A stretch of DNA of 64,000 nucleotides, from NCBI GenBank assembly GCA_039800965.1, contig JBDLPS010000221.1, positions 5,877-69,876 of the forward strand, in the 5' to 3' direction. A program made the position numbers and the translations under genes. Below the pieces are notes generated by a model that saw only the letters and a list, made by a program, of their open reading frames with translations, was not told the DNA's origin and did no database searches. Below are positions 1-64,000 of the stretch, in pieces. The DNA comes from Pseudomonadota bacterium (GTDB lineage: Bacteria; Pseudomonadota; Gammaproteobacteria; Steroidobacterales; Steroidobacteraceae). Positions within the stretch are counted from its first letter, which is position 1; every line of letters begins with the position of its first letter.

Positions 1-1314
1 GCCGCGCTGGCCCGTGTCGTCGAACAGGGCAGCACGGCGGAGGATGCGCTGGCGCAGGTGGATCCCGCGCCGTCGCATCGCGCCGCGGCCCGCGCGATCC
101 TCGGTGGCGCCTTGCGCTGGTACCTGCGCCTTGCGCCAGCGCTCGAGGGACTGATGTCCAAGGGGCGGCGGCCGCAGGCGAGCGTCCATGCGCTGCTGGT
201 CGCCGGGGCCCACCAGATCGTGTATTCCCGTGCGCCCGCTGAATCGGTGGTCAACATCGCGGTCGACGCGGTGCGTGCCCTGCGGATGCCGGCGGCCAGC
301 GGTTTCGTCAACGCCGTGCTGCGCCGTTTCGTGCGCGAGGCCGCCGAGCGTCTTGCCGCCGTGGATCGCAAGCCCGCGGCGGCCTGTGCCCATCCCCGCT
401 GGCTGGTGCAGGCGCTGGAGTCGGCCTACGGCAGCGCGGCGCGCGACCTGCTCGCGGCGAACAACGAACACCCGCCCATGACCTTGCGCGTGGACCTGTC
501 GCGCAGCACCCGGGGTGATTACCTCGACGCGCTGGCCGACGCCGGCATCGCCGCGGCTCCGGGCCTTCTGCCCTCTGCGGTCGTGCTGGCGGAACCGGTG
601 TCCGTCGATGTCCTCCCGGGTTTCGGGGCCGGGCTTGTCAGCGTGCAGGATGCTGGTGCGCAGGTGGCTGCCTGGCTGGTGGATGCGCAGCCGGGCGAGC
701 GCGTGCTCGATGCCTGCGCCGCGCCGGGTGGCAAGACCGGCCACCTGCTCGAATACACACCCGGACTCGACGAGGTGGTCGCGCTCGACAGCGCGCCGCT
801 GCGTCTCGAGCGCGTCGCGCGCAACCTCGAGCGCCTTCAGCGTCGTGCCACGCTGGTCTGCGCGGATTTCGCGGCGGAGCCCACGTGGTGGGACGGCCGG
901 TTCTTCGACCGCATCCTGCTGGACGCGCCCTGTTCGGCCACCGGTGTCATCCGTCGTCATCCCGACATCAAGCTGCTGCGCCGCGCGGGGGACATCGGCG
1001 GCTTCGCCGATCAGCAGGCAGCGATGCTGCGGCGCGCGGCCGCGCTGCTGAAGCCGGGTGGCCGGCTTGTCTACGCCACCTGCTCGGTCTTGCCGCCGGA
1101 AAACGCCGGGCTGGTGGATCGCGTGCTCACCCAGGGTGGCGCCGGCCTGCGCAGGGTGCCTGCTTCGTCATGGCGCCTTCCGCCCGGTCTCTTGGCCGAC
1201 GGAGAGGGCCTGCAGTTGCTCCCCGCGCTGCGGGCCGACGGGCCCGGCGCGGCAACCGACGGCTTCCATTATGCTGTGCTGACGACAGGGGGCGGCGCAG
1301 ACGATGCGACGTGA
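1..1314 (+). CDS. rsmB: 16S rRNA (cytosine-C5)-methyltransferase RsmB/Sun, 5' end cut by the window edge
   Basis: The frame is open from nt 1 (AALARVVEQGSTAEDALAQV...). A SAM-methyltransferase core follows, with DACAAPGGKT and DAPCSATGVIRRHPDIK motifs. Stop at 1312-1314. Confidence 0.9.
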   Translation, partial: AALARVVEQGSTAEDALAQVDPAPSHRAAARAILGGALRWYLRLAPALEGLMSKGRRPQASVHALLVAGAHQIVYSRAPAESVVNIAVDAVRALRMPAASGFVNAVLRRFVREAAERLAAVDRKPAAACAHPRWLVQALESAYGSAARDLLAANNEHPPMTLRVDLSRSTRGDYLDALADAGIAAAPGLLPSAVVLAEPVSVDVLPGFGAGLVSVQDAGAQVAAWLVDAQPGERVLDACAAPGGKTGHLLEYTPGLDEVVALDSAPLRLERVARNLERLQRRATLVCADFAAEPTWWDGRFFDRILLDAPCSATGVIRRHPDIKLLRRAGDIGGFADQQAAMLRRAAALLKPGGRLVYATCSVLPPENAGLVDRVLTQGGAGLRRVPASSWRLPPGLLADGEGLQLLPALRADGPGAATDGFHYAVLTTGGGADDAT

Positions 1315-1887
1315 ATCGACAGCCGGCGAATGGAGCCCGTGGCAGCGCTGCCTGCTGGCCTGCGCCGTGCTCCTGTGCGCCATGCTGTCCCGCCAGGCTG
1401 CCGCGGATCCGCTCGATGGCACCTTCGAGGTGCGGTCCGCCTATGTCACCGTCGACAACGGCGTCTATCAGCTCAATACGCGCATCGCCTGCCCGCTCAA
1501 CGACGAGATACGCCGTGCCCTGCAGGACGGCGTGACGCTCAGCTTCGACATCGAGGCCCAGGTGCTGCGGCACCGGCGCTACTGGACGGACGCGACCGTC
1601 GTGTCCTACACCCTGCGGCGCGAGCTGTCCTGGCACGCGGTGCGCCGGCATTTCGTCGTGCGCGACGTTGAGCGCGGAGAGTTGGGCAGTTACGGCACGC
1701 TGGACCAGGCCTTGGCCGCCATTGGCGCTGTCGATGCGTTGCCCGTCCTGCTGGAGTCGCAGCTGCAGGCCGATGCCAGCTATGAGATCGGCGTGCGTGC
1801 GGTGGTGCGGCGGGGCAGCTTGTCCGCCACGCTGCGTGCGCTGATGTGGTGGTCCGACAGTTGGCAACGGACCAGCGATTGGTATTC

Positions 1888-1906
<19 letters not shown>
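1304..1906 (+). CDS. DUF4390-like exported protein
   Basis: ATG at 1304 overlaps the rsmB stop. There is an N-terminal hydrophobic signal (LLACAVLLCAMLS). Its position between rsmB and ntrY is the usual place for DUF4390 in beta-proteobacterial synteny. The translation fits that family by recollection. Confidence 0.7.
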
Positions 1907-4062
<2,156 letters not shown>

Positions 4063-4079
4063 CCCCAGAGGTCGGGTGC

Positions 4080-5447
4080 ATGAGTGCAGGGAAGATCCTT
4101 GTTGTCGACGATGAAGCCGACATCCGGACGCTGCTGAAGGAGATCCTGTCCGAGGAAGGCTACGACGTCGAGGTCGCGGCAGATGCTGCGCAGGCCCGTT
4201 CCGCGCGGGCCCGATCACTGCACGATCTCGTGCTGCTCGACATCTGGATGCCCGATACCGATGGCATCACCCTGCTGCGGGAATGGTCCCTGGCCGCGAT
4301 GGATGACTGCCCGGTGGTGATGATGTCCGGCCACGGCACGGTGGAGACCGCCGTCGAGGCGACTCGACTCGGTGCCTTCGATTTCGTCGAGAAGCCGCTT
4401 TCGCTCGCCAAGTTGCTGCGCACCGTCCAGCGCGCGCTGGATGCCGGCAAGCGCCGGCGCCTGGCATCACGCGCGGGCACCGGTCCCTTGCTGGCGACGG
4501 TCGGCAAGAGTCGCGTGATGCAGGACCTGCGTGCGGAACTGACGCGCCTTGCCCCGCATGCATCGCCCTTGCTGCTCAGCGGCGAGCCTGGCAGCGGCCG
4601 CGAGGCGCTCGCCCGCTTCGTGCACGATACGGGTCCCCGTGCAGGCAAGCCCTTCGTCAGCTGCATCGCCAGTTCGATCGCCGACGCGGATGCCGAGGCG
4701 CAGCTGTTCGGCAGCGAGTCCGCCGGCATCGCTTCGCCGGGTCTGCTGGAGCGCGCGGACGGTGGCACGCTTTTCCTGAGTGGTATCGAGGATCTCGCGC
4801 CGCAGGCCCAGAAGGCACTCTTCGGCGTGCTGGAGGGTGGGAGCTACCGCCGCATCGGCGGCAGCACGACGCTGGCCCTCGGGACGCGATTGATTTCGAC
4901 CGCGCGGCCCGGCGTTGAATCCCGTGCCGGCGTCGATGGTGGCGTGCGGCGCGACCTCCTGGCGCAACTCGCCTCGCTGGTCGTGAGGGTGCCGCCCCTG
5001 CGTGATTACGCGGAGGACGTGCCGGAACTGCTGCGTTACTGCGTCGACCGCCTGGTGGACACCGAGGGCCTGCCATTCCGGCGGTTCAGCGTGGCCGCCC
5101 AGAACCGCCTGCGCAATTACCCGTGGCCGGACAACGTGCGGGAGTTGCGCAGCCTCGTGCGACGCATGTTGATCCGCGGCGGCGCGGAGGAAATCACCCT
5201 CGTCGAGATCGAACGCGAGCTTGCGACGCATGCGCCCCAGGACGAACCACTGGTGAAGCAGGACCTGCTGGCGCTGCCGCTGCGCGAGGCACGCGAGCAG
5301 TTCGAGCGGGCTTACCTGCAGCAGCAGCTGCAGTTGTGCAACGGCAAGGTTGGCCAGCTTGCCAAGCGCGTCGGCATGGAGCGCACGCACCTCTACCGCA
5401 AGCTGCGGTCCCTGGGGATCGATTTCCGGCAGGCGACGGACGACTGA
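4080..5447 (+). CDS. ntrX: NtrX-like response regulator (REC + AAA+ + HTH)
   Basis: Real start is MSAGKILVVDDEADIR at ATG 4080; the track ORF from 3786 is an in-frame extension overlapping ntrY. REC phospho-acceptor context is LLDIWMPDTDG and Walker A is GEPGSGRE. The GAFTGA position reads SAGIAS, as expected for NtrX-type regulators. A C-terminal Fis-type HTH is present. Confidence 0.85.
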   Translation: MSAGKILVVDDEADIRTLLKEILSEEGYDVEVAADAAQARSARARSLHDLVLLDIWMPDTDGITLLREWSLAAMDDCPVVMMSGHGTVETAVEATRLGAFDFVEKPLSLAKLLRTVQRALDAGKRRRLASRAGTGPLLATVGKSRVMQDLRAELTRLAPHASPLLLSGEPGSGREALARFVHDTGPRAGKPFVSCIASSIADADAEAQLFGSESAGIASPGLLERADGGTLFLSGIEDLAPQAQKALFGVLEGGSYRRIGGSTTLALGTRLISTARPGVESRAGVDGGVRRDLLAQLASLVVRVPPLRDYAEDVPELLRYCVDRLVDTEGLPFRRFSVAAQNRLRNYPWPDNVRELRSLVRRMLIRGGAEEITLVEIERELATHAPQDEPLVKQDLLALPLREAREQFERAYLQQQLQLCNGKVGQLAKRVGMERTHLYRKLRSLGIDFRQATDD

Positions 5448-5457
5448 TGGCCAGGTA

Positions 5458-5481
5458 CCGGGGCGGCCTGCGCCGCCCCGG
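5458..5481. terminator. Perfect 10-bp GC hairpin between convergent ntrX and amtB (candidate bidirectional terminator)
   Basis: Sequence is ccggggcggc-ctgc-gccgccccgg. It lies 11 nt after the ntrX stop and 10 nt from the amtB stop. There is no U-tract on either strand. Confidence 0.5.
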
Positions 5482-5490
5482 TCGCCCGGT

Positions 5491-6714
5491 TCAGCCGATG
5501 TAGCCGCGCTCGCCGTGTTCGGCGAGGTCCAGTCCTTCGGATTCGTTCTCGTCCGAGACGCGCAGTCCAAGCGTGGCATCCAGCGACTTGAGCAGCAGCC
5601 AGGTGACCAGTCCGCACCAGGCCGCCGTCACGGCGATGCCGAGCGCCTGCGCGCCGAGCTGGCCGACGATGTCCTGTTGCACGCTGAAGCCCGTGCCGCC
5701 CAGCGCTGTCGAGGCGAAGACCGCCGTCAGCAGCGAACCGATCACGCCGCCCACGCCATGCACGGGCGATACATCCAGCGAATCGTCGATGCGCAGCACG
5801 CGCTTCACCACCTGCGTCGCGAAATAGCAGACCGTGCCGGCGACAAGGCCGATCGCGACGGCGCCCAGCGGGCTGACGTAGCCCGAGGCCGGCGTGATGG
5901 TGCCCAGTCCGGCCACAACGCCGGTCAGCAGGCCCAGCACGCTCGGCTTGCCGTAGTGCCGCCACTCGATGAGCATCCATGCCAGCGCGCCGGAGCAGGC
6001 GCCGAGGTGGGTCGCCAGGATCGCCATGCCGGCGGTGCCGTTCGCCGCCAGCGCACTGCCGCCGTTGAAACCGAACCAGCCCACCCACAGCATGCCCGCG
6101 CCCATCGCGACGACAGGCAGGCTGTGCGGCGGCATCGGAACCTGCGGGAAGCCGCGGCGGTTGCCGATCACCTTGGCACAGACCAGCGCCGCCACGCCGG
6201 CATTCACGTGCACGACGATGCCGCCAGCGAAGTCCATCACGCCGAGCTTCGCGAGCCAGCCATTGCCCCAGATCCAGTGCGCCACCGGCACGTAGACGAG
6301 CAGCAGCCACAGCGCGCTGAACCACAACACCACGCTGAATCGCGTGCGCTCGGCATAGCCACCGATCACCAGGGCCGGGGTGATGACGGCGAAGGTCAGC
6401 TGGAACATGAAGAACACGGGTTCGGGCAGCGTGCCGACGAGGCTCGAGGCCGTCACCCCCGACAGGAAGGCCCGGTCCAGGCTGCCGATCAGCGCGTTGC
6501 TGGCACCACCGTCGCGGAAGGCCAGTCCGTAGCCCGCCGCGAGCCACACGAGCGACGCGATGCAGGTGATCGCGAAGCACTGGATCAGGATCGACAGCAC
6601 GTTCTTGCTGCGGACGAGACCGCCATAGAAAAGCGCGAGTCCAGGAAGCGTCATGAACAGGACGAGGGCGGAAGCGCAGATGATCCACGCCGTGTCGGCG
6701 GCATTGAAGGCCAT
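5491..6714 (-). CDS. amtB: Ammonium transporter (Amt family)
   Basis: 407 aa polytopic membrane protein. N-terminus is MAFNAADTAWIICASALVLFMTLPGLALFYGGLVRSKN. Also carries DFAGGIVVHVNAG and WVGWFGFNGGS, all typical Amt signatures. Confidence 0.93.
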   Translation of the reverse strand: MAFNAADTAWIICASALVLFMTLPGLALFYGGLVRSKNVLSILIQCFAITCIASLVWLAAGYGLAFRDGGASNALIGSLDRAFLSGVTASSLVGTLPEPVFFMFQLTFAVITPALVIGGYAERTRFSVVLWFSALWLLLVYVPVAHWIWGNGWLAKLGVMDFAGGIVVHVNAGVAALVCAKVIGNRRGFPQVPMPPHSLPVVAMGAGMLWVGWFGFNGGSALAANGTAGMAILATHLGACSGALAWMLIEWRHYGKPSVLGLLTGVVAGLGTITPASGYVSPLGAVAIGLVAGTVCYFATQVVKRVLRIDDSLDVSPVHGVGGVIGSLLTAVFASTALGGTGFSVQQDIVGQLGAQALGIAVTAAWCGLVTWLLLKSLDATLGLRVSDENESEGLDLAEHGERGYIG

Positions 6715-6847
6715 GGAGCGTCACCGGTGGGGGAAGTTGTGCGGCATTCTGCACCAGCCAACGGTGGGTACAAGATGCCGCAACCCACTGATTGCGCTCG
6801 GAAATAGGGCGAGTTCAGCCCGTGGCCGCGGGCAACTCGTCCGCTTT

Positions 6848-6864
6848 CGCACCATTCTGGTGCA
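6848..6864. promoter_or_regulatory. NtrC-type enhancer-like palindrome upstream of amtB
   Basis: cGCACCAttcTGGTGCA matches the enterobacterial NtrC consensus TGCACCA-N3-TGGTGCA at 13 of the 14 defined positions. It is centred about 142 nt upstream of the amtB ATG (6714). Confidence 0.5.
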
Positions 6865-7017
6865 TCAATCCATCGCTGGAAGCGCCTGGTTGGCGCCCAT
6901 GGCGCGGCTGGAGACTCCCTCGGGTGCGTCCGCGGAAACGCGGAGGCTCGTTTTGCACCGTCACGGAGCGTCGCATCATCGGCCGTGCGGGGCGCGCACC
7001 ATGAGTGGGCGCCGGAC

Positions 7018-7599
7018 CTAATCTCCTACGCGAGTGACGATCGGCTCGATGTCCACCCGGTGCAACTGGTCGCGCATGCGGTTGAGTTGGTCCAGGTTGC
7101 CAATGGGACCGATGCGGATGCGGTGCCACACGTCGTCGTCGACCGACACCCGCTGCAGCGTTGCAGCGATGCCGAGCTTCGCGAGCCTGGCGCGGGCGCG
7201 CTCCGCGTCCTCGATCTCGCGGAACGTGCCGGCCTGCAGGACGTAGGTCCCTGGCTGGTCGATCCTGGAAGCGGGTTGTTCGCGACGGGCGCCCTGCCCC
7301 TTCTCGGGCGGCACGACCTCGTCCTTCAGCAGCTTGTCGTAGAAGTCGAACTGCTGAGGCGGCGGCTCGTCGTTGGCCTCGGGTTTGCGGTTGTCCGTGC
7401 CGGCGGCCTCGCGCGTTGCCGATTTCTTGGAGCCGCCGGCATCAGGCGGCGCGCCGCGGTGATCCTTCACGTAGACCAGCACTGCGACGAGCAGGCCTAC
7501 GGCAAGGCCGATGCCCATGTCGCGCCAGCGGCCCGCGTTGGCCTGTCGCCGGGCCATCGGGGTCTTGAAGTCGCGCGTCGTCAGCCGCGGGCCCGGCAT
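7018..7599 (-). CDS. SPOR domain-containing (FtsN-like) membrane protein
   Basis: Has one TM helix (GIGLAVGLLVAVLVYV) and a charged, Pro-rich linker. A C-terminal SPOR-like domain follows (GTYVLQAGTFREIEDAERARARLAKLGIAATLQRV...WHRIRIGP). It lies immediately downstream of argS. Confidence 0.8.
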   Translation of the reverse strand: MPGPRLTTRDFKTPMARRQANAGRWRDMGIGLAVGLLVAVLVYVKDHRGAPPDAGGSKKSATREAAGTDNRKPEANDEPPPQQFDFYDKLLKDEVVPPEKGQGARREQPASRIDQPGTYVLQAGTFREIEDAERARARLAKLGIAATLQRVSVDDDVWHRIRIGPIGNLDQLNRMRDQLHRVDIEPIVTRVGD

Positions 7600-7601
7600 T
7601 G

Positions 7602-9362
7602 CTACATCGTCTCCGGTGCGGACACGCCCAGCAGATGCAGGCCGTTGCGCACGACCTGCTGCGTGGCGAGCACGAGCGCCAGGCGCGCGTTGCGCAGGGC
7701 GTCGTCCTCGACGATGAACTGCTCGGCGTTGTAGTAGGTGTGGAAAGCGTTCGCCAGTTCGCGCAGGTAGTGCACCAGCGAATGTGGCGCGCGGTGCGCC
7801 CCCGCGACCGCCACGATCTCCGGATAGCGGCCCAGTTGCGTCAACAGTGCTGCTTCATGCGAGGTGGACAGCAGCCCGAGGCTGGCCATGCCGCTGGCCG
7901 CGTCGTAGGCGTGGCCCTTGGATGCCAGCTGGCGCAGCACCGAGGCCACGCGCGCGTGCGCGTACTGGATGTAGTAGACCGGGTTGTCGTTGGTGCGCGA
8001 CTTCGCCAGCGTCATGTCGAAGTCGAGATGCTGGTCGTTGCCGCGCATCACGTAGAAGAAACGGCAGGCGTCGTTGCCCACCTCGTTGCGCAGTTCGCGC
8101 AGCGTGATGAATTCGCCCGAGCGCGTGGACATCTGCGCCTTCTCGCCGTCGCGGAACAGCGTGACGAACTGCACCAGCAGCGCTTCGAGCGAATCACCCG
8201 GCTCGCCCATGGCCGTGAGGCCGGCGCGCACGCGCGCGACATAGCCGTGGTGGTCCGAGCCCAGGATGTCGAGCAACACGTCGAAGCCGCGCTCGCGCTT
8301 TTCGAGGTGGTAGGCGATGTCGGAGGCGAAGTAGGTCTTCACGCCGTTCTCGCGCACGACCACGCGATCCTTGTCGTCACCGAAGGTCGTGGCACGGAAC
8401 CACAGTGCGCCGTCCTTCTCGTACACGTGGTCGTGCTGCGCAAGGCGATGCAGCGCGCGGTCGATGGCGCCGTTGTCGGCCAGCGAGCGTTCCGAGTACC
8501 AGCGGTCGAAGGTGACGCCGAATTCCGCGAGGTCGTTTTCGATGTCGGCGAGGATCGCCTTGAGGCCCAGGTCGAGCACGCCGCGGAAGGCCGTCTCGCC
8601 GATCAACTGCTTCGCGCGCGAGATCACCGCATCGATGTAGGCGTCCTTGTCGCCGCCTTCCGGTTCGTCAGGCGGCAGGTTGCCGAACAGTTCTCCTTCG
8701 GCGCGCTGCAGGGTGTCGCCGGCCATCTGCAGCAGTTCCGCCGCGATTTCGCGGACGTACTCGCCCTTGTAGCCGTTTGACGGGAAACGGAAGGTCTCGC
8801 CGCAGGCCTCGAGGTAACGCATCCATACGCTGACCGCGAGGATGTCCATCTGGCGGCCCGCATCGTTGATGTAGTACTCGCGATGCACCTGCCAGCCGTT
8901 GGCGGCGAGCAGGTTTGCGACGCTGGCGCCGAAGGCACCGTGGCGGCCGTGGCCGACATGCAGGGGGCCCGTAGGGTTGGACGAGACGAATTCGACGAGG
9001 ATCTTGCGGTCCGCGCCGCTTGCGTTGCGGCCGAAGGCATCGCCCAGTTCGTGGATCTGGCGCACGACCTGGGCCTGTGCGTCGCCGGCGAGGAAGAAGT
9101 TGATGAAGCCGGCGCCCGCGACCTCCACCTTCGTGACCTGGGGGGAGGCGGGCAGTGCATCGACGATCGCCAGCGCGAGGTCACGCGGCTTGAGGCCGGC
9201 ACCCTTCGCAAGTCGCATGGCGATGTTGGTGGCGAAGTCGCCGTTGGCCGGATCGCGCGTGCGCTCGATCACGATGTTCTGCGGGTCCACGGCCGACGGC
9301 AGCAGGGTGCCGGTCAGGCGCGCCAGGGCTTCCATCAGCAATTGCTCGAGCGCTTGCTTCAA
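7602..9362 (-). CDS. argS: Arginine--tRNA ligase
   Basis: 586 aa. Class I HIGH motif in SSNPTGPLHVGHGR, and MSTRSG in place of KMSKS. A C-terminal anticodon-binding domain is present. Confidence 0.95.
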   Translation of the reverse strand: MKQALEQLLMEALARLTGTLLPSAVDPQNIVIERTRDPANGDFATNIAMRLAKGAGLKPRDLALAIVDALPASPQVTKVEVAGAGFINFFLAGDAQAQVVRQIHELGDAFGRNASGADRKILVEFVSSNPTGPLHVGHGRHGAFGASVANLLAANGWQVHREYYINDAGRQMDILAVSVWMRYLEACGETFRFPSNGYKGEYVREIAAELLQMAGDTLQRAEGELFGNLPPDEPEGGDKDAYIDAVISRAKQLIGETAFRGVLDLGLKAILADIENDLAEFGVTFDRWYSERSLADNGAIDRALHRLAQHDHVYEKDGALWFRATTFGDDKDRVVVRENGVKTYFASDIAYHLEKRERGFDVLLDILGSDHHGYVARVRAGLTAMGEPGDSLEALLVQFVTLFRDGEKAQMSTRSGEFITLRELRNEVGNDACRFFYVMRGNDQHLDFDMTLAKSRTNDNPVYYIQYAHARVASVLRQLASKGHAYDAASGMASLGLLSTSHEAALLTQLGRYPEIVAVAGAHRAPHSLVHYLRELANAFHTYYNAEQFIVEDDALRNARLALVLATQQVVRNGLHLLGVSAPETM

Positions 9363-9440
9363 GTCGGTCTTCCAGGTTGGTCGGGTGCCGGGTCGGCGTG
9401 GGCCGCAAGTGTACCTTTTCGACGCTGTGGCTGGCCCGTC

Positions 9441-11642
9441 CTAGAAGACTTCGAGTGGGTCGACGTCCAGCGCCCAGCGGACGTCGCGCGCCGCCGGCAG
9501 TTGCTCGACCTGCGGCAGCCATGTCGCCAGGAAGCGCTGCAGGGAGGGTCGGTCGCCGCTCTCCACCAGCAGTTGCGCATGGTGGCGCCCGGCCTTGCGG
9601 ACCATTGCCGCGGGGACCGGGCCGCGCAGCGCGACGGCGCGCGGCGCACCCGCGAGATGCCGCGCCACAGCCAGGAAGTCGATCGCGGCCGTCGGTGCGA
9701 TTCCCGACGCCCGCAGCAAGGCCAGCCTGCCATAGGGCGGCCACTTTGCTGCCGCTCGCTCCGGCAGGGCCTGGCGTGCGAAGCCGCCATAGCCCTCGGC
9801 AAGCAGTGCCGCAAGCAGCGGATGTTCGGGGAACTCGGTCTGGATGAGCACTTCGCCCGGGCGCGAGGCACGGCCTGCACGGCCCGCGACCTGCACCACG
9901 GTCTGCGCGAGGCGTTCGGCCGCGCGGAAGTCGGTGCTGAAGAGGCTCTGGTCCGCGTTCAATACCCCGACCAGGGTTACGTCCGGGAAGTGGTGGCCCT
10001 TGGTCAGCATCTGCGTGCCGACGAGGATCCGTGCCTCGCCCGAGGTCACGCGGTCGATGGCGGCCTCCAGTTCGTCGGGGTGACGCACGCTGTCACGGTC
10101 GAAACGGGCGATCGGGTATCCGGGGAAGCGTTCGGCGAGCGTTTCCTCGACGCGTTCGGTGCCGTGGCCCAGCGGTTTCACACCGTGGCCGCAGCGTGGG
10201 CACCGCGGGGGCAAAGCACTTTCCGCGCCACAATGATGGCAGGACAGTCGCTGTTCCCGCTGGTGCAGCGTCATGCGCGCGTCGCAATGGGTGCATGCAG
10301 CGGTCCAGCCGCAGCCCTGGCACAGCAAGGTCGGTGCGTAGCCCCGGCGGTTGATGAACACCAGCACCTGTCCGCCAGCGTCCAGATGCCGCTCGATCGC
10401 AGAGCAGAGCGGCGCCGAAAGGCCGCGGTGCACGGCGTGCGCGCGCAGGTCGACCAGCCGCAGCACCGGTGGTTCTGCCGCTCCCGCGCGTTGTGGCAGT
10501 GGCAGGCAGGTGGTCTTGCCAAGCTGGACGTTCTGGAGCGATTCGAAAGAGGGCGTCGCCGAACCCAGCAGCACCGGCACGCCTGCGCGTTGCGCCCGCA
10601 CGATCGCCAGGTCCCGCGCGTGGTAGCGGAAGCCGCCCTCGTGCTGCTTGAACGATCCGTCGTGCTCTTCGTCGACGACCACAAGCCCGAGTTCGGGCAG
10701 CGGCGCGAACACGGCGGAGCGCGTGCCGATGACGATGCGTGCCTCGCCGCGTGCCGTGCTGCGCCAGGCCGCCAGCCTTTCCCGGTCCGTCAGCCCGGAG
10801 TGCAGCGCGGCGATGGGCACAGCGAAACGGGCACGGAAACGTGCCACAAGCTGTGGCGTGAGGCCGATCTCCGGGCACAGCACCAGCGCGGTGCGGCCGC
10901 GGGCGAGTACCTCGTCGATGATCCGCAGGTAGACCTCGGTCTTGCCGCTGCCTGTCACGCCATCGAGCAGGAAGCTGCCGAAGCCGCCCAGTGCCGCACG
11001 GACGGCATCGAAAGCGGCTTGCTGGCCAGTCGACAGCACATGACCGGCCGTCGCGCGGGATGCTGCTGCCTCCGTCGCAGGCGCCGCCCCGAGGCGTTCG
11101 ATGTCGCACCGTGCATGGCCGCGCTCCAGCAGGGGTCGCATGGCGTCGCGCCATCGGGGCAGGCTGGCTTGCAGGGCATCGGCGTCCACGGGCCCACGGT
11201 CTGCCAGCAGCGCCAGCAGTTCGCGTTGCCGGGGCGCACGCGCGAGCGCGCCGGCCAGCAGGGCCTCGCGGCCGCTTGCGGTGGCCGACCAGCGACTGAT
11301 CGCTTCCTGCCCGTCGGCGCCTTCACGCAGCAGCCTGGGCAGCGCGGCCGAAAACACCGCGCCAACGGGATGGTGGTAGTAGTCCGCCGCCCAGGCCAAC
11401 AGCGCCATGAGGTCCGCGTCCAGCAGGGGCTCGGTGTCGAGCACCGCAGTGATCGTGCGCAGTTTCCCGGGTGGCAGGTCGGATTCGGTGGCATGCCCCA
11501 CCACGAGCCCGACGCGTTCCTGTCGCCCGAATGGAACGCGCACGCGCACGCCCGCGGCGACATCGCGCCCGTCGGACCGATAGTCGAGCAGGCGTCGCAG
11601 CGGCGTGTCGATCGCCACCTTCAGGATCGGAGCGCTGCTCAC
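9441..11642 (-). CDS. priA: Primosomal replication restart helicase PriA
   Basis: Walker A DGVTGSGKTEVY and DEEHD box are present. A Cys-rich Zn module is present (CQGCGWTAACTHCDARMTLH...CHHCG...CPRCG). The GTG at 11642 gives MSSAPILKVAIDTPL, which matches the usual PriA N-terminus. The track ORF extends to a TTG at 11720. Confidence 0.9.
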   Translation of the reverse strand: MSSAPILKVAIDTPLRRLLDYRSDGRDVAAGVRVRVPFGRQERVGLVVGHATESDLPPGKLRTITAVLDTEPLLDADLMALLAWAADYYHHPVGAVFSAALPRLLREGADGQEAISRWSATASGREALLAGALARAPRQRELLALLADRGPVDADALQASLPRWRDAMRPLLERGHARCDIERLGAAPATEAAASRATAGHVLSTGQQAAFDAVRAALGGFGSFLLDGVTGSGKTEVYLRIIDEVLARGRTALVLCPEIGLTPQLVARFRARFAVPIAALHSGLTDRERLAAWRSTARGEARIVIGTRSAVFAPLPELGLVVVDEEHDGSFKQHEGGFRYHARDLAIVRAQRAGVPVLLGSATPSFESLQNVQLGKTTCLPLPQRAGAAEPPVLRLVDLRAHAVHRGLSAPLCSAIERHLDAGGQVLVFINRRGYAPTLLCQGCGWTAACTHCDARMTLHQREQRLSCHHCGAESALPPRCPRCGHGVKPLGHGTERVEETLAERFPGYPIARFDRDSVRHPDELEAAIDRVTSGEARILVGTQMLTKGHHFPDVTLVGVLNADQSLFSTDFRAAERLAQTVVQVAGRAGRASRPGEVLIQTEFPEHPLLAALLAEGYGGFARQALPERAAAKWPPYGRLALLRASGIAPTAAIDFLAVARHLAGAPRAVALRGPVPAAMVRKAGRHHAQLLVESGDRPSLQRFLATWLPQVEQLPAARDVRWALDVDPLEVF

Positions 11643-11856
11643 GGGCCGGTCCGGGTTGTCCACACAAGCTGTGGATAAGTCTGTGGATCGAAACTCGCGC
11701 AACGCGTGAAAATGCTGCAATTCCCGGGTTTCATGTCGCGTTGATCAAAAAATGTCCGTTCGCGGCCACGCCGTTTTCAGCCGAAAGCCCTTGCGGATCA
11801 AGACGCTGGGGCTGGTAGTCTGTCCATCATCTCAGGAAATGCAGATCCGTCTTCGC

Positions 11857-13533
11857 ATGACAACCCGTTCCTGGTCGATTTTCCGCACCGTGTGGAGTGA
11901 CGCTGCGTTCGGCGTCGACGCCCGCATCATACGGTGTGTCGCGGGGCTCGCCCTTGTCCTGCTCGTTGCCGGCTGCGGCGGGGGCGGGACCGGGGGCAGC
12001 GCGGCCGCAGGCACTGGCGGTACCGGCGGCGCGGGAAATTCGGGGAGTTCCGGCAGCACCACGACGTCGGGCATCACTTATACGCCGGGCTTGTTCCTGC
12101 CGTATTCGACCTTCGCGGCGCAGTGTGCTTCACCACGCAGTGGTATCGACCCGCAGACCGGGTTGGCGTTCCCGGATCGTGCCGGCAGCGTGGTGGCGGA
12201 AAACCACTGGCTGCGCGCCTGGACCCACGATCTCTACCTGTGGTTCGACGAGGTGCCCGACCGCGATCCAGGCGCGACGTCGGCGGTGGCGGCTTATTTC
12301 GAGTTGCAGAAGACGACGTCGCTGCTCGCTTCAGGGCAGGCCAAGGATCGTTTCCACTTCACCTATCCCACCGCGGACTGGGTGTCGTGGTCGCAGTCCG
12401 GTGTCGACGCCGGTTACGGCATCACCTGGGGAGTGGTCGCGGCTACACCGCCGCGGCGAATCGTCGTGCAGTACACCGAGCCGGATACGCCCGCAGGCTG
12501 GGTGTCCGTCGGCCGTGGTGCGGAAGTCCTGTTCGTGGACGGCGTTGACGTCGTGAACGACAACACCACGGCGGGGGTCGCCAGGATCAACGCGGGGCTC
12601 TTCCCCGCGCGCGTGGGTGAATCGCATTCGATCACCTTGCGGCCGCGGGGCGCGGGGACCAGCTCCACCTACACGTGGATGGCGCAGGCCATCACGCACA
12701 ACCCGGTGCCGGTGGTCCGCGCCGTGGATACCGCTGGCGGGCGCATCGGCTACCTGCTGTTCAACGACCATCTCGCCACCGCCGAAAAGGCACTGGTGGA
12801 TGCGGTGAACCAGCTCAAGGCCGCATCCATCCAGGACCTCGTCCTGGACCTTCGCTACAACGGTGGCGGGTACCTCGACATCGCCAACGAGCTGGCCTAC
12901 ATGGTCGCCGGCCCCTCGCAGACGGCGGGCCGTACCTTCGAGCGCATCCAGTTCAACAGCCAGCATCCCGTCACGGATCCGGTCACCGGCAAGGCCATCG
13001 TGCCCGATCCCTTCCTTTCCACGACACAGGGGTTCGGGGCGCTTCCCGCAGGCCAGTCCTTGCCGACCCTGGGTCTGTCGCGGCTCTACGTGCTGACGTC
13101 ACCCGACACCTGCTCGGCCAGCGAGTCCGTCATCAACGCCTTGCGCGGCATCGGGGTGCAGGTGGTTCAGGTCGGTGGAAACACCTGTGGCAAGCCCTAC
13201 GGTTTCTACCCGGCCGACAACTGCGGCACGACCTACTTCTCGATCCAGTTCCGCGGCGTGAACGACGCCGGGTTCGGCGACTATCCGGAAGGATTTTCGG
13301 CGACGCGCAAGACGGGCGCCGTGCAGGCAAACCTGCCTGGTTGCGGCACGCCGGATGATCTGGGGCATGAGCTTGGCGACGTGGCGGAAGGCCAGTTCGC
13401 CGCGGCGCTGGCCTATCGCAGCGGCGCGGCCTGTCCTGCTGTCGTCGCCGGTTCACAGGCGGCGACGCTGCCTGGCGGTCTCGCCGTGAGGGCGGGCCGC
13501 CAGCCGTGGCGCCAGAACCGCATCCTGCGCTAG
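11857..13533 (+). CDS. S41-family (C-terminal processing-type) peptidase lipoprotein
   Basis: Lipobox LLVAGC is followed by a Gly/Ser/Thr-rich linker. S41-like segments are DLRYNGGGYLDIANELAYMV and SPDTCSASESVINALRG...GNTCGKPYGF. The start is uncertain (11752, 11839 or 11857). Confidence 0.75.
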   Translation: MTTRSWSIFRTVWSDAAFGVDARIIRCVAGLALVLLVAGCGGGGTGGSAAAGTGGTGGAGNSGSSGSTTTSGITYTPGLFLPYSTFAAQCASPRSGIDPQTGLAFPDRAGSVVAENHWLRAWTHDLYLWFDEVPDRDPGATSAVAAYFELQKTTSLLASGQAKDRFHFTYPTADWVSWSQSGVDAGYGITWGVVAATPPRRIVVQYTEPDTPAGWVSVGRGAEVLFVDGVDVVNDNTTAGVARINAGLFPARVGESHSITLRPRGAGTSSTYTWMAQAITHNPVPVVRAVDTAGGRIGYLLFNDHLATAEKALVDAVNQLKAASIQDLVLDLRYNGGGYLDIANELAYMVAGPSQTAGRTFERIQFNSQHPVTDPVTGKAIVPDPFLSTTQGFGALPAGQSLPTLGLSRLYVLTSPDTCSASESVINALRGIGVQVVQVGGNTCGKPYGFYPADNCGTTYFSIQFRGVNDAGFGDYPEGFSATRKTGAVQANLPGCGTPDDLGHELGDVAEGQFAAALAYRSGAACPAVVAGSQAATLPGGLAVRAGRQPWRQNRILR

Positions 13534-14546
13534 GGGTTGATGCTGACGACGACCTTGCCGAAGTGCTTGCCGCCGAGGAAATGTCCGCAGGCCTGTGGCA
13601 GTTCCTCGAAGGCGAACACGCTGTCCACCACGGGGCGGATGCCGGCCACTTCGACGAAGCGCGCCAGTTCCTCGTGCATCTGCCGGCTGCCGACATAGAT
13701 GCCCTGCAGCCGTACGCTGCTGGCGATGAGGCTCATCGGCTCGATCGCCGCACCCGGCCCGCTCACGGCGCCGATCACCGCCACCGTGCCGCCCAGGCGC
13801 GTCGAGGAGATCGACTTCATGATCGTCTGCGAGCCGCCGACCTCGACCACCAGGTCCGCGCCCACGCCGCCGGTGAGCCGCTGCACTTCGTTGTCCCAGT
13901 CCGGCGTCGTCTTGTAATTGATCGTGTCGTCAGCACCCAGCGAACGGGCACGGGCGAGCTTCTCGTCGCTGGACGAGGTGATGATGACCCGCGCGCCGGC
14001 AGCCTTCGCGAGCTGCAGCGCCCAGATCGAAACGCCGCCCGTGCCCAGCAGCACGACGGTTTCGCCGGGCTTGATCTGGCCGGCGACGAACAGCGCGTGC
14101 CACGCCGTCACGCCTGCGCAGGGCAGGGTGGAGGCCTGCGCGAAATCCAGATGCGCGGGGCTTTTCACCAGCGCGTGCTCGCCCAGCACGATTTCCTGCG
14201 ACAGCACGCCGGTGCCGCCGCCGCCGAGCGCGGTGGACATCTTGGCGCGCGTTGCGCGGCCCTCGACCCAGTCGGGGAAGAAGCTGGTGGCGACCCGGTC
14301 GCCGACCTTGAAACGCGTGACGGCGCTGCCGATTTCCACGATCTCGCCGGCCGCATCGGAGCCGAGCACCAGCGGGTCCTTGCCGGCGAGCGGGTACCAG
14401 CCGTTGACGATCATCATGTCGCGGAAGTTCAGCGCCGCGGCCAGCGGCCGGAGGCGCACGTCCTGGGGCCCGAGGGCGCGCGGTGTTTCTTCGGCCAGCG
14501 TCAGGCCCGCAAGCTGTGCCCCTGCAACGATCCGCCATGCTTTCAT
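13530..14546 (-). CDS. Zn-dependent / NADPH:quinone oxidoreductase-like MDR dehydrogenase
   Basis: Starts MKAWRIVAGAQ at ATG 14546. GSDAAGEIVEIGSAVTRFKVGDRV (GroES-like) and a Rossmann segment GETVVLLGTGGVSIWALQLAKAAGARVI are present. The longer 608-aa track ORF is an upstream run-on. Confidence 0.85.
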   Translation of the reverse strand: MKAWRIVAGAQLAGLTLAEETPRALGPQDVRLRPLAAALNFRDMMIVNGWYPLAGKDPLVLGSDAAGEIVEIGSAVTRFKVGDRVATSFFPDWVEGRATRAKMSTALGGGGTGVLSQEIVLGEHALVKSPAHLDFAQASTLPCAGVTAWHALFVAGQIKPGETVVLLGTGGVSIWALQLAKAAGARVIITSSSDEKLARARSLGADDTINYKTTPDWDNEVQRLTGGVGADLVVEVGGSQTIMKSISSTRLGGTVAVIGAVSGPGAAIEPMSLIASSVRLQGIYVGSRQMHEELARFVEVAGIRPVVDSVFAFEELPQACGHFLGGKHFGKVVVSINP

Positions 14547-14582
14547 GCTCGATGCTCCATCCAGTCGGTAAAGTGCGCGCCA

Positions 14583-15458
14583 ATGGTCTACCTGATCGAT
14601 GCCTCCGTCTACGTCTTCCGCGCCTATTACGCGACGCCGCCCGACTTCGTGGATCCGGACGGAAACCCGGTCCACGCGGTCTATGGCTTTGCGCGATTCC
14701 TCGCGGACCTGCTCGCCCGCGCAAAGCCCGAATACGTCGGCGTCGCCTTCGATGGCGCGCTGGCCACGTCCTTCCGCAACCGCATCTATCCGGCGTACAA
14801 GGCTAACCGCGAGCCCGCGCCGGCGGAGCTGCTGCTGCAATTCGAGCGATGCCGCCAGTTCTGCCACCACCTGGGCCTCGCATGGTTCACGAGCACCGAG
14901 TACGAGGCCGATGATCTGGTCGGCACGCTCGTGCACCGTGCGCGGGCGGAGGGCCTGCGCACGACGGTGGTCACCCGCGACAAGGACTTCGCGCAGCTGA
15001 TCGGGCCAGGCGACGTGTACTGGGATTTCGCGGCCGATGCGCGCTATCTCCACCGCGACATCGAGGATCGTTTCGGCGTGGCGCCGGAGCGTTATGCCGA
15101 CTACCTGGCGCTCACTGGGGACGCCGTCGACAACATCCCCGGTGTGCCGGGCATCGGTCCCAAGACGGCCGCCGTGCTGATGAAGGCCTTCGCTTCGCTC
15201 GACGAACTGTATGCGGGCCTCGATCGCGTTGCCGACCTGCCGCTGCGCGGTGCCGCAGGCCTGGGCGCGAAGCTCGCGCAGCACCGGGAAGCGGCTTACC
15301 TCGCTCGCGAGCTCACGCGCATCCATTGCGAGGTGCCGCTCGACGTCGATCGCCACGACCTGCGCCGGCGCCCGCAGGACCGGGAGGGCATGGAGCGGTT
15401 CTTCGACACCCAGGGTTTCGGCACCCTGCTGCGCAGGCAGGTGGAGCGGCTAGGATAG
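14583..15458 (+). CDS. 5'-3' exonuclease / flap endonuclease (Pol I N-terminal-like)
   Basis: Starts [17 protein letters not shown] at ATG 14583. TRDKDFAQL and an H3TH segment [24 protein letters not shown] are present. The 650-aa track ORF is a run-on antisense to the oxidoreductase. Confidence 0.85.
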
Positions 15459-15484
15459 GCGGGTCATCCCACGGGGGCTCTTCA

Positions 15485-17443
15485 ATGTCCAGTCCGAGTC
15501 TCGAATCCGTCCTGCAGGAGAATCGTCTCTTCCCGCCTTCGACCCGTTTCGCGGAGGCGGCGGGCCTGGACAGTGCCCGCCTCGAGTCGCTGCATGCGGC
15601 GGCGGCACGCGATCCGGTCGGATTCTGGGGCGACCAGGCGCGCGAGGCGCTTCGTTGGCACAGGCCTTTCACCGAGGTGCTGGATGAATCGGAGGCACCG
15701 AACTACCGCTGGTTCGGGGACGGCCAGCTGAATGTCTCGGTGAACTGCCTGGACGTGCATCTGGAATCACGGGCCGACAAGACGGCGATCATCTTCGAGT
15801 CCGAGCCCGGCGATGTCCGACGCCTCAGCTACCGGGAATTGCATGCCGAGGTCTGCCGCTTCGCCAACGGGCTGAAGTCCCTCGGTGTGCAGGCGGGCGA
15901 CAGGGTCGTGATCTACCTGCCGCTGGTGCCCGAGGCGATCGTCGCGATGCAGGCCTGCGCGCGCATCGGCGCGATCCATTCCGTCGTGTTCGGCGGCTTC
16001 TCGGCGTTGTCCCTCCGCGACCGCATCGAGGACGCCGGCGCCCGCGTTGTCATTACCGCCGACGGTGGCCTGCGCGGTGGAAACGTCGTCGAACTGAAGG
16101 TCGCGGCCGACAAGGCCCTGTCTGAAGGCTGCACGAGCATCGAGAAGGTCGTGGTGCTGCGACATACCGCCCGCGACGTGCCGATGACGGCAGGGCGCGA
16201 CGTCTGGTGGCAGGACCTCGTGCAGGGCCACCCCGAGCATTGCGAGCCGGCCTGGGTCGATGCGGAGCACCCCTTGTTCCTGCTCTACACATCCGGTTCC
16301 ACGGGCAAACCCAAGGGCATCCAGCACTCCAGTGCGGGCTACCTGCTGGGGGCGAAGCTCAGCACCCAGTGGGTCTTCGACCTCAAGGACGACGATGTCT
16401 TCTGGTGCACGGCAGATGTGGGCTGGATCACCGGCCACAGCTACGTCGCCTATGGACCGCTCGCCAACGGCGCAACGATCGTGCTTTACGAGGGCGGCCC
16501 GACCTGGCCGGATGCCGGACGCTTCTGGCGCATCATCCAGGACCACCGCGTTTCCATCTTCTATACGGCTCCGACGGCGCTGCGCGCGCTGATGAAGCTC
16601 GGCGATGACATTCCGGAATCCCATGACCTTTCGTCGTTGCGCCTGCTGGGCAGCGTCGGCGAACCGATCAATCCGGAAGCCTGGATGTGGTACCACACCG
16701 TGATCGGCAAGGGCCGTTGCCCGATCGTCGATACCTGGTGGCAGACGGAAACCGGTGCGATCCTGATTTCGCCGGTACCGGGCGCCATGGCGACCAAGCC
16801 CGGCTCCTGCACGCGACCGCTGCCTGGCATCTTCGCCGACATCGTCGATGACGAAGGCAATGCCGTCACGAACGCGGATGCGGGTGGCTATCTCGTGGTT
16901 CGGCGGCCATGGCCTTCGATGCTGCGCACGATCTGGAACGACAACGAGCGTTACGTCAGCACCTACTGGTCGAAGTTCCAGAACCGTTATTACGTCGCCG
17001 GCGACAGCGCACACCGTGATGCCGATGGCTATTACTGGATCATGGGCCGCATCGACGACGTGCTGAACGTGTCCGGCCACCGTCTGGGCACCATGGAAGT
17101 CGAGTCCGCGCTGGTTGCCCACCACCGCGTGGCCGAAGCCGCTGTCGTGGGCAAACCGCATCCGGTGAAGGGTGAGGCAGTGTTCGCCTACGTCGTCTGC
17201 CGCGGTGAACGCCCGACGGGCGACACGCGCGCGTTCGTCGAGGAACTGCGTCGGTGGGTCGGTGAGCAGATCGGCGCCATCGCCAAGCCCGACGAGATCC
17301 GCTTCGCGGACAACCTGCCCAAGACGCGCTCCGGCAAGATCATGCGGCGCCTGCTGCGCACGATCGCGCGTGACGAAGAGATCACGCAGGACATCTCGAC
17401 GCTCGAGAACCCGGCCATCGTTGATCAGCTCAGGGGAAAGTGA
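15485..17443 (+). CDS. acs: Acetyl-CoA synthetase (AMP-forming)
   Basis: Starts [19 protein letters not shown] at ATG 15485. AMP-binding motif is [11 protein letters not shown]. Also [32 protein letters not shown] and a C-terminal [14 protein letters not shown]. Confidence 0.95.
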
Positions 17444-17444
17444 G

Positions 17445-17912
17445 ATGAAAAAGAGGGAATTGTTTCGAGGTGCCCTGTTGCTGGGGGCAGGATTGATTGC
17501 ACGCGTTCCGGGAGCCGAAGCGGCCATGTCGCGCGGCGAAACAACGATCGGAATCATCAAGGCGTTTTTCGTCGCCTATACGCGTCGGGATATCGAAGCC
17601 TGCATGGCCTGCTTCGACAGCGGGCCGGAGATATTCGCGTTTGGTTCCGGGCCGGGCGAGAAGCGCTCGGGCAGCGAGGCAATCCGACAGCAGTTGCTGG
17701 CGGACTGGGCGCAGACGAAGGAAGCGCGTCTCGCCGATACCTGGCTTGAGGTGCATCGCGACGCGGCCGTCAGCTGGGTTGCCAGTGACGTCGCGGTGCA
17801 TGTGGTGACCGCCGAAGGCGCGCAGGATCTCGCCGCCCGGGCGACCTTCGTCCTGCGCCGACGCGCGAGCAGATGGCGCATCGTGCAGATGCATTTCTCG
17901 CTGCCGGTCTGA
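17445..17912 (+). CDS. NTF2/SnoaL-like (DUF4440-like) exported protein
   Basis: ATG 17445 lies 2 nt after the acs stop. A signal-like N-terminus ([26 protein letters not shown]) precedes a small alpha+beta cone-type sequence ending [12 protein letters not shown]. Confidence 0.6.
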
Positions 17913-19183
17913 TGCGCGCCTTCCGCTCGCTCTACGTCCAGGTGCTGCTGGCGATCCTCGTCGGCGTGCTGGTCGGCCACTACGCGCCGGAGCAGGCGGT
18001 CGCGCTCAAGCCGCTGGGCGATGCCTTTGTCAAGCTGATCAAGATGTCGATCGCGCCGGTCATCTTCTGCACCGTCACGCTCGGCATCGCCGGCATGGAG
18101 GACCTCAAGAGCGTCGGCCGTACGGGCCTGTACGCGCTGGGCTACTTCGAGGCCGTGACGACGCTCGCGCTGGTCGTCGGCCTGTGCATCGTGAACTGGG
18201 TCGCGCCCGGCGTCGGCATGCATGTCGATCCGGCATCGCTTGATCCGTCGCGCATCGGGCAGTACGTCGAGAAGGCCGGTCATCAGGGCATCGTGTCCTT
18301 CCTGATGGACATCATCCCGGTGACCATCTTCGATGCTTTCGCGCGGGGCGACGTGCTGCAGATCCTGTTCGTCGCGCTGCTCTGCGGCTTCGCCCTGCAT
18401 CTGGCCGCCGGGCGGGCCCGCGTGCTGCGCGAGGCCATCGAGGGCCTGAACCACGTGGTGTTCGGCATCGTGGGATTCATCATGAAGCTCGCACCTTTCG
18501 GCGCGCTGGGTGCGATGGCCTTCACCATCGGCTCGCAAGGCATCGTCGCACTGATGCCGCTCGCCGGGCTGATGCTCTGCTTTTACGCGACCTGCCTCGT
18601 GTTCGTGTTCGGCGTGCTGGGCATCGTGGCGCGCCTGCACGGCTTCCGCATCCTGCCCCTGTTGCGCTACATCAAGGACGAGCTGCTCATCGTGCTTGGC
18701 ACGTCTTCCTCGGAAAGCGTGCTGCCCCGGCTCATGGCCAAGCTCGAAGCGCTCGGTTGCCGTCGTTCCACGGTGGGCCTTGTCGTGCCCGCAGGCTATT
18801 CGTTCAACCTGGACGGCACCTGCATCTATCTCACGATGGCGGCGGTATTCCTCGCGCAGGCCACGGACACGCCGATGACGCTGGGGCAGCAGCTGGTGAT
18901 GCTGGCCGTGCTGTTGCTGACTTCCAAGGGAGCCGCCGGGGTGACCGGCAGCGGCTTCATCGTGCTGGCGGGGACCTTGGCTGCCGTGCAAGGCCCCCCC
19001 GTCGCGGCCCTTGCGCTGATCCTCGGCATCGACCGTTTCATGTCCGAGGCCCGTGCCCTCACGAACCTCGTCGGCAATGCCGTGGCGACGCTGGTCGTGG
19101 CGCGGTGGACGGGCTCGCTGGAGCCCGTCCCCGGCCACGCCGTTTTCAGGGCTTCAGGCCCAGTTCCGCCGCAAGCGACGTAG
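17912..19183 (+). CDS. dctA: C4-dicarboxylate/cation symporter (DAACS family)
   Basis: Starts [23 protein letters not shown] at ATG 17912, overlapping the previous stop. SSSESVLP and YSFNLDGT motifs are typical of DctA/GltP. Confidence 0.9.
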
Positions 19184-21233
19184 CGCCGTACACCTGGGTG
19201 AGCGCCGTGCGGATGATCGCCGGATGCACCGCGACCGCGCGGTTCTTCGCGGTGTCGAACCAGTACGAGCCCGAGATCGAGTGGATGTTGCCGTCGAACA
19301 TCAGGCCCACGATCTCGCCCTTGGCATTGATGAGGGCGCTGCCCGAGTTGCCGCCGACGATGTCGTTCGTGGTCGACAGGTTGAACGGCGTCTGCATGTC
19401 CAGCTGGCCGCGTACCTTCTGCCAGCTGTCCGGCACGCGGAAAGGCTCTGCACCGGTGGAGCGCTCGAACAGACGGCCAAGGCGCGTGTAGGGCGCGACC
19501 ATCTGGCCGTTTTCACGCCAGCCCTGCACCGTGCCGAAGTTCAGCCGCAGCGTGAAGGTGGCGTCCGGTGCCACGCTGGTGCCATAGGCCTTGAAACGGG
19601 CGGAGGCGATTTTCTCCGACGCCGCATCGACCGGCGATTCGACCTCGTCCTCGTACTGGCGGCGGATCGAACGTGCCTGGGCATCGACGAGCACCGCGAT
19701 GCGGATCATCGGATCCTTCGATGCGGCGATGGCGGCCGCGCCGCCTTCCCACAGCGCACGCCGCACCGCCGGGTCGCCCAGCTTCGAACCGTCCACCAGT
19801 TCCGCCGCCAGCTGCTCCGGCGAGGCTTCCTTAAGCAGGTTCGCGACCAGCGGATGGTCGGGGCCAAGGAACTCCCGCATGCGCATCAGGCCCATCGAGA
19901 GCGTGAGCTTCTCGCGTTCCGGATACACCGGAACGGACGCGAACAGCCGCTGCTGCATCTGCGGCAGGGCCGAATCGGTGAACTCACGCAGGCGGTCTTC
20001 GTTCGGCTTCGTCCGTTCCGCTGCCGCACGCACCAGCCGGCGGGCATGCGTGAACAGGGCGCTATTGAAACCCGCGCCAGACTCGATGAAGGTGTAGGGA
20101 AGTTCCAGCTCGCGGCCCCGCGCCTCGGCCTTGGCGATGACCGACCACGGATCGTTGGCTCCGCCGAGACCGGCGCGCTTGCGCAGCGCCGACTCGTCCG
20201 CAGCCTTCTTTGACATCAGTGCCGGGTCCAGCAAGGCGTCCAGCTGTTTGCGGCGGACCTTGATGCTGTTCTCGAGCGAGGTCAGCGGGTCGGCCACGAT
20301 CCGCGCGGCTTCGCCGCCGGCCTGGCCGTGCTCGATGTAACGGCCGCGCAGTTCGGCGGCGCGCAGCAGCCAGAACGGCAGGGATTGCCTCAGGCCCTCG
20401 AGCTGCGCGACGGTCAGCAGGCGGTTGGTCGAGCCGGGGTGGCCCGAGACGAACACCGGTTCGTTCTCGAGTGGGCCATTCCAGTTCACCGGCAGGTGGT
20501 TGGGCGTCCTGGCCGGTTTGCCGTCCTCGTAGGCCCGCAGCACGCTCATGTCGAGGCACCAGCGCGGGAACTGGAAGTTGTCCGGGTCGCCGCCGTAGGC
20601 CGCGATGCCTTCCTCCGGCGCGAACACCAGGCGCACGTCGCTGTAGCGCTTGTACCGGTACAGGAAGTACTGGCCGCCCTCGTACAGCTTGACCGATTCA
20701 CAGCGCCGCGGATCCTGCTTGCCGGCGGCCTGTTCGCAGGCCTGCTCGAGCTGGGTCAGCGCCTTCTTGCGCGCCTTGCCCGCGGCTTCTGCATCCATGC
20801 CCTTCGTTGCCGCCGCGACCTTGGCCGTGATGTCCTCGATGTCGGTCAGCACGTCTGCGTACTGCGTCGGGCAGCGCACCTCTTCCTCGCGGTTGCGCGC
20901 AAGGTAGCCGTTCTTGAGGCGATCCTGCTGCGGCGAGGAGATTTCGGCCAGGCACTGCGCGGAGCAGTGGTGGTTCGTCAGGATCAGTCCTTCCCCCGAC
21001 ACGAACGAGGCCGTGCAGTTGGACAGGCGGATCGTCGAGAGACGGGCGTGCTGCAGCCAGGCCGGCGTGATGTCCGCGCCGTACCGCTGCTTGACCACTG
21101 ACGACGGGAAGTTGTCGTAGGTCCACATGCCTTCGTCAGCGACGGCAGGCGGGGTGCCCAGCAGCGGTACCGCCACGGCGGACAGGAGCGCCAGCATCAG
21201 GCGCGTGGCAAAAGGTCGAAGGGTCATGTCCAT
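19146..21233 (-). CDS. S46-family dipeptidyl-peptidase (DPP7/DPP11-like), secreted
   Basis: A signal peptide precedes [11 protein letters not shown]. The catalytic His context is GLILTNHHC. The C-terminal Ser context is [23 protein letters not shown]. Confidence 0.85.
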
Positions 21234-21285
21234 TGTCTCCCTGGGGATCGGATCAAGCGGCCGTTTTTAGCGAATGCGGGTCTGT

Positions 21286-22302
21286 TCAGGCAAGCCTGCG
21301 CGGCACCTGCGCGGCGAGGACCTCGACGTGGGCGGGGCCATCGTTCAGCGCGGGGATGTAGCGCAGCGTCCCGCCGCCCGACTGGTGGAAGGTCTCCGCG
21401 GCCTCGACTCCCATCTCGTCGATGGTCTCGAGGCAGTCGATGGCGAAGCCCGGGCAGACCACGTCGAGGTGCTTCACCCCGCGGGCGCCCAGTTGCCGGA
21501 CGGTTTCCTCGGTGTACGGGCCCAGCCATTTCGCGCGACCTACGCGGGACTGGAAGCTCAGGGACCAGTCTTCGTCCCGCAGGCCGAGGCGCGCGGCGAT
21601 CGCCGTGGCGGTCGCAAGGCATTTGCGCCCGTAGGGGTCGCCGTCGGTGACGTAGCTTTCCGGTATGCCGTGGAAGGAGAACAGCAGGTGCTCCCCGGCC
21701 CCCTGTGTCGCACGCCAGGCGGCGATGCTGTCGGACACCGCCGCGACGTAGGTCGGGTCGATGGCATAGTCGAGCACGTAGTGCAGTTCCGGCAGGTAGC
21801 GCCAGTCGCGCAGCGCGATTCCCACCTGGTCGTAGGTGGCGGCCGTTGTGGTGCCGGAGTACTGCGGAAAGAGAGGCAGCACGATGATCTTCTGCGCGCC
21901 GCGCTCGCGCAGCCGCGCGAGGCCCGCGGCCACGTCGGGACTCGAATACAGCATGCCGAGTTCCACGGCCACCGTCTCGCCTTCCCGTTCGGACAGCCGC
22001 GTTTCCAGCGCGGTGCGCAGACGGGCGGATATCACAGCCAGCGGCGAGCCCTCTGGAGTCCAGACGCGCCGGTATTTCGGGACGACGCCGATGGGCCGGA
22101 GCGGCAGGATGATGAAGTAGAGGATCCAGCACCAGATCGCGCGCGGGACTTCGATCGTCCGCCGGTCGCGCAGCAGTCGGCGCAGGAAGCGCCGCACGCC
22201 GGCCGGGGTCAGTGAATCCGGCGTGCCGGAGTTGACCAGCAATACACCGAGGCGGTACGGGCCGTTGTCCTGGTAGGCGGGGGAGGGCGAATACGTTGGC
22301 AT
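21286..22302 (-). CDS. hemH: Ferrochelatase
   Basis: Starts MPTYSPSPAYQDNGPYRLGVLLVNSGTPDS at ATG 22302. LLFSFHGIPE and VCPGFAIDCLETIDE are present. The 433-aa track ORF is an in-frame extension. Confidence 0.92.
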   Translation of the reverse strand: MPTYSPSPAYQDNGPYRLGVLLVNSGTPDSLTPAGVRRFLRRLLRDRRTIEVPRAIWCWILYFIILPLRPIGVVPKYRRVWTPEGSPLAVISARLRTALETRLSEREGETVAVELGMLYSSPDVAAGLARLRERGAQKIIVLPLFPQYSGTTTAATYDQVGIALRDWRYLPELHYVLDYAIDPTYVAAVSDSIAAWRATQGAGEHLLFSFHGIPESYVTDGDPYGRKCLATATAIAARLGLRDEDWSLSFQSRVGRAKWLGPYTEETVRQLGARGVKHLDVVCPGFAIDCLETIDEMGVEAAETFHQSGGGTLRYIPALNDGPAHVEVLAAQVPRRLA

Positions 22303-22967
22303 CAGTCCAGGTGCTCCGCGAGGAATTCCAGCGTTCGACGGCCGGCAAGCGCCGCGCAGTCGGCGTCGAACGCCGCGCGGTGGTCGCAATTGAAGCCATG
22401 GTCCGCCGGGTACAGGTGATAGTGGCCTTCCGGATGGGCGGCGCGGATGCGGCCGATCGACTCGGCAGGGATCGACGCGTCGCGCTCGCCGAAATGGTAG
22501 AGCACCGGCACCACCGGCCGATGCTCGAGGTTGGCGGCGATGCTGGTGCCGTAATAGGCCACTGCGCAGGCGATGGACGGGTTGCACGCCGCCAGGTAGG
22601 CCTGGGTGCCGCCCCAGCAGTAGCCCACGGCGCCAACGCGTCCGGCGTGTTTCACCACGGCGATGCTCGCCGCGATGTCCAGCGACACTTTCGGCTGCGG
22701 CAACTGCTTCATGTAGCCGCGGCCTTCCTCGATTTCTTCGGGCGAATAGCCCAGCGCGATGTCGCGGCGTATGCGGTCGAACAGGGCTGGCGCGATGGCG
22801 AGGTAGCCTGCGGCTGCAAAACTTTCCGTGACCGAGCGGATATGCGCGTTCACGCCGAAGATTTCCTGCAGCACGACGACGGCGCCCCGCGCCGCGCCCT
22901 GCGGGGCGGCAAGCCAGGCGTTGAACTCATGCCCGTCGCGGGCCATCAGGCGCGTCCAGTCAGCCAT
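22302..22967 (-). CDS. Dienelactone hydrolase family protein
   Basis: 221 aa with VVVLQEIFGVNAHIR. The nucleophile elbow GYCWGG is a Cys-type G-x-C-x-G, as in DLH. The C-terminal His context is YPADHGF. Confidence 0.85.
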   Translation of the reverse strand: MADWTRLMARDGHEFNAWLAAPQGAARGAVVVLQEIFGVNAHIRSVTESFAAAGYLAIAPALFDRIRRDIALGYSPEEIEEGRGYMKQLPQPKVSLDIAASIAVVKHAGRVGAVGYCWGGTQAYLAACNPSIACAVAYYGTSIAANLEHRPVVPVLYHFGERDASIPAESIGRIRAAHPEGHYHLYPADHGFNCDHRAAFDADCAALAGRRTLEFLAEHLD

Positions 22968-24255
22968 GCGCCGACTCCACGATGGCCGCGACGCCCATGC
23001 CGCCGGCCGTGCATACCGACAGCAGCGCGCGGCGTGCCGCAGGATTCTGCGCCAGCAGCTTCGCCGCCACGCCGAGCACGCGCGCGCCGGTGGCGGCGAA
23101 AGGGTGGCCGACGGCGATGCTGCTGCCGTTCACGTTGAGCTTCGCGCGATCGATCGCGCCGAGCGGTGCGTCGCGGCCCAAGCGTTCGCGGCAGTAATCC
23201 GCCGATTCCCAGGCCTTCAGCGTGCACAGCACCTGCGCCGCGAAGGCTTCGTGGATCTCGTAGTAATCGAAATCCTGCAGGGCGAGACCTGCGTCGCGCA
23301 GCATTTCAGACACGGCGTGGGCCGGCGCCATCAGCAGGCCCTCATGGCCGCTGGCGAAATCCACGGCCCAGGTCTTGCCGAACGTCAGCCAGGCCTGCAC
23401 GGGGATGCCGCGCGCGCGGGCCCACTCCTCGCTCGCCAGCAGCACGGAAGATGCACCATCCGTGAGCGGCGTGCTGTTGCCGGCGGTCAGGGTGCCGTTG
23501 TCCCGGTCGAAGGCCGGCCGCAGCTTCGCGAGCTTGTCCGCCGAGCTGTCGGCGCGGACGTTGTTGTCCTGGGAGAGCCCTGCGAAGGGCGCCACGAGAT
23601 CCGACTGGAACCCCGAGGCCCAGCCTGCCGTCGCCCGCGCGTGGCTCGCCGCGGCGAGCGCATCCTGCTCGGCACGGGAGATCTGCCAGGTCCGCGCCAT
23701 CTGCTCGCAGCTCTGGCCCATCGAAAGACCGGTGCGCGGTTCGATCACGCCCGGCAGTTCCGGCTTGAAGTCGCGCGGCCGCAGCCCCAGCCAGGGCTTG
23801 AGGCGCGCGCCCAGCGAGCGGCCGCGGAAGCTGCCCAGCAGGATCTCGCGGTAATGCTTCGGGTACACCACGGGTGGGTCGCTGACGCTGTCGACGCCGG
23901 CCGCGATGCCGGCATCGATCTGTCCCAGGGCGATCTTGTTGGCGACGAGAATGGCTGCCTCGAGGCTGGTGCCGCAGGCGCGCTGCAGGTCCAGGCCCGG
24001 CGTGCGCGGATCGAGGCCCGACGACAGCACGCACTCGCGCGTGAGGTTGAAATCCTTCGGATGCTTGATGACCGCGCCGGCGATCACGTCACCGAGCCTG
24101 GCCCCCTCCAGCCCGAAGCGGCCCACGAGGCCGCGCAGCGCGGCAGTGAGCAGGTCCTGGTTGCCGTGGCGGGCATAGGCGCCGTGCGAGCGCGCGAAGG
24201 GAATGCGCGTACCGCCGAGTATCGCGACGCGCCTGACCTGGGTTCCGACGAGCAT
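22960..24255 (-). CDS. Acetyl-CoA C-acyltransferase (thiolase family)
   Basis: Starts MLVGTQVRRVAILGGTRIPFARS at ATG 24255. The active-site Cys context is LQRACGTSLEA. NVNGSSIAVGHPFAATGAR and SVCTAGGMG are also present. Confidence 0.88.
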   Translation of the reverse strand: MLVGTQVRRVAILGGTRIPFARSHGAYARHGNQDLLTAALRGLVGRFGLEGARLGDVIAGAVIKHPKDFNLTRECVLSSGLDPRTPGLDLQRACGTSLEAAILVANKIALGQIDAGIAAGVDSVSDPPVVYPKHYREILLGSFRGRSLGARLKPWLGLRPRDFKPELPGVIEPRTGLSMGQSCEQMARTWQISRAEQDALAAASHARATAGWASGFQSDLVAPFAGLSQDNNVRADSSADKLAKLRPAFDRDNGTLTAGNSTPLTDGASSVLLASEEWARARGIPVQAWLTFGKTWAVDFASGHEGLLMAPAHAVSEMLRDAGLALQDFDYYEIHEAFAAQVLCTLKAWESADYCRERLGRDAPLGAIDRAKLNVNGSSIAVGHPFAATGARVLGVAAKLLAQNPAARRALLSVCTAGGMGVAAIVESAHG

Positions 24256-24335
24256 GGCACTCTCCGTTGCTGCAGGAAGGATGCCATGGTGGACCCCGCA
24301 CCGGTACCCGCGGGCCGTGTAGACTCCTTGCTTCC

Positions 24336-25925
24336 ATGCCTTCCGCAACAGATCGACAGTTCGAGCGGCGTCTTTCGGCGTTGGTGAACGCCCGGGAGCC
24401 CCGCGTCCTGCAGGAAGGCCTGCGCGGCGTCGAGAAGGAAAGCCTGCGCGTCCTGCCCGACGGGCATATCGCGCGCAGCCCGCATCCCTACGAGCTGGGT
24501 TCCGCGCTCACGCACGAGCACATCACCACCGATTTCTCCGAATCGCTCATCGAGCTGGTCACGCCGGCCTTCCGTTCGGTTCCGGTGCTGATGCAGTACC
24601 TCAGCGACCTGCACCAGTACGTCTACCGCCACCTCGGTGATGAGCTGCTCTGGGCCACCTCGATGCCCTGCAAGCTCGAATCCGACGACGACGTGCCCAT
24701 CGCCTGGTTCGGTGATTCGAACGTCGGCCGCATGAAGCACGTCTACCGCCGCGGGCTTCGCCATCGTTACGGCGCGTTGATGCAGGCGATCTCCGGCGTG
24801 CATTTCAATTATTCCTTCCCGGAACGGTTCTGGGAGGTCTATGCCGCGGTGAGCGAATCCAGGGATGCCGGTCAGGATTTCCGCTCCGCCGGGTACTTCG
24901 ACCTGCTGCGCAACTACCGGCGCCACGGCTGGATCGTGCTCTACCTCTTCGGTGTCTCGCCGGTCGTCGGACGCAGCTTCCTGAAGGATGCAAATGCCGG
25001 CCTGCCCGCGCTCGATGCCGACACGGCCTACGAGCCCTGCGGCACCAGCCTGCGCATGAGCGACATCGGCTACCGCAACCGCAACCAGGCTGACGTCTCC
25101 GTCTCGGTGAACAGCCTCGATGAATACGTGCGCGACCTGCGCGCCGCGATCAGCACGCCGCACCCCGCCTACGAGCAGATCGGCCTGCGCGTGGACGGCG
25201 AGTACCGCCAGCTCAACAGCTACATCCTGCAGATCGAGAACGAGTACTACAGCTACATCCGTCCCAAGCGCGTCGCGCGTTCCGGCGAAAGCCCGAGCGC
25301 CGCGCTGCTGCGCGGCGGGGTCGAATACGTCGAAGTGCGCGCGCTGGACGTCAGCGCCTTCGATCCCGTCGGCGTGAACCAGAACAAGCTGCGATTCCTC
25401 GAGGCCTTCGTCGCCATGTGCGTGCTGCGCGACAGCCCGCCGATCGACCGCGACGCCCAGGATCGGCTCGACCACAACCATCTCGTCGTCGCACGTCGCG
25501 GCCGTGAACCGGGGCTTGTCCTGGATCGCGACGGCCTTCCGCAGCGGCTTGTCGACTGGGCGCGCGAGATCCTGGATTCGATGGAAGGCATCTGCGAACT
25601 GCTGGACCACGGCGATCCGGCACGACCCTATGCCGCGGCGCTGCGGGCGCAGCGCGACAAGATCGACGACGTGTCGCGCACCCCTTCCGCGCGACTGCTC
25701 AAGGAACTCGCCGACGGCGAGGAATCTTTCTTCGACCTCGCGCTGCGCATGTCCGCCACGCACAAGCAGTCCTTCCTCGACCTGCATGCGCCGGACGAGC
25801 AGCGTCTGGCGGAGTTCCGCCGCGAATCGGACGAATCCCACGCGGCGCAGCGCCGCCTCGAATCCACCCGCGCGGAAACCTTCGAGACCTACCTGGGTCG
25901 CTACTTTTCCAAGACAGGCCAGTAG
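24336..25925 (+). CDS. gshA: Glutamate--cysteine ligase (type 1, E. coli-like)
   Basis: Starts MPSATDRQFERRLSAL at ATG 24336. LRGVEKESLRV, ISGVHFNYSF and YVEVRALD are typical GshA segments. Confidence 0.9.
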   Translation: MPSATDRQFERRLSALVNAREPRVLQEGLRGVEKESLRVLPDGHIARSPHPYELGSALTHEHITTDFSESLIELVTPAFRSVPVLMQYLSDLHQYVYRHLGDELLWATSMPCKLESDDDVPIAWFGDSNVGRMKHVYRRGLRHRYGALMQAISGVHFNYSFPERFWEVYAAVSESRDAGQDFRSAGYFDLLRNYRRHGWIVLYLFGVSPVVGRSFLKDANAGLPALDADTAYEPCGTSLRMSDIGYRNRNQADVSVSVNSLDEYVRDLRAAISTPHPAYEQIGLRVDGEYRQLNSYILQIENEYYSYIRPKRVARSGESPSAALLRGGVEYVEVRALDVSAFDPVGVNQNKLRFLEAFVAMCVLRDSPPIDRDAQDRLDHNHLVVARRGREPGLVLDRDGLPQRLVDWAREILDSMEGICELLDHGDPARPYAAALRAQRDKIDDVSRTPSARLLKELADGEESFFDLALRMSATHKQSFLDLHAPDEQRLAEFRRESDESHAAQRRLESTRAETFETYLGRYFSKTGQ

Positions 25926-27547
25926 CGCCGGCCTGCGCGTCCGGCGAGCAGCAACGCCGCCAGCGCGGCGAGTCCTGCCCCGGATCCGCCCCCGCCGCCC
26001 GTGTTGCCGGATCCGCCGCCAGGGGGTGCCGCGGGCGCTGCAATCCCGGTCACCGTTGCCGTGGCGCTGTTGTTGGCCATTTGCGGGTCGGTCACCGTGG
26101 GCGAACTCAACGATGCGGTCAGCGTGAGGCTGCCTTCGCGGTCCGCGCGCAGGCGGATATCCAGCGCGGCCTGCGCGTTCGCCGCCAGCGCGAACGCCGG
26201 GCATCGCAGCGCGCTGCCGCTGACCACGCAGTCCACTGCCGTGCTCGTGGCGCCGGTCACGGTCGCGCCCGACGGGACGGTGAACGACAGCGTTGCATCC
26301 GGCACGGCAACGAGGCCGAGGTTCTGCACGGTCACGCGCATCAAGGTCGAATCTCCGACGGTGACCTGGGCGCCGCCACCCGACAGGCCCAGCGCCAGAT
26401 CGGCGACGGGATCGGGAATGCTGGCAGCCCCCAGGCAACTTGCCGCCGCCACCGTCGGCGCGATCTGCTGCAGGCTGCAGGCCGAGAACGTCGAGCTTCC
26501 ATTCATCCTCGGTGCCATCAGGAACTGGTTGTCCGCCGTCGCGGCGCAGGCCGCCGCCGCCTCGCCGTCGTGCGGCGCGCCGAATACATGGCCGATCTCG
26601 TGCGCGGCAACCAGTGCATCGAAGGACACGGAGGCGCGCGCCTCCGAAAGGCTGGCGGAAAAACCCCGGCTGCACAGCGCGCCGAGGTAGGCGATGCCGA
26701 CGGTGGTGCCATCCAGGTCGCGACCGGTCATGAGGTGTGTCAGTCCCGCCGACTGCTGGGCCGTTGTGCGCAGGCGGTAGGCCGCCACCGCATCGATCAG
26801 TTGCGAGGGGTCGGTGGCGGACAGGCTTTCCGCGGCGGTGTCCACGTGCGTCACGCCGGCCAGCCGGATCTGCACGCCGACCTGCGAAGAGAAAATGCCG
26901 TCCACCACGTTCAGGCGTTCGAGCGCGCGACTGTCCGTCGCGGCGCCATCTAGGGCCACCAGTTCACTGTCGGCGAGTACGCCGACGTCCAGGCGCTTCG
27001 TCGCCTGCAGCGCGGTGGCGGCCGCGATTTCCGCGCCGACCTGGCCCAGTGCATCGGCAGCGGTCCGGACCGTCGAGCGTGAATCGCCCTCGAGCAATAC
27101 GCCGCGGACCTGCAGGTCCGCGAGGCGGTAGAGCACCGTCGCGTCCGGTGGCAGCATCGCTGCGGTGGCGCTGGCCCTGGCCATCGCGCCGGCGGCCTCG
27201 AGGATGTAAGTGTCCACGCCATCGGAGTAGATGCCGTGGTAGCGGCCGTTCCGCCGGGTCAGCCGCGCCCAGGATCCCGGCTGGCCGGGCAGGGTGCCAC
27301 GCAGCGCCTCCGTGCCGCCCAGCCTGCCGCCGCGCACGAGGTCCGTGTTCGGTTCCAGCTGCAGGTCGAAGCGTCGCGAGGTCCCCTGAACGCGCAGCCG
27401 CAGGCCGGGTGTCTCCAGCGTGCTGACGGGCTGCAGGGCCAGCAGTTTCAGCTCGGCGGCGGGCGCGGTGGCAGGCAGCACGCCGAGGAGCGCGGCAGCG
27501 ACCAGGGCGGCTGCCTTCGCACCACGGTTGCGCGCATCCATCCGCAT
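25901..27547 (-). CDS. Secreted reprolysin/adamalysin-like zinc metalloprotease with DUF11-like domain and GlyGly-CTERM-like tail
   Basis: Signal peptide is MRMDARNRGAKAAALVAAALLGVLPATAPA. The metzincin motif HEIGHVFGAPHD fits HExxHxxGxxHD. A beta-rich domain ends ANNSATATV. The C-terminus is GGGSGNTGGGGGSGAGLAALAALLLAGRAGRR. Alternative starts are 27541 and 27580. The track ORF to 28123 is a run-on. Confidence 0.8.
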   Translation of the reverse strand: MRMDARNRGAKAAALVAAALLGVLPATAPAAELKLLALQPVSTLETPGLRLRVQGTSRRFDLQLEPNTDLVRGGRLGGTEALRGTLPGQPGSWARLTRRNGRYHGIYSDGVDTYILEAAGAMARASATAAMLPPDATVLYRLADLQVRGVLLEGDSRSTVRTAADALGQVGAEIAAATALQATKRLDVGVLADSELVALDGAATDSRALERLNVVDGIFSSQVGVQIRLAGVTHVDTAAESLSATDPSQLIDAVAAYRLRTTAQQSAGLTHLMTGRDLDGTTVGIAYLGALCSRGFSASLSEARASVSFDALVAAHEIGHVFGAPHDGEAAAACAATADNQFLMAPRMNGSSTFSACSLQQIAPTVAAASCLGAASIPDPVADLALGLSGGGAQVTVGDSTLMRVTVQNLGLVAVPDATLSFTVPSGATVTGATSTAVDCVVSGSALRCPAFALAANAQAALDIRLRADREGSLTLTASLSSPTVTDPQMANNSATATVTGIAAPAAPPGGGSGNTGGGGGSGAGLAALAALLLAGRAGRRYWPVLEK

Positions 27548-27601
27548 TGCGCTCCAAAACGGTGCGTAACGAGGCGACATGATGGCCTTGATGCTGCGTG
27601 A

Positions 27602-28024
<423 letters not shown>

Positions 28025-28094
28025 GCCGCCGGGTATCCCGCCGGTCGGCCCGCCTTGCGGACCGGCCGGGCGGGGGCGGGCAGGCCCCTCGGGC

Positions 28095-28595
28095 CTATTG
28101 CGCCACGCGCAGCGTGCGCCCATCCCGGGTCAGCGCCAGCGCGCCGCTCCGGACGATCTCGATCAGCTCGCCTTTCGCGGCAAGTTCGCCGACGAAAGCG
28201 GTTATTTCGCTCTCGCTGGCAGTCAGTTCGGCGATGATCAGGTCCGCAGAAGTGTTCAGGATCTTGCCGCCGGCCTGTCGGACGACCGCTTCGGCAGCCT
28301 GCTTCTGACCGGTTTTCACCCCCAATTTGACGAGCGCGAGCTCGCGCTCGACGTGCTCGCCGCGCGTCATGTCGTCGACGTCCACGACGTCCACGAGCTT
28401 GTTCAGTTGGCTGACGATCTGGTGGATCACCTCGTCCGAGCCTTTCGTCACGAGCGTGATGCGCGAGACCGTCGGGTCGTCGGTCGCGGCGACCGAGAGG
28501 GACTCGATGTTGAAGCCGCGGTTGGTGAACAGGCCCGCCACGCGGTTCAGGGCGCCGGATTCGTTCTGGAGCAGGATGCCGATGATGTGACGCAT
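28095..28595 (-). CDS. ilvH: Acetolactate synthase small (regulatory) subunit
   Basis: Starts MRHIIGILLQNESGALNRVAGLFTNRGFNIESLSV at ATG 28595. It is colinear with E. coli IlvH ([35 protein letters not shown]...). It lies on the strand opposite to ilvI. Confidence 0.9.
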   Translation of the reverse strand: MRHIIGILLQNESGALNRVAGLFTNRGFNIESLSVAATDDPTVSRITLVTKGSDEVIHQIVSQLNKLVDVVDVDDMTRGEHVERELALVKLGVKTGQKQAAEAVVRQAGGKILNTSADLIIAELTASESEITAFVGELAAKGELIEIVRSGALALTRDGRTLRVAQ

Positions 28596-28678
28596 AGTCC
28601 CCGGAGGATAAAGGATCGCTGCCGCGCGCGCACCGCAGGGTTGGGCGGGCATGCCTGATTTGCTAGAGTCCCAAGACC

Positions 28679-30529
28679 ATGAATGCACAAGTGAACAAGT
28701 CGGCGCCGTCCCCCGAGCACCCCCTCGCGGGTCGCAGCATGACGGGCGCCCAGATGGTGGTGCAGGCCATCGCGGACGAGGGCCTTTCGGCGATCTTCGG
28801 GTACTCCGGCGGCGCGATCCTCCCGACCTATGACGCCGTCTTCCTCTACAACGAGGAACAGCGCCGCCTGGGTCGTCCCGAGCTGCCGCTCATCGTCCCC
28901 GCCAACGAACAGGGCGCGGGTTTCATGGCCGCCGGCTATTCGCGTTCCACCGGCCAGGTGGGCGTTGCCATCGTCACCTCGGGTCCTGGCGCGACCAACA
29001 TGGTCACGCCGGTCCGTGACTGCATGGCCGATTCCATCCCGATGGTGGTGATCTGTGGCCAGGTCGCGCGCGGCGCGATCGGTTCGGACGCCTTCCAGGA
29101 GGCGCCTGTCGCGGCCGTGATGGGTTCCGTGGCCAAGCACGTATTCCTCGTCACCGAGCCCGAAAAGCTCGAGGCGACGATCCGTACCGCGTTCGAGATC
29201 GCGCGTTCGGGCCGGCCCGGCCCGGTGGTCGTCGACATCCCGAAGGACGTGCAGAACTGGCAGGGGTCCTATCAGGGGCAGGGCGTGTTGCCGCTGGGTG
29301 TCTATCGCCAGCGCATGCAGAAGCTGGCCGCGAACCGCCTGTCGGAAGAGCAGGCCGGTCGCCTGCTTGAGCGGATCGCCGCCGCCAAGCGTCCCCTGCT
29401 TTACGTCGGGGGTGGCGCAGTTCAGGGCGAGGCGACGCGCGAGGTGCGCGCTTTTTCCGAGGCCTTCGGCATCCCGGTCGTGACGACGCTGATGGGGATC
29501 GGCGCGATCGATACATTCGAACCGCTGAGCCTGCGCATGCTGGGCATGCACGGCGCGGCCTTCGCGAACTACGCGGTCGAGGACTGCGACCTGCTGATCA
29601 CGATCGGCGCGCGCTTCGATGATCGCGTGGCGGGCCTGCCTGGCCGCTTCGCGCCGAACGCGAAGTTCATCGCGCAGTTCGACATCGATCCGGCGGAGAT
29701 CAACAAGGTCAAGCCGGTGCAGTGGCATCATGTCGGCGAGCTGCAGGAGGCCCTGCGCACGCTGGTGGCGCTGGGTCGCCAGCGCGGCGTGAAGCCCGAT
29801 CTCGCCACCTGGCATGCCGAGGTCGCGGAGCTCAAGCGTACCTATGCGATGAACTACGACCGTGCGAGCCAGGCGATCCAGCCGTATTACGTGCTGGAAG
29901 AGATCAACAAGATCACCCAGGGCAAGGCGATCATCGCGACGGGCGTGGGCCAGCACCAGATGTGGGCCGCCCAGTACTGCGATTTCCGCGAGCCGCGCCA
30001 GTGGCTCACGTCGGGCAGCATGGGCACGATGGGCTTCGGCCTGCCGGCCGCGATCGGTGCGCAGGTCGCGCATCCGGACACGCTCGTCATCGACGTCGAT
30101 GGCGACGCCAGCATCCGCATGAACTTCGGCGAGCTCGAGACCGTCACCACCTATGAGCTGCCGGTGAAGGTCGTCGTGCTCAACAACATCGGCGACGGCA
30201 TGGTGCGCCAGTGGCAGAAGCTGTTCTTCGACGGCCGCTTCGCCTCGACGGACAAGTCCCTGCACAAGAAGGACTTCATCAAGGCCGCCCAGGCGGACGG
30301 ATTCCAGTACGCCGTGCGCCTGGAGCGCAACGAAGACGTGCCGCGCGTCGTCGCGGAGTTCCTCGCGTTCAAGGGTCCCGCCTTCCTCGAGGTGATGATC
30401 GATCCGGAAGCCGGCGTGTTCCCGATGGTCGGTCCGGGCCAGCCCTACGACGCGATGCTGACGGGTCCCCACATCCCGACGCGCCAGCCGCCCAAGCCGG
30501 TAGCACCGGGCGCCAGCGAGATGTTCTAG
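28679..30529 (+). CDS. ilvI: Acetolactate synthase large (catalytic) subunit, ThDP-dependent
   Basis: FQEAPVAAVMGSVAKH and GRPGPVVVDIPKDV are present. The ThDP motif is SGSMGTMGFGLPAAIGA...VVVLNNIGDGMVRQWQ. An alternative start is ATG 28739 (MTGAQMVVQAI). Confidence 0.9.
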   Translation: MNAQVNKSAPSPEHPLAGRSMTGAQMVVQAIADEGLSAIFGYSGGAILPTYDAVFLYNEEQRRLGRPELPLIVPANEQGAGFMAAGYSRSTGQVGVAIVTSGPGATNMVTPVRDCMADSIPMVVICGQVARGAIGSDAFQEAPVAAVMGSVAKHVFLVTEPEKLEATIRTAFEIARSGRPGPVVVDIPKDVQNWQGSYQGQGVLPLGVYRQRMQKLAANRLSEEQAGRLLERIAAAKRPLLYVGGGAVQGEATREVRAFSEAFGIPVVTTLMGIGAIDTFEPLSLRMLGMHGAAFANYAVEDCDLLITIGARFDDRVAGLPGRFAPNAKFIAQFDIDPAEINKVKPVQWHHVGELQEALRTLVALGRQRGVKPDLATWHAEVAELKRTYAMNYDRASQAIQPYYVLEEINKITQGKAIIATGVGQHQMWAAQYCDFREPRQWLTSGSMGTMGFGLPAAIGAQVAHPDTLVIDVDGDASIRMNFGELETVTTYELPVKVVVLNNIGDGMVRQWQKLFFDGRFASTDKSLHKKDFIKAAQADGFQYAVRLERNEDVPRVVAEFLAFKGPAFLEVMIDPEAGVFPMVGPGQPYDAMLTGPHIPTRQPPKPVAPGASEMF

Positions 30530-30533
30530 GCCG

Positions 30534-31043
30534 GTGGCGAAGTCGAAGCAGATGCCGCCTCGGCTGCGGCGGGCGTACTTCGACTGCCGCTATGGCCAGT
30601 TGCATGTCCATAACGCCATCCCGTCCGGCGGTGGCTTCGACGAACTGACCACGCTCGTCTGCCTTCACGGTGCCGGGCAGGGTGGAAGGGTTTTCGCGCC
30701 GGTCCTCGCCGCGTTGGGTGCGGATCGTTCCATCTATGCCATCGACCTGCCGGGCTGCGGCGAATCGGATCCTGCTGCCGGCGTGGAGCCGGTCGAGGCA
30801 GGTGCGCAGGCCGTGGCGGATTTCCTCGATTCGATGCGCATCCGCAGGATCGACCTGCTGGCACTGGGCGAGGGTTGCGCCGTGGCGCGTCGTTTCGCCG
30901 TGCTGAAAGGCCCGCAGCTGCGCAAGCTGGCCTTGCTGGGCGAAGCTGCCGCCGTCGCGGCGCCCGCCGCTCCGCTGCTGGCGCTGCCCGCCAACAGGTC
31001 GGTGGCCGATGCCATTCCGCAGCTCGCGGCCTTCTTCGACTAA
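30534..31043 (+). CDS. Truncated, catalytically degenerate alpha/beta-hydrolase-fold protein
   Basis: 169 aa. LVCLHGAGQGGRVF...AIDLPGCGESD matches the N-terminal half of the fold. The nucleophile elbow reads GEGCA instead of G-x-S-x-G, and the Asp/His-bearing C-terminal half is absent. Confidence 0.6.
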   Translation: MAKSKQMPPRLRRAYFDCRYGQLHVHNAIPSGGGFDELTTLVCLHGAGQGGRVFAPVLAALGADRSIYAIDLPGCGESDPAAGVEPVEAGAQAVADFLDSMRIRRIDLLALGEGCAVARRFAVLKGPQLRKLALLGEAAAVAAPAAPLLALPANRSVADAIPQLAAFFD

Positions 31044-31055
31044 GCTCTTCGCGCC

Positions 31056-32579
31056 ATGCCTGCCGATTACATCGAACGCATCCTCAAGGCCCGCGTCTAC
31101 GACGTGGCGGTCCAGTCGTCGCTCGACCGCATGTCGCGGCTGTCCGCCCGATTGGGCAACGAGATACTGCTCAAGCGCGAGGATCAGCAACCGGTCTTTT
31201 CGTTCAAGCTGCGTGGCGCTTACAACAAGATCGCGAACCTGTCCGATACCGCTGCGGCCCGCGGCGTGATCTGCGCGTCGGCAGGGAACCACGCGCAGGG
31301 CGTCGCCCTGGCGGCACGCAAGCGCGGCATCCCGGCGCTCATCGTGATGCCGGCCACGACCCCGGCCATCAAGGTCCAGGCGGTGGTGGCGCTGGGTGGC
31401 GAAGTTGTCCTGCATGGCGATGTCTACGACGCCGCCTACGAGCACGCGATCAAGCTTGCCGCGGAACGCCAGATGGTCTTCGTGCATCCCTTCGACGATC
31501 CGGACGTGATTGCCGGCCAGGGCACGATCGGCCTGGAGATCCTGCGCCAGTCGTCGGGCGACGTCGATGCGATCTACGTACCCGTCGGGGGCGGCGGGCT
31601 CATCGCCGGCGTTGCGGCCTACGTCAAGTACGTCTCCCCGCGCACGCGCATCATCGGTGTCGAACCGGAAGACGCGAATGCGATGTACGAATCGCTGAAG
31701 CAGGGCGTCCGCGTCACGCTCGACCGTGTCGGTATCTTTGCCGATGGCGTGGCGGTCCGCCGCGTCGGCGAGGAAACCTTCCGCCTGTGCCGCAGCCTCG
31801 TGGACGAAGTGGTGCTCGTGAGCACCGACGAGATCTGCTCGGCCATCCAGGACAGTTTCGAGGACACCCGCACGATTCCAGAGCCCTCCGGCGCGCTGGC
31901 GCTGGCCGGCCTCAAGAAGCATGTCGGCCGCTCCGGCTGGCAGGGCAAGCGACTCGTCACGATCAACAGCGGCGCGAACATGAACTTCGACCGCCTGCGC
32001 TACATCGCCGAGCGTGCCGATCTCGGCGGCGGGCGGGAGGCGGTGTTCGCGGTTGAAATCCCCGAGGAGCGAGGCAGTTTCCTGCGTTTCTGCAGCCTCC
32101 TCGGCGCGCGCAGCATCACGGAATTCAACTACCGCGAGCAGAACGCGACCCGCGCCCGGATTTTCGTCGGCCTGCAGTTGTCGCGTGGCGCTGAAGAGCG
32201 GCGCGAGATGCTGGGGCTGCTGGCCGATGCCGGCTATCCCGCCATCGACATGACCGACAACGAGATGGCCAAGCTCCATGTCCGCTACATGGTGGGTGGC
32301 CATTCACCGCAACTGGCCGACGAATTGCTGTTCCGCTTCGAATTCCCGGAGCGCCCGGGGGCCTTGCTGAAATTTCTCGAATCCGTCGGCAGCCGCTGGA
32401 ACATCAGCCTGTTCCACTACCGCAACCATGGTTCGGACGTGGGGCGCGTGCTCGCCGGCGTCCAGGTGCCCAAGGCCGAAAGGGACGAACTTGATCGCCA
32501 CCTTGCGATGCTGCGGTATCCCTACGTCGAGGAGACGGCGAACCCCGCCTACCGGATGTTCCTCGGCGCGTCGGCCTGA
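31056..32579 (+). CDS. ilvA: Biosynthetic threonine ammonia-lyase (threonine dehydratase)
   Basis: 507 aa. The PLP-lysine motif is FSFKLRGAYNK, and GNHAQG is present. The C-terminal duplicated ACT-like regulatory region is typical of IlvA. Confidence 0.93.
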   Translation: MPADYIERILKARVYDVAVQSSLDRMSRLSARLGNEILLKREDQQPVFSFKLRGAYNKIANLSDTAAARGVICASAGNHAQGVALAARKRGIPALIVMPATTPAIKVQAVVALGGEVVLHGDVYDAAYEHAIKLAAERQMVFVHPFDDPDVIAGQGTIGLEILRQSSGDVDAIYVPVGGGGLIAGVAAYVKYVSPRTRIIGVEPEDANAMYESLKQGVRVTLDRVGIFADGVAVRRVGEETFRLCRSLVDEVVLVSTDEICSAIQDSFEDTRTIPEPSGALALAGLKKHVGRSGWQGKRLVTINSGANMNFDRLRYIAERADLGGGREAVFAVEIPEERGSFLRFCSLLGARSITEFNYREQNATRARIFVGLQLSRGAEERREMLGLLADAGYPAIDMTDNEMAKLHVRYMVGGHSPQLADELLFRFEFPERPGALLKFLESVGSRWNISLFHYRNHGSDVGRVLAGVQVPKAERDELDRHLAMLRYPYVEETANPAYRMFLGASA

Positions 32580-32592
32580 GACGCCGGCGGCT

Positions 32593-32892
32593 TCATTTTC
32601 CGAACAGCCTTTCCAGTTCGGACCTGGCGGCTGCCGCCGCATCGTCCGTACCGCCCTTGAAGGCGCCTGACACCGGCCGGTAGTGGTCGCAGAAGTTGGC
32701 GCGTTCCTTGTCGCGGACTTCCTCCACCGTCGGCTCGCGGCACTGCTGGTACGCCGTACGGTCGTAGAGTGCGCAGAGCCGGCAGCAGTGCAGGTCCGCT
32801 CCGCAGGCGTGGCAGCGTTCGATGCGCCCGAAGGGCAATGCCAACGCGGCCAGCGAGGCTCCGCACTTCCAGCAGCCGATGTCATGCGCCAT
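32593..32892 (-). CDS. Cys-rich (9 Cys) zinc-ribbon-like small protein
   Basis: 99 aa with CWKC (C7/C10), CHAC (C27/C30), CCRLC (C36/37/40), C51 and C68. Its start overlaps the stop of the upstream UvrA-like gene by 11 nt. Confidence 0.6.
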   Translation of the reverse strand: MAHDIGCWKCGASLAALALPFGRIERCHACGADLHCCRLCALYDRTAYQQCREPTVEEVRDKERANFCDHYRPVSGAFKGGTDDAAAAARSELERLFGK

Positions 32893-35800
32893 GGCGTTCT
32901 CCCAGGTATCCGGAGAGTACCTCGCCCGTTCGGGATCCTTTCTTCGCGACGACCTGCGCGGGCGTGCCTGCGGTCACGACGCGTCCGCCACCGGCGCCGG
33001 CTTCCGGGCCCATGTCGATGACCCAGTCCGCCTCGGCGATGACGTCGAGGTTGTGCTCGACGACAACCACCGTGTTGCCACCATCGACCAGTCGGTGCAG
33101 CACTTCGATGAGCTTCTGCACGTCGGCCATGTGCAGGCCGACGGTTGGCTCGTCGAGGACATAAAAGGACTGACGGGTCCGCGCGCGCCCGGGCGGCGGT
33201 GCATCCGCGCCGAGATCGCCGCGGATCCGCGCGAGTTCCGTGACCAGCTTGATGCGCTGTGCCTCGCCGCCGGACAGCGTAGGGCTCTGCTGGCCCAGCG
33301 TCAGATAGCCCAGGCCGACGTCGCGCAGCAGCGCCAGCGGGTGCTGGATCGACGGATGGCTGGCGAAGAATTCCACTGCGTCGTCGACGTTCATCGCCAG
33401 CACGTCGCCGATCGACTTGCCGCGCCACTCGACCTGCAGCGTGCCCGCGTCGAAGCGCCGCCCACCGCATACGTCGCAGAGCACTTTCACGTCGGGCAGG
33501 AAGTTCATCTCCACCGTCTTCACGCCCTGGCCTTCGCAGGCAGGGCAGCGACCACCCGCCGTATTGAAGGAGAAGCGGCTGGCGTTATAGCCCCGGATGC
33601 CGGCTTCGGTGGTGCTGGCATAGATGCGGCGGATCGCGTCCCAGAATCCGACATACGTCGCGGGGCAGGAGCGGGGGGTCTTGCCGATCGGCGTCTGGTC
33701 GACCTCCAGCACGCGCTCGACAGGGTCGATGCCGGTGATGGCCCGGCAGCCGTGCAGGGCAGGCAGCTTGGCGCCAGGCTTGCGCGCGAGCAGCGCCCGC
33801 AGGTTGGCGTGGAGCACGTCCCGTGCGAGCGTCGATTTGCCGGAACCGGAGACGCCGGTGACCGCCACCAGTCGGCCCAGCGGCACTGCGACGTCGACGC
33901 CCTTGAGGTTGTGCAGCGTCGCAGCTTCGATGCGCAGCATCGGCGTGGCCTTGCTGCCCCGCAGGGTCACGGGGCGCCGCGGCGTGGACGGATGCTGCAG
34001 CGGTTCGCGCAGGAAACGGCCGGTGACCGAGCCGGGGTTGGCGATCAGGTCCCGAACAGTGCCTTCACCCACGATCTGTCCGCCGCGGCTGCCGGCGCCC
34101 GGCCCCAGATCGATCACGTGGTCCGCCCGCCGGATGGTGTCCTCGTCGTGCTCCACGACCACCAGCGTGTTGCGTTCGCTGGCCAGTTCGCGCAGGGCCT
34201 CGAGCAGGATCCGGTTGTCGCGCGGATGCAGGCCGATGGTGGGTTCATCCAGGACGTAGCACACGCCCTTGAGGTTGGAACCCAGTTGCGCCGCGAGTCG
34301 GATCCGTTGCGTTTCGCCGCCGGACAGCGTCGGCGCGGAGCGGTCCAGCGTCAGGTAGCCCAGGCCGACGCGCCGCAGGAATGCCAGACGCGACCGGATC
34401 TCGGCGATCACGTCGCGGGCGATCGCCGCATCGCGGCCGTCGAGCTTGAGGCGCGCGAAGAATTCGGCCGACTCGTCCACGGAATGTGCCGCCAGCGCCG
34501 CGATCGATTCGTCGCGGAAACGGACCGCGAGCGCCGTCGGGTTGAGGCGTGCCCCGTTGCAGTGGCCGCAGGCCTCCGGATCCCCTGTGAAATCGTTGCC
34601 CCAGGCTGATTCCTCGCCGCTCTGTTCGGCGTCGAAGCCGGGCAGCGTGGCCCCCGTTCCGAAGCAGGCTTCGCACCAACCCTGCGCCGAGTTGTAGGAG
34701 AACAGCCTCGGGTCCAGGTCCGGGAAGCTCGTGCCGCACGACGGGCAGGCGCGCCGCGCCGAAAATACCTGCACCGGCCCCGGAGCCCCGTCGCGCAGCA
34801 CGTGCACGAGACCCTTGCCGTGGTCCAGCGCCTGCGCCAGGAGGTCGCGCAGCGCTGCTTCGCCCGATGCCGTCACCGCGACGCGACCCACGGGCAATTC
34901 AATCGTGTGTTCCTTGAAGCGCGCCAGTCTGGGCCAGCCAGCCGTCGGCGTCATCACGCCGTCCACGCGCAGTTCGCGATGCCCGCGCCCGGAGGCCCAT
35001 TTGGCCAGGTCGGTGTAGTACCCCTTGCGACCCACGACCAGCGGTGCGAACAGGTCCACCGTCTTGCCACGATGATCCTTCATGATGCGCGCGGCGATCG
35101 ACTCCGGGCTTTGGGGCTCGATGGCGTCGCCGCAGTCCGGGCAATGCTGGGTGCCGAGCTTCACGAACAGCAGGCGCATGAAATGGTGCAGTTCGGTCAG
35201 CGTTGCCACCGTGCTCTTGCGTCCGCCCCGGCTCGTGCGCTGTTCGATGGCGACGGTCGGCGGTATCCCATGCACCGCATCGACGTCGGGTCGCGACGCG
35301 GGCTGCACGAACTGCCTCGCGTAGGCGTTCAACGACTCGAGGTAGCGGCGTTGTCCTTCGTTGAACACGATGTCGAAGGCGAGCGTTGACTTTCCAGATC
35401 CCGAAACGCCGGTCACCACGGTGAAGCCGCCGTGCGGGATGCGCAGGTCGATGTCCTTCAGGTTGTGTTCCCGGGCATGTCGGATGACGATGGCATCGTC
35501 GCGGCGAGGCACTGTCCGGGGCGCGTCGCGGACGCCTGCGCCGGGGCGTCCGACGTCGCGCTCGTAGGCCGCCAGCGCGCGGCCCGTGTGGGAGCGGGGA
35601 TTCGCGCGCAGCGCGGCGGGTGTGCCGGTCGCGAGGATCTCGCCCCCCGCGTCTCCGCCTTCCGGTCCCAGGTCGATCAGCCAGTCGGCGGAGCGGATCA
35701 CGTCGAGGTTGTGCTCGATCACCAGCAGCGAGTGACCTTGTTCGAGCAGTTGGTCGAAGGCCCGCATGAGCCGCGCGACATCCTCGAAATGCAGGCCCGT

Positions 35801-38353
35801 GGTCGGCTCGTCGAAGATGAGCAGCTTCCGGCCGGCTCCCGCGGCGTCGGCCAGGTGCCCCGCGAGCTTGAGCCGCTGCGCCTCGCCGCCGGACAGCGTC
35901 GGCACCGGCTGGCCAAGCCGCAGGTAATCGAGGCCCACGTCGGACAGCGGTTTCAGCCTGGCCGCGACCTCGGGCGTATCGGCGAAGAACGCCAGTGCCG
36001 TCGTCACCGTCATGTCGAGCACGTCGGCGATGCTGGCGCGTCGCCTGTCCGCGCCCTCGACTTTCACTTCCAGCGTTTCCGCGCGGTAACGACTGCCGTT
36101 GCATTCGCCGCAACGCAGGTAGACGTCCGACAGGAACTGCATCTCGATGTGTTCGAAGCCGTTGCCGCCGCAGGCCGGGCAGCGACCCGTCCCGGAATTG
36201 AAGCTGAACGTCCCTGCCGTGTACTTGCGTTCCAGCGCATCCGGCAGCTTGGCGAAGCGTTGCCGGATCACGTCAAAGGCGCCCACGTAGCTTGCTGGGT
36301 TCGAGCGCGTCGTCCGGCCGATGGCGCTCTGGTCGACCATGACCGCTTCCGTCACCTGCTCGTGCCCCCGCAGCGCGCGGAACGCGCCCGGCGACTCGGT
36401 CGGCTTGCCATGCGCCTTCAGCAGCGCTGGATGCAGCACGTCCTCGACCAGCGTCGATTTTCCCGACCCGGACACGCCGGTGACGCAGACCAGGCGTCCC
36501 AGCGGAACGCGCAGGTCGACGTTCTTCAGGTTGTGCTGGCTGGCGCCGTCGAGTTCGATCCAGCCCATGGGTTCCGCGGTCCGCGGCTTGCGAGAGGCGA
36601 GGTCGATGCGGCGTCGCCCCGACAGATAGGCGCCGGTGACCGAGTGCTTGTCCGCCCGCATGGCTGCCGGCGTTCCGTGGAAAACGACCTGGCCACCGTG
36701 CTCGCCGGCGCCGGGCCCCATGTCGAGGATGCGGTCCGCTTCCAGCATGATCTGTGGATCGTGCTCCACGACGACCAGCGAATTGCCCGAGTCACGCAAC
36801 CGCTGCATCACGCGGATCACGCGCTGCATGTCGCGCGGATGCAGGCCGATCGAAGGCTCGTCCAGCACGAAGAGCGTGTTCACCAGCGAGGTGCCGAGCG
36901 CCGTCGTCAGGTTGATGCGTTGGACCTCTCCGCCCGACAGCGTGCGTGACTGCCGGTCCAGCGTGAGGTAGCCCAGGCCGACCTCGCAGAGATAGGCGAG
37001 CCGCGACCGGATCTCGCCCAGCAGCAGATCGCTGGCTTCGTCCAGGGGGCGTGGCAGTTCCAGCTTGGTGAAGAAGTCCCGGCAGCGTGCGATCGGCATC
37101 AGCATCAGCGCGTGGATGTCGTGCGGACCCACCCGCCACAGCAACGAATCCGGCTTGAGCCGGGCGCCTTGGCAGGCGGTGCATTCGGTGTAGCTGCGGT
37201 ATTTCGACAGCAGCACGCGCACGTGCATCTTGTAGGCCTTGCGTTCCAGGTAATCGAAGAATCCCTTCACGCCGTACCAGTGCTTGCGACCCGATTTGCC
37301 GTCGCCCCGGAGTACCCAGTCGCGCTGGGTGGTCGTGAGTTCCTGCCAGGGGACATCAAGCGGGACGCCGGCGCCCTTGGCGTACTTCTCCATGTCGTCC
37401 TGGCACTCCTTGCCGGAGGGCGTCTGCCAGGGCTTGATCGCCCCCTGGCCCAGGCTTTTCTGCGCGTCGGGAATGACCAGCCCGTAGTCGATGCCGATCA
37501 CCCGCCCGAACCCCTTGCAGCAGTCGCAGGCGCCGAGCGGCGAGTTGAACGAGAAGCTGCTGGGCGCCGCGTCGGCATAGGCGATGTCGCAGTCCGCGCA
37601 ATGCAGGTCGGTGGACCAGCGCCATCGCGCGCGCTCCGCATCGCCCTCGTCGTCGAGCGCGTGCACGGAGATGCGTCCCCGCCCGCCCTTGAGCGCGCCT
37701 TCGATTGCCTCGGTTGCGCGGGCCTTGTCCGTCGTGCCGAAACGGAAGCGGTCCTGCACGACAGTGAGCGTGCTCCGTCCGGTGTCCGCTGCGTCGTGGA
37801 AGCGTGTATAGCCCTGGGATTCGAGCAGCCTGCGCAGTTCCGCCCTCGACATCTTCCCCGGGATGTCGACGCTGAAGCAGACGAGCAGGCGGGGATCGTC
37901 GTGCGCCGCTGCCGCTTCACCCAGCGCCGCGAGGATCGAAGCGGGGCTGTCGCGCCGTACCGGCTTGCCGCAGCCCCGGCAGTGCAGGACGGCGGTCCGG
38001 GCATACAGCAGTTTCAGGTGGTCGTTCAGCTCCGTCATCGTGCCGACGGTTGAGCGTGAGGTGCGGACCGGATTGGTCTGGTCGATCGCGATGGCGGGGG
38101 GGATGCCCTCGATGCGCTCGACCTGCGGCCTGTCCATCCGGTCCAGGAATTGCCTCGCGTACGGCGAGAAGGTCTCGACATAGCGCCGCTGCCCTTCGGC
38201 GTAGAGCGTATCGAACACCAGCGATGACTTGCCGGAACCGGAGACGCCGGTGACGACGATGAGTTCGTTGAGCGGCAGTTCGAGGGAGAGGTTCTTGAGG
38301 TTGTTCTGGCGGGCGCCGTGTACGCGGATCGCGCCGGTCTTGGGGGAAGTCAT
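32882..38353 (-). CDS. Tandem-duplicated UvrA-family ABC ATPase (double UvrA, four nucleotide-binding domains)
   Basis: 1823 aa. There are four Walker A copies of GVSGSGKS(S/T)L and four LSGGE(A/V/T)QR signature motifs. Each half begins with a UvrA-type N-terminus ([18 protein letters not shown] and [17 protein letters not shown]) and carries Cys-x2-Cys Zn modules. Confidence 0.9.
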
Positions 38354-38394
38354 GCGGCGATTCTATGCGCCGCCACTGCGGGGTGCCCGTCGCC

Positions 38395-39615
38395 CTAGTG
38401 CAGGCGCCCGCGCCGTTGCCGGTGACGGGCGAAATCCAGCGCGACGAGGATCAGTCCGGCGGCGGCGCCGAGGATGACCGACGTCGACCCGAAGCGCATG
38501 ACACACCACCCGGCGGCGGCCACTCCCAGCGCCTGGCCGAGGAAATAGCTCAATGCGAAGGCGGCGACCGCGGCGCCGCGCCGTTCCGGCGCCATCTGCG
38601 TGGCGTTCGTCTGCAGCGTGTTGTGCAGCATGTAGAAACCGACGCCCATCGCGAAGCAGGCAAGGGCCGCCACGGCGAGGTTCGAGGCCAGGGCGACGAT
38701 GGTCATGGTGGCGAGGACGAGCGTCCCGCCGAGGCGGATCAGGCCGATCTCGCCGATTCCGGCCAGCAGTCGCCGCGCCGTGAACGCGAACAGCAGGCCG
38801 CCCAGCCCGAACAGCATGGCCGCCGAGCCGGCGAGCGTGAGCGAGATTCCCAGCGTGCGGTGCAGGTGCGTGGCGAAGAACGCGAAGGCGCCCAGTACCA
38901 GCGCACCTTCGAGGAATACCGAGCGCATGACGACGCGCGCCCAGGGTTCGCGCAGCACCAGCAGGAATTCGCGCAGGAGGCCTGCCTGCGCCACCTGCGA
39001 TGCGCCGGTGGGTGCGGCGACATCCAGTTGGCGGCGCATCCGCAGCAGCAGCACGGTGCTCAGTGCGAACAGGGCGGCGATCAGCAGGAAGGGGATCTGG
39101 CGCCCGAAGTGGTCTGCGGAAAGTCCGCCGAGGAGCTGGCCCAGCGCGACGCCCAGGATCTGGCCGATCGAGAAGCGCGCAAGCACCGGTTGCCGGTGCT
39201 CGTAAGGGACCGAATCCCCGATCCATGCCATCGCGAGCGGGATGAGCGCGGCCGAGGTGACGCCCGCCAGCACGCGGGCACCGACCAGCGTGCCCAGCCC
39301 GGGTGCGAACGCGCACGCCAGCGTGGCGAGCAGGCAGCCGCCGCATCCCCAGGCGATCACCCGCAGCTTGCCGAAGCGGTCGCCCACGGGTCCGAAGAAC
39401 AGCTGGCTTACCGCGTAGCCGAGGGAGAAGCAGGTGATGACCCACGACGCGGCCGACAGCGGCACGCCGAAATCCGCGCCGAGCCGGGGCAGGAGAGGGT
39501 CCATCACGCGCTGTGACATGCCACTGCCGCAACCTGCGATGGCAAGCACCGTGACCGCGCCGATCACCAGCCTTTCGCGCGTGGCGGCATCCTGTTGCGA
39601 CGGAAGGGGATTCAC
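38395..39615 (-). CDS. MFS transporter
   Basis: About 12 predicted TM helices and an MFS loop motif [17 protein letters not shown] start at 39615 retains TM1 ([14 protein letters not shown]). The 500-aa track ORF extends over the divergent gene. Confidence 0.8.
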
Positions 39616-39638
39616 GCCTGCATGGTACCGTAGCGCGC

Positions 39639-40295
39639 ATGTTCGACGCGGTGCTCTTCGACATGGATGGCTTGCTGCTGGATTCCGAGCGCGTGCTGAT
39701 GCGCGCGTGGGTGGCGGCCGCGGAGGAAGAGGGCATCGCGATCCATCCTGAGGTCTACGCAGGTGTCGTCGGTCGTGCTGCGGCGGATTCGCATCGCCTC
39801 TTTGCCGAGATGTTCCGCGGTGATGTCGTGCATGCCCGGATGCGCCGCAAGGTCGAATCGTCCCTCGCGCGCCGCCGTGGCGGAGTGGTTTTCCCACTCA
39901 AGGATGGCGTCGTCGAGCTGCTGGAGGCTTTGCGCGGGCGTGGCGTGCCCTGTGCCGTGGCGTCGTCCTCCGGCGTCGACGAAATCAGGCAGCGTCTCGC
40001 CGCAGTCGGGGTGCTGCAGCATTTCGTTGCAGTGGCGGGTGGCGACGAGGTGCCCCGCGGCAAGCCGGACCCGGCGGTTTACGCCCTGGCGGCATCGCGT
40101 CTCGGCGTCCCGCCCTCGGCCTGCCTCGCCTTCGAGGACAGCGAGAACGGGGCCAGGGCGGCGCTGGCGGCCGGTGCATCGCTCGTCGTGGTGCCCGATC
40201 TGCGGCGTCCGGTCGAAGAGGTGATGGCCCGGTGCCTGTTCGAACTCGAGTCGTTACGCGAGGCCGTCGGGCACCTGCCGCGCTGGTTCCCCTGA
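39639..40295 (+). CDS. HAD-IA family hydrolase (phosphatase / beta-phosphoglucomutase-like)
   Basis: Motif I is MFDAVLFDMDGLLLDSE, motif II AVASSS, and motifs III/IV are GKPDP...AFEDSENGARAA. Confidence 0.85.
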   Translation: MFDAVLFDMDGLLLDSERVLMRAWVAAAEEEGIAIHPEVYAGVVGRAAADSHRLFAEMFRGDVVHARMRRKVESSLARRRGGVVFPLKDGVVELLEALRGRGVPCAVASSSGVDEIRQRLAAVGVLQHFVAVAGGDEVPRGKPDPAVYALAASRLGVPPSACLAFEDSENGARAALAAGASLVVVPDLRRPVEEVMARCLFELESLREAVGHLPRWFP

Positions 40296-40345
40296 TGCTT
40301 CCTGCTACAGTTCGCAAAACCAACAAGAACCTCCAAGGGGGAGTC

Positions 40346-41122
40346 ATGTCCAGGATGAATGCCCTGCTTGCCGCCACGGCGTTGGCGGCGGTCCTCGCCA
40401 CGACGGCGGGCTGCGTCACCCCGGGAGGCGCCGCGAAGCCGTCGGCCGCCGCCGCTGCGGTGGCGGACACGGCTCGCCCCGACGCCGACCGCGCCCGCGA
40501 CGCGGATCGCAAGCCGGCCGAACTCATCGCCTTTGCCGGCATCAAGGCCGGGGACAAGGTCGGCGACATCATGCCGGGTGGCGGTTACTTCACCCGCCTG
40601 TTCAGCGTCGTCGTCGGCCCCAAGGGCGCCGTCCATGCGCTGCCGCCTGCGCGGGCTGCCAATGCGCCGGCCAACGCACCGGACCCGGCGGCCGCCGTGA
40701 AGGCCATCGCTGCCGACGCGCATTACGCCAACGTCAAGGTGGGTTCATCGGATGTCGCAACGCCGGTGGCCGAGAAGCTCGACGTCATGTGGACGTCGCT
40801 CAACTACCATGACCTGCAGAACCGCCCGAACGCCGACCTCAAGGCGTTCAACAAGTGGGTTTACGACTCGCTGAAGCCCGGCGGTACCTACATCGTGATC
40901 GACCACGCGGCCAAGGCCGGCGCCGGCAAGACCACGACTTCCACGCTGCACCGTATCGAGCCTGCCTTCGTGAAGCAGGAAGTCCTGGCGGCCGGTTTCC
41001 GCTTCGCCGGCGAGACCGCGGCCCTGCAGAACCCGGCGGACGACCATTCGCAGGTCGTGCGCGAGTCGGGCATCCGTGGCAAGACTGACCAGTTCGTATT
41101 CAAGTTCCGCAAACCGAAGTAA
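40346..41122 (+). CDS. Lipoprotein, class I SAM-dependent methyltransferase-like (COG4798-like)
   Basis: An AAGGGGGA RBS precedes ATG 40346. The lipobox is ATTAGC. GDIMPGGGYFTRLFS is a Gly-rich SAM-loop-like segment, and YIVIDHAA is also present. Confidence 0.6.
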   Translation: MSRMNALLAATALAAVLATTAGCVTPGGAAKPSAAAAAVADTARPDADRARDADRKPAELIAFAGIKAGDKVGDIMPGGGYFTRLFSVVVGPKGAVHALPPARAANAPANAPDPAAAVKAIAADAHYANVKVGSSDVATPVAEKLDVMWTSLNYHDLQNRPNADLKAFNKWVYDSLKPGGTYIVIDHAAKAGAGKTTTSTLHRIEPAFVKQEVLAAGFRFAGETAALQNPADDHSQVVRESGIRGKTDQFVFKFRKPK

Positions 41123-41124
41123 CC

Positions 41125-42351
41125 ATGAAACTACGCCGTGCCGCGCACCTGCTGACGTGGGTTGTCGCCCTGATGCCCATGCTGGCCGCTGCCGCCAGCC
41201 AATCCGACCTCCTGCTGCCCCGGGGCGTGACCCTGCCCAAGGGCGTCGAGGTGCCCAACGACACGGCGATCGCCATCTACATGCCGGCGTCGAAGCTGAA
41301 ATCGCGCAGCTTCGTGCAGGGTGCGGGCATGTGGGCCGAACCGGGCAAGGCGCTCGAGGAGGCGCGCAGCAGCGTGGCCGCCAAGCTCTTCCCGAAGGTG
41401 TTGCCGGCGGGGCCGGGGATGACGGGCCAGTACGGCCTGCTTCTCGCCGTGCAGCCGGACTGGAACTTCGATGGCGGCAACCTGAAGCTGGAGCTGCGCT
41501 ATCGCGTCTACGATCCCGCAGGGCAGATGCTGCGCGAGGGCGTGCAGTTGCAGACGGCCGGCATGAACTCCTCCGGTACGCTCGGCGGCTTCCGCGCGGC
41601 GAGCTACAAGGGGATGCAGATGGTGCTCGTCGACATCCTCAAGGAGCTCAAGCCCTCGGCCGCGGCCTTCCCGCCGTCGGGTTCGCTCGCCGACGTGCCG
41701 CCGGCGCGCCTGTTCAACAAGACCAAGGCCGTCGCCACAGGCACCGGCTTCGTGATCAACAAGAACGGCCAGTTGATGACCGCTGCACACGTGTTGCGCG
41801 ACTGCCTTCTCGTCGAGGCGACCCGCGAAGGCCAGCATTTCGACGCAAGGCAGAAGGCCGCCAGCGATCTGCTGGACCTTGCGGTGCTGGATACCGGCCG
41901 TGACCTCGGTCCCGGCTTGCCGCTGCGCGTAGGACAGACCCTCACGCTCGGTGAATCCATCACGAACGTCGGTTTCCCGCTGCAGGACCTCCTCGCCGGC
42001 ACGCCGAACCTGACGCGCGGCAACGTCAGCGCCCGCGCCGGCCTCAAGGGTTCCGTCGGCCAGTTCCAGTTCTCCGCGCCGATCCAGCCGGGCTCCAGCG
42101 GCGGTCCCGTCGTGTCCGATGGCGGCGAACTTCTGGGCGTCACGGTGAGCACCTTGAATGTGGCAGCCCTCGCCAGCCGCGGGCTGGTGCCGCAGAACGT
42201 CAACTTCGCCCTCGACGCGAAACACGCCGCGGCCTTCATGCGCCGCGAAGGCGTGGAGTTCGCCGAGGTCGCGCCCCGGACCAACGGCAGCATGCAGATG
42301 GCCAACGACGCGGCCCTGTCCTCGGTCGTGCAGCTCAGCTGCTATCAATAG
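41125..42351 (+). CDS. Secreted trypsin-like (S1/DegP-type fold, no PDZ) serine protease with unknown ~190-aa N-terminal domain
   Basis: A signal peptide is present. The catalytic contexts are TAAHVLRDC (His), DLAVLD (Asp) and GSSGGPVV (Ser). I recognise no motif in the N-terminal half. Confidence 0.75.
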   Translation: MKLRRAAHLLTWVVALMPMLAAAASQSDLLLPRGVTLPKGVEVPNDTAIAIYMPASKLKSRSFVQGAGMWAEPGKALEEARSSVAAKLFPKVLPAGPGMTGQYGLLLAVQPDWNFDGGNLKLELRYRVYDPAGQMLREGVQLQTAGMNSSGTLGGFRAASYKGMQMVLVDILKELKPSAAAFPPSGSLADVPPARLFNKTKAVATGTGFVINKNGQLMTAAHVLRDCLLVEATREGQHFDARQKAASDLLDLAVLDTGRDLGPGLPLRVGQTLTLGESITNVGFPLQDLLAGTPNLTRGNVSARAGLKGSVGQFQFSAPIQPGSSGGPVVSDGGELLGVTVSTLNVAALASRGLVPQNVNFALDAKHAAAFMRREGVEFAEVAPRTNGSMQMANDAALSSVVQLSCYQ

Positions 42352-42361
42352 GAAGGCATCG

Positions 42362-42916
42362 ATGAAAAGGATGATGGTCCTCGCGGTGCTCTCCGCCGCC
42401 CCGGTCTTCGCCGCCCAGGCCGAAGAGTCCGTCGCGCCCCTGCCGGCGATGAATTTCACCAGTTCGCTGGCGGCCGACCAGCTCTACGGGTTGGTGAAGG
42501 AAAACCCGGCCTTCGGGTCCCTCGAGAAGAACCTGGTCGGCAGCCCGATCCAGTTGCGGATCACCCATACGCTGCAGCCGACCGCCGGCGGCATGGCGAC
42601 CGGACTGCTGTCGGCCATCTGGACCGGCGGCACGCTCGGCTTGCTGCCGATGGTCACGAACAACGACCTCGTGCTGCACTATGAAGTGCTCGTGAACGGC
42701 AAATCGCTGGTCTCCTACAGCTTCCAGCGCAATTTCACCCGCGCGGTGAACATCTGGAAGCAGGATGATCCGACCTACGGGCTGGGCGACCAGGGGCTCG
42801 CCTGGGCCCGGACCACCGCGACGGATTTTGCCGCGCAGGCGGCGCGCAGCGCGGAGATGGCGTCGCTCGCCCGCGAGTACGCGTACTTCTTCGGCGAAGC
42901 TGCATCCAAGCCATGA
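42362..42916 (+). CDS. Hypothetical secreted protein
   Basis: Signal peptide is MKRMMVLAVLSAAPVFAAQA. I recognise no motif. It is tightly linked to its neighbours (10-nt gap upstream, ATGA overlap downstream). Confidence 0.55.
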   Translation: MKRMMVLAVLSAAPVFAAQAEESVAPLPAMNFTSSLAADQLYGLVKENPAFGSLEKNLVGSPIQLRITHTLQPTAGGMATGLLSAIWTGGTLGLLPMVTNNDLVLHYEVLVNGKSLVSYSFQRNFTRAVNIWKQDDPTYGLGDQGLAWARTTATDFAAQAARSAEMASLAREYAYFFGEAASKP

Positions 42917-43920
42917 TCCGCGCGGCGGTGATGGTACTGGCGGTGTCGATGCTGTCCGGCGTCGCGCCGGCCCGTGCCGCGACCTGCGACCGGGCCTGCC
43001 TCGAAGGCATCGCGGACCGTTACCTCGAGGCCCTGCTGGCCCACGATCCGTCGAAGGCTCCGTTGGCCCGTGGCGCGCGTTACGCCGAGAACAACGTGGT
43101 GCTGCCGTTGCCCGACGGCCTGTGGCGCACGGTCACCGGCCTTGGGGCCTATCGGCTGAAAGTCACCGACCCGACCTGGCAGACCGTCGGCTTCTACGCC
43201 AAGGTGCAGGAGAACGGCGCGCCCGTCCTGCTGGCGACCTTCCTCAAGGTGGAGGGAGGGCGCATCACCGAAATCGATGCACAGGTGGCGCGCCTGACCG
43301 ATACGACGGGCAGCGGAACCCCGGCGAACCTGCGCGAGGACAAGCTCGGCGATGCACCGCGTTCCCAGTTCCTCTCGGAACTGCCCGTCGCGGCTCGCCG
43401 TTCCCGGGCCGAGCTGGCGGCCATTGCCGACAGCTACTACACCGGCCTCGAGAACAACCGGGGCACCAAGGTGCCGCCGTTCGCCGACGACTGCCTGCGC
43501 CTCGAGAACGGCACGCCGACTTCCGGTCGTCCCGTGCCCCCGGGCGCACAGCCCAACGGCATGAACCATGGCTGCCGGGAGGCTTTCGGTCTTGGGTATT
43601 ACCGGGACGACACGCGCCTGCGCAACCGGCGCATCCTCGCGATCGACGAAGCGCGCGGACTCGTCTATGCAACCGTGTTCTTCGACCACGATGCGTCCCT
43701 CCGGCATTACACGCTCAACGATGGCCGCGAAATCGAGGTCCGGAACACCGGTCCGTGGACCTGGAGCACGCAGGAGCTCTTCCAGGTGAATGCCGACGGG
43801 AAGATCAGCCAGGTCGAGGCCGTTCTGATGGCCGTTCCCTATGGCCAGCGACCGGCCTTCCGCACCGGGCAGCATTTCCCGAGTCCGCAGGCCGACCGGG
43901 ACGGATTCAAGGAGTACTGA
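42913..43920 (+). CDS. Hypothetical secreted protein, possibly tandem NTF2/SnoaL-like folds
   Basis: Signal peptide ends SGVAPARA. Two segments look internally similar (CLEGIADRYLEAL...GRITEIDA and ELAAIADSYYTGL...GKISQVEAV). The fold call is inference only. Confidence 0.5.
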   Translation: MIRAAVMVLAVSMLSGVAPARAATCDRACLEGIADRYLEALLAHDPSKAPLARGARYAENNVVLPLPDGLWRTVTGLGAYRLKVTDPTWQTVGFYAKVQENGAPVLLATFLKVEGGRITEIDAQVARLTDTTGSGTPANLREDKLGDAPRSQFLSELPVAARRSRAELAAIADSYYTGLENNRGTKVPPFADDCLRLENGTPTSGRPVPPGAQPNGMNHGCREAFGLGYYRDDTRLRNRRILAIDEARGLVYATVFFDHDASLRHYTLNDGREIEVRNTGPWTWSTQELFQVNADGKISQVEAVLMAVPYGQRPAFRTGQHFPSPQADRDGFKEY

Positions 43921-43923
43921 GCC

Positions 43924-44271
43924 ATGTACGAGGCACGGCACGAGCGTCCGCTTCACCGCCGCGGATTCGTCCGTCGTCTCGTTGCTCATGCCGGCGCCGC
44001 CGTTGCGCTCGTCACGGGCTCGCTTTGCCTCGGCATGGTCGGGTACATGCATTACGAAGGGTTGCCGGCGGTCGATGCCTTCCTCAACGCCGCCATGCTG
44101 CTCGGTGGCATGGGGCCGGTCGACGTGCCCCGCAGCGTCGCCGGCAAGCTGTTCGCCGGCGCCTATGCCCTGTATGCCGGCCTGATGTTCCTCGTCACCG
44201 CTGCCCTGATGTTCACGCCGGTGATGCACCGCCTCCTCCATCGCTTCCACTGGACCGAAGACGAGCGCTGA
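43924..44271 (+). CDS. Small 2-TM ion-channel-pore-like membrane protein
   Basis: 115 aa arranged as TM1 (AAVALVTGSLCLGMVGY), a pore-helix-like AVDAFLNAAMLLGGMGPVD and TM2 (LFAGAYALYAGLMFLVTAALMF). The K-channel filter position (TVGYG) reads LLGGMG. Confidence 0.5.
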   Translation: MYEARHERPLHRRGFVRRLVAHAGAAVALVTGSLCLGMVGYMHYEGLPAVDAFLNAAMLLGGMGPVDVPRSVAGKLFAGAYALYAGLMFLVTAALMFTPVMHRLLHRFHWTEDER

Positions 44272-44282
44272 CCCTGTCACCG

Positions 44283-44297
44283 CCCCGCCGGGCGGGG
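44283..44297 (+). terminator. Short GC hairpin with downstream T-run after the 40346-44271 operon
   Basis: ccccgc-cgg-gcgggg begins 12 nt after the stop at 44271. A gtgtttt run follows a few nt downstream. Confidence 0.4.
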
Positions 44298-44367
44298 TAG
44301 ACCGGTGTTTTCGAGGGGCGTTTCCCTACCTTGCGGCGGACCGGCGATTCCCCGAACGTCTGCCCCC

Positions 44368-44997
44368 GTGAAATACCGTGGCCCTCAATCCGCGTTCCTG
44401 CTGTGCCTGGTCCTCGCTTCGCGGGCGGCCTTCGCGGACATCTTCATGTTCGTGGATGCCTCGGGCGCGGTGCATTACAGCGACGTGCCGGACGACCCCC
44501 GATACGAGGTCGTGGCCCGGACCCCGGCCCGCGAAGGGGAGCAGCCGCAACCCGTGCCGGGACTGGCCCCGGGCGCGACCCCCACCGCCTATGACGCGGC
44601 CATCCATGTGGCATCGGCCGCGGCGGAGGTGCCCCCGGCGCTCGTCCGGGCCGTCATCACGGTGGAATCGGGCTTCAATCCCAGGGCCCAGTCGCGGGCC
44701 GGCGCGAAGGGCCTGATGCAACTGATGCCGGAGACCGCCCGCCGCTATGGGGTCTCCGATGCCTTCGATCCGGAACAGAACATACAGGGTGGAACCCGCT
44801 ACCTGGCGGACCTGATTGCCCGGTTCGGACGTGAAAACCTTGAACTGGTACTCGCTGCGTACAACGCGGGCGAGACGGCCGTCGCAAAGTACGGCAATCG
44901 AATCCCGCCCTATCGCGAAACGCTGCATTATGTCCCCAATGTGATACGTCTCTTCCGGGCCCTGAGCGCCCGCGAGACCAGGACGGCTGGAGGATGA
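44368..44997 (+). CDS. DUF4124 + SLT-domain lytic transglycosylase, exported
   Basis: A GTG at 44368 gives VKYRGPQSAFLLCLVLASRAAFA as a signal; the track start is GTG 44305. The DUF4124-like segment is DIFMFVDASGAVHYSDVP. The SLT catalytic region is ESGFNPRAQSRAGAKGLMQLMPETA. The stop overlaps the gspG ATG (ATGA). Confidence 0.8.
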   Translation: MKYRGPQSAFLLCLVLASRAAFADIFMFVDASGAVHYSDVPDDPRYEVVARTPAREGEQPQPVPGLAPGATPTAYDAAIHVASAAAEVPPALVRAVITVESGFNPRAQSRAGAKGLMQLMPETARRYGVSDAFDPEQNIQGGTRYLADLIARFGRENLELVLAAYNAGETAVAKYGNRIPPYRETLHYVPNVIRLFRALSARETRTAGG

Positions 44998-45434
44998 GCG
45001 GCATGAGGACGAGGTACGGAGCGCGGAAGGCGCAGGCGGGATTCACCCTGCTGGAGCTGCTGGTGGTCATGGTGATCATCGGCTTGCTCGCGGGCTTTGT
45101 TGCGCCGCGATATTTCGCCCAGGTCGGCAAATCCGAGGTCAAGGCGGCCCGGGCCCAGATCGATGCCCTCGACAAGGCCCTCGAGCAGTACCGCATCGAC
45201 ATGGGTCACCTGCCGAGTGCGTCGCAGGGGCTGGAGGCACTCAACGTGGCGCCGCAGGGCGAGACGGGCTGGTCCGGTCCCTACCTCAAGAAGGCCGTGC
45301 CGCTGGATCCCTGGGGCAATGCCTACGTCTATGCCGTTCCCGGCACGCACGGCAACGACTTCGACCTCTTCTCGTTCGGCAAGGATGGTCGCGAAGGCGG
45401 CAAGGGCGAGGACGCGGACATCGGGAACTGGTGA
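44994..45434 (+). CDS. gspG: Type II secretion major pseudopilin GspG
   Basis: The prepilin leader ends at G|FTLLELLVVMVIIGLLAG with Glu at +5. The GspG-type C-terminus is DPWGNAYVYAVPGTHGNDFDLFSFGKDGREGG. Confidence 0.9.
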   Translation: MSGMRTRYGARKAQAGFTLLELLVVMVIIGLLAGFVAPRYFAQVGKSEVKAARAQIDALDKALEQYRIDMGHLPSASQGLEALNVAPQGETGWSGPYLKKAVPLDPWGNAYVYAVPGTHGNDFDLFSFGKDGREGGKGEDADIGNW

Positions 45435-45437
45435 CCG

Positions 45438-46622
45438 ATGCGCTTCAGGGTCAAAGCCATCGGCCCGGCGCGGGATGTGGTGTCCTGTGTCATCGAGGCG
45501 GCGGACGAGGGTGACGCGCGGCGCCAGGCGTCTGCTTCGGGCCTCGCGCCGTTGTCCGTCGCGCGCGAACGCACGCTGGCCTTCGGGGTGGCGCGCGGCC
45601 GGCTGGATCTCGTGACCTTCAGCCAGGAGCTCGTGGCCCTGGTCGAGGCGGGGCTCTCCCTCGTCGAATCCATCGAGACGCTCGCCGAGAAGGAAGCCAA
45701 TCCGGTGGTGCGCCGATCCATGGAACAGATCCTCGCGAGGCTCCGTGAAGGACGCACGCTGGGGGCGGCGCTCGCCGAACACCCGGCCCTGTTCCCGCCA
45801 CTCTATGTGTCCACGGTCAGGGCCAGCGAGCGCACCGGCGCGCTGCGGGAATCGCTGCTGCGTTTCGTGGCCTACCAGAAGCAGGTCGATGTACTGCGCA
45901 AGAGCCTCGTCAATGCCTCCATCTACCCGGCGGTGCTGTGCGTCGCCGGTCTGCTGGTCGTCGGATTCCTCATGGGTTACGTCGTGCCGCGTTTCAGCGC
46001 GCTGTACGAGGACATGGGCAGCGGCCTGCCATTCGCCTCGCGCATGCTCATGCGCTGGGGCCGCTTCATGGATGCGCATGCGATGGGCATGCTCGTCGGC
46101 GTCGTGGCGCTGGTCGCCGGCGCCGTCTACGTGTTCACCCGCGCATCGTTCCGGGCCGCGATCGGCGCGCGCATCGCACGGATCCCGCATCTTGGCGAAC
46201 GGATCCGCATCTACCAGCTGGCACGCCTGTACCGGACGATCGGCATGCTGCAGCGGGGCGGCACACCGATGGTGACCGCGATGCGCATGTCGGACGGCCT
46301 TCTGGGCGCCGAACTGCGCGAACCCTTCGAACGTTCCATCCGCTGGGTGCGGGAAGGCCGCTCCGTGGCCGATGCCATGGAAGAAGCCGGACTGACCACG
46401 CCCGTGGCGACGCGCATGCTCCGCGTGGGCGAGCGCAGCGGCAACATGGGCGAGATGATGGAGCGCATCGCCGCGTTCTACGACGAGGAACTCGCGCGCT
46501 GGGTGGGCTTTGTCACGCGTCTCGTCGAACCGCTGCTGATGAGCGTCATCGGCATCGCCATCGGTGTCATCGTCGTGTTGATGTACTTCCCCATCTTCGA
46601 GCTCGCGGGGAGCATCCAGTGA
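45438..46622 (+). CDS. gspF: GspF/PilC-family inner-membrane platform protein
   Basis: 394 aa with two T2SSF-type repeats (FSQELVALVEAGLSL...; LARLYRTIGMLQRGGTPM...) and three TM segments. Confidence 0.88.
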   Translation: MRFRVKAIGPARDVVSCVIEAADEGDARRQASASGLAPLSVARERTLAFGVARGRLDLVTFSQELVALVEAGLSLVESIETLAEKEANPVVRRSMEQILARLREGRTLGAALAEHPALFPPLYVSTVRASERTGALRESLLRFVAYQKQVDVLRKSLVNASIYPAVLCVAGLLVVGFLMGYVVPRFSALYEDMGSGLPFASRMLMRWGRFMDAHAMGMLVGVVALVAGAVYVFTRASFRAAIGARIARIPHLGERIRIYQLARLYRTIGMLQRGGTPMVTAMRMSDGLLGAELREPFERSIRWVREGRSVADAMEEAGLTTPVATRMLRVGERSGNMGEMMERIAAFYDEELARWVGFVTRLVEPLLMSVIGIAIGVIVVLMYFPIFELAGSIQ

Positions 46623-48286
46623 TGGCGTTGCCCGACGCCGACCTGATGGCTGCGGCGCTGGCGCAGGCGCGCGCGGATTCCGTGCCGCTGCCGGAGATAC
46701 TGGCGGACCGGCTGGGCGTGGATCTCGCCGAGGCGACGGAAGCCGCGGCACGCCTGATGGATCTGCCTTTCCTCGGTGCGACGGACCTGCTGTCGCTCGA
46801 GCCGGCCTTCGACGTGCTGTCCCATCCGGATTGCTCGCGACACCACTGCTTCGTCGCGCGCGACGGCGAGCGGCAGGTCGCGGTGGTGGACGATCCGTTC
46901 AACCTCGTGCTGCGGGGCTGGATCGAGGCGCGCGTTCCCGGCGCCCTGTCCTGGGCGGTCGCTTCCCGCGCCGAGATCCTCGCCTGCGTGGCGCGCCATG
47001 AAAGCTCGATGCGCGCGCTGGACGCCACCATCGCCGGCAGCGACACGGTCGTCGCCGACGACGTCGAGGTCGAGAACCTGTCGCTTGCCTCGATCAGCCG
47101 GCACGACAGCCCCATCGTCAAGCTGGTTCATTCCACTCTTTATGACGCGCTCCGTGCCGGCGCGAGCGATGTCCACCTCGAGACCGTGGGCAACGGCCTC
47201 GTGGTCCGATATCGCATCGACGGCGTGCTGGTGCAGATCGCACAGGTCGGTGGCGGCGAAGTCTCCGAGCAGGTGATCTCGCGCATCAAGGTCATGGCGG
47301 AGCTCGACATTTCCGAGCGGCGCATCCCGCAGGATGGTCGCTTCAAGGTCGCCATCGACGGTAGGCCGACCGACTTCCGCGTCTCCATCATCCCGAGCGT
47401 GTTCGGCGAGGACGCCGTACTGCGTGTGCTGGACAAGCAGGCCCTGACTGAAAAGGTGCACGGACTGACGCTGGCTGGCCTGGGCTTCGAAGGCGACCTC
47501 GTCACGCGCCTGCGCAGGCTGAGCAACCTGCCTTACGGCATGTTGCTGGTCACCGGCCCTACCGGCAGCGGCAAGACCACGACGCTCTATGCGGCGATTT
47601 CCGAATCGCAGACGGGGCGCGACAAGATCATCACCATCGAGGATCCGGTCGAGTACCAGTTGCCCGGCGTGCTGCAGATCCCGGTGAACGAGAAGAAGGG
47701 GCTGACGTTCGCGCGCGGCCTGCGGTCCATCCTGCGCCACGATCCCGACAAGATCATGGTCGGCGAAATCCGCGACCCGGACACCGCGCAGATCGCTATC
47801 CAGTCGGCGCTGACAGGTCACCTCGTCTTCACGACGGTGCACGCCAACAATGTCTTCGATGTCATGGGGCGTTTCGTCCACATGGGCGTCGATACCTACA
47901 GTTTCGTCGCCGCCCTGAGCGGCATCCTGGCGCAGCGGCTCGTGAGGCTGGTCTGCGAGGGCTGCGCCGAGGTCGTCCAGCCCGACGCGGCCCTGCTGGC
48001 CGAATCGCAGCTCGACGCTGCGGATTGCAGCCATTTCCTTTTCCGGACGGGCCGGGGATGCGGCCAGTGTCGGGGCACCGGCTACCGTGGCCGCAAGGCG
48101 GTTGCCGAGCTGCTGGTGCTGGACGACGAGATCCGCGAGGCGATCATCGCCCGCGCGCCGGTGCGCCAGCTCAAGGCCCTGGCCCAGAAGTCCGGCATCC
48201 GCCTCATCCGCGAAGCCGCGCTGGACCTCGTCCGCCGTGGCGAGACGACGCTCGAGGAGGTGAACCGTGTCACCACGCTGGCGTGA
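46622..48286 (+). CDS. gspE: GspE/PilB-family secretion ATPase
   Basis: Starts MALPDADLMAAALAQ at ATG 46622, sharing 1 nt with the gspF stop. It has a T2SSE_N-like N-domain, Walker A GPTGSGKTTTLYA, Asp box and His box. A tetracysteine CEGC...CGQC is typical of GspE. The 782-aa track ORF is a run-on. Confidence 0.9.
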   Translation: MALPDADLMAAALAQARADSVPLPEILADRLGVDLAEATEAAARLMDLPFLGATDLLSLEPAFDVLSHPDCSRHHCFVARDGERQVAVVDDPFNLVLRGWIEARVPGALSWAVASRAEILACVARHESSMRALDATIAGSDTVVADDVEVENLSLASISRHDSPIVKLVHSTLYDALRAGASDVHLETVGNGLVVRYRIDGVLVQIAQVGGGEVSEQVISRIKVMAELDISERRIPQDGRFKVAIDGRPTDFRVSIIPSVFGEDAVLRVLDKQALTEKVHGLTLAGLGFEGDLVTRLRRLSNLPYGMLLVTGPTGSGKTTTLYAAISESQTGRDKIITIEDPVEYQLPGVLQIPVNEKKGLTFARGLRSILRHDPDKIMVGEIRDPDTAQIAIQSALTGHLVFTTVHANNVFDVMGRFVHMGVDTYSFVAALSGILAQRLVRLVCEGCAEVVQPDAALLAESQLDAADCSHFLFRTGRGCGQCRGTGYRGRKAVAELLVLDDEIREAIIARAPVRQLKALAQKSGIRLIREAALDLVRRGETTLEEVNRVTTLA

Positions 48287-49070
48287 CGTGATCGCCGTCC
48301 ATCTTTCCCCCGGCCGCAGCGCGATGGTCCGCGAGGGCAGGGGGCTCCGGCCCGCGCCTGCCGTCCATGACGCCTGGGTTGCCGGTGATGCGCAGGCTGC
48401 CGACTGGAACCCCGTGCTCGATGCGCTCGATGCACGGCTCGAGGACGTCGCAAGCCGCGGTGCCGCGGTATCTGTGGTCATCGGCGACGCCTGGGTGCGT
48501 TACGTGGCCGTCCCCGCTTCCGCGCAACTGCTTCGCAATGCCGAGCGGCTGGCGCACGCCCGCCATCTGTTCACTGAAACGCTGGGTGAGTCGGCTGCCG
48601 ACTGGGATGTCGCGCTTGCCACGAACTGGCCCGGCGCGCCGACCATCGCCTGCGCCATGCCACGGGAACTCGTCGAAGGTCTGCGTGCGGGCCTGGCGCG
48701 ACATGGCTGTCGCCTGGTATCGCTGCTGCCGCAGCTCGTTGCTGCGTACGGCACCTGGCGTCGAACCTTGCCGGACCGTGGTTTCTGGTTCGCCTCGGTG
48801 TCGGACACGGCTTTGTCTGCCGTGCACGTCGGCGCATCGGGTTTCGATGCCGCCTACAGCCTCCGTTCCGGTGTTGCATGGCGGGAGGACTTCCGTCGGC
48901 TGCGTCGCCTGCATGAACTCGGGGGTGGCGCGAGCGGTGAGCCGGCTTTCGCCGATGTGCCGTCCGTGTTGCACGGTAAAGAGGAGGCCGGGTGCACCCT
49001 GCTGGCGGATGCGACGGCATCGCGCGACCTCAAGGGTCGCTTGATGCTGTGGCGGAGGCAGGAGGCATGA
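48267..49070 (+). CDS. Hypothetical assembly protein in the GspL-cytoplasmic / PilM position
   Basis: GTG start with a GAGGAGG RBS, overlapping gspE by 20 nt. 267 aa with no TM helix. I see no recognisable motif; the assignment is by position only. Confidence 0.5.
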   Translation: MSPRWRDVIAVHLSPGRSAMVREGRGLRPAPAVHDAWVAGDAQAADWNPVLDALDARLEDVASRGAAVSVVIGDAWVRYVAVPASAQLLRNAERLAHARHLFTETLGESAADWDVALATNWPGAPTIACAMPRELVEGLRAGLARHGCRLVSLLPQLVAAYGTWRRTLPDRGFWFASVSDTALSAVHVGASGFDAAYSLRSGVAWREDFRRLRRLHELGGGASGEPAFADVPSVLHGKEEAGCTLLADATASRDLKGRLMLWRRQEA

Positions 49071-49591
49071 GCGCCCCGCGTTTCGAAATGGATTTCGCCC
49101 GCCGGCCTTACCGAGGTGGCGCCGCCGGCGTCCTGTTCGCCGTGCTGGGTGTGCTGCTGCTGGCCCTGACGCTTGCCTGGCAGCAGCGGCTGGATACGCG
49201 TCTGGCCGGGTTGGAACTGCGCAGCGCCGACTTGCAGCGCCGCCAGCAGGCCGCCGGATCGGCACCGCCGGTCGCCGGCCTGCAGCGCGCGCCACGTACC
49301 GCGACCTTGCTGGCGGTGCCTTGGTCGCCGTTGCTCGCCGGGCTCGAAAAGGCCAGCGCACAGCAGCGCGCGGACGTGGCGATACTCGCCATCGAACCCG
49401 ATGTCGCGCGACGCCGACTCAAGCTGTCGGGCGAGGCCCGCAATTTCAATGCCGTCGTGGAATACGTCGGGCGCCTGCAACGCATGAAATCGTTGCGACA
49501 TCCGATGCTCGAATCACATGAGATCCGGCTGGACGACGAGTACAAGCCGGTGCGCTTCCAGCTGACCGCCGAATGGGTGGACGCGCCATGA
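49067..49591 (+). CDS. Bitopic membrane protein in the PilN / GspL-TM position
   Basis: ATGA overlap with the upstream gene. It has a short cytoplasmic N-terminus and a single TM helix (GVLFAVLGVLLLALTLAW). A coiled-coil-like segment (LAGLELRSADLQRRQQ) follows. Confidence 0.55.
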   Translation: MSAPRFEMDFARRPYRGGAAGVLFAVLGVLLLALTLAWQQRLDTRLAGLELRSADLQRRQQAAGSAPPVAGLQRAPRTATLLAVPWSPLLAGLEKASAQQRADVAILAIEPDVARRRLKLSGEARNFNAVVEYVGRLQRMKSLRHPMLESHEIRLDDEYKPVRFQLTAEWVDAP

Positions 49592-50133
49592 CCTTGCAGG
49601 TCCGGATTTCACCGGCGCGACTGGTGGCTGTTGTCGAACAGGTGCTGCGCTCGGCCGGCCTGCCGCTGGTTGCCGGCGCCTGCCTGGTCGTTGCGGCGGC
49701 GGGCATCCTCGGCCTGCGGACGTTGCCGACGCGTGCTGCCATCGCGGCGCTCGACGGTCGCCTGCAGCAGCAGGTCGCTGCAGCCCGGGCGTTGCCGGCA
49801 CCGGCCAAGGCCGCCAAGGCGCAGGCACTGCCGCTGCGCGACCAGGCGCCACAGGTCGTCGAGCGCATCATGCGCGAAGCCGTCGCCGCCGAGGTCGATC
49901 TGGCGAGCGCCAAGTATGAATTCGTGGCGGCGCGTGACGGGATGCTGGCCCGCTATGCCATGACTTTCCCGGTGCATGCTTCGTACCCGAAGTTGCGCCG
50001 CTTCATCGACAAGGTGCTCGCGGGCGAGCCGTCCGTGGCCATCGAATCGCTGCGCATCGAGCGCAAGTCGATCGGCGTGAAGACGGTCGATGCCGAACTC
50101 CGCCTGTCGCTCTTCCTCGGGGAGGGGCAGTGA
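49588..50133 (+). CDS. Bitopic membrane protein in the PilO / GspM position
   Basis: ATGA overlap at 49588; an alternative ATG is at 49573. It has a single TM helix (LPLVAGACLVVAAAGILGL). The periplasmic domain ends VDAELRLSLF, a ferredoxin-like PilO/GspM-type pattern. Confidence 0.55.
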   Translation: MTLQVRISPARLVAVVEQVLRSAGLPLVAGACLVVAAAGILGLRTLPTRAAIAALDGRLQQQVAAARALPAPAKAAKAQALPLRDQAPQVVERIMREAVAAEVDLASAKYEFVAARDGMLARYAMTFPVHASYPKLRRFIDKVLAGEPSVAIESLRIERKSIGVKTVDAELRLSLFLGEGQ

Positions 50134-50654
50134 TGTCGCCGGCCCTCCGCTTGCGATTGCTGCTGGCCGGCGCCGCGATCGTCGCGGCCTACGTGTTCCT
50201 GGTGCCGTCGCCGGAGGATGCCTCGGTGGTTGAACCGGTCGCGGCCAGCGCTTCGTCCCGGCGTGCCCCGGTCCCTGCCGGGCGCGCCGCGGATGCGCGG
50301 GCTGCAACGTTCACCCGGCGCGACGCGCCATCGGACGATGCGGAGGCTTTCTTCGACGGCCAGACGTGGTTCGTGCCGCCGCCACCGCCACCGCCACCGC
50401 CACCGCCGCCGCCACCGCCGCCGCCACCACCACCCACGGCGCCGCCGTTGCCCTTCAAGGCCATCGGCAGCCTGGAACCGGTGGGCGCGCCCGCCGTGGT
50501 GTTCCTGCTGCGGGGCGAAAAACTCTACGACGTCCACGTGGGAGACACGCTGGACGCCGTGTACACGGTCGATTCGTTCGACAACAACACGCTGACCCTG
50601 ACCTACAAACCGCTGAACGTGCAGCAGACGCTGACGATCGGAGACGCGCGGTGA
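50130..50654 (+). CDS. Bitopic protein in the PilP / GspC position with a 20-residue polyproline tract
   Basis: N-terminal TM helix is LRLLLAGAAIVAAYVFLV. V-P20-TAPPLP is followed by a beta-rich approximately 70-aa C-domain (FKAIGSL...VVFLLRGEKLYDVHVGDTL...TLTY). That domain resembles the secretin-binding HR/PilP fold. Confidence 0.55.
   Translation: MMSPALRLRLLLAGAAIVAAYVFLVPSPEDASVVEPVAASASSRRAPVPAGRAADARAATFTRRDAPSDDAEAFFDGQTWFVPPPPPPPPPPPPPPPPPPPPTAPPLPFKAIGSLEPVGAPAVVFLLRGEKLYDVHVGDTLDAVYTVDSFDNNTLTLTYKPLNVQQTLTIGDAR
50376..50435 (+). repeat. 60-nt CCG/CCA proline-codon microsatellite (P20)
   Basis: I counted 20 consecutive Pro codons by hand: ccg ccg cca ccg cca ccg cca ccg cca ccg ccg ccg cca ccg ccg ccg cca cca cca ccc. 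The first half is an almost pure (CCGCCA)n hexamer. Confidence 0.95.
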
Positions 50655-53113
50655 ATCGAAACCATACTGGGACTGCGGTCCTGCTGGCCTTCGCGGCCTT
50701 GTTCCTGGCTTCCTGCACCGGTGCGTCCTCCCTGCACCGCGATGGCATGGGTGGCGTCCGCAAGGGTGCCTACGAAGAAGGCCTGCAGAAGTTGCAGCAG
50801 GCCATCGCCAAGGAGCCCGGCAACGTCGAATACCGCCTCGACCTGCGCCGCCAGCAACAGGCAGCGGTTGCGGCGCTGCTCGACGAAGGCGATGCCGCGC
50901 GCGCCACCGGCAATGCCGCGGCAGCCGAGAAATCCTATCGCCGCGTACTGTCGATCGAAGCCGCCAATGTGCGTGCCGCCGCCGGAATCGAGGGACTGCG
51001 TGCCGACCAGCGCCATGCGCAGGCCGTCGTCGACGCGCAGCAGGCCTTGCAGCGGGGCGAGATGGAGCGCGCGGATGCGCTGGTCCGCAAGGTGCTGATG
51101 GAGAACCCGTCGCACGCGCCGGCGCAGGCGCTGGCCGCGCGGCTCGAAGCGTCGCGGCCCGCCAATGCGGTGCCTCGCCTGCGCAGTCGTGACAACCGTC
51201 CGGTGACCCTGCAGTTCCGGGATGCGCAGACCAAGATGATCTTCGAAGTGCTGTCGCGGCAAACCGGCATCAACTTCATCTTCGACAAGGACGTGAAGAC
51301 CGACGGCCGCACCACGATCTTCGTCCGCGATGTCGCGGTCGAGCAGGCAATCGACCTGATCCTCGGACAGAACCAGCTGGCCCGCCAGGTGCTGTCCGAC
51401 AACCTCGTGATGGTCTACCCGAACACCGCTGCCAAGCAGAAGGATTACCAGGACCAGCTCGTCCGCACGTTCTACCTGAACTCCGCGGCGCCCAAGGACG
51501 TCGAGAACCTCCTCAAGACCGTGCTCGGTGCGAAGGCGCTCGTCGTCAACGAACGCGCCAATGCGATCGTGATGCGCGACACGCCGGAAGTGGTGCGCAT
51601 GGCCGAGAAGCTCGTGGCATCGGTCGACCTGGCCGAGCCCGAGGTCATGCTGGAGGTCGAGGTGCTCGAGGTGTCCCGCAGCCGGCTGCAGCAGCTGGGC
51701 ATCCTGTATCCCGGCAGCGCGAAATTCAGCGCGCCGGAAGCCCTGATCGTCAACGACATCGCACGGCTCAACGGCTACAGCATCAACGTCTCGCAGCTGA
51801 GCGCGACCGTGGACGTGCTCAAGACCAACGGCAATTCCAACGTGCTGGCGAGTCCACGGATCCGCGCGCGCAACAAGGAAAAGGCCAAGGTCCTCATCGG
51901 CAGTCGCGTGCCGGTCATCACGACCGCGGCGAGCTCGTCGGGCAACGGTGGCGTCATCAACAATACCCAGGTGCAGTACCTGGAGGTCGGCCTGACGCTC
52001 GACGTCGAACCGACGATCTATCCAACGAACGACGTGGCCATCAAGGTCAACCTCGAGGTCAGCTCGATCACCAACCGCGTGACGGTCGGCCAGACCGTGG
52101 CCTACGAGATCGGCACGCGCAACGCATCCACGCTCCTGCAGTTGCGCGATGGCGAGACCCAGATCCTCGCCGGCCTCATCCGCGACAGCGAGACGCGCGA
52201 CGCGACCAAGATCCCCGTGTTGGGCGACATCCCGGTGCTCGGTCGCCTGTTCGGCGACCACACCTCGAAGCGCGACAAGACCGAGGTGGTGTTGTCGATC
52301 ACGCCGCGGCTGGTCCGCCCGGCGATTCGTCCGTCCACCAACACCACCGAGTTCTGGTTCGGCACGGAAGGCCGCAACGGACCGCCGTTGTCGGCTGCGC
52401 CCATCCAGGGCGGGAGCCCTGCGCCGGTGCTGACGGCACCGAGCGCGCCCGCGCCCGCCCGTCCTGCGCCAGCCGCCGGCGCGGCCCCGGTGGCGCCCCA
52501 GGCGACACCCCCCGTTGCCGCTGCGCCAGCAGAGGTGCAGGCCGATGCCGCCGTCGCAACCGTTGCCGCAGCGCCGGACGCACCGCCGCCGGATGTCTCC
52601 GCACCGCTGCCCGCGCCCCCGGCGGACGCGCCGGCCGGGACCGGTCGCTTCAACCGCTTCCGCGGCGCGCCCGCGCGCCCGTCCGCCGCGGCGGCAGTGT
52701 CGCAGCCCGCAGCCGGTTTGCAGGCCCAGGCCAGCGGACCTGCCACGGTGCACATGGGCGAGGAGTTCACCGTCGCCGTGCAGCTCAACGCGCCACAGGG
52801 CGTGCCGCGCGTGCGCGCGCAGTTGCGCTTCGACGTCGCCGGTTTCGAATTCCTGGGCGCCGAGCCCGGTGCGTTCCTGTCGAGCGCCGAGGCCTCGCGC
52901 GTGGCGACTTCCGGTGGCGGCATGCAGCTTGATGCGAACGCCAGCGGCGACCAGCTCCTCTCCGGGAGCGGGGAACTCATGCGCGTGCGCTTCAAGGCCC
53001 TGCAGGCACGCCCGCGAGCGACCTTCGCCGGCCAGGTCAGCGTCCCCTCTGAATCCGGCGCGCCGGGCCCTTCGGGCACCATCATGCCCTTCGACATGGC
53101 GGTCCTGCCCTAG
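50651..53113 (+). CDS. Lipidated TPR - secretin - Ala/Pro linker - cohesin-like fusion protein (GspD/PilQ family)
   Basis: GTG 50651 overlaps the upstream stop (GTGA). Lipobox is FLASC. A TPR-like helical region spans about nt 50762-51147, followed by N0/N1-type domains (VTLQFRDAQTKMIFEVLSRQTGINFIFD). The secretin core is NVLASPRIRARNKEKAKVLIGSRVPVIT...VVLSITPRLV. An approximately 120-aa Ala/Pro-rich linker leads to a C-terminal beta module. The 915-aa track ORF is a run-on. Confidence 0.88.
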   Translation: MNRNHTGTAVLLAFAALFLASCTGASSLHRDGMGGVRKGAYEEGLQKLQQAIAKEPGNVEYRLDLRRQQQAAVAALLDEGDAARATGNAAAAEKSYRRVLSIEAANVRAAAGIEGLRADQRHAQAVVDAQQALQRGEMERADALVRKVLMENPSHAPAQALAARLEASRPANAVPRLRSRDNRPVTLQFRDAQTKMIFEVLSRQTGINFIFDKDVKTDGRTTIFVRDVAVEQAIDLILGQNQLARQVLSDNLVMVYPNTAAKQKDYQDQLVRTFYLNSAAPKDVENLLKTVLGAKALVVNERANAIVMRDTPEVVRMAEKLVASVDLAEPEVMLEVEVLEVSRSRLQQLGILYPGSAKFSAPEALIVNDIARLNGYSINVSQLSATVDVLKTNGNSNVLASPRIRARNKEKAKVLIGSRVPVITTAASSSGNGGVINNTQVQYLEVGLTLDVEPTIYPTNDVAIKVNLEVSSITNRVTVGQTVAYEIGTRNASTLLQLRDGETQILAGLIRDSETRDATKIPVLGDIPVLGRLFGDHTSKRDKTEVVLSITPRLVRPAIRPSTNTTEFWFGTEGRNGPPLSAAPIQGGSPAPVLTAPSAPAPARPAPAAGAAPVAPQATPPVAAAPAEVQADAAVATVAAAPDAPPPDVSAPLPAPPADAPAGTGRFNRFRGAPARPSAAAAVSQPAAGLQAQASGPATVHMGEEFTVAVQLNAPQGVPRVRAQLRFDVAGFEFLGAEPGAFLSSAEASRVATSGGGMQLDANASGDQLLSGSGELMRVRFKALQARPRATFAGQVSVPSESGAPGPSGTIMPFDMAVLP
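52736..53110 (+). other. Cohesin-like C-terminal module of the secretin
   Basis: GPATVHMGEEFTVAVQLNAPQGVPRVRAQLRFDVAGFEFLGAEPGAF...SGSGELMRVRFKAL follows the cohesin pattern. That pattern is G-x-F-x-V-x-V, then a hydrophobic x-F-x-hydrophobic-x-hydrophobic beta-strand stretch as in cohesin (here LRFDVAGF), then G-x-G-x-L-x-x-V-x-F-K. The call is by eye only. Confidence 0.5.
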
Positions 53114-53133
53114 GGCCCCGCTGCACGCGCGCC

Positions 53134-53616
53134 ATGGCACCGCATCGCACCGCTTCCGGGTTCACGCTCATCGAACTCGTCATCACCGTGGCGATCGTCG
53201 CCCTGCTGGCGACGGCCGCCGTGCCGCTTGCCGGGGTGGCGATCCAGCGTGGCAAGGAAGCGGAGCTGCGGTCGGCGCTGCGCGAGATTCGTGGCGCGAT
53301 CGATGCCTACAAGTCGGCGGGCGAGCAGGGGAGCATCCTGGTGGATGCCGATGCGTCAGGTTATCCGCCGGACCTGCGCACGCTCGTGGCGGGCGTCGTC
53401 GATGCCCGCAGTCCCAAGGGCGTGAAACTGTATTTCCTGCGCCGAATTCCGCGCGATCCGTTCTTTCCGGACGGCAGCGCGCCGGCGGAGCAGACCTGGG
53501 GATTACGCAGCCATTCGAGCCCGCCAGACAGGCCGGAACCCGGCGTGGATGTGTTCGACGTCCATTCGTTCTCCAACCAGCGAGGCCTGAACGGAGTGCC
53601 CTACCATGAGTGGTAA
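53134..53616 (+). CDS. Pseudopilin (prepilin-type N-terminal methylation domain)
   Basis: Cleavage motif is SG|FTLIELVITVAIVALLA with Glu at +5. 160 aa. Confidence 0.8.
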   Translation: MAPHRTASGFTLIELVITVAIVALLATAAVPLAGVAIQRGKEAELRSALREIRGAIDAYKSAGEQGSILVDADASGYPPDLRTLVAGVVDARSPKGVKLYFLRRIPRDPFFPDGSAPAEQTWGLRSHSSPPDRPEPGVDVFDVHSFSNQRGLNGVPYHEW

Positions 53617-53986
53617 ACACCGCCGCGGCTTCACGCTCATCGAGTTGCTGGTGGTGATGGCCATCATCGCCACGCTGCTGTCGGTGGTGGTTCCCCGCTA
53701 TTTCCATACGCTCCAGCATTCGCGCGAGGCCGTGCTCAAGCACGACCTGGGCGTCCTGCGCGAGGCCATCGACAAATACCGGGGCGACGTCGGCAAGTAT
53801 CCCGAGTCGCTCGACGACCTCGTGCAGCATCGCTACATCCGCGCGGTGCCGGAGGATCCCATCACGCGCTCCGCGACCACCTGGCAGCCGGTCGCCTCGG
53901 AGGACCCGGATGATCCGGGCCTGCGCGACGTGTTCAGCGGCGCCGAAGGTGCCGCGTCGGACGGCACCACCTACCGGGACTGGTGA
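53606..53986 (+). CDS. Pseudopilin, GspG-like
   Basis: Cleavage motif is RG|FTLIELLVVMAIIATLL with Glu at +5. A GspG-like helix LREAIDKYRGDVGKYPESLDDL is present. It overlaps the upstream gene by 11 nt. Confidence 0.8.
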   Translation: MSGKHRRGFTLIELLVVMAIIATLLSVVVPRYFHTLQHSREAVLKHDLGVLREAIDKYRGDVGKYPESLDDLVQHRYIRAVPEDPITRSATTWQPVASEDPDDPGLRDVFSGAEGAASDGTTYRDW

Positions 53987-54501
53987 TCGTGCGCCAGCAG
54001 GCCGGCTTTACCTACCTGGGCTTGCTTGCCGCGATCGTCGTGCTCGGCGTGACGATGGCGGCGGCCGGGACAGTGTGGAAGACGCAGAGCCTGCGCGAGC
54101 GCGAGAAGGAGCTGCTTTTCGTCGGCGGCCAGTTCCGGGATGCCATCGGACGGTACCGTATCGCCAACGGGGCATTCCCGCGCACGCTGGCCGACCTCGT
54201 CACCGACACCCGCTTGCCCACGCCGCGGCGTCACCTGCGCCGTATCTATGCCGACCCGATGAACGGCGGCACGGAGTGGGAACTGTTGCGGTCGCCTGAC
54301 GGCGGCATCATGGGCGTGGCCAGCCTCTCGCGCGGCAAACCGCTCAAGCAGGCGAACTTCGGCGCGGACGACAGCGCTTTCAAGGACGCGGATTGCTACT
54401 GTGCCTGGCGTTTCGTGTACCAGGGCAAGTCGCTCGGCCGCAGTCGCGACCTGGCGCCGACCGATTCCAACGTCCGGTCTTCCGGGTCGAACGCACCCTG
54501 A
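53983..54501 (+). CDS. Pseudopilin lacking Glu+5
   Basis: GTG start in a GTGA overlap. The motif is AG|FTYLGLLAAIVVLGV, where position +5 is Gly rather than Glu. 172 aa. Confidence 0.7.
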   Translation: MIVRQQAGFTYLGLLAAIVVLGVTMAAAGTVWKTQSLREREKELLFVGGQFRDAIGRYRIANGAFPRTLADLVTDTRLPTPRRHLRRIYADPMNGGTEWELLRSPDGGIMGVASLSRGKPLKQANFGADDSAFKDADCYCAWRFVYQGKSLGRSRDLAPTDSNVRSSGSNAP

Positions 54502-54745
54502 ATCGTCGCGACGCGGTCCGGAACTGCATCACATAAGTTAAATGGAAGAGGGGAATTCCTACCCCTCTGCATAGGGAATACACCCCACGAGGGGTTGCTT
54601 CTTCCCACCTCCGGCGCCGATGTCGTCCGACTGACGCCACAAGCCTTCGTTTCGCAATATGACGCCATGCGCGAAAACCTTTTTCGCGCCGCATTTCATG
54701 TTGAAGAGGCAGTGGGTCCCGAAGGGGCCCTGTTTGGAGGCTCAG
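54502..54745 (+). promoter_or_regulatory. Structured, lower-GC intergenic leader or promoter region upstream of the giant gene
   Basis: By hand count, nt 54521-54600 are about 49% G+C against roughly two-thirds elsewhere. Three hairpins are present: 54547-54569 (agagggg-N9-cccctct), about 54582-54595 (acccc-acga-ggggt) and 54669-54689 (gcgcgaaaa-cct-ttttcgcgc, a 9-bp perfect stem). A GGAGG RBS sits at 54736-54740. Confidence 0.45.
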
Positions 54746-57700
54746 ATGTCCGGTTCGCGTTTCCTGCGCAGTGTTCTCGCCGCCACGCTCGTGGTCTTCG
54801 GAGGTCTTGGCCTCGCCGAAGCCGCGCCCGTGACCCTGAAGGTCGTCAGCGCGAGGGCGGAGTCCCGGTGGACCAACCCGTCCACCCAGGCCGTCACCGG
54901 CATCAGCAAGGGCGCTGTAGTCACGCACTACAAGTACCTCATCAACGTCGACAATTCGGGCGACACCTCGACGCAGCGTTCGCCCGCGCTCGGCACGGGT
55001 TGCAACCCGGCCGATGCGGGTTACCCCGACAGCTGCAAGTGGACCTCCATCGCGGGCACTGCCTCGTTCGCGCCGGTCTACACGCAGGGCACGCAGGCGG
55101 ATTTCGCCACCGCCATGAACATCCCGGACGGCCGCTACCTGATCTCGGTGCTTGCGCCGGGCTTCAAGCTCGATGGCCGCCACTTCAAGGTCGCCAACGG
55201 CATCGCCACCTGGGAAGGCAAGTCCGGCGCGGCGCCGGCTTCCGAGGTGCTGGTCGAGATGCAGCCGTGGCCGTTGCCGGACGCGCAGATCCAGGCGGCG
55301 GTCTTCGAGGACATCTCGCCGGTCAACAGCGCGCCGGATCTTCCGGTGGAGCATGGTCTCGCGGGTTTCCAGGCGCACATCACCGATTACATCGGTGAAG
55401 TGACCACCGACATCTATGGCGCACCGCTGTGCGACACCGGCGCCTGCCTCAGCGCCTGCTATGTCGTCTTCAACGGCCAGGACATCGGCACGGTGCAGCC
55501 GCTCGACGCGGCCGGCCGCTGCCCGACGGATCCCCCGACCGCCAGCACCGCGATGTATTACTGCGATGGCCCGAACGGCAGCACGGCGCCCTACATGGTC
55601 GCGCGCAGCGACACGGCGCCGTACAACCGCTTCGCCTGTCCTTCCGCGCTGGGCAGCGTGGCCGTGAAGCAGGGCCCCGTCCCTGATGCGGCCGCCCTGC
55701 ACACGGGCGTCATCCAGGGCAAGGTCAAGGTGCCGAACATCGGCCCGAACCGTTACGCGCTGGCCGTCACGCCGCCGGACGGTTACTTCTGGGCCCAGAC
55801 GACCACGCTCGAAGGCAACAGCGACTGGGACGCCTGGGTGATGGAAGGCGCAACCGGTCTCGATACCGAGCTTGCCGTCGCCGGCGAGCCCTTCCCGGGC
55901 ATCATCTTCGGCTACGTCCCGCAGCCGGGCACGTCGACCGCGCAGACGGTGCGCACGTATTCGGCAGTCAGCTGCCGTCGCGGCGTGACGAACTGTCCCT
56001 ACAACATCTATCCGACGCTGACCGGCACTTCCACGATCACGGGTGTCGTCGAGGCCGTGAAGATCTTCGTCCCCGCGACCGGTGGCATCGCCGGCCTGCC
56101 CGGCCAGATCTGGGGCGGCATGCAGGGTGCCAAGATCGACAAGCCGATCGAGTACCCCTGGGTCACGCTCACCGACCTGTCCAATGGCGATTCGATCGTC
56201 TGGGCCGGCCGCGGTGACGTGCAAGGTCGCTTCTCCATCCCGAACGTCCCGGCCGGCACCTACACCCTGACCTGGTGGGACCAGCCGCAGAACGAGATCC
56301 TCGACCTCGTGAACGTCACCGTTCGCGCCGGCGAGACCGTCGACATGGGCATCCTGCCGCTGACCGGCTGGTGGACCGTCTTCGATGGCTATGTCTTCAA
56401 TGACGCCAACCGCAACGGCATCAAGGACGAGGGCGAGGCGGGCATCCCCAACTACACGTTGACGTTGCGCAAGCGCGAGAACTCGCAGATGGATCGCGGC
56501 ACGACTGCCGCCACCACCGATTCCAACGGCTATTACGTCTTCGAATCCGCCTATCCCATGACGCAGTGGCTGGTGATGGAGGCCTATGACGACCTCCATT
56601 ACACGACCGGCGTCACCTACCAGGCCGACAACCAGCCCGATCCGACCACGGTGATCGGTTCGGGCGTGGACGTCAGCGTGCATCCGATCATCGGCCTTTC
56701 AGGTCGCATCGACTGGGGCAAGCACATCTACGACGGCACCGGCACGAACGGCGTCGACCCGCGCAACGGCGGCATCGTCGGCAGCATCAGCTACGACACC
56801 ACCCGCAACGAAAAGGACCCGCGCTACGCGGCGGTGGAAGTCTGGCAGCCTGGCGTGCCGGACCTCACGGTCAAGCTGTGGAAGCCTGTCCCCTGCAACA
56901 CCCACGTGGGCACGCCTTGCAGCGCGGACCGTCGCTATGAGCTCGCGGCCGATGGCTCCTACGCCAAGGGCCTGCTGCTGAACACCTACCTGTCCGAGAC
57001 CTGGACGCGTCCGGCCGGCTGCACCGTCCGCAACGCCGATGGCACGCCCCTGGTGCACGGTGTCGATGAACAGGTGCTGCCGCTCGACGACACGCTGCCC
57101 TGCATCGAGGCGCCGCTGACGGGCATCCAGTTCGGCACCTACGCCACGGACCAGGGCACCCCTGACGCGAACTTCGGCGCTGCCGTCAACGGCAACTGGG
57201 GCTTCGGCGACGGTTGCCTCGTCTCGGGCTTCAACACGACGACCCAGGCCTGCAACAACGCGAGCGAACCGCTGGCCGCGCTGCCGGCTGCGAACTATCT
57301 GGTACAGGTCGACCTGCAGTCCCTCAAGGACGCGCAGGGTCGCCCGGTCTATCAGGTGACGCGCGAGGAAGACGTGAACGTGGCCGCCGGCGACGAGTTC
57401 GCCCCGGCCGTGCCGCCGCCGGCCTGCGTCGGCGCGCTGCATGTGGTCGACTCGTCCGGCAACGACGGCTACCTGACCGGTGCCGGCACGGCCCCTGCCG
57501 AGGGCCAGCAGCGTCCGCTCTGCGACGTGAAGCTCGTGACCCTTACCAATGGCAAGTCGGTCGCCCCGATGTTCAACGTCTTCACGGACGTTCCGCTCCC
57601 GGGTCGCCACTGGTTCATCATCATCGATGACCTGAACTTCTCCAGTAACCCGAAGTCCACGACCTTCGGCGAGAAGGCGGGCATTCCCTTCGCCCCGGTC

Positions 57701-60700
57701 GGCATCTACGATTTCACCAACCGTCTCGTGAAGACGGTGGAATCAGACTACAACGGCCTGGCTGACGTGCTGCTGCCGTCGACCAACCGCATCAACTGCC
57801 CGACGCCCTCCGGCGTCTGCGCGAACCTGTACCGTTACGTGGGCAACGACCCGGGTGTCCCGGGCCGCCTGAACACGAACTACAACCCGGCCTTCCGCAC
57901 CATCGCGGCCGAATTCGAAGTCCTGCCGGGCCTGATCGTGCCGGCGGACCTCGCGCCGAGCCAGGTCGGTGTCACCGTGCAGCTCCCGGGCTCGCAGGTG
58001 ACGACCAACCTGCAGTGCAAGGTCGAGGACGTCGCGCCCGAGCTGTACGCGGTGTCTCGCCCGTACGTGACGGTGGGCAACAACGCTAGCACGGCGCAGC
58101 GCCAGTTCATCATCTATGGCAAGGCCTTCGGTGCCGCCGTCGGCCAGGTGCAGCTGGATGGCACGGCCCTCACGGCCACTGCAGTGACCTGGACCAACAC
58201 GCAGATCACGGTCACGGTACCGACCAACACGACGCAGGGCCCGCGCCAGCTGACGATCCTTGCCGCCAACGGCAAGCGCACCGTCAACGGCCTGACGCTG
58301 CATGTGATGGGCAACACCTACGCGCCCCAGCTCTTCGAGGTGGGCCCGAACGTGGCCAATGCCCGCTATCGCCCCGCCGAGACGCTCCCGGAGACCGCAA
58401 ACCATGCCGTGCAGAACGCGCTGGATGACGCGGGCGTGTGGGTAGGCGCCGGCACCAACCGCACGGCCCTGGTCGTGGTCTACCCGAACACGCCGGCGGT
58501 GGGTTCGCGCCAGAACCCGCGCGGCGCCTATTACGAGAACCTGATCATCACCAGCCGCGTGAAGCTCCAGGGCGTCGGCCCGGGCAGCCCGGACGGCTCG
58601 ATCCGCGGTTCCATCCTCGATGGCAGTGCCTATGCCGGCGACAGCCCGGTCGCGACCGACTGGCGCGCTCGCCTGACGCAGTTCGGCACCTTCGACGCGA
58701 ACAACAACTTCATCCCCGGCTGGGCCGGCAACAGCGCAATCTATGACGGCGCCGTCATCACGCTGTACCTGCCGTCCCCGTCCTCGACGGTCCTGGCGGA
58801 GCGCCGCCAGGCCTTCCCGACGACCTACACTGCGGCCACGGCGCCCTCGATCGATGGCTTCGACATCCGCGGTGGCGACCAGCAGGGCTTCCCGACCAAC
58901 ATCAACGTGATCGGTGGCGGCCCCACGGGCCTTGCGCCCGGAGTGGTCACGCAGGGTGGCGCGATCTTCGCGAACGCCTGGGCGAACAATCTGCAGATCA
59001 CCAACAACACCGTGCAGAACAATGGCGGTGCCTACGGCACCCTGCGCCTCGGCACGCCCGACCTGACGGGCGCCGATCCCAGCAGCCATAACGGCAACGT
59101 GGTCATCGCGCACAACCGCGTGATCCTCAACGCCGGCACGAACCAGGCGGGTGGCATCGGCCTCTTCAACGGGTCCGACAACTACCAGATCGCCTTCAAC
59201 GACATCTGCGGCAACTTCTCGGCCGAGTACGGCGGCGGCATCAGCGTCGTCGGCTACAGCCCGGGCGGCCGCATCAACAACAACCGCATCTACTTCAACC
59301 GCTCCTACGACGAGGGTGGTGGCGTGATGATCGCGGGCGCCCTGCCGGCCAACGCGGCGACGCTGTCGCCGGGCTCGGGTGCCGTCGACATCTACGGCAA
59401 CCTCATCCAGGGCAACCTGTCGAACGACGACGGCGGCGGCATCCGCTTCCTGATGTCCGGCAACTTCCCGATGAACGTCTACAACAACTTCATCGTGGAC
59501 AACATCTCGACGCACGAGGGCGGCGGCATCAGCATCAACGATGCGCCGAACGTCCGCATCTACAACAACACGATCGCCAAGAACATCACGACGGCCACGG
59601 CGATCACCAGCACGGGCGTGCCGGCTCCCGCCGGTGTCTCGACCTCGCTGAACAGCGGCCTGCTGCAGGACACCCTGCCGGCCGGTTCGCCGCTGCACAG
59701 CAACCCGCTGCTGTTCAACAACCTGTTCTGGGACAACCGTGCCGGCACGCGCACGCTGGACCTGGTGGCCGGCATCGGGGCCGCGAACGACACCTCGCCG
59801 ATCGACTACTGGGACCTCGGCGTCTCGGACGATCCGACGGTTTCGCTCTCGCCCACGAACTCGCTCGTCCAGCAGGACGTGGCGCAGCATGCCTACACCA
59901 CCGATGCGTCCAACAAGACGACCGACCCTCGCTTCCTGACGCCGTATGACATCGGGGTGACGTTCAACGTCTGGCGCAACAACCCGGCCTTCCTGGGCGC
60001 CATCATGATCTCGGCGGACCTCCCGCCGTCGCTGATGGGCGACTTCCACCTGCGCGGCAACTCGCCGGCGGTGAACGTCGCGGCGAACAGCAAGGCGCTG
60101 CCGTCCTACCAGGTCGTCGGCACCGCGACGAGCGTCGCGGCGCCCTCGAACGACATCGACGGCGACACGCGTCCGGCGCTCGGTGCCCGCGACATCGGCG
60201 GCGACGAAATGCTGCCGGTCTCGGCCGACCTGCGCATCACCAAGACGGACGGCGTGACCGCTGCTTCGCCGGGCGATGTCCTGCACTACACCATCACCGT
60301 GACCAACAGCTCGGCGAACTTCGTCTGGGGTGCCTGGGTGCGTGACACCATCCCGGCCGCCCTCACGAACGTGAGCTGGACCTGCGTGGCCTCCACCGGC
60401 TCGGCCTGTGCCGCCGTCAGCGGCAGCGGGAACATCTCCGAGTACGTGGACCTCGCTCCCGCCGGCACCGTCACCTACGTGCTGACGGGCACGGTCAGCG
60501 GTGCGGTGGGTTCGACGCTGTCGAATACCGCGACGGTCACTCCGTCGCTGGGCACGACGGATTCGAACACGACCAACAACTCGGCGACGGATACGGACCA
60601 GATCGCCGGCACGGCTGACCTCGAGGTCTCGATCTCGACGGACAAGTCGCGCTACAACCGCAACGAGAACATCCGTTACACGATCGTCGCCAAGAACAAC

Positions 60701-61351
60701 GGCCCTGCGGACGTCATCGGCGCCCGCCTGACCGACCTGTTCCCGACGGCGCTCACCGGCGTGACCTGGACCTGTACGGCCACGGGCGGCGCGGCCTGCG
60801 TGCCGGCCAGCGGCACGGGTAACCTGAACGCCAAGACCATCAACCTGCCGATGGGTGGCATCGTGACCCTGGTCGCGACGGGCCGCATCAACTCGAACGC
60901 CGCGACCATCAACAACACCGTCAGCATCGCGCTGCCGGCGGGTGCGCCGTTCGTCGACCCGAACATGGCCAACAACACCGCGACGGCCAGCGTCACGGTC
61001 AACGGCCACCACGTGTCGTCGATCACCGGTTCGGGCACGCGCACCAGCACCACGCGCTGGACGGCGAACGCCACGATCACGATCCACAACCGCGACCACC
61101 TGGCTGCGGCGGGCGTGACGGTGACGGGCACCTGGCGCAACAACGGTGGTGGCAACACCACGACCGTGACCTGCACGACGAATGCGTCGGGCCAGTGCAC
61201 GGTGACCCGCACCAACATCTCGACGACGGAAGGTTCGTACACCTTCACGGTCACCAACCTGACCGTGCCGGCCTCCGCCGGGGTGTCGAACTACCAGAAC
61301 GCGATCAACGAGGTCGGTGCGACGGCCAGCGTGAGGGTGGTCCGGCCGTAA
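54746..61351 (+). CDS. Giant (2201 aa) secreted multidomain protein: Ig/CarboxypepD_reg/SdrD-B-like repeats, IPT/TIG, right-handed parallel beta-helix, tandem DUF11
   Basis: Signal peptide is MSGSRFLRSVLAATLVVFGGLGLAEA. The SdrD-B-like segment is FDGYVFNDANRNGIKDEGEAGIPNYTLTL...TDSNGYYVF (about 56370-56600). IPT/TIG spans about 58030-58315. Beta-helix repeats are NNTVQNNGGAYG, NNRIYFNRSYDEGGGVMI, GNLSNDDGGGIRF and DNISTHEGGGISINDA, with a DIDGDTRP...DIGGDE cap (about 58530-60210). Two DUF11-type repeats begin DLRITKTDG and DLEVSISTDK (about 60227-61000). The track ORF start at 54659 is an in-frame extension. Confidence 0.85.
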   Translation: MSGSRFLRSVLAATLVVFGGLGLAEAAPVTLKVVSARAESRWTNPSTQAVTGISKGAVVTHYKYLINVDNSGDTSTQRSPALGTGCNPADAGYPDSCKWTSIAGTASFAPVYTQGTQADFATAMNIPDGRYLISVLAPGFKLDGRHFKVANGIATWEGKSGAAPASEVLVEMQPWPLPDAQIQAAVFEDISPVNSAPDLPVEHGLAGFQAHITDYIGEVTTDIYGAPLCDTGACLSACYVVFNGQDIGTVQPLDAAGRCPTDPPTASTAMYYCDGPNGSTAPYMVARSDTAPYNRFACPSALGSVAVKQGPVPDAAALHTGVIQGKVKVPNIGPNRYALAVTPPDGYFWAQTTTLEGNSDWDAWVMEGATGLDTELAVAGEPFPGIIFGYVPQPGTSTAQTVRTYSAVSCRRGVTNCPYNIYPTLTGTSTITGVVEAVKIFVPATGGIAGLPGQIWGGMQGAKIDKPIEYPWVTLTDLSNGDSIVWAGRGDVQGRFSIPNVPAGTYTLTWWDQPQNEILDLVNVTVRAGETVDMGILPLTGWWTVFDGYVFNDANRNGIKDEGEAGIPNYTLTLRKRENSQMDRGTTAATTDSNGYYVFESAYPMTQWLVMEAYDDLHYTTGVTYQADNQPDPTTVIGSGVDVSVHPIIGLSGRIDWGKHIYDGTGTNGVDPRNGGIVGSISYDTTRNEKDPRYAAVEVWQPGVPDLTVKLWKPVPCNTHVGTPCSADRRYELAADGSYAKGLLLNTYLSETWTRPAGCTVRNADGTPLVHGVDEQVLPLDDTLPCIEAPLTGIQFGTYATDQGTPDANFGAAVNGNWGFGDGCLVSGFNTTTQACNNASEPLAALPAANYLVQVDLQSLKDAQGRPVYQVTREEDVNVAAGDEFAPAVPPPACVGALHVVDSSGNDGYLTGAGTAPAEGQQRPLCDVKLVTLTNGKSVAPMFNVFTDVPLPGRHWFIIIDDLNFSSNPKSTTFGEKAGIPFAPVGIYDFTNRLVKTVESDYNGLADVLLPSTNRINCPTPSGVCANLYRYVGNDPGVPGRLNTNYNPAFRTIAAEFEVLPGLIVPADLAPSQVGVTVQLPGSQVTTNLQCKVEDVAPELYAVSRPYVTVGNNASTAQRQFIIYGKAFGAAVGQVQLDGTALTATAVTWTNTQITVTVPTNTTQGPRQLTILAANGKRTVNGLTLHVMGNTYAPQLFEVGPNVANARYRPAETLPETANHAVQNALDDAGVWVGAGTNRTALVVVYPNTPAVGSRQNPRGAYYENLIITSRVKLQGVGPGSPDGSIRGSILDGSAYAGDSPVATDWRARLTQFGTFDANNNFIPGWAGNSAIYDGAVITLYLPSPSSTVLAERRQAFPTTYTAATAPSIDGFDIRGGDQQGFPTNINVIGGGPTGLAPGVVTQGGAIFANAWANNLQITNNTVQNNGGAYGTLRLGTPDLTGADPSSHNGNVVIAHNRVILNAGTNQAGGIGLFNGSDNYQIAFNDICGNFSAEYGGGISVVGYSPGGRINNNRIYFNRSYDEGGGVMIAGALPANAATLSPGSGAVDIYGNLIQGNLSNDDGGGIRFLMSGNFPMNVYNNFIVDNISTHEGGGISINDAPNVRIYNNTIAKNITTATAITSTGVPAPAGVSTSLNSGLLQDTLPAGSPLHSNPLLFNNLFWDNRAGTRTLDLVAGIGAANDTSPIDYWDLGVSDDPTVSLSPTNSLVQQDVAQHAYTTDASNKTTDPRFLTPYDIGVTFNVWRNNPAFLGAIMISADLPPSLMGDFHLRGNSPAVNVAANSKALPSYQVVGTATSVAAPSNDIDGDTRPALGARDIGGDEMLPVSADLRITKTDGVTAASPGDVLHYTITVTNSSANFVWGAWVRDTIPAALTNVSWTCVASTGSACAAVSGSGNISEYVDLAPAGTVTYVLTGTVSGAVGSTLSNTATVTPSLGTTDSNTTNNSATDTDQIAGTADLEVSISTDKSRYNRNENIRYTIVAKNNGPADVIGARLTDLFPTALTGVTWTCTATGGAACVPASGTGNLNAKTINLPMGGIVTLVATGRINSNAATINNTVSIALPAGAPFVDPNMANNTATASVTVNGHHVSSITGSGTRTSTTRWTANATITIHNRDHLAAAGVTVTGTWRNNGGGNTTTVTCTTNASGQCTVTRTNISTTEGSYTFTVTNLTVPASAGVSNYQNAINEVGATASVRVVRP

Positions 61352-61390
61352 CCGGACCGACCCTCCACGCGAGATCAAGGAGAATTTGAG

Positions 61391-62875
61391 ATGACACAGC
61401 GTTCAGACGACCAGGCCCGGACCCGCCGCTACTTCCTCAAGCTGGCGGGCGGCTCCACGCTCGCCCTGGCGGGTACCGGCCTCCTGCCCTTCAACCGGCT
61501 GCTCGGCCCCGCGGCCATGCAGTCGGCGGAGGCCGCGGTCACCACCAATCCGGCGCCGGACCTCTTCATGGCCGGCACGGACGGCTGGATCAGCCTGCCG
61601 AAGAACCCGGCCCTGCAGTCGGCGTACTTCGGCGCGCAGACCCATCCGGACAATTTCGTCCCGGATGCGAAGTTCAGCACCTACATCTTCGGTTTCCGTG
61701 ACGTCACGGGCCTGACGGACGCGCAGCGCGCGGGGCAGAAGATGAAGGCCCAGCACAATGCGCCGCTGTTCTGGCTCGACGAGGTCGATCCGGCCAATCC
61801 GAAGGCCAAGCAGTTCCGCGTGAACCTGATGAACCTCGGCCTGGCGATGCGCCCCGACCTGTTCGATGCGCATACGATCCACTACCACGGTTTCCGCAAC
61901 GTGCTGCCGATCTTCGACGGCGAGCCGCAGGGTTCCGTCGCCGTGACGGCCGGCCGCGTCTTCCAGTACGTGTACCGTCCGCGCGACCCGGGCACCTACA
62001 TGTGGCATTGCCACGTGGAAGAGATCGAGCACATCCACATGGGCATGACCGGGCCGCTCTTCGTCCGTCCGAAGCAGAACGGCACGAGCTACACCTGGCA
62101 GGGCAAGACCTACGACAAGTTCGTCTACAACGACGGCGACGGTTCCACCGGCTACGACCGAGAGTTCGCGATGTTCATGTCGGAGGTCTGGTGCGATTCG
62201 CACTGGGCCGACTCCCATATCGAGTTGCCGGAGTGGAGCGACTACCGCGCCGATTTCTGCCTGCTCAACGGTCGCGTCTACCCGGACACCATTGCGCCGA
62301 ACTCGCTGATGAACATGCCGGCCAACGCCGCGGTCGCCAAGAACCTCCATTCCCTGCCGGTGCAGCGCGACGCGAGCGGCGACCTGCTGTCGCGTCCCGG
62401 CCATGAGCACCTCCAGTACCAGCCGATGTCGGCGCTGGTGGAGTGCAATGCCGGTGATCGCGTCCTGCTGCGCTTCGCCAACCTGGGTTTCCTGGAATCG
62501 GCGATGACGCTGGCCGGCATCCGCATGACCGTCGTCGGCAAGGACGCGACGCACATGCGGGGTCGTCCGGACAACACCAATCAGCGTGCCGACACCAGCT
62601 ACGACGCCAGCACCCTGAGCTTCGGCCCGGGCGAGAGCATCGACGCGCTCTTCACCGCGCCGGCGTTCTCGGGCGGTTCCGGCAGTTCGGGCCAGGGCTA
62701 CGACGTCTACCTGCTGTTCGACCGTGCCTACGAGCGCACGAACAACAAGGCGGCGGGCGAGGGCGGGCTGCCTTACGGCGGTCGCCAGACCGAGGTCCGC
62801 GTCTACCCGGCCGGTACGGTGCAGCAGCAGTTGCTGCCGAACACCAACCCGCATCTGAACAGCGACGTCTACTGA
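61391..62875 (+). CDS. Tat-exported multicopper-oxidase-like protein 1 (cupredoxin domain 1 with ligands + copper-less domain 2)
   Basis: An AAGGAG RBS lies 8 nt before the ATG. The twin-arginine leader is TRRYFLKLAGGSTLALAG. HYHG is at nt 61880-61891 and WHCHVEEIEHIHMGM has its HCH at 62006-62014. The rest resembles an MCO domain 2 (LLNGRVYPDT...GDRVLLRFANLG...TVVGKDA). Confidence 0.8.
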   Translation: MTQRSDDQARTRRYFLKLAGGSTLALAGTGLLPFNRLLGPAAMQSAEAAVTTNPAPDLFMAGTDGWISLPKNPALQSAYFGAQTHPDNFVPDAKFSTYIFGFRDVTGLTDAQRAGQKMKAQHNAPLFWLDEVDPANPKAKQFRVNLMNLGLAMRPDLFDAHTIHYHGFRNVLPIFDGEPQGSVAVTAGRVFQYVYRPRDPGTYMWHCHVEEIEHIHMGMTGPLFVRPKQNGTSYTWQGKTYDKFVYNDGDGSTGYDREFAMFMSEVWCDSHWADSHIELPEWSDYRADFCLLNGRVYPDTIAPNSLMNMPANAAVAKNLHSLPVQRDASGDLLSRPGHEHLQYQPMSALVECNAGDRVLLRFANLGFLESAMTLAGIRMTVVGKDATHMRGRPDNTNQRADTSYDASTLSFGPGESIDALFTAPAFSGGSGSSGQGYDVYLLFDRAYERTNNKAAGEGGLPYGGRQTEVRVYPAGTVQQQLLPNTNPHLNSDVY

Positions 62876-62885
62876 CCGCTGCCCC

Positions 62886-64000
62886 ATGAGGACTTTCCCG
62901 ATGAATCTTTCGATCCTCAGTCCCTTCCGCCGCAGCCTCGTGCTCGGCATGGCGGTCGCTGCCGCGGGCCTGCTCGCACCGGCGCAGCAGGCCGTCGCCG
63001 CCGGCACCTCGAAAACCGGCGTGGTGTGCACGACGGGTGCCGCCGGCGCACCGGTGTTCACGCTCACCGCGAAGGAAGGCTACATCCAGCTGCCGGACGG
63101 CAACACGATGTACATGTGGAGCTATGCCTCCGGCGGTTCCGACTTCCAGTACCCGGGCCCGGTCCTGTGCGTGAACGAAGGTGACACCGTCACCGTCGTC
63201 CTGAGCAACCAGCTGGCCGAGGATGTGTCGATCATGTTCCCCGGCCAGGAAGGCGTGCTGGCCAATGGTTCGGCCGCCCAGCCCCAGGGCAGCGGCGCCG
63301 GCCTGACGTCCCTCACCAACGTCGCTCCGGTCGGCGGCAGCGTGACGTACAGCTTCGTCGCGTCGAGGGCGGGCACCTTCGTCTACGAGAGCGGCACGGA
63401 ACCGCAGAAGCAGGTCCGCATGGGCCTCTTCGGTATGCTGATCGTGCGGCCGGCCGGCCACGCGGACCAGTTGAATGCCCGCAGCGACAGCCAGTTCACC
63501 TCCGCCAGCGCGACCACCGTGAACGAGGAGTTCATGGTCCAGCTGTCGGAAATCGATCCCTACCAGCACTGGGCGGCGGAGGCGGGGGAAACCTTCGACC
63601 TGTCGACCTATCATCCGCGCTACTGGCTGATGAACGGCCGCGGCTTCCCGGACACCATCGCCGACAACCACTCGGCGTTCCTGCCCGCACAGCCTTACGG
63701 TTCGCTGGCGCGCATCAATCCCTGGGATCCGATCAAGCATCCGCTGCCGGGTGCGATCCGCTACATGAACCTCACGACGACGGAGATCCCGTTCCATCCG
63801 CACGGCCAGAACGGCACGGTGGTGGGTCGCGACGGCGCCGCGTTGCAGACCCCGGACGGCAAGGATGCGTCCTTCGAGAAGTTCGTGGTCAACATCGGCC
63901 CGGGCCAGACCTATGACGTGCTGTTCCAGTGGTACGACGCGGAAGCCTACAGTCCCACCGCGGCCGCCGGCAGCGCGCATGAGTTTCCGGTCGCCATGCC
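62886..64000 (+). CDS. Multicopper-oxidase-like protein 2, 3' end beyond the window (not in the supplied ORF track)
   Basis: My own translation is MRTFPMNLSILSPFRRSLVLGMAVAAAGLLAPAQQAVA|AG..., with an alternative ATG at 62901. A cupredoxin domain 1 pattern is GDTVTVVLSNQLAEDVSIMFPGQ and GTFVYESG...MGLFGMLIVRP. An L3-like FHPHG is at nt 63795-63803. The frame is open to nt 64000. Confidence 0.75.
   Translation, partial: MRTFPMNLSILSPFRRSLVLGMAVAAAGLLAPAQQAVAAGTSKTGVVCTTGAAGAPVFTLTAKEGYIQLPDGNTMYMWSYASGGSDFQYPGPVLCVNEGDTVTVVLSNQLAEDVSIMFPGQEGVLANGSAAQPQGSGAGLTSLTNVAPVGGSVTYSFVASRAGTFVYESGTEPQKQVRMGLFGMLIVRPAGHADQLNARSDSQFTSASATTVNEEFMVQLSEIDPYQHWAAEAGETFDLSTYHPRYWLMNGRGFPDTIADNHSAFLPAQPYGSLARINPWDPIKHPLPGAIRYMNLTTTEIPFHPHGQNGTVVGRDGAALQTPDGKDASFEKFVVNIGPGQTYDVLFQWYDAEAYSPTAAAGSAHEFPVAM

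Follow-up and report, generated by a model that had tools for sequence, protein, structure and literature searches.

A giant secreted protein encoded with an apparently split multicopper oxidase in a cassette found across bacterial phyla

The 64,000-nt window (the whole stretch of Steroidobacteraceae DNA that was analysed) encodes a 2201-aa secreted protein, here called the giant protein, at the head of a six-gene cassette. The cassette is uncharacterised and occurs in hundreds of bacterial species from at least five phyla, and the strongest tie of the giant protein is to the multicopper oxidases (MCOs) of this cassette, not to the secretion machine encoded next to it. On balance, we favour the reading that it serves a split multicopper oxidase as a large partner outside the cell, either as a platform or by binding substrate, and that it is exported via Sec and then a T2SS-like machine; the role of platform or substrate binder is deduced from domain architecture and gene linkage.

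The giant gene and its product

The gene call of the original prediction (ORF at 54746-61351 on the plus strand, 2201 aa, Sec signal) was borne out. Codon-position GC of 0.59/0.52/0.90 is typical of genuine coding sequence (window GC 68%), and a ribosome-binding site precedes the ATG. The ORF is no chance product, since the first search found 564 homologues and the family comprises 740 representatives of 50%-identity clusters at E <= 1e-30. The gene and its domains are:

54746..61351, plus strand: giant secreted protein gene, 2201 aa and stop; mature form 227 kDa, pI 4.8, 28 Cys
54735..54739, plus strand: ribosome-binding site GGAGG, read off the sequence, 6 nt upstream of ATG 54746
54746..54823, plus strand: Sec (SPI) signal peptide, aa 1-26, cleavage after AEA, from the sequence; homologue N-termini align here
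54824..58045, plus strand: N-terminal array of ~10 beta-sandwich domains (transthyretin/CnaB/Ig-like), aa 27-1100; AF2 pLDDT 80.9, pTM 0.83
56141..56344, plus strand: fn3_3/CarboxypepD_reg-like domain, aa 466-533; Pfam E = 6e-7 and 9e-5
56390..56608, plus strand: SdrD B-like domain, aa 549-621; Pfam E = 5e-10, matched in 21/21 homologues
58058..58315, plus strand: IPT/TIG domain, aa ~1105-1190; family profile, PF01833 in homologues, AF2 sandwich
58328..60220, plus strand: right-handed parallel beta-helix, aa ~1195-1825; AF2 pLDDT 84.4, periodic short strands
60221..60994, plus strand: two DUF11 (CLIPPER) Ig-like domains, aa ~1826-1952 and 1958-2083; Pfam E = 4e-26, TIGR01451 E = 3e-16
61010..61348, plus strand: C-terminal Thr/Asn-rich Ig-like domain, aa 2089-2201; AF2 strands

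The signal peptide reads MSGSRFLRSVLAATLVVFGGLGLAEA, with AP following the cleavage site, and has no lipobox. The start at 54746 was preferred for its upstream GGAGG and its agreement with homologue N-termini; an in-frame ATG at 54659 lacks a ribosome-binding site and would leave the signal peptide buried. Long antisense ORFs (e.g., 57743-61378, minus strand) were rejected as high-GC artefacts. The claim that the protein has no other sorting signal was upheld: in a motif scan the RTX GGxGxD repeat, haem CxxCH and thioester motifs were all absent, autotransporter and T1SS families gave zero matches in Pfam and NCBIfam, and the C-terminus shows neither a PEP-CTERM signal nor a hydrophobic tail. 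The sole LPxTG match, at aa 537, lies inside the protein and is not followed by a hydrophobic tail, and an anchor signal was found in none of 120 homologues.

Pfam, NCBIfam, AF2 models and a family profile confirmed the mosaic claimed earlier, namely a beta-sandwich array with Ig-like, CarboxypepD_reg and SdrD-B modules, followed by IPT/TIG, beta-helix, two DUF11 and terminal Ig-like domains. Among 21 homologues, fn3_3 was matched in 19, CarboxypepD_reg in 16, PF01833 in 12 and PF13229 in 8, yet PF13229 was not matched in the giant protein here. The SdrD B-like domain contains the Ca-binding loop motif DANRNGIKDEGE. Foldseek with the N-terminal array returned solely SdrD, pilin, alpha-2-macroglobulin and PL4-type sandwich matches (global TM < 0.12), and the IPT/TIG region of the family profile matched CGTase domain D and an IPT chain in the PDB. 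In the AF2 model of the beta-helix a capping helix lies N-terminal to the short periodic strands. An invariant ladder (E1494, D1522/E1523, D1561/D1562, H1590/E1591) directly precedes the GGG turns; these turns and the C-terminal cap DIDGDTRP...DIGGDE, both pointed out in the original prediction, are indeed present and are invariant across the family.

Conservation within the array peaks at aa 450-1100, and family identity per 50-aa block reaches up to 88%. Sequences from different phyla share 50-68% identity in the core (aa ~324-1825), the alignment has 440 near-invariant columns, and the AF2 folds of the core are confident (pTM 0.83 and 0.72), with a predicted all-beta architecture of sandwich array, IPT domain and beta-helix. 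This conserved core is unlike a fast-evolving adhesin, and it matched no known ligand-binding family. Beyond aa 1830 family occupancy and identity drop: the DUF11 region is variable, and the terminal Thr/Asn-rich domain is lineage-specific, without a conserved counterpart in homologues.

The cassette and its multicopper oxidases

The cassette order (giant gene, MCO1, MCO2, MCO3, a small protein of ~150-175 aa and a subtilisin-like S8 protease) was kept in ~150 loci wherever the DNA sufficed, spanning Chloroflexota, Actinomycetota, Acidobacteriota, Myxococcota and Pseudomonadota. A giant-anchored search found MCO1, MCO2 and MCO3 downstream in ~75 of 82 loci, the rest being contig ends, and an MCO1-anchored search, wherever the flanks suffice, placed the giant gene ahead of MCO1 and the remaining genes (MCO2, MCO3, small protein, S8) after it. 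The same order emerged when four loci, drawn from three phyla, were annotated gene by gene. Giant orthologues are mostly from Chloroflexota and Actinomycetota, and cultured cassette hosts include Cellulomonas and Xylanimonas. Copper-handling genes (SCO1/SenC, YHS) flank some cassette loci. The earlier suggestion of a scaffold for the oxidases is, as regards a functional tie, the best-supported idea on the giant protein, through the conserved cassette synteny. Two of the oxidase genes are in the window:

61391..62875, plus strand: MCO1, 494 aa, Tat signal TRRYFLK; first cupredoxin domain HxxHxH and HCHx5HxHMxM
62886..64000, plus strand: MCO2, cut by the window end; first of two conserved HxH pairs (FHPHG) visible, no type-1 ligands

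The 39-nt spacer between the giant gene and MCO1 contains the ribosome-binding site AAGGAG, as described earlier, and the Tat motif of MCO1 is perfect. Copper ligands were assigned with 61-69 orthologues per MCO paralogue. In these alignments MCO1 retains the type-1 Cu site and four trinuclear-cluster His, MCO2 retains only the remaining four trinuclear-cluster His, and MCO3 retains no copper ligands, so that the oxidase looks split, with its ligands divided over paralogues that are 21-33% identical to each other. The closest PDB sequence relatives of MCO1-3 are two-domain MCOs and copper nitrite reductase (NirK) (e.g., 3g5w, 2zwn). Because such enzymes place copper sites between neighbouring subunits, we infer that MCO1, MCO2 and MCO3 form an obligate heterotrimer. 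The known two-domain MCOs and NirK are homotrimers with three equivalent sites, whereas the NirK-like ring proposed here would be built from three paralogues, with one type-1 copper in MCO1, a single trinuclear cluster at the MCO1/MCO2 interface, and MCO3 as a copper-free third subunit closing the ring. Such a single type-1/trinuclear set would resemble ceruloplasmin-type six-domain enzymes, the giant protein being an additional, accessory component.

The adjacent T2SS-like machine and export

A T2SS-like cluster spans about 44305-54501 and encodes a GspG, three GspG-like pseudopilins and a divergent secretin. Its part next to the giant gene comprises:

50747..53113, plus strand: divergent secretin with STN, Secretin_N, Secretin and a C-terminal cohesin-like module
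53134..54501, plus strand: three small GspG-like pseudopilins, pp1, pp2 and pp3, directly upstream of the giant gene
54502..54745, plus strand: pp3-giant gap, 244 nt, with two small hairpins (about 54546-54568 and 54582-54595)

The gap may mark where one transcript ends and another begins, or hold a regulatory site; shuffled sequence gives terminator-like matches at least as often. Since this hairpin-bearing stretch lies between the T2SS genes and the giant gene, their co-transcription is putative.

Among 39 loci with sufficient downstream DNA and a secretin at least 45% identical to the one here, 33 have the MCO-trio/giant cassette directly after the pseudopilin genes. An MCO1-like gene follows the pseudopilins in 28 of the 33, with a distant giant-like gene last, so that the secretin is linked to the cassette as a whole rather than specifically to the giant gene. 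In the giant-anchored set, a related secretin lies within 10 kb upstream in only 3 of 80 loci, all from uncultured Gammaproteobacteria and two of them from one MAG. Partial linkages to the giant gene, by secretin alone or by pseudopilins alone, were seen in related Gammaproteobacteria, and in Steroidobacteraceae the pseudopilin genes adjoin it even where the rest of the machine does not. Most cassette loci across phyla have no T2SS nearby, and an adjacent T2SS is absent at the cassettes of the diderms Ideonella, Oxalobacteraceae, Methylobacter, Anaeromyxobacter and Acidobacteriota. Orthologues consistently encoded away from such secretion loci had been named in advance as a refuting result, and this is the situation in most of the family; the proposed route finds comparative support within the secretin clade. 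Because most orthologues sit apart from such loci, the machine is a lineage-specific addition that does not define the giant protein, and one group of Gammaproteobacteria has coupled the cassette to its own T2SS-like machine.

It is possible, if doubtful, that the giant protein is the main free cargo and that the machine exists chiefly to export it. The Sec signal with no further sorting signal, the position directly after the pseudopilin genes, the partial linkages and the cassette-bearing secretin clade are all consistent with this reading. It is opposed by the 28 loci in which the giant-like gene comes last, by a family living mostly in genomes with no such machine nearby, and by the export signals of the MCO proteins themselves. 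With Tat on MCO1, Sec on the giant protein and signal peptides on the other cassette proteins, "main cargo" is unsupported as originally stated and inseparable from one cargo of several. A folded 227-kDa protein would also be unusually large for a T2SS substrate, which counts against the export proposal as such.

In the favoured route, the giant protein would cross the inner membrane of the Steroidobacteraceae host via Sec and MCO1 via Tat, and both would then traverse the outer membrane by way of the neighbouring atypical T2SS-like machine. A passage in PMC3543383 (citing Mehta et al. 2006) describes Geobacter sulfurreducens OmpB as an outer-surface multicopper protein exported by a dedicated atypical T2SS and implicated in reactions with insoluble metal oxides. 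The two systems appear alike in combining an MCO with an atypical T2SS that has several GspG-like pseudopilins (PulG/OxpG/TklG in Geobacter). Whereas OmpB carries its MCO motifs on one polypeptide, the cassette here distributes the ligands between two of its three paralogues, and its operon begins with a conserved non-MCO partner of 2000 aa. Export of the Mn-oxidising factor of Pseudomonas putida GB-1 needs a second, non-canonical Gsp-like system, as summarised in a passage of PMC3056050 (de Vrind et al. 2003). This Xcm ("Gsp-related") pathway is similar in the atypical Gsp-like export of an extracellular metal oxidase, and both cases are precedents for MCO export via an atypical T2SS. The Xcm system is not known to include a giant beta-helix protein or an MCO trio with split ligands; the Pseudomonas secretins found in the search are only about 39-41% identical to the one here, and their loci lack the MCO cassette.

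Possible roles of the giant protein

As platform or substrate binder, the giant protein would be the large, conserved, non-redox part of an extracellular oxidase system and would bind the oxidase, the polymer or mineral on which the oxidase acts, or both. The likeliest binding surface would be the invariant acidic/His ladder of the beta-helix. The variable C-terminal Ig/DUF11 modules may be lineage-specific spacers or retention modules, and the S8 protease would mature at least one cassette component.

It seems unlikely that the giant protein works on its own as a carbohydrate-active enzyme, a beta-helix lyase or hydrolase whose accessory domains are PL4-like. Such an enzyme would open a polysaccharide matrix, and the oxidases would have a separate action on phenolics that are released or cross-linking. 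The right-handed beta-helix and its invariant acidic ladder would suit this role, fn3_3 is PL4 domain II, Foldseek gave weak matches to rhamnogalacturonan lyase 1nkg, and Cellulomonas and Xylanimonas are genera known for plant-polymer degradation. However, searches of Pfam, NCBIfam and PDB sequences, family profile included, matched no catalytic family, lyases and hydrolases among them, the fold matches PL4 only poorly (target-normalised TM about 0.16-0.17), and the invariable MCO-trio linkage is unexpected for a stand-alone glycan enzyme. The earlier alternative of an enzyme in its own right found no support in sequence or fold.

We regard as very unlikely a fibrillar adhesin or matrix protein, or a PilY1-like tip of the pp1-pp3 pseudopilus, with the oxidases merely co-regulated. 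SdrD_B and DUF11 (CLIPPER) are typical adhesin-stalk domains, and the pseudopilin genes of Steroidobacteraceae keep adjoining the giant gene; CLIPPER has a CnaA-like fold that can hold an intramolecular isopeptide bond (bioRxiv 10.1101/2025.04.25.650565). Fibrillar adhesins with such stalks differ in that the giant protein has few of these domains, with just two DUF11 copies, both in the variable tail. Its high cross-phylum identity and compact predicted fold are unlike stalk-and-tip adhesins, its homologues lack an anchor, and pilin genes are not nearby in most hosts.

Least credible is a NosD-like maturation factor that loads or assembles the copper centres of the split oxidase without being part of the working enzyme: a PbH1-type beta-helix (Pfam Beta_helix) is linked to copper enzymes, 1 of 21 homologues matched NosD weakly (E = 0.004) and SCO1/SenC and YHS genes lie beside some loci, but the other 20 have no NosD match, the cassette lacks the NosFY ABC transporter and NosL with which NosD operates, and a 2000-aa, Ca-binding, disulfide-rich secreted protein far exceeds the size needs of an assembly factor.

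For the platform or substrate-binding reading, the Bacillus Mnx complex (MnxG with MnxE/MnxF) is a further comparison, with no sequence similarity detected. It too is a multi-subunit extracellular MCO whose operon also encodes the accessory subunits; these are small and MnxG by itself is a complete MCO, whereas the partner here is a giant.

The giant protein and its family

The genes considered here lie in the window as follows.

50130-50654, proline-rich ORF
50747-53113, + strand, secretin
53134-54501, + strand, three GspG-like pseudopilins (pp1, pp2 and pp3)
54746-61351, + strand, 2201-codon ORF plus stop for the giant secreted protein
61391-62875, MCO1, first of three copper-oxidase-like paralogues (MCO1-3)
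62886-64000, MCO2, second paralogue, cut by the window end

The GC content of the giant ORF by codon position (0.59, 0.52 and 0.90 at the first, second and third positions) is typical of coding DNA in a 68% GC genome, and the long antisense ORFs over the gene are common high-GC artefacts. GGAGG is found upstream of the ATG at 54746; a start at 54659 was rejected because that ATG lacks a ribosome-binding site and disagrees with the N-termini of homologues. The protein starts with a Sec signal peptide (MSGSRFLRSVLAATLVVFGGLGLAEA followed by AP) without a lipobox, and the mature form has a mass of 227 kDa, a pI of 4.8 and 28 Cys. A motif search of the sequence found no RTX repeat, haem motif, thioester motif, PEP-CTERM or hydrophobic C-terminal tail, an LPXTG sorting signal with a hydrophobic tail was absent, and autotransporter and T1SS families gave no match in Pfam or NCBIfam. 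The RTX/T1SS, autotransporter, PEP-CTERM/LPXTG-anchored, haem-binding and thioester classes were rejected on this motif and Pfam evidence; a Sec signal with no other export signal found is what is expected of a T2SS substrate. The 39-nt spacer between the giant gene and MCO1 contains AAGGAG. The 244-nt gap between pp3 and the giant gene (54502-54745) carries inverted repeats (GAGGGG..CCCCTC at ∼54546-54568 and ACCCC..GGGGT at 54582-54595) and may be a transcript boundary or operator; a promoter and terminator scan around the giant gene, including this gap, gave nothing above shuffled expectation.

The original prediction described the giant protein as a secreted mosaic, and its account of the position, domains, GGG turns, cap and spacer holds on re-analysis. 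The domains are listed below, with counts from a Pfam scan of 21 homologues.

Table. Domain make-up of the giant protein (residues; domain; basis).
466-533; fn3_3 / CarboxypepD_reg; Pfam
549-621; SdrD_B; Pfam
∼1105-1190; IPT/TIG; family profile matches CGTase domain D, PF01833 in 12/21 homologues
∼1195-1825; beta-helix; AF2 model, PF13229 in 8/21 homologues and not in the giant protein alone
∼1826-2083; two DUF11; Pfam and NCBIfam
2089-2201; terminal Ig-like; AF2 model

AF2 models were made from a 60-sequence alignment. Residues 27-1110 (pLDDT 80.9, pTM 0.83) are predicted as an all-beta stack of sandwich domains, and the high pTM over 1084 residues argues for a fixed, compact arrangement and not for beads on a string. 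In the second model (residues 1100-2201, pLDDT 84.4, pTM 0.72) the beta-helix region shows periodic strands of 3-5 residues after a capping helix. PF13229 did not match the window protein itself at E <= 0.1, whereas the eight homologues that it does match are close ones; Foldseek of the second model gave no beta-helix structure among the 50 matches listed, which were dominated by the Ig-like tail. Against the PDB, both models matched only generic sandwich arrays (SdrD, Gram-positive pilins, TIE protein, alpha-2-macroglobulin, PL4 lyase and integrin legs) with global TM-scores <= 0.19. A single-sequence search of the PDB found nothing at E <= 1, the family profile found only IPT and SdrD-B domains, and neither search found a catalytic relative. 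An alpha-2-macroglobulin/thioester assignment was rejected: the matches to MG arrays had low TM-scores and the CxEQ thioester motif is absent. By eye, the first DUF11 (window 60221-60994) has a CLIPPER-isopeptide-like triad (Lys in ITKTD, Asp in VRDTIP and Asn in SNTATV), and the second has Ser at the position of the Lys, so that only one of the two may be cross-linked.

A first search returned 564 homologues with only generic names ('uncharacterized repeat protein TIGR01451', 'choice-of-anchor D', 'IPT/TIG' and 'pectin lyase-like'), and no database gives the giant protein a functional name. An exhaustive search with residues 27-1110 returned 740 representatives of 50%-identity clusters at E <= 1e-30. 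Members from Burkholderiales, Steroidobacteraceae, Anaeromyxobacteraceae, Caldilineaceae and Ardenticatenaceae are 50-68% identical over 80-100% of the length. Conservation peaks at residues 450-1100 and 1400-1650 (up to 88% per 50-aa block) and collapses beyond residue ∼1830, where many homologues carry other Ig-like modules in place of DUF11. Among the 440 near-invariant columns, G, N, P and D are frequent and 13 are Cys, a composition that fits an extracellular fold stabilised by calcium and disulfides. The GGG turns and the DIDGDTRP...DIGGDE cap are invariant throughout the family. So is a ladder of acidic residues and His on four successive coils of the beta-helix, each rung directly before a GGG turn (E1494, D1522/E1523, D1561/D1562 and H1590/E1591), and this ladder would be the most likely functional surface of the protein.

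A conserved cassette with a putatively split copper oxidase

Loci annotated in Ca. Ideonella esbjergensis, in one MAG each of Caldilineaceae and Acidobacteriota, and in Steroidobacteraceae share one gene order on the 3' side of the giant gene: three MCO-like genes in turn, MCO1-3 (products of ∼450, ∼435 and 970-1320 aa), then genes for a small protein of ∼150-177 aa without a Pfam match and for a Peptidase_S8 protein with Ig-like domains. The window ends inside MCO2, and MCO3, the small gene and the S8 gene are presumably located just past its end. A scan of GTDB species representatives with the giant core gave 360 relatives; in the best 80 of these loci, the order MCO1-3 after the giant gene is kept as far as the contigs extend. 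The reciprocal scan with MCO1 gave at least 562 relatives, which together with the 740 giant-core clusters sets the scale of the cassette. In the best 79 new MCO1 loci, wherever there is enough DNA, the giant gene precedes MCO1, and MCO2, MCO3, the small gene and S8 come after it. The hosts are chiefly Chloroflexota and Actinomycetota, with Acidobacteriota, Myxococcota and Pseudomonadota also represented; cultured carriers include Cryobacterium spp., Nocardioides spp., Intrasporangium flavum, Cellulomonas sp., Actinotalea sp., Xylanimonas sp. McL0601 and Oscillochloris sp. ZM17-4. The cassette is duplicated in tandem on one contig of the Caldilineaceae BC1.69 MAG (loci L002, L036 and L138). 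No cassette protein reached an NCBIfam family cut-off, and we found neither a paper describing the cassette or any heteromeric split MCO nor a curated family naming the system.

The genes upstream of the giant gene differ between hosts. In ∼40 loci, mostly from Chloroflexota (e.g., L024, L027, L035 and L042), genes for a ∼470-aa histidine kinase and a ∼225-aa response regulator of the LuxR/GerE type directly precede it, at roughly 7-9.5 kb in locus coordinates; Actinomycetota loci have OmpR-type or SARP/AAA-type regulators in place of this pair. In some diderms, copper-handling genes were noticed beside the cassette: one has SCO1/SenC, and another has a CzcB-like gene with a YHS domain (L004 7757-8431; L006 6841-7734).

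MCO1, MCO2 and MCO3 share 21-33% identity, and two-domain MCOs and NirK are their relatives in the PDB. In the window and in loci L001-L165, the copper ligands are divided unequally between the three paralogues. The first cupredoxin domain of MCO1 contains HxxHxH and HCHx5HxHMxM, invariant in 62 orthologues, which supply the type-1 site and four of the eight His of the trinuclear cluster. MCO2 is devoid of the MCO1-type ligands and provides the other four His as two HxH pairs in its C-terminal domain, the first of which (FHPHG) falls inside the window. MCO3 has C-terminal Ig-like domains and no conserved copper ligands. The ligand set of a two-domain MCO or NirK (one type-1 site and eight trinuclear His) is thus complete only for MCO1 and MCO2 combined. 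Two-domain MCOs and NirK are trimers with copper sites at the subunit interfaces. From the ligand partition and these trimeric relatives we infer that MCO1, MCO2 and MCO3 form an obligate heterotrimer with one type-1 Cu and one trinuclear cluster. The giant protein is not itself an MCO candidate, as it has no Cu-oxidase Pfam match and no HxH in its sequence, and its family has only four near-invariant His. MCO1 has a perfect Tat motif (TRRYFLK, window 61391-61500), whereas the signals of the giant protein and MCO2 are Sec-like, so two inner-membrane routes would precede any shared outer-membrane step.

Linkage to a T2SS-like machine

The window machine has the gene order SLT, GspG, GspF, GspE, PilN-like, GspM-like, proline-rich ORF, secretin and three GspG-like pseudopilins. 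Its GspG passes the NCBIfam equivalog cut-off; the secretin is divergent and has a cohesin-like tail. No GspH-K-type genes were found in this cluster, and three GspG-like pseudopilins without GspH-K recall the multi-GspG make-up of the Geobacter atypical T2SS. The pseudopilins pp1-pp3 (also seen in L004 and L008) are all short, and the N-terminus of pp3 is degenerate (GFTYLG, Glu5 missing). The proline-rich ORF, which has ∼21 consecutive prolines, is the upstream neighbour of the secretin in 66/71 related loci and stays with it even without the rest of the machine (L055 and L070); it may encode a pilotin- or PilP-like partner.

The original prediction took the giant protein for the probable main cargo of this machine. 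Seen from the giant gene, a related secretin is located within 10 kb upstream in only 3/80 loci, all from uncultured Gammaproteobacteria and two from one MAG. A gammaproteobacterial MAG (MFD02242.bin.2.255) has two cassette copies (L055 and L070) with a secretin directly upstream of each. The Steroidobacteraceae giant loci have only pp1- and pp3-related pseudopilin genes upstream of the giant gene. The view from the secretin is different. A secretin scan gave 71 relatives, nearly all Steroidobacteraceae-like; 39 loci combine a secretin >=45% identical with 7 kb or more of DNA downstream of it, and in 33 of these an MCO-trio cassette directly follows the pseudopilins. Five of the 33 cassettes are window-like ('type A') and 28 are a divergent 'type B', in which MCO1', MCO2' and MCO3' are ∼30% identical to window MCO1-3 and a giant-like protein (22-24% identical over up to 1082 aa) comes last. 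Type B is the cassette behind the same T2SS-like cluster in most Steroidobacteraceae-like genomes (type B loci: L169, L172-L177, L181, L183-L185, L187, L192, L196, L198-L201, L203, L204, L207, L208, L211, L214, L215, L223, L226-L228, L233, L235 and L236). In one Steroidobacteraceae MAG the machine and the cassette are convergent on a single contig, with the machine directly 3' of S8 (L008 and L182). The cassette is absent at the more distant secretin loci of Pseudomonas, Comamonadaceae, Herbaspirillum and Zoogloea.

The coupling within the secretin clade, combined with its rarity across the giant family, points to the machine as a clade-specific export solution for the whole cassette. This supports a T2SS export route for the window organism, where Sec and then the adjacent machine would take the giant protein out of the cell; it lends no support to the giant protein being defined by that route or being the only cargo. 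That the giant protein is simply free cargo agrees with its export signals and position, and is less well supported given the 3/80 count and the MCO genes that accompany it. Atypical T2SS variants that export a metal oxidase have been reported for Geobacter OmpB (PMC3543383, citing Mehta 2006) and for the P. putida GB-1 Mn-oxidising factor (de Vrind 2003, cited in PMC3056050).

The role of the giant protein

We concluded that the role best supported for the giant protein is partnership with a secreted multicopper oxidase of split make-up; as the large component without redox function, it would associate with the oxidase as platform, substrate binder, or both. An autonomous glycan enzyme is less well supported. 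A PL4 rhamnogalacturonan lyase has a catalytic N-terminal domain, an fn3-like domain II and a CBM-like domain III; only domain II (fn3_3) matches here, and the target-normalised TM-score to 1nkg is ∼0.16. An adhesin or pilus-tip protein, suggested by the DUF11 and SdrD_B modules, is also less well supported: CLIPPER/SdrD fibrillar adhesins combine a stalk of long tandem repeats with a surface anchor and, at the far end, an adhesive domain. The giant protein has two DUF11 and one SdrD_B only and a compact predicted fold, and none of 120 homologues has a C-terminal anchor of the membrane or sortase type. A NosD-like maturase is likewise less well supported, as PF05048 was detected in 1/21 homologues at E = 0.004 and the annotated cassettes contain no ABC transporter genes of the kind expected from a NosF/NosY/NosL partnership.

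With the giant protein as oxidase partner, three two-domain cupredoxins would form the catalytic part as an obligate heterotrimer, its one type-1 Cu and one trinuclear cluster split over two polypeptides and the third subunit without copper. It would rest on a conserved platform of 2000 residues, stabilised by calcium and built from beta-sandwiches and a beta-helix whose acidic/His ladder might present a polymeric or metal substrate to the oxidase (Mn(II), Fe(II), humic or lignin-type phenolics). The dedicated subtilase would mature the holoenzyme. Horizontal transfer would have carried the cassette into more than 500 species of at least five phyla, and Steroidobacteraceae-like Gammaproteobacteria would have provided the holoenzyme with an atypical T2SS of its own. 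That all of these parts (split-copper heterotrimer, giant platform, dedicated subtilase, horizontal spread, own T2SS and substrate-presenting ladder) hold jointly, as one unrecognised oxidase holoenzyme, is a tentative proposal and on balance rather doubtful. We rate the system as a widespread, cross-phylum member of the extracellular multi-subunit MCO systems with dedicated secretion. Extracellular MCOs drive the oxidation of Mn and Fe and turn over humic and lignin-type material, and to our knowledge those of bacteria are single polypeptides or homotrimers. If correct, the proposal would add a heteromeric way of building an MCO active site, a widespread new player in the redox chemistry of soil, sediment and activated sludge, and a third T2SS variant dedicated to a metal oxidase. 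The presence of the cassette in cultured Actinomycetes and Chloroflexota makes these ideas directly testable.

Two other window genes were noted. A 740-aa reprolysin-like (M12B) metalloprotease (25901-28123, - strand) has a C-terminal DUF11, the same module type as the giant tail, and DUF11 may thus be a common tag of exported proteins in the window organism. An 1823-aa UvrA-like protein (32882-38353, - strand) contains four or more ABC/P-loop regions and resembles a UvrA paralogue duplicated in tandem.

Follow-up and report, generated by a model that had tools for sequence, protein, structure and literature searches.

In homotrimeric two-domain multicopper oxidases (MCOs), domain 1 of each chain meets domain 2 of its neighbour, and the trinuclear O2-reducing cluster is located at this contact. 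Type-C enzymes of this kind consist of two cupredoxin domains, the first with the type-1 site and two HxH motifs and the second with two HxH motifs and no Cys; all 12 ligands are on one polypeptide, and the homotrimer holds three clusters. To our knowledge, every two-domain MCO closes a three-subunit ring (3G5W, 2ZWN, and SLAC structures), and in all structurally characterised MCOs the trinuclear cluster is within one chain or between identical chains. The window, i.e., the whole 64-kb stretch of DNA analysed, ends with two adjacent genes, MCO1 and MCO2, over which the ligands of a type-C enzyme are split. MCO1 corresponds to the type-C pattern in domain 1 and MCO2 in domain 2, and the whole set of twelve ligands is present solely in the two chains combined. 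The gene for a third cupredoxin protein, MCO3, follows MCO2 just past the window end, and its product has none of the ligands. The three products probably form a heterotrimer, judging from their sequences, with a six-domain ring that has a single type-1 site and a single trinuclear cluster, the latter between MCO1 domain 1 and MCO2 domain 2. Features of the two genes in the window are as follows ("live" domains keep their copper ligands, "dead" ones do not).

61391..62875, + strand: MCO1 ORF, 494 aa, two cupredoxin domains, domain 1 live and domain 2 ligand-free
61421..61441, + strand: Tat export motif TRRYFLK of MCO1, R12 and R13 invariant
61871..61891, + strand: HTIHYHG of MCO1, H161 as type-1 copper ligand and H164/H166 as first HxH pair of the predicted cluster
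62006..62047, + strand: HCHVEEIEHIHMGM of MCO1, H206 to M219, with H206/H208 as predicted cluster ligands and C207, H214, and M219 as type-1 ligands
62901..64000, + strand: MCO2, first 366 of 441 codons inside the window, domain 1 dead and domain 2 live
63228..63248, + strand: SIMFPGQ of MCO2, degenerate site of the first domain-1 HxH pair
63795..63803, + strand: H299-P-H301 of MCO2, domain 2, third of the four HxH pairs predicted to bind the cluster

The MCO1 gene has a Shine-Dalgarno sequence AAGGAG ahead of it, and its product has more than 3,400 homologues. Pfam models Cu-oxidase_3 (PF07732, 36.8 bits) and Cu-oxidase_2 (PF07731, 32 bits) match above their curated cut-offs, both confined to residues 159-229. 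A canonical Tat leader had been recognised in a preliminary description of this DNA, and the motif [ST]RRxF[FLV]K is indeed found in 22/22 homologues, while the match to TIGR01409 is weak (12.5 bits). The L1-type motif was also rightly read as intact, as HTIHYHG aligns with HTIHWHG of 3G5W. Across 79 genomes, H161, H164, H166, H206, C207, H208, and H214 show 100% conservation, and M219 is invariant in alignment A1, as are the acidic residues E210 and E213 between H206 and M219. Domain 1 has a complete type-1 site and half of the ligands of a trinuclear cluster, and among the three proteins only MCO1 has the type-1 set of His, Cys, His, and Met with the Cys between the cluster His. The presence of this site in domain 1 had been noticed before, but its HCH-x5-H-x4-M spacing, then considered aberrant, is normal for the class, since domain 1 of 3G5W reads HCHVNVNEHVTMRGM with the same HCH-x5-H spacing. 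The earlier view of domain 2 as copper-less holds: conservation in the 79 genomes revealed no conserved His pair downstream of residue 276, and T373 and A375 occupy the positions aligned to the first HxH pair of MCO2 domain 2. Further invariant residues (H122, H271, H276, and C352) have no role in the heterotrimer model and were counted against it.

The complete MCO2 (441 aa) was taken from L001:3694-5019, a contig on which MCO1 matches that of the window with 100% identity; the gene had correctly been expected to run on past the window end. Its start is likely ATG 62901, which is 25 nt past the MCO1 stop, has GAGGA 8 nt upstream, and agrees with the public gene call. The in-frame ATG 62886, i.e., the start 10 nt past the MCO1 stop that was assumed initially, is possible but less likely. 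PF07732 (46.5 bits) and PF07731 (25.3 bits, residues 294-348) match above curated cut-offs. In profile alignments, SIMFPGQ falls on TIHFHG of 9CCK and HTIHYHG of MCO1, and GTFVYESG falls on the domain-1 HCH position; MCO2 has thus truly lost its ligands in domain 1, and both motifs, already described as dead, had been read in the correct register. H299/H301, located exactly where the preliminary description placed it, aligns with HSH of 2ZWN and HTH of 3G5W and is 99-100% conserved. The fourth pair, H408-N-H410, is about 120 nt past the window end, and the four His together are 97-100% conserved in 76 genomes. Domain 2 matched 2ZWN with E=0.005 and 3G5W with E=0.02, with both HxH pairs aligned. 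The L3/L4 motifs sought in the full-length protein are thus represented by both His pairs, but the second motif is HNH and not L4, because MCO2 has no Cys; there is no Cys at the type-1 position in MCO3 either. Among the best 150 cluster representatives of the MCO2 family, 70 full-length members show this combination of dead domain 1 and live domain 2, and a live domain 1 occurs in none. The RR noted in the leader is no conserved Tat motif: the Tat motif occurs in only 4/22 MCO2 homologues vs 22/22 for MCO1, and MCO2 is not a conserved Tat substrate. Its leader is of the Sec type, and two Cys pairs of the protein are conserved.

MCO1 and MCO2 are true paralogues with reciprocal ligand loss. 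Their family profiles were aligned in hhalign with a probability of 99.3% over 273 columns spanning both domains, and HTIHYHG was paired with VSIMFPG, HCH..H..M with ESGTEPQKQVRMGL, and MTLAG with FHPHG. Because the direct profile alignment of MCO1 domain 1 with MCO2 domain 2 is not significant (E=0.34), the solved type-C enzymes were taken as the common reference; each domain of both proteins aligns with the matching domain of 3G5W, the type-C enzyme of Nitrosomonas europaea, and of 2ZWN, the metagenomic mgLAC. These two are the best solved relatives of MCO1 domain 1, with 3G5W at the top, and also of MCO2 domain 2. AlphaFold2 monomers had a mean pLDDT of 41.7 (MCO1, alignment A1) and 44.2 (MCO2, alignment A2), too low to judge fold or geometry, and were computed from shallow alignments of 22 sequences with about 65% identity.

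Both proteins belong to the cupredoxin superfamily by PF07732/PF07731 and have exactly two cupredoxin domains, with no room and no signal for a third. The lack of domain 3 in MCO1 had been observed correctly, but not its framing as a three-domain enzyme, as both proteins are two-domain type-C-like paralogues. Three-domain MCOs (laccase, CueO, and CotA type) have L1-L2 in domain 1 and L3-L4, with HCH, in domain 3 of a single chain of about 500 aa, whereas MCO1 has HCH already in domain 1 and nothing later; NCBIfam models of CueO, CopA, and laccase scored 17-38 bits vs cut-offs of 479-559. MCO1 and MCO2 differ from type-C enzymes in being 100-170 residues longer, with large insertions, and in neither are the eight cluster His on one polypeptide; the sequences argue against a functional homotrimer. 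A homotrimer of MCO1 with MCO2 as an accessory protein, proposed initially as the other option, is unsupported because MCO1 domain 2 has 0 of the 4 His needed.

Several public gene calls in the family are frameshifted (P0246, P0269, and P0344), and the split could be suspected to be a mis-assembly or frameshift of one ordinary MCO gene, or the ligands to be decaying remnants in non-functional paralogues. Such readings are effectively refuted. MCO1 and MCO2 are read in different frames, both have a ribosome-binding site and a signal peptide of their own, and joining them would give no normal three-domain MCO, since each has two cupredoxin domains. Moreover, 78 independent genomes share this architecture, at 54-70% protein identity and 97-100% ligand conservation.

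The operon order is giant protein (about 2,000 aa), MCO1, MCO2, MCO3, small protein, CopCD in some loci, and subtilase, with gaps between genes mostly of -4 to +40 nt. MCO2 follows MCO1 in 78/78 loci, directly adjoining it in 76, and the remaining two carry fragmented copies; MCO3 is present in 71/71 loci and the giant protein upstream in 64/64. The operon was found in at least 335 species-level genomes, and carriers span at least five phyla (Proteobacteria, Chloroflexota, Actinomycetota, Myxococcota, and Acidobacteriota). Cultured carriers include Methylobacter tundripaludum, Cryobacterium, Intrasporangium, Humibacillus, and Cellulomonas, and the idea of a split oxidase is therefore directly testable.

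The cupredoxin pair of MCO3 (about residues 130-440; PF07732, 42.4 bits) is well conserved and paralogous to MCO1 and MCO2, and no conserved HxH was identified in it. Its long C-terminal tail is composed of Ig-like, Big_13, and Y_Y_Y repeats. Natural MCO2::MCO3 fusions are present in the same operon in P0244 (L086) and P0242 (L087), with linkers of about 140-400 aa. As MCO3 occurs in all 71 loci and is fused to MCO2 in some lineages, the unit is likely a heterotrimer and not a heterodimer. The inter-subunit cluster of MCO1 and MCO2 suggested in the preliminary description is supported by their complementary conserved ligands and constant adjacency; it is the proposed heterodimer that would have to be extended by MCO3.

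MCO1 and MCO2 alone could also form the catalytic pair, as a heterodimer or as a ring completed by a further copy of one of the two, and MCO3 would then be outside the ring as an anchor or adaptor to the giant protein or the cell surface via its Ig-like repeats. The tail is typical of surface adaptors, the linkers of the fusions are long, and the stoichiometry is not fixed by sequence data. We nevertheless consider this arrangement unlikely, because MCO3 keeps a conserved two-domain cupredoxin module paralogous to its neighbours and is present in 71/71 loci, and because known two-domain MCOs all form three-subunit rings. In the ring order that the heterotrimer model implies, the C-terminus of MCO2 is separated from the N-terminus of MCO3, and the fusions must therefore use long linkers; this mismatch and the absence of an MCO1::MCO2 fusion were counted against the heterotrimer model. 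Apparent overlaps of MCO1 and MCO2 were rejected as fusions, as all were longest-ORF artefacts in other frames, and P0344 and similar entries were rejected as frameshifted gene calls.

In the heterotrimer model, MCO1 and MCO2 would descend from a type-C two-domain MCO, and each would have lost a different half of the ligands. MCO1 retains the type-1 "blue" site (H161, C207, H214, and M219) and the two domain-1 HxH pairs, MCO2 retains only the domain-2 HxH pairs, and MCO3, without ligands, would probably fill the third place of the ring. Given the geometry of the homotrimers and the split of the ligands, only the interface of MCO1 domain 1 and MCO2 domain 2 could bind a cluster; at most one cluster per ring is expected, because the ligand sets are on separate products and MCO3 has neither. 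We infer that the three proteins physically assemble with 1:1:1 stoichiometry, bind copper, and have oxidase activity. Electrons would pass from the substrate to the type-1 copper of MCO1 and on along the H206-C207-H208 bridge to the cluster between the subunits, which would reduce O2 to water. MCO1 would be exported folded via Tat, and, given the Sec-type leader of MCO2 and its two Cys pairs, the subunits would assemble and be loaded with copper outside the cytoplasm. Copper-handling genes of the operon, such as CopC-CopD in Actinomycetota, could help in loading; a CopC-CopD fusion is within the operon in 19 loci. The difference between the Tat and Sec routes complicates the assembly of MCO1 with MCO2 and was counted against the model.

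The two export routes would also fit proteins acting separately and without any trinuclear cluster, with MCO1 as a blue-copper carrier whose extra four His bind one type-2-like copper or nothing, and MCO2 using its four His to store, chaperone, or sense copper. Cupredoxin paralogues that lack copper or keep only part of the ligands exist, for example FtsP/SufI, and neither the 80 loci nor the 150 representatives contained an MCO1::MCO2 fusion. Separate action is quite improbable, however, as the eight His form four HxH pairs exactly at the positions of the type-C cluster, the H-C-H bridge between type-1 site and cluster shows 100% conservation, and it would be hard to explain why halves without contact are so strictly complementary and inherited together in at least five phyla.

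The heterotrimer would act with the upstream giant protein and the downstream subtilase, probably either on the cell surface or in the surrounding medium. Upstream of MCO1, the following genes were identified, those of the type II secretion group by Pfam.

45938..53616, + strand: type II secretion / MSHA-pilus-like genes
45938-48286, + strand: ATPase
49573-50133, + strand: T2SS-M-like protein
50366-53113, + strand: secretin with cohesin-like tail
53134-53616, + strand: pseudopilin
54659..61351, + strand: giant secreted protein, 2,230 aa, directly ahead of MCO1

The giant protein has a conserved core (residues about 50-1850) of SdrD-B-like, IPT, and beta-helix-like repeats with many conserved Cys, and a variable DUF11 tail. 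Compared with the PDB as a single sequence and as a 13-sequence profile, it matched only SdrD-B and IPT domains. It is a likely partner or scaffold. The type II secretion-like genes are a possible outer-membrane export route; their association is loose, as secretin genes recur upstream in only two scanned flanks and are missing in L004. The small protein P166 belongs to no Pfam family and lacks any conserved motif of His, Met, or Cys, and it was not called a copper chaperone. In the scan of the flanks, only two-component regulators recur, along with a few SCO1/SenC and secretin genes, and the scanned flanking genes gave no hint of the substrate. The invariant acidic residues beside the type-1 His do no more than hint at a metal cation.

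Tentatively, the operon may represent a widespread undescribed class of extracellular copper oxidases in which three paralogous two-domain cupredoxins have to join as a heterotrimer to create the active site, which works in a larger machine with a conserved surface protein of about 2,000 residues and a subtilase, and which is intermediate between homotrimeric two-domain and single-chain six-domain MCOs. In bacteria of soil, sludge, and freshwater, its substrate might be a metal cation (Mn(II), Fe(II), or Cu(I)), or it might cross-link a surface polymer. An obligate heteromer with ligands shared among paralogues would be a new assembly principle for MCOs and a natural case in which duplicated genes degenerate in complementary ways and their products become locked to each other as subunits. 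If the model is true, thousands of proteins listed in databases as "multicopper oxidase domain-containing protein" would show no activity when expressed alone, and genome-based tallies of "laccases" or "Mn oxidases" would miscount these proteins. Six-domain MCOs with a single cluster reportedly arose, in the model of Nakamura and Go, from trimers of two-domain ancestors. The split oxidase would be direct evidence for that model and a living intermediate linking homotrimeric two-domain MCOs to six-domain MCOs such as ceruloplasmin.

A literature search for heteromeric MCOs with split ligands, or for a published description of this system, found none. The "heterotrimer" of Nmar_1354 was rejected as a precedent, as it is a proteolytic variant of a homotrimer. 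The copper nitrite reductase NirK, chains of which are among the best matches of MCO2 domain 1, is likewise a trimer of two-domain cupredoxins with catalytic copper held by His of two subunits; it is a homotrimer with a mononuclear type-2 site of three His, whereas the four HxH pairs here are the signature of a trinuclear cluster. In the Mnx complex (MnxE3F3G) of Bacillus, the MnxG chain, an MCO that purifies with further products of its operon, holds all four copper-binding regions. The iodide oxidase IoxA/IoxC of Iodidimonas is an MCO that purifies with products of the same operon, has SCO1/SenC copper-handling and type II secretion genes nearby, and carries the four copper-binding regions of IoxA all in one chain (PMC9415286). 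Partners of IoxA and MnxG give no cluster ligands, because each oxidase chain carries all four regions, whereas here no single chain could build the cluster. The layout predicted here, a six-domain pseudo-threefold ring with a single cluster, is that of the six-domain MCOs ceruloplasmin, hephaestin, and the bacterial MnxG type, and ceruloplasmin chains are weak matches of MCO1 domain 1. No six-domain single-chain form was seen among the loci and fusions examined; the domains are coded by three genes, or by two in loci with an MCO2::MCO3 fusion. Ceruloplasmin consists of one chain with type-1 sites in domains 2, 4, and 6 and the cluster-adjacent one in the last domain, whereas MCO1, MCO2, and MCO3 are three chains (two if fused) with a sole type-1 site located in a first domain. 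The predicted ring would thus be a six-domain pseudo-trimer in which the single-cluster copper layout of the ceruloplasmin type is made from three polypeptides.

Two neighbouring genes at the window end encode paralogous two-domain cupredoxin proteins, MCO1 and MCO2.

61391-62875, plus strand: MCO1, ORF of 494 aa, with an AAGGAG ribosome-binding site upstream
62901 to past the window end, plus strand: MCO2, ORF in a frame other than that of MCO1

Candidate starts of MCO2 lie 10 or 25 nt downstream of the MCO1 stop, and the ATG at 62901 is preferred over the nearer one because it has GAGGA 8 nt before it and is also the start in the public gene call. Pfam multicopper-oxidase (MCO) cupredoxin matches cover just residues 159-229 of MCO1; partial MCO2 has such matches at residues 87-189 and 294-348. 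Scores with the NCBIfam models of CueO, CopA, laccase, and NirK were far under the cut-offs, and MCO1 and MCO2 are therefore not ordinary members of these families. Database protein P0001 is 100% identical to MCO1, and the complete MCO2 of 441 aa was read from a contig carrying the P0001 gene (L001).

Among solved structures, MCO1 domain 1 is closest to two type-C two-domain MCOs, 3G5W from Nitrosomonas europaea and 2ZWN. In the alignment, HTIHYHG of MCO1 stands opposite HTIHWHG, and WHCHVEEIEHIHMGM opposite YHCHVNVNEHVTMRGM. The HCH-x5-H spacing of MCO1, regarded as aberrant in the preliminary description, is thus the usual spacing of this class. The same description took domain 1 of MCO2 for dead, and the register of profile alignments bears this out: SIMFPG occupies the HxH position and YESGTEPQKQVRMG the HCH...H...M stretch, so the ligands are truly lost. 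It had also pointed to the C-terminal part of MCO2 as a place for copper motifs; two His pairs were found there in the full protein, FHPHG (H299, H301) and, past the window end, IISHNHALHQ (H408, H410), but no Cys adjoins a His pair, and MCO2 is therefore without a type-1 site. Searched alone, the MCO2 domain 2 profile matched the second domains of 2ZWN (E=0.005) and 3G5W (E=0.02), with FHPHG over HAMHSHG/HAIHTHG and ISHNH over IFHDH. When the MCO1 and MCO2 family profiles were compared, 273 columns were aligned with 99.3% probability, and T373 and A375 of MCO1 are the counterparts of MCO2 H299 and H301. No conserved His was found after residue 276 in 79 MCO1 sequences. From these register checks of both domains it follows, at the level of sequence, that the ligand set lost by either paralogue is exactly that kept by the other.

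In solved two-domain MCOs three subunits form a ring, and each trinuclear cluster is bound where domain 1 of a chain meets domain 2 of the following one. If this geometry is applied to the split ligands, a cluster could be held solely at the interface of MCO1 domain 1 and MCO2 domain 2. The trinuclear cluster is thus probably inter-subunit, between MCO1 and MCO2. The third ring position would most simply be occupied by MCO3, the next paralogue downstream. The resulting ring of six domains would have a single type-1 copper (MCO1 C207), wired via MCO1 H206-C207-H208 to one trinuclear cluster. An exact 1:1:1 ring with MCO3 is somewhat less probable than the MCO1/MCO2 cluster itself. AlphaFold2 monomer models of MCO1 and MCO2 were both of low confidence.

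With each species represented by one genome, a scan found MCO1 relatives in 335 species; 80 loci were examined in detail. These span Gamma- and Betaproteobacteria, Chloroflexota, Actinomycetota, Myxococcota, and Acidobacteriota; among the cultured carriers are Methylobacter tundripaludum SV96 and strains of Cryobacterium, Intrasporangium, Humibacillus, and Cellulomonas. MCO1 residues H161, H164, H166, H206, C207, H208, and H214 are 100% conserved (79 sequences), M219 is invariant in the MCO1 homologue alignment, and MCO2 H299, H301, H408, and H410 are 97-100% conserved (76 sequences). Of 78 loci with sufficient flank, 76 have MCO2 directly downstream of MCO1, and the remaining two have fragmented copies. 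The same operon has a giant protein gene upstream of MCO1 (64/64 loci) and, downstream, MCO3 of about 1,000 aa (71/71); genes for a ~166-aa small protein (56/66) and an S8 subtilase (64/66) are usually present too. Intergenic distances are mostly -4 to +40 nt. A Caldilineaceae genome has two complete adjacent operon copies (JAWKOU010000001.1, 8231501-8252709 and 8250445-8271758; L073, L077), and in several other MAGs two copies are on separate contigs (e.g., L021 and L032, L045 and L066).

The rest of the operon lies past the window end and was located in other assemblies together with two fusion genes.

L004:12733-18238 and L026:15762-21180: MCO3, ~166-aa protein, and S8 subtilase
L086:1961-4615: MCO2::MCO3 fusion, 884 aa (P0244), with small conserved linker domain
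L087:5246-8716: MCO2::MCO3 fusion, 1,156 aa (P0242), with small conserved linker domain

The small protein is membrane-anchored and belongs to no Pfam family; VTAxGGLVDxR is a conserved motif in it. The subtilase has Ig/cadherin-like domains. At its N-terminus MCO3 has a cupredoxin domain pair (approximately residues 130-440) that shares about 30% identity with MCO2, followed by a long tail of Ig-like repeats; no His or Cys is conserved at its ligand positions in 70 sequences. When 1.84 billion cluster representatives were searched by profile, 448 MCO2-like clusters were recognized at E < 1e-30. Among the best 150 of these, 70 full-length members have domain 1 dead and domain 2 live, and none has a live domain 1. 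P0244 and P0242 are genuine fusions, since the linker domain common to both excludes an origin by frameshift read-through. Both loci have the usual operon, with the fusion gene immediately 3' of an MCO1 gene. The fusions are Rosetta-stone-type evidence for MCO2 and MCO3 as putative parts of one assembly. Protein P0313 (696 aa) has two tandem ligand-free MCO3-like cupredoxin pairs and a dockerin-like C-terminus; the copper-less module thus serves as a building block elsewhere, too.

A perfect Tat motif is present in 22/22 MCO1 homologues. The RR-containing leader reported earlier for MCO2 recurs in just 4/22 homologues; a leader is present, but of Sec type, and MCO2 has two conserved Cys pairs. 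Because the export routes differ, assembly and copper insertion would take place after export. In many actinobacterial operons the small protein gene and the subtilase gene are separated by a CopC-CopD fusion, and a SCO1/SenC gene occurs occasionally in or near the operon; both are consistent with post-export copper insertion.

Further genes of the window are as follows.

54659-61351, plus strand: giant secreted protein, 2,230-aa ORF with SdrD-B-like, carboxypeptidase-regulatory-like, and DUF11 domains
45938-53616, plus strand: type II secretion/MSHA-pilus-like cluster, directly upstream of the giant gene
25901-28123, minus strand: reprolysin-type (M12B) metalloprotease
32882-38353, minus strand: unusually long UvrA-like ORF, 1,823 aa

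Across phyla, the giant protein core (residues about 50-1850, ~1,800 residues) keeps 50-66% identity; many of its Cys and Trp are invariant, and one region has beta-helix-like GGG repeats. Its C-terminal ~380 aa are lineage-variable, with DUF11 repeats in the window copy. Searches, including the PDB, revealed no informative solved or annotated relative. At its C-terminus the secretin of the upstream cluster (50366-53113) has a cohesin-like domain, matched weakly (E=4e-4), and secretin genes recur upstream in just a few related loci. The Iodidimonas iodide-oxidase cluster is likewise flanked by gsp genes (PMC9415286). The metalloprotease carries a DUF11 domain resembling the giant protein tail, and in the UvrA-like ORF Walker-type ATPase motifs are repeated along most of the length.

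In the MCO1 stretch that separates the HCH motif from the type-1 His, E210 and E213 do not vary, and residue 211 is Asp in nearly all sequences. Ferroxidases have a metal-cation substrate, and by analogy these acidic residues might, speculatively, suggest one for MCO1. MCO1 H122, H271, H276, and C352 are 100% conserved (79 genomes) and are not type-1 or trinuclear ligands; the inter-domain stretch DSHWADSHIELPEW contains H271 and H276. These four residues could represent an extra metal site, a substrate site, or an interface.

Judged by sequence, MCO1 and MCO2 are members of the MCO superfamily derived from the type-C two-domain branch. Type-C two-domain MCOs are defined by carrying all eight cluster His in each chain, whereas neither MCO1 nor MCO2 does so. 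Full-text searches of the literature available without subscription turned up no account of a heteromeric MCO with split ligands. Mnx is a heteromeric MCO with a catalytic subunit bearing all four copper regions. IoxA/IoxC is also heteromeric, with all four in its catalytic subunit (PMC9415286). In both, one subunit has what is here split over MCO1 and MCO2. For Nitrosopumilus Nmar_1354, the reported 'heterotrimer' is a homotrimer variant arising by proteolysis (PMC11761707). The copper layout of the predicted ring would be that of ceruloplasmin, but composed of three gene products.
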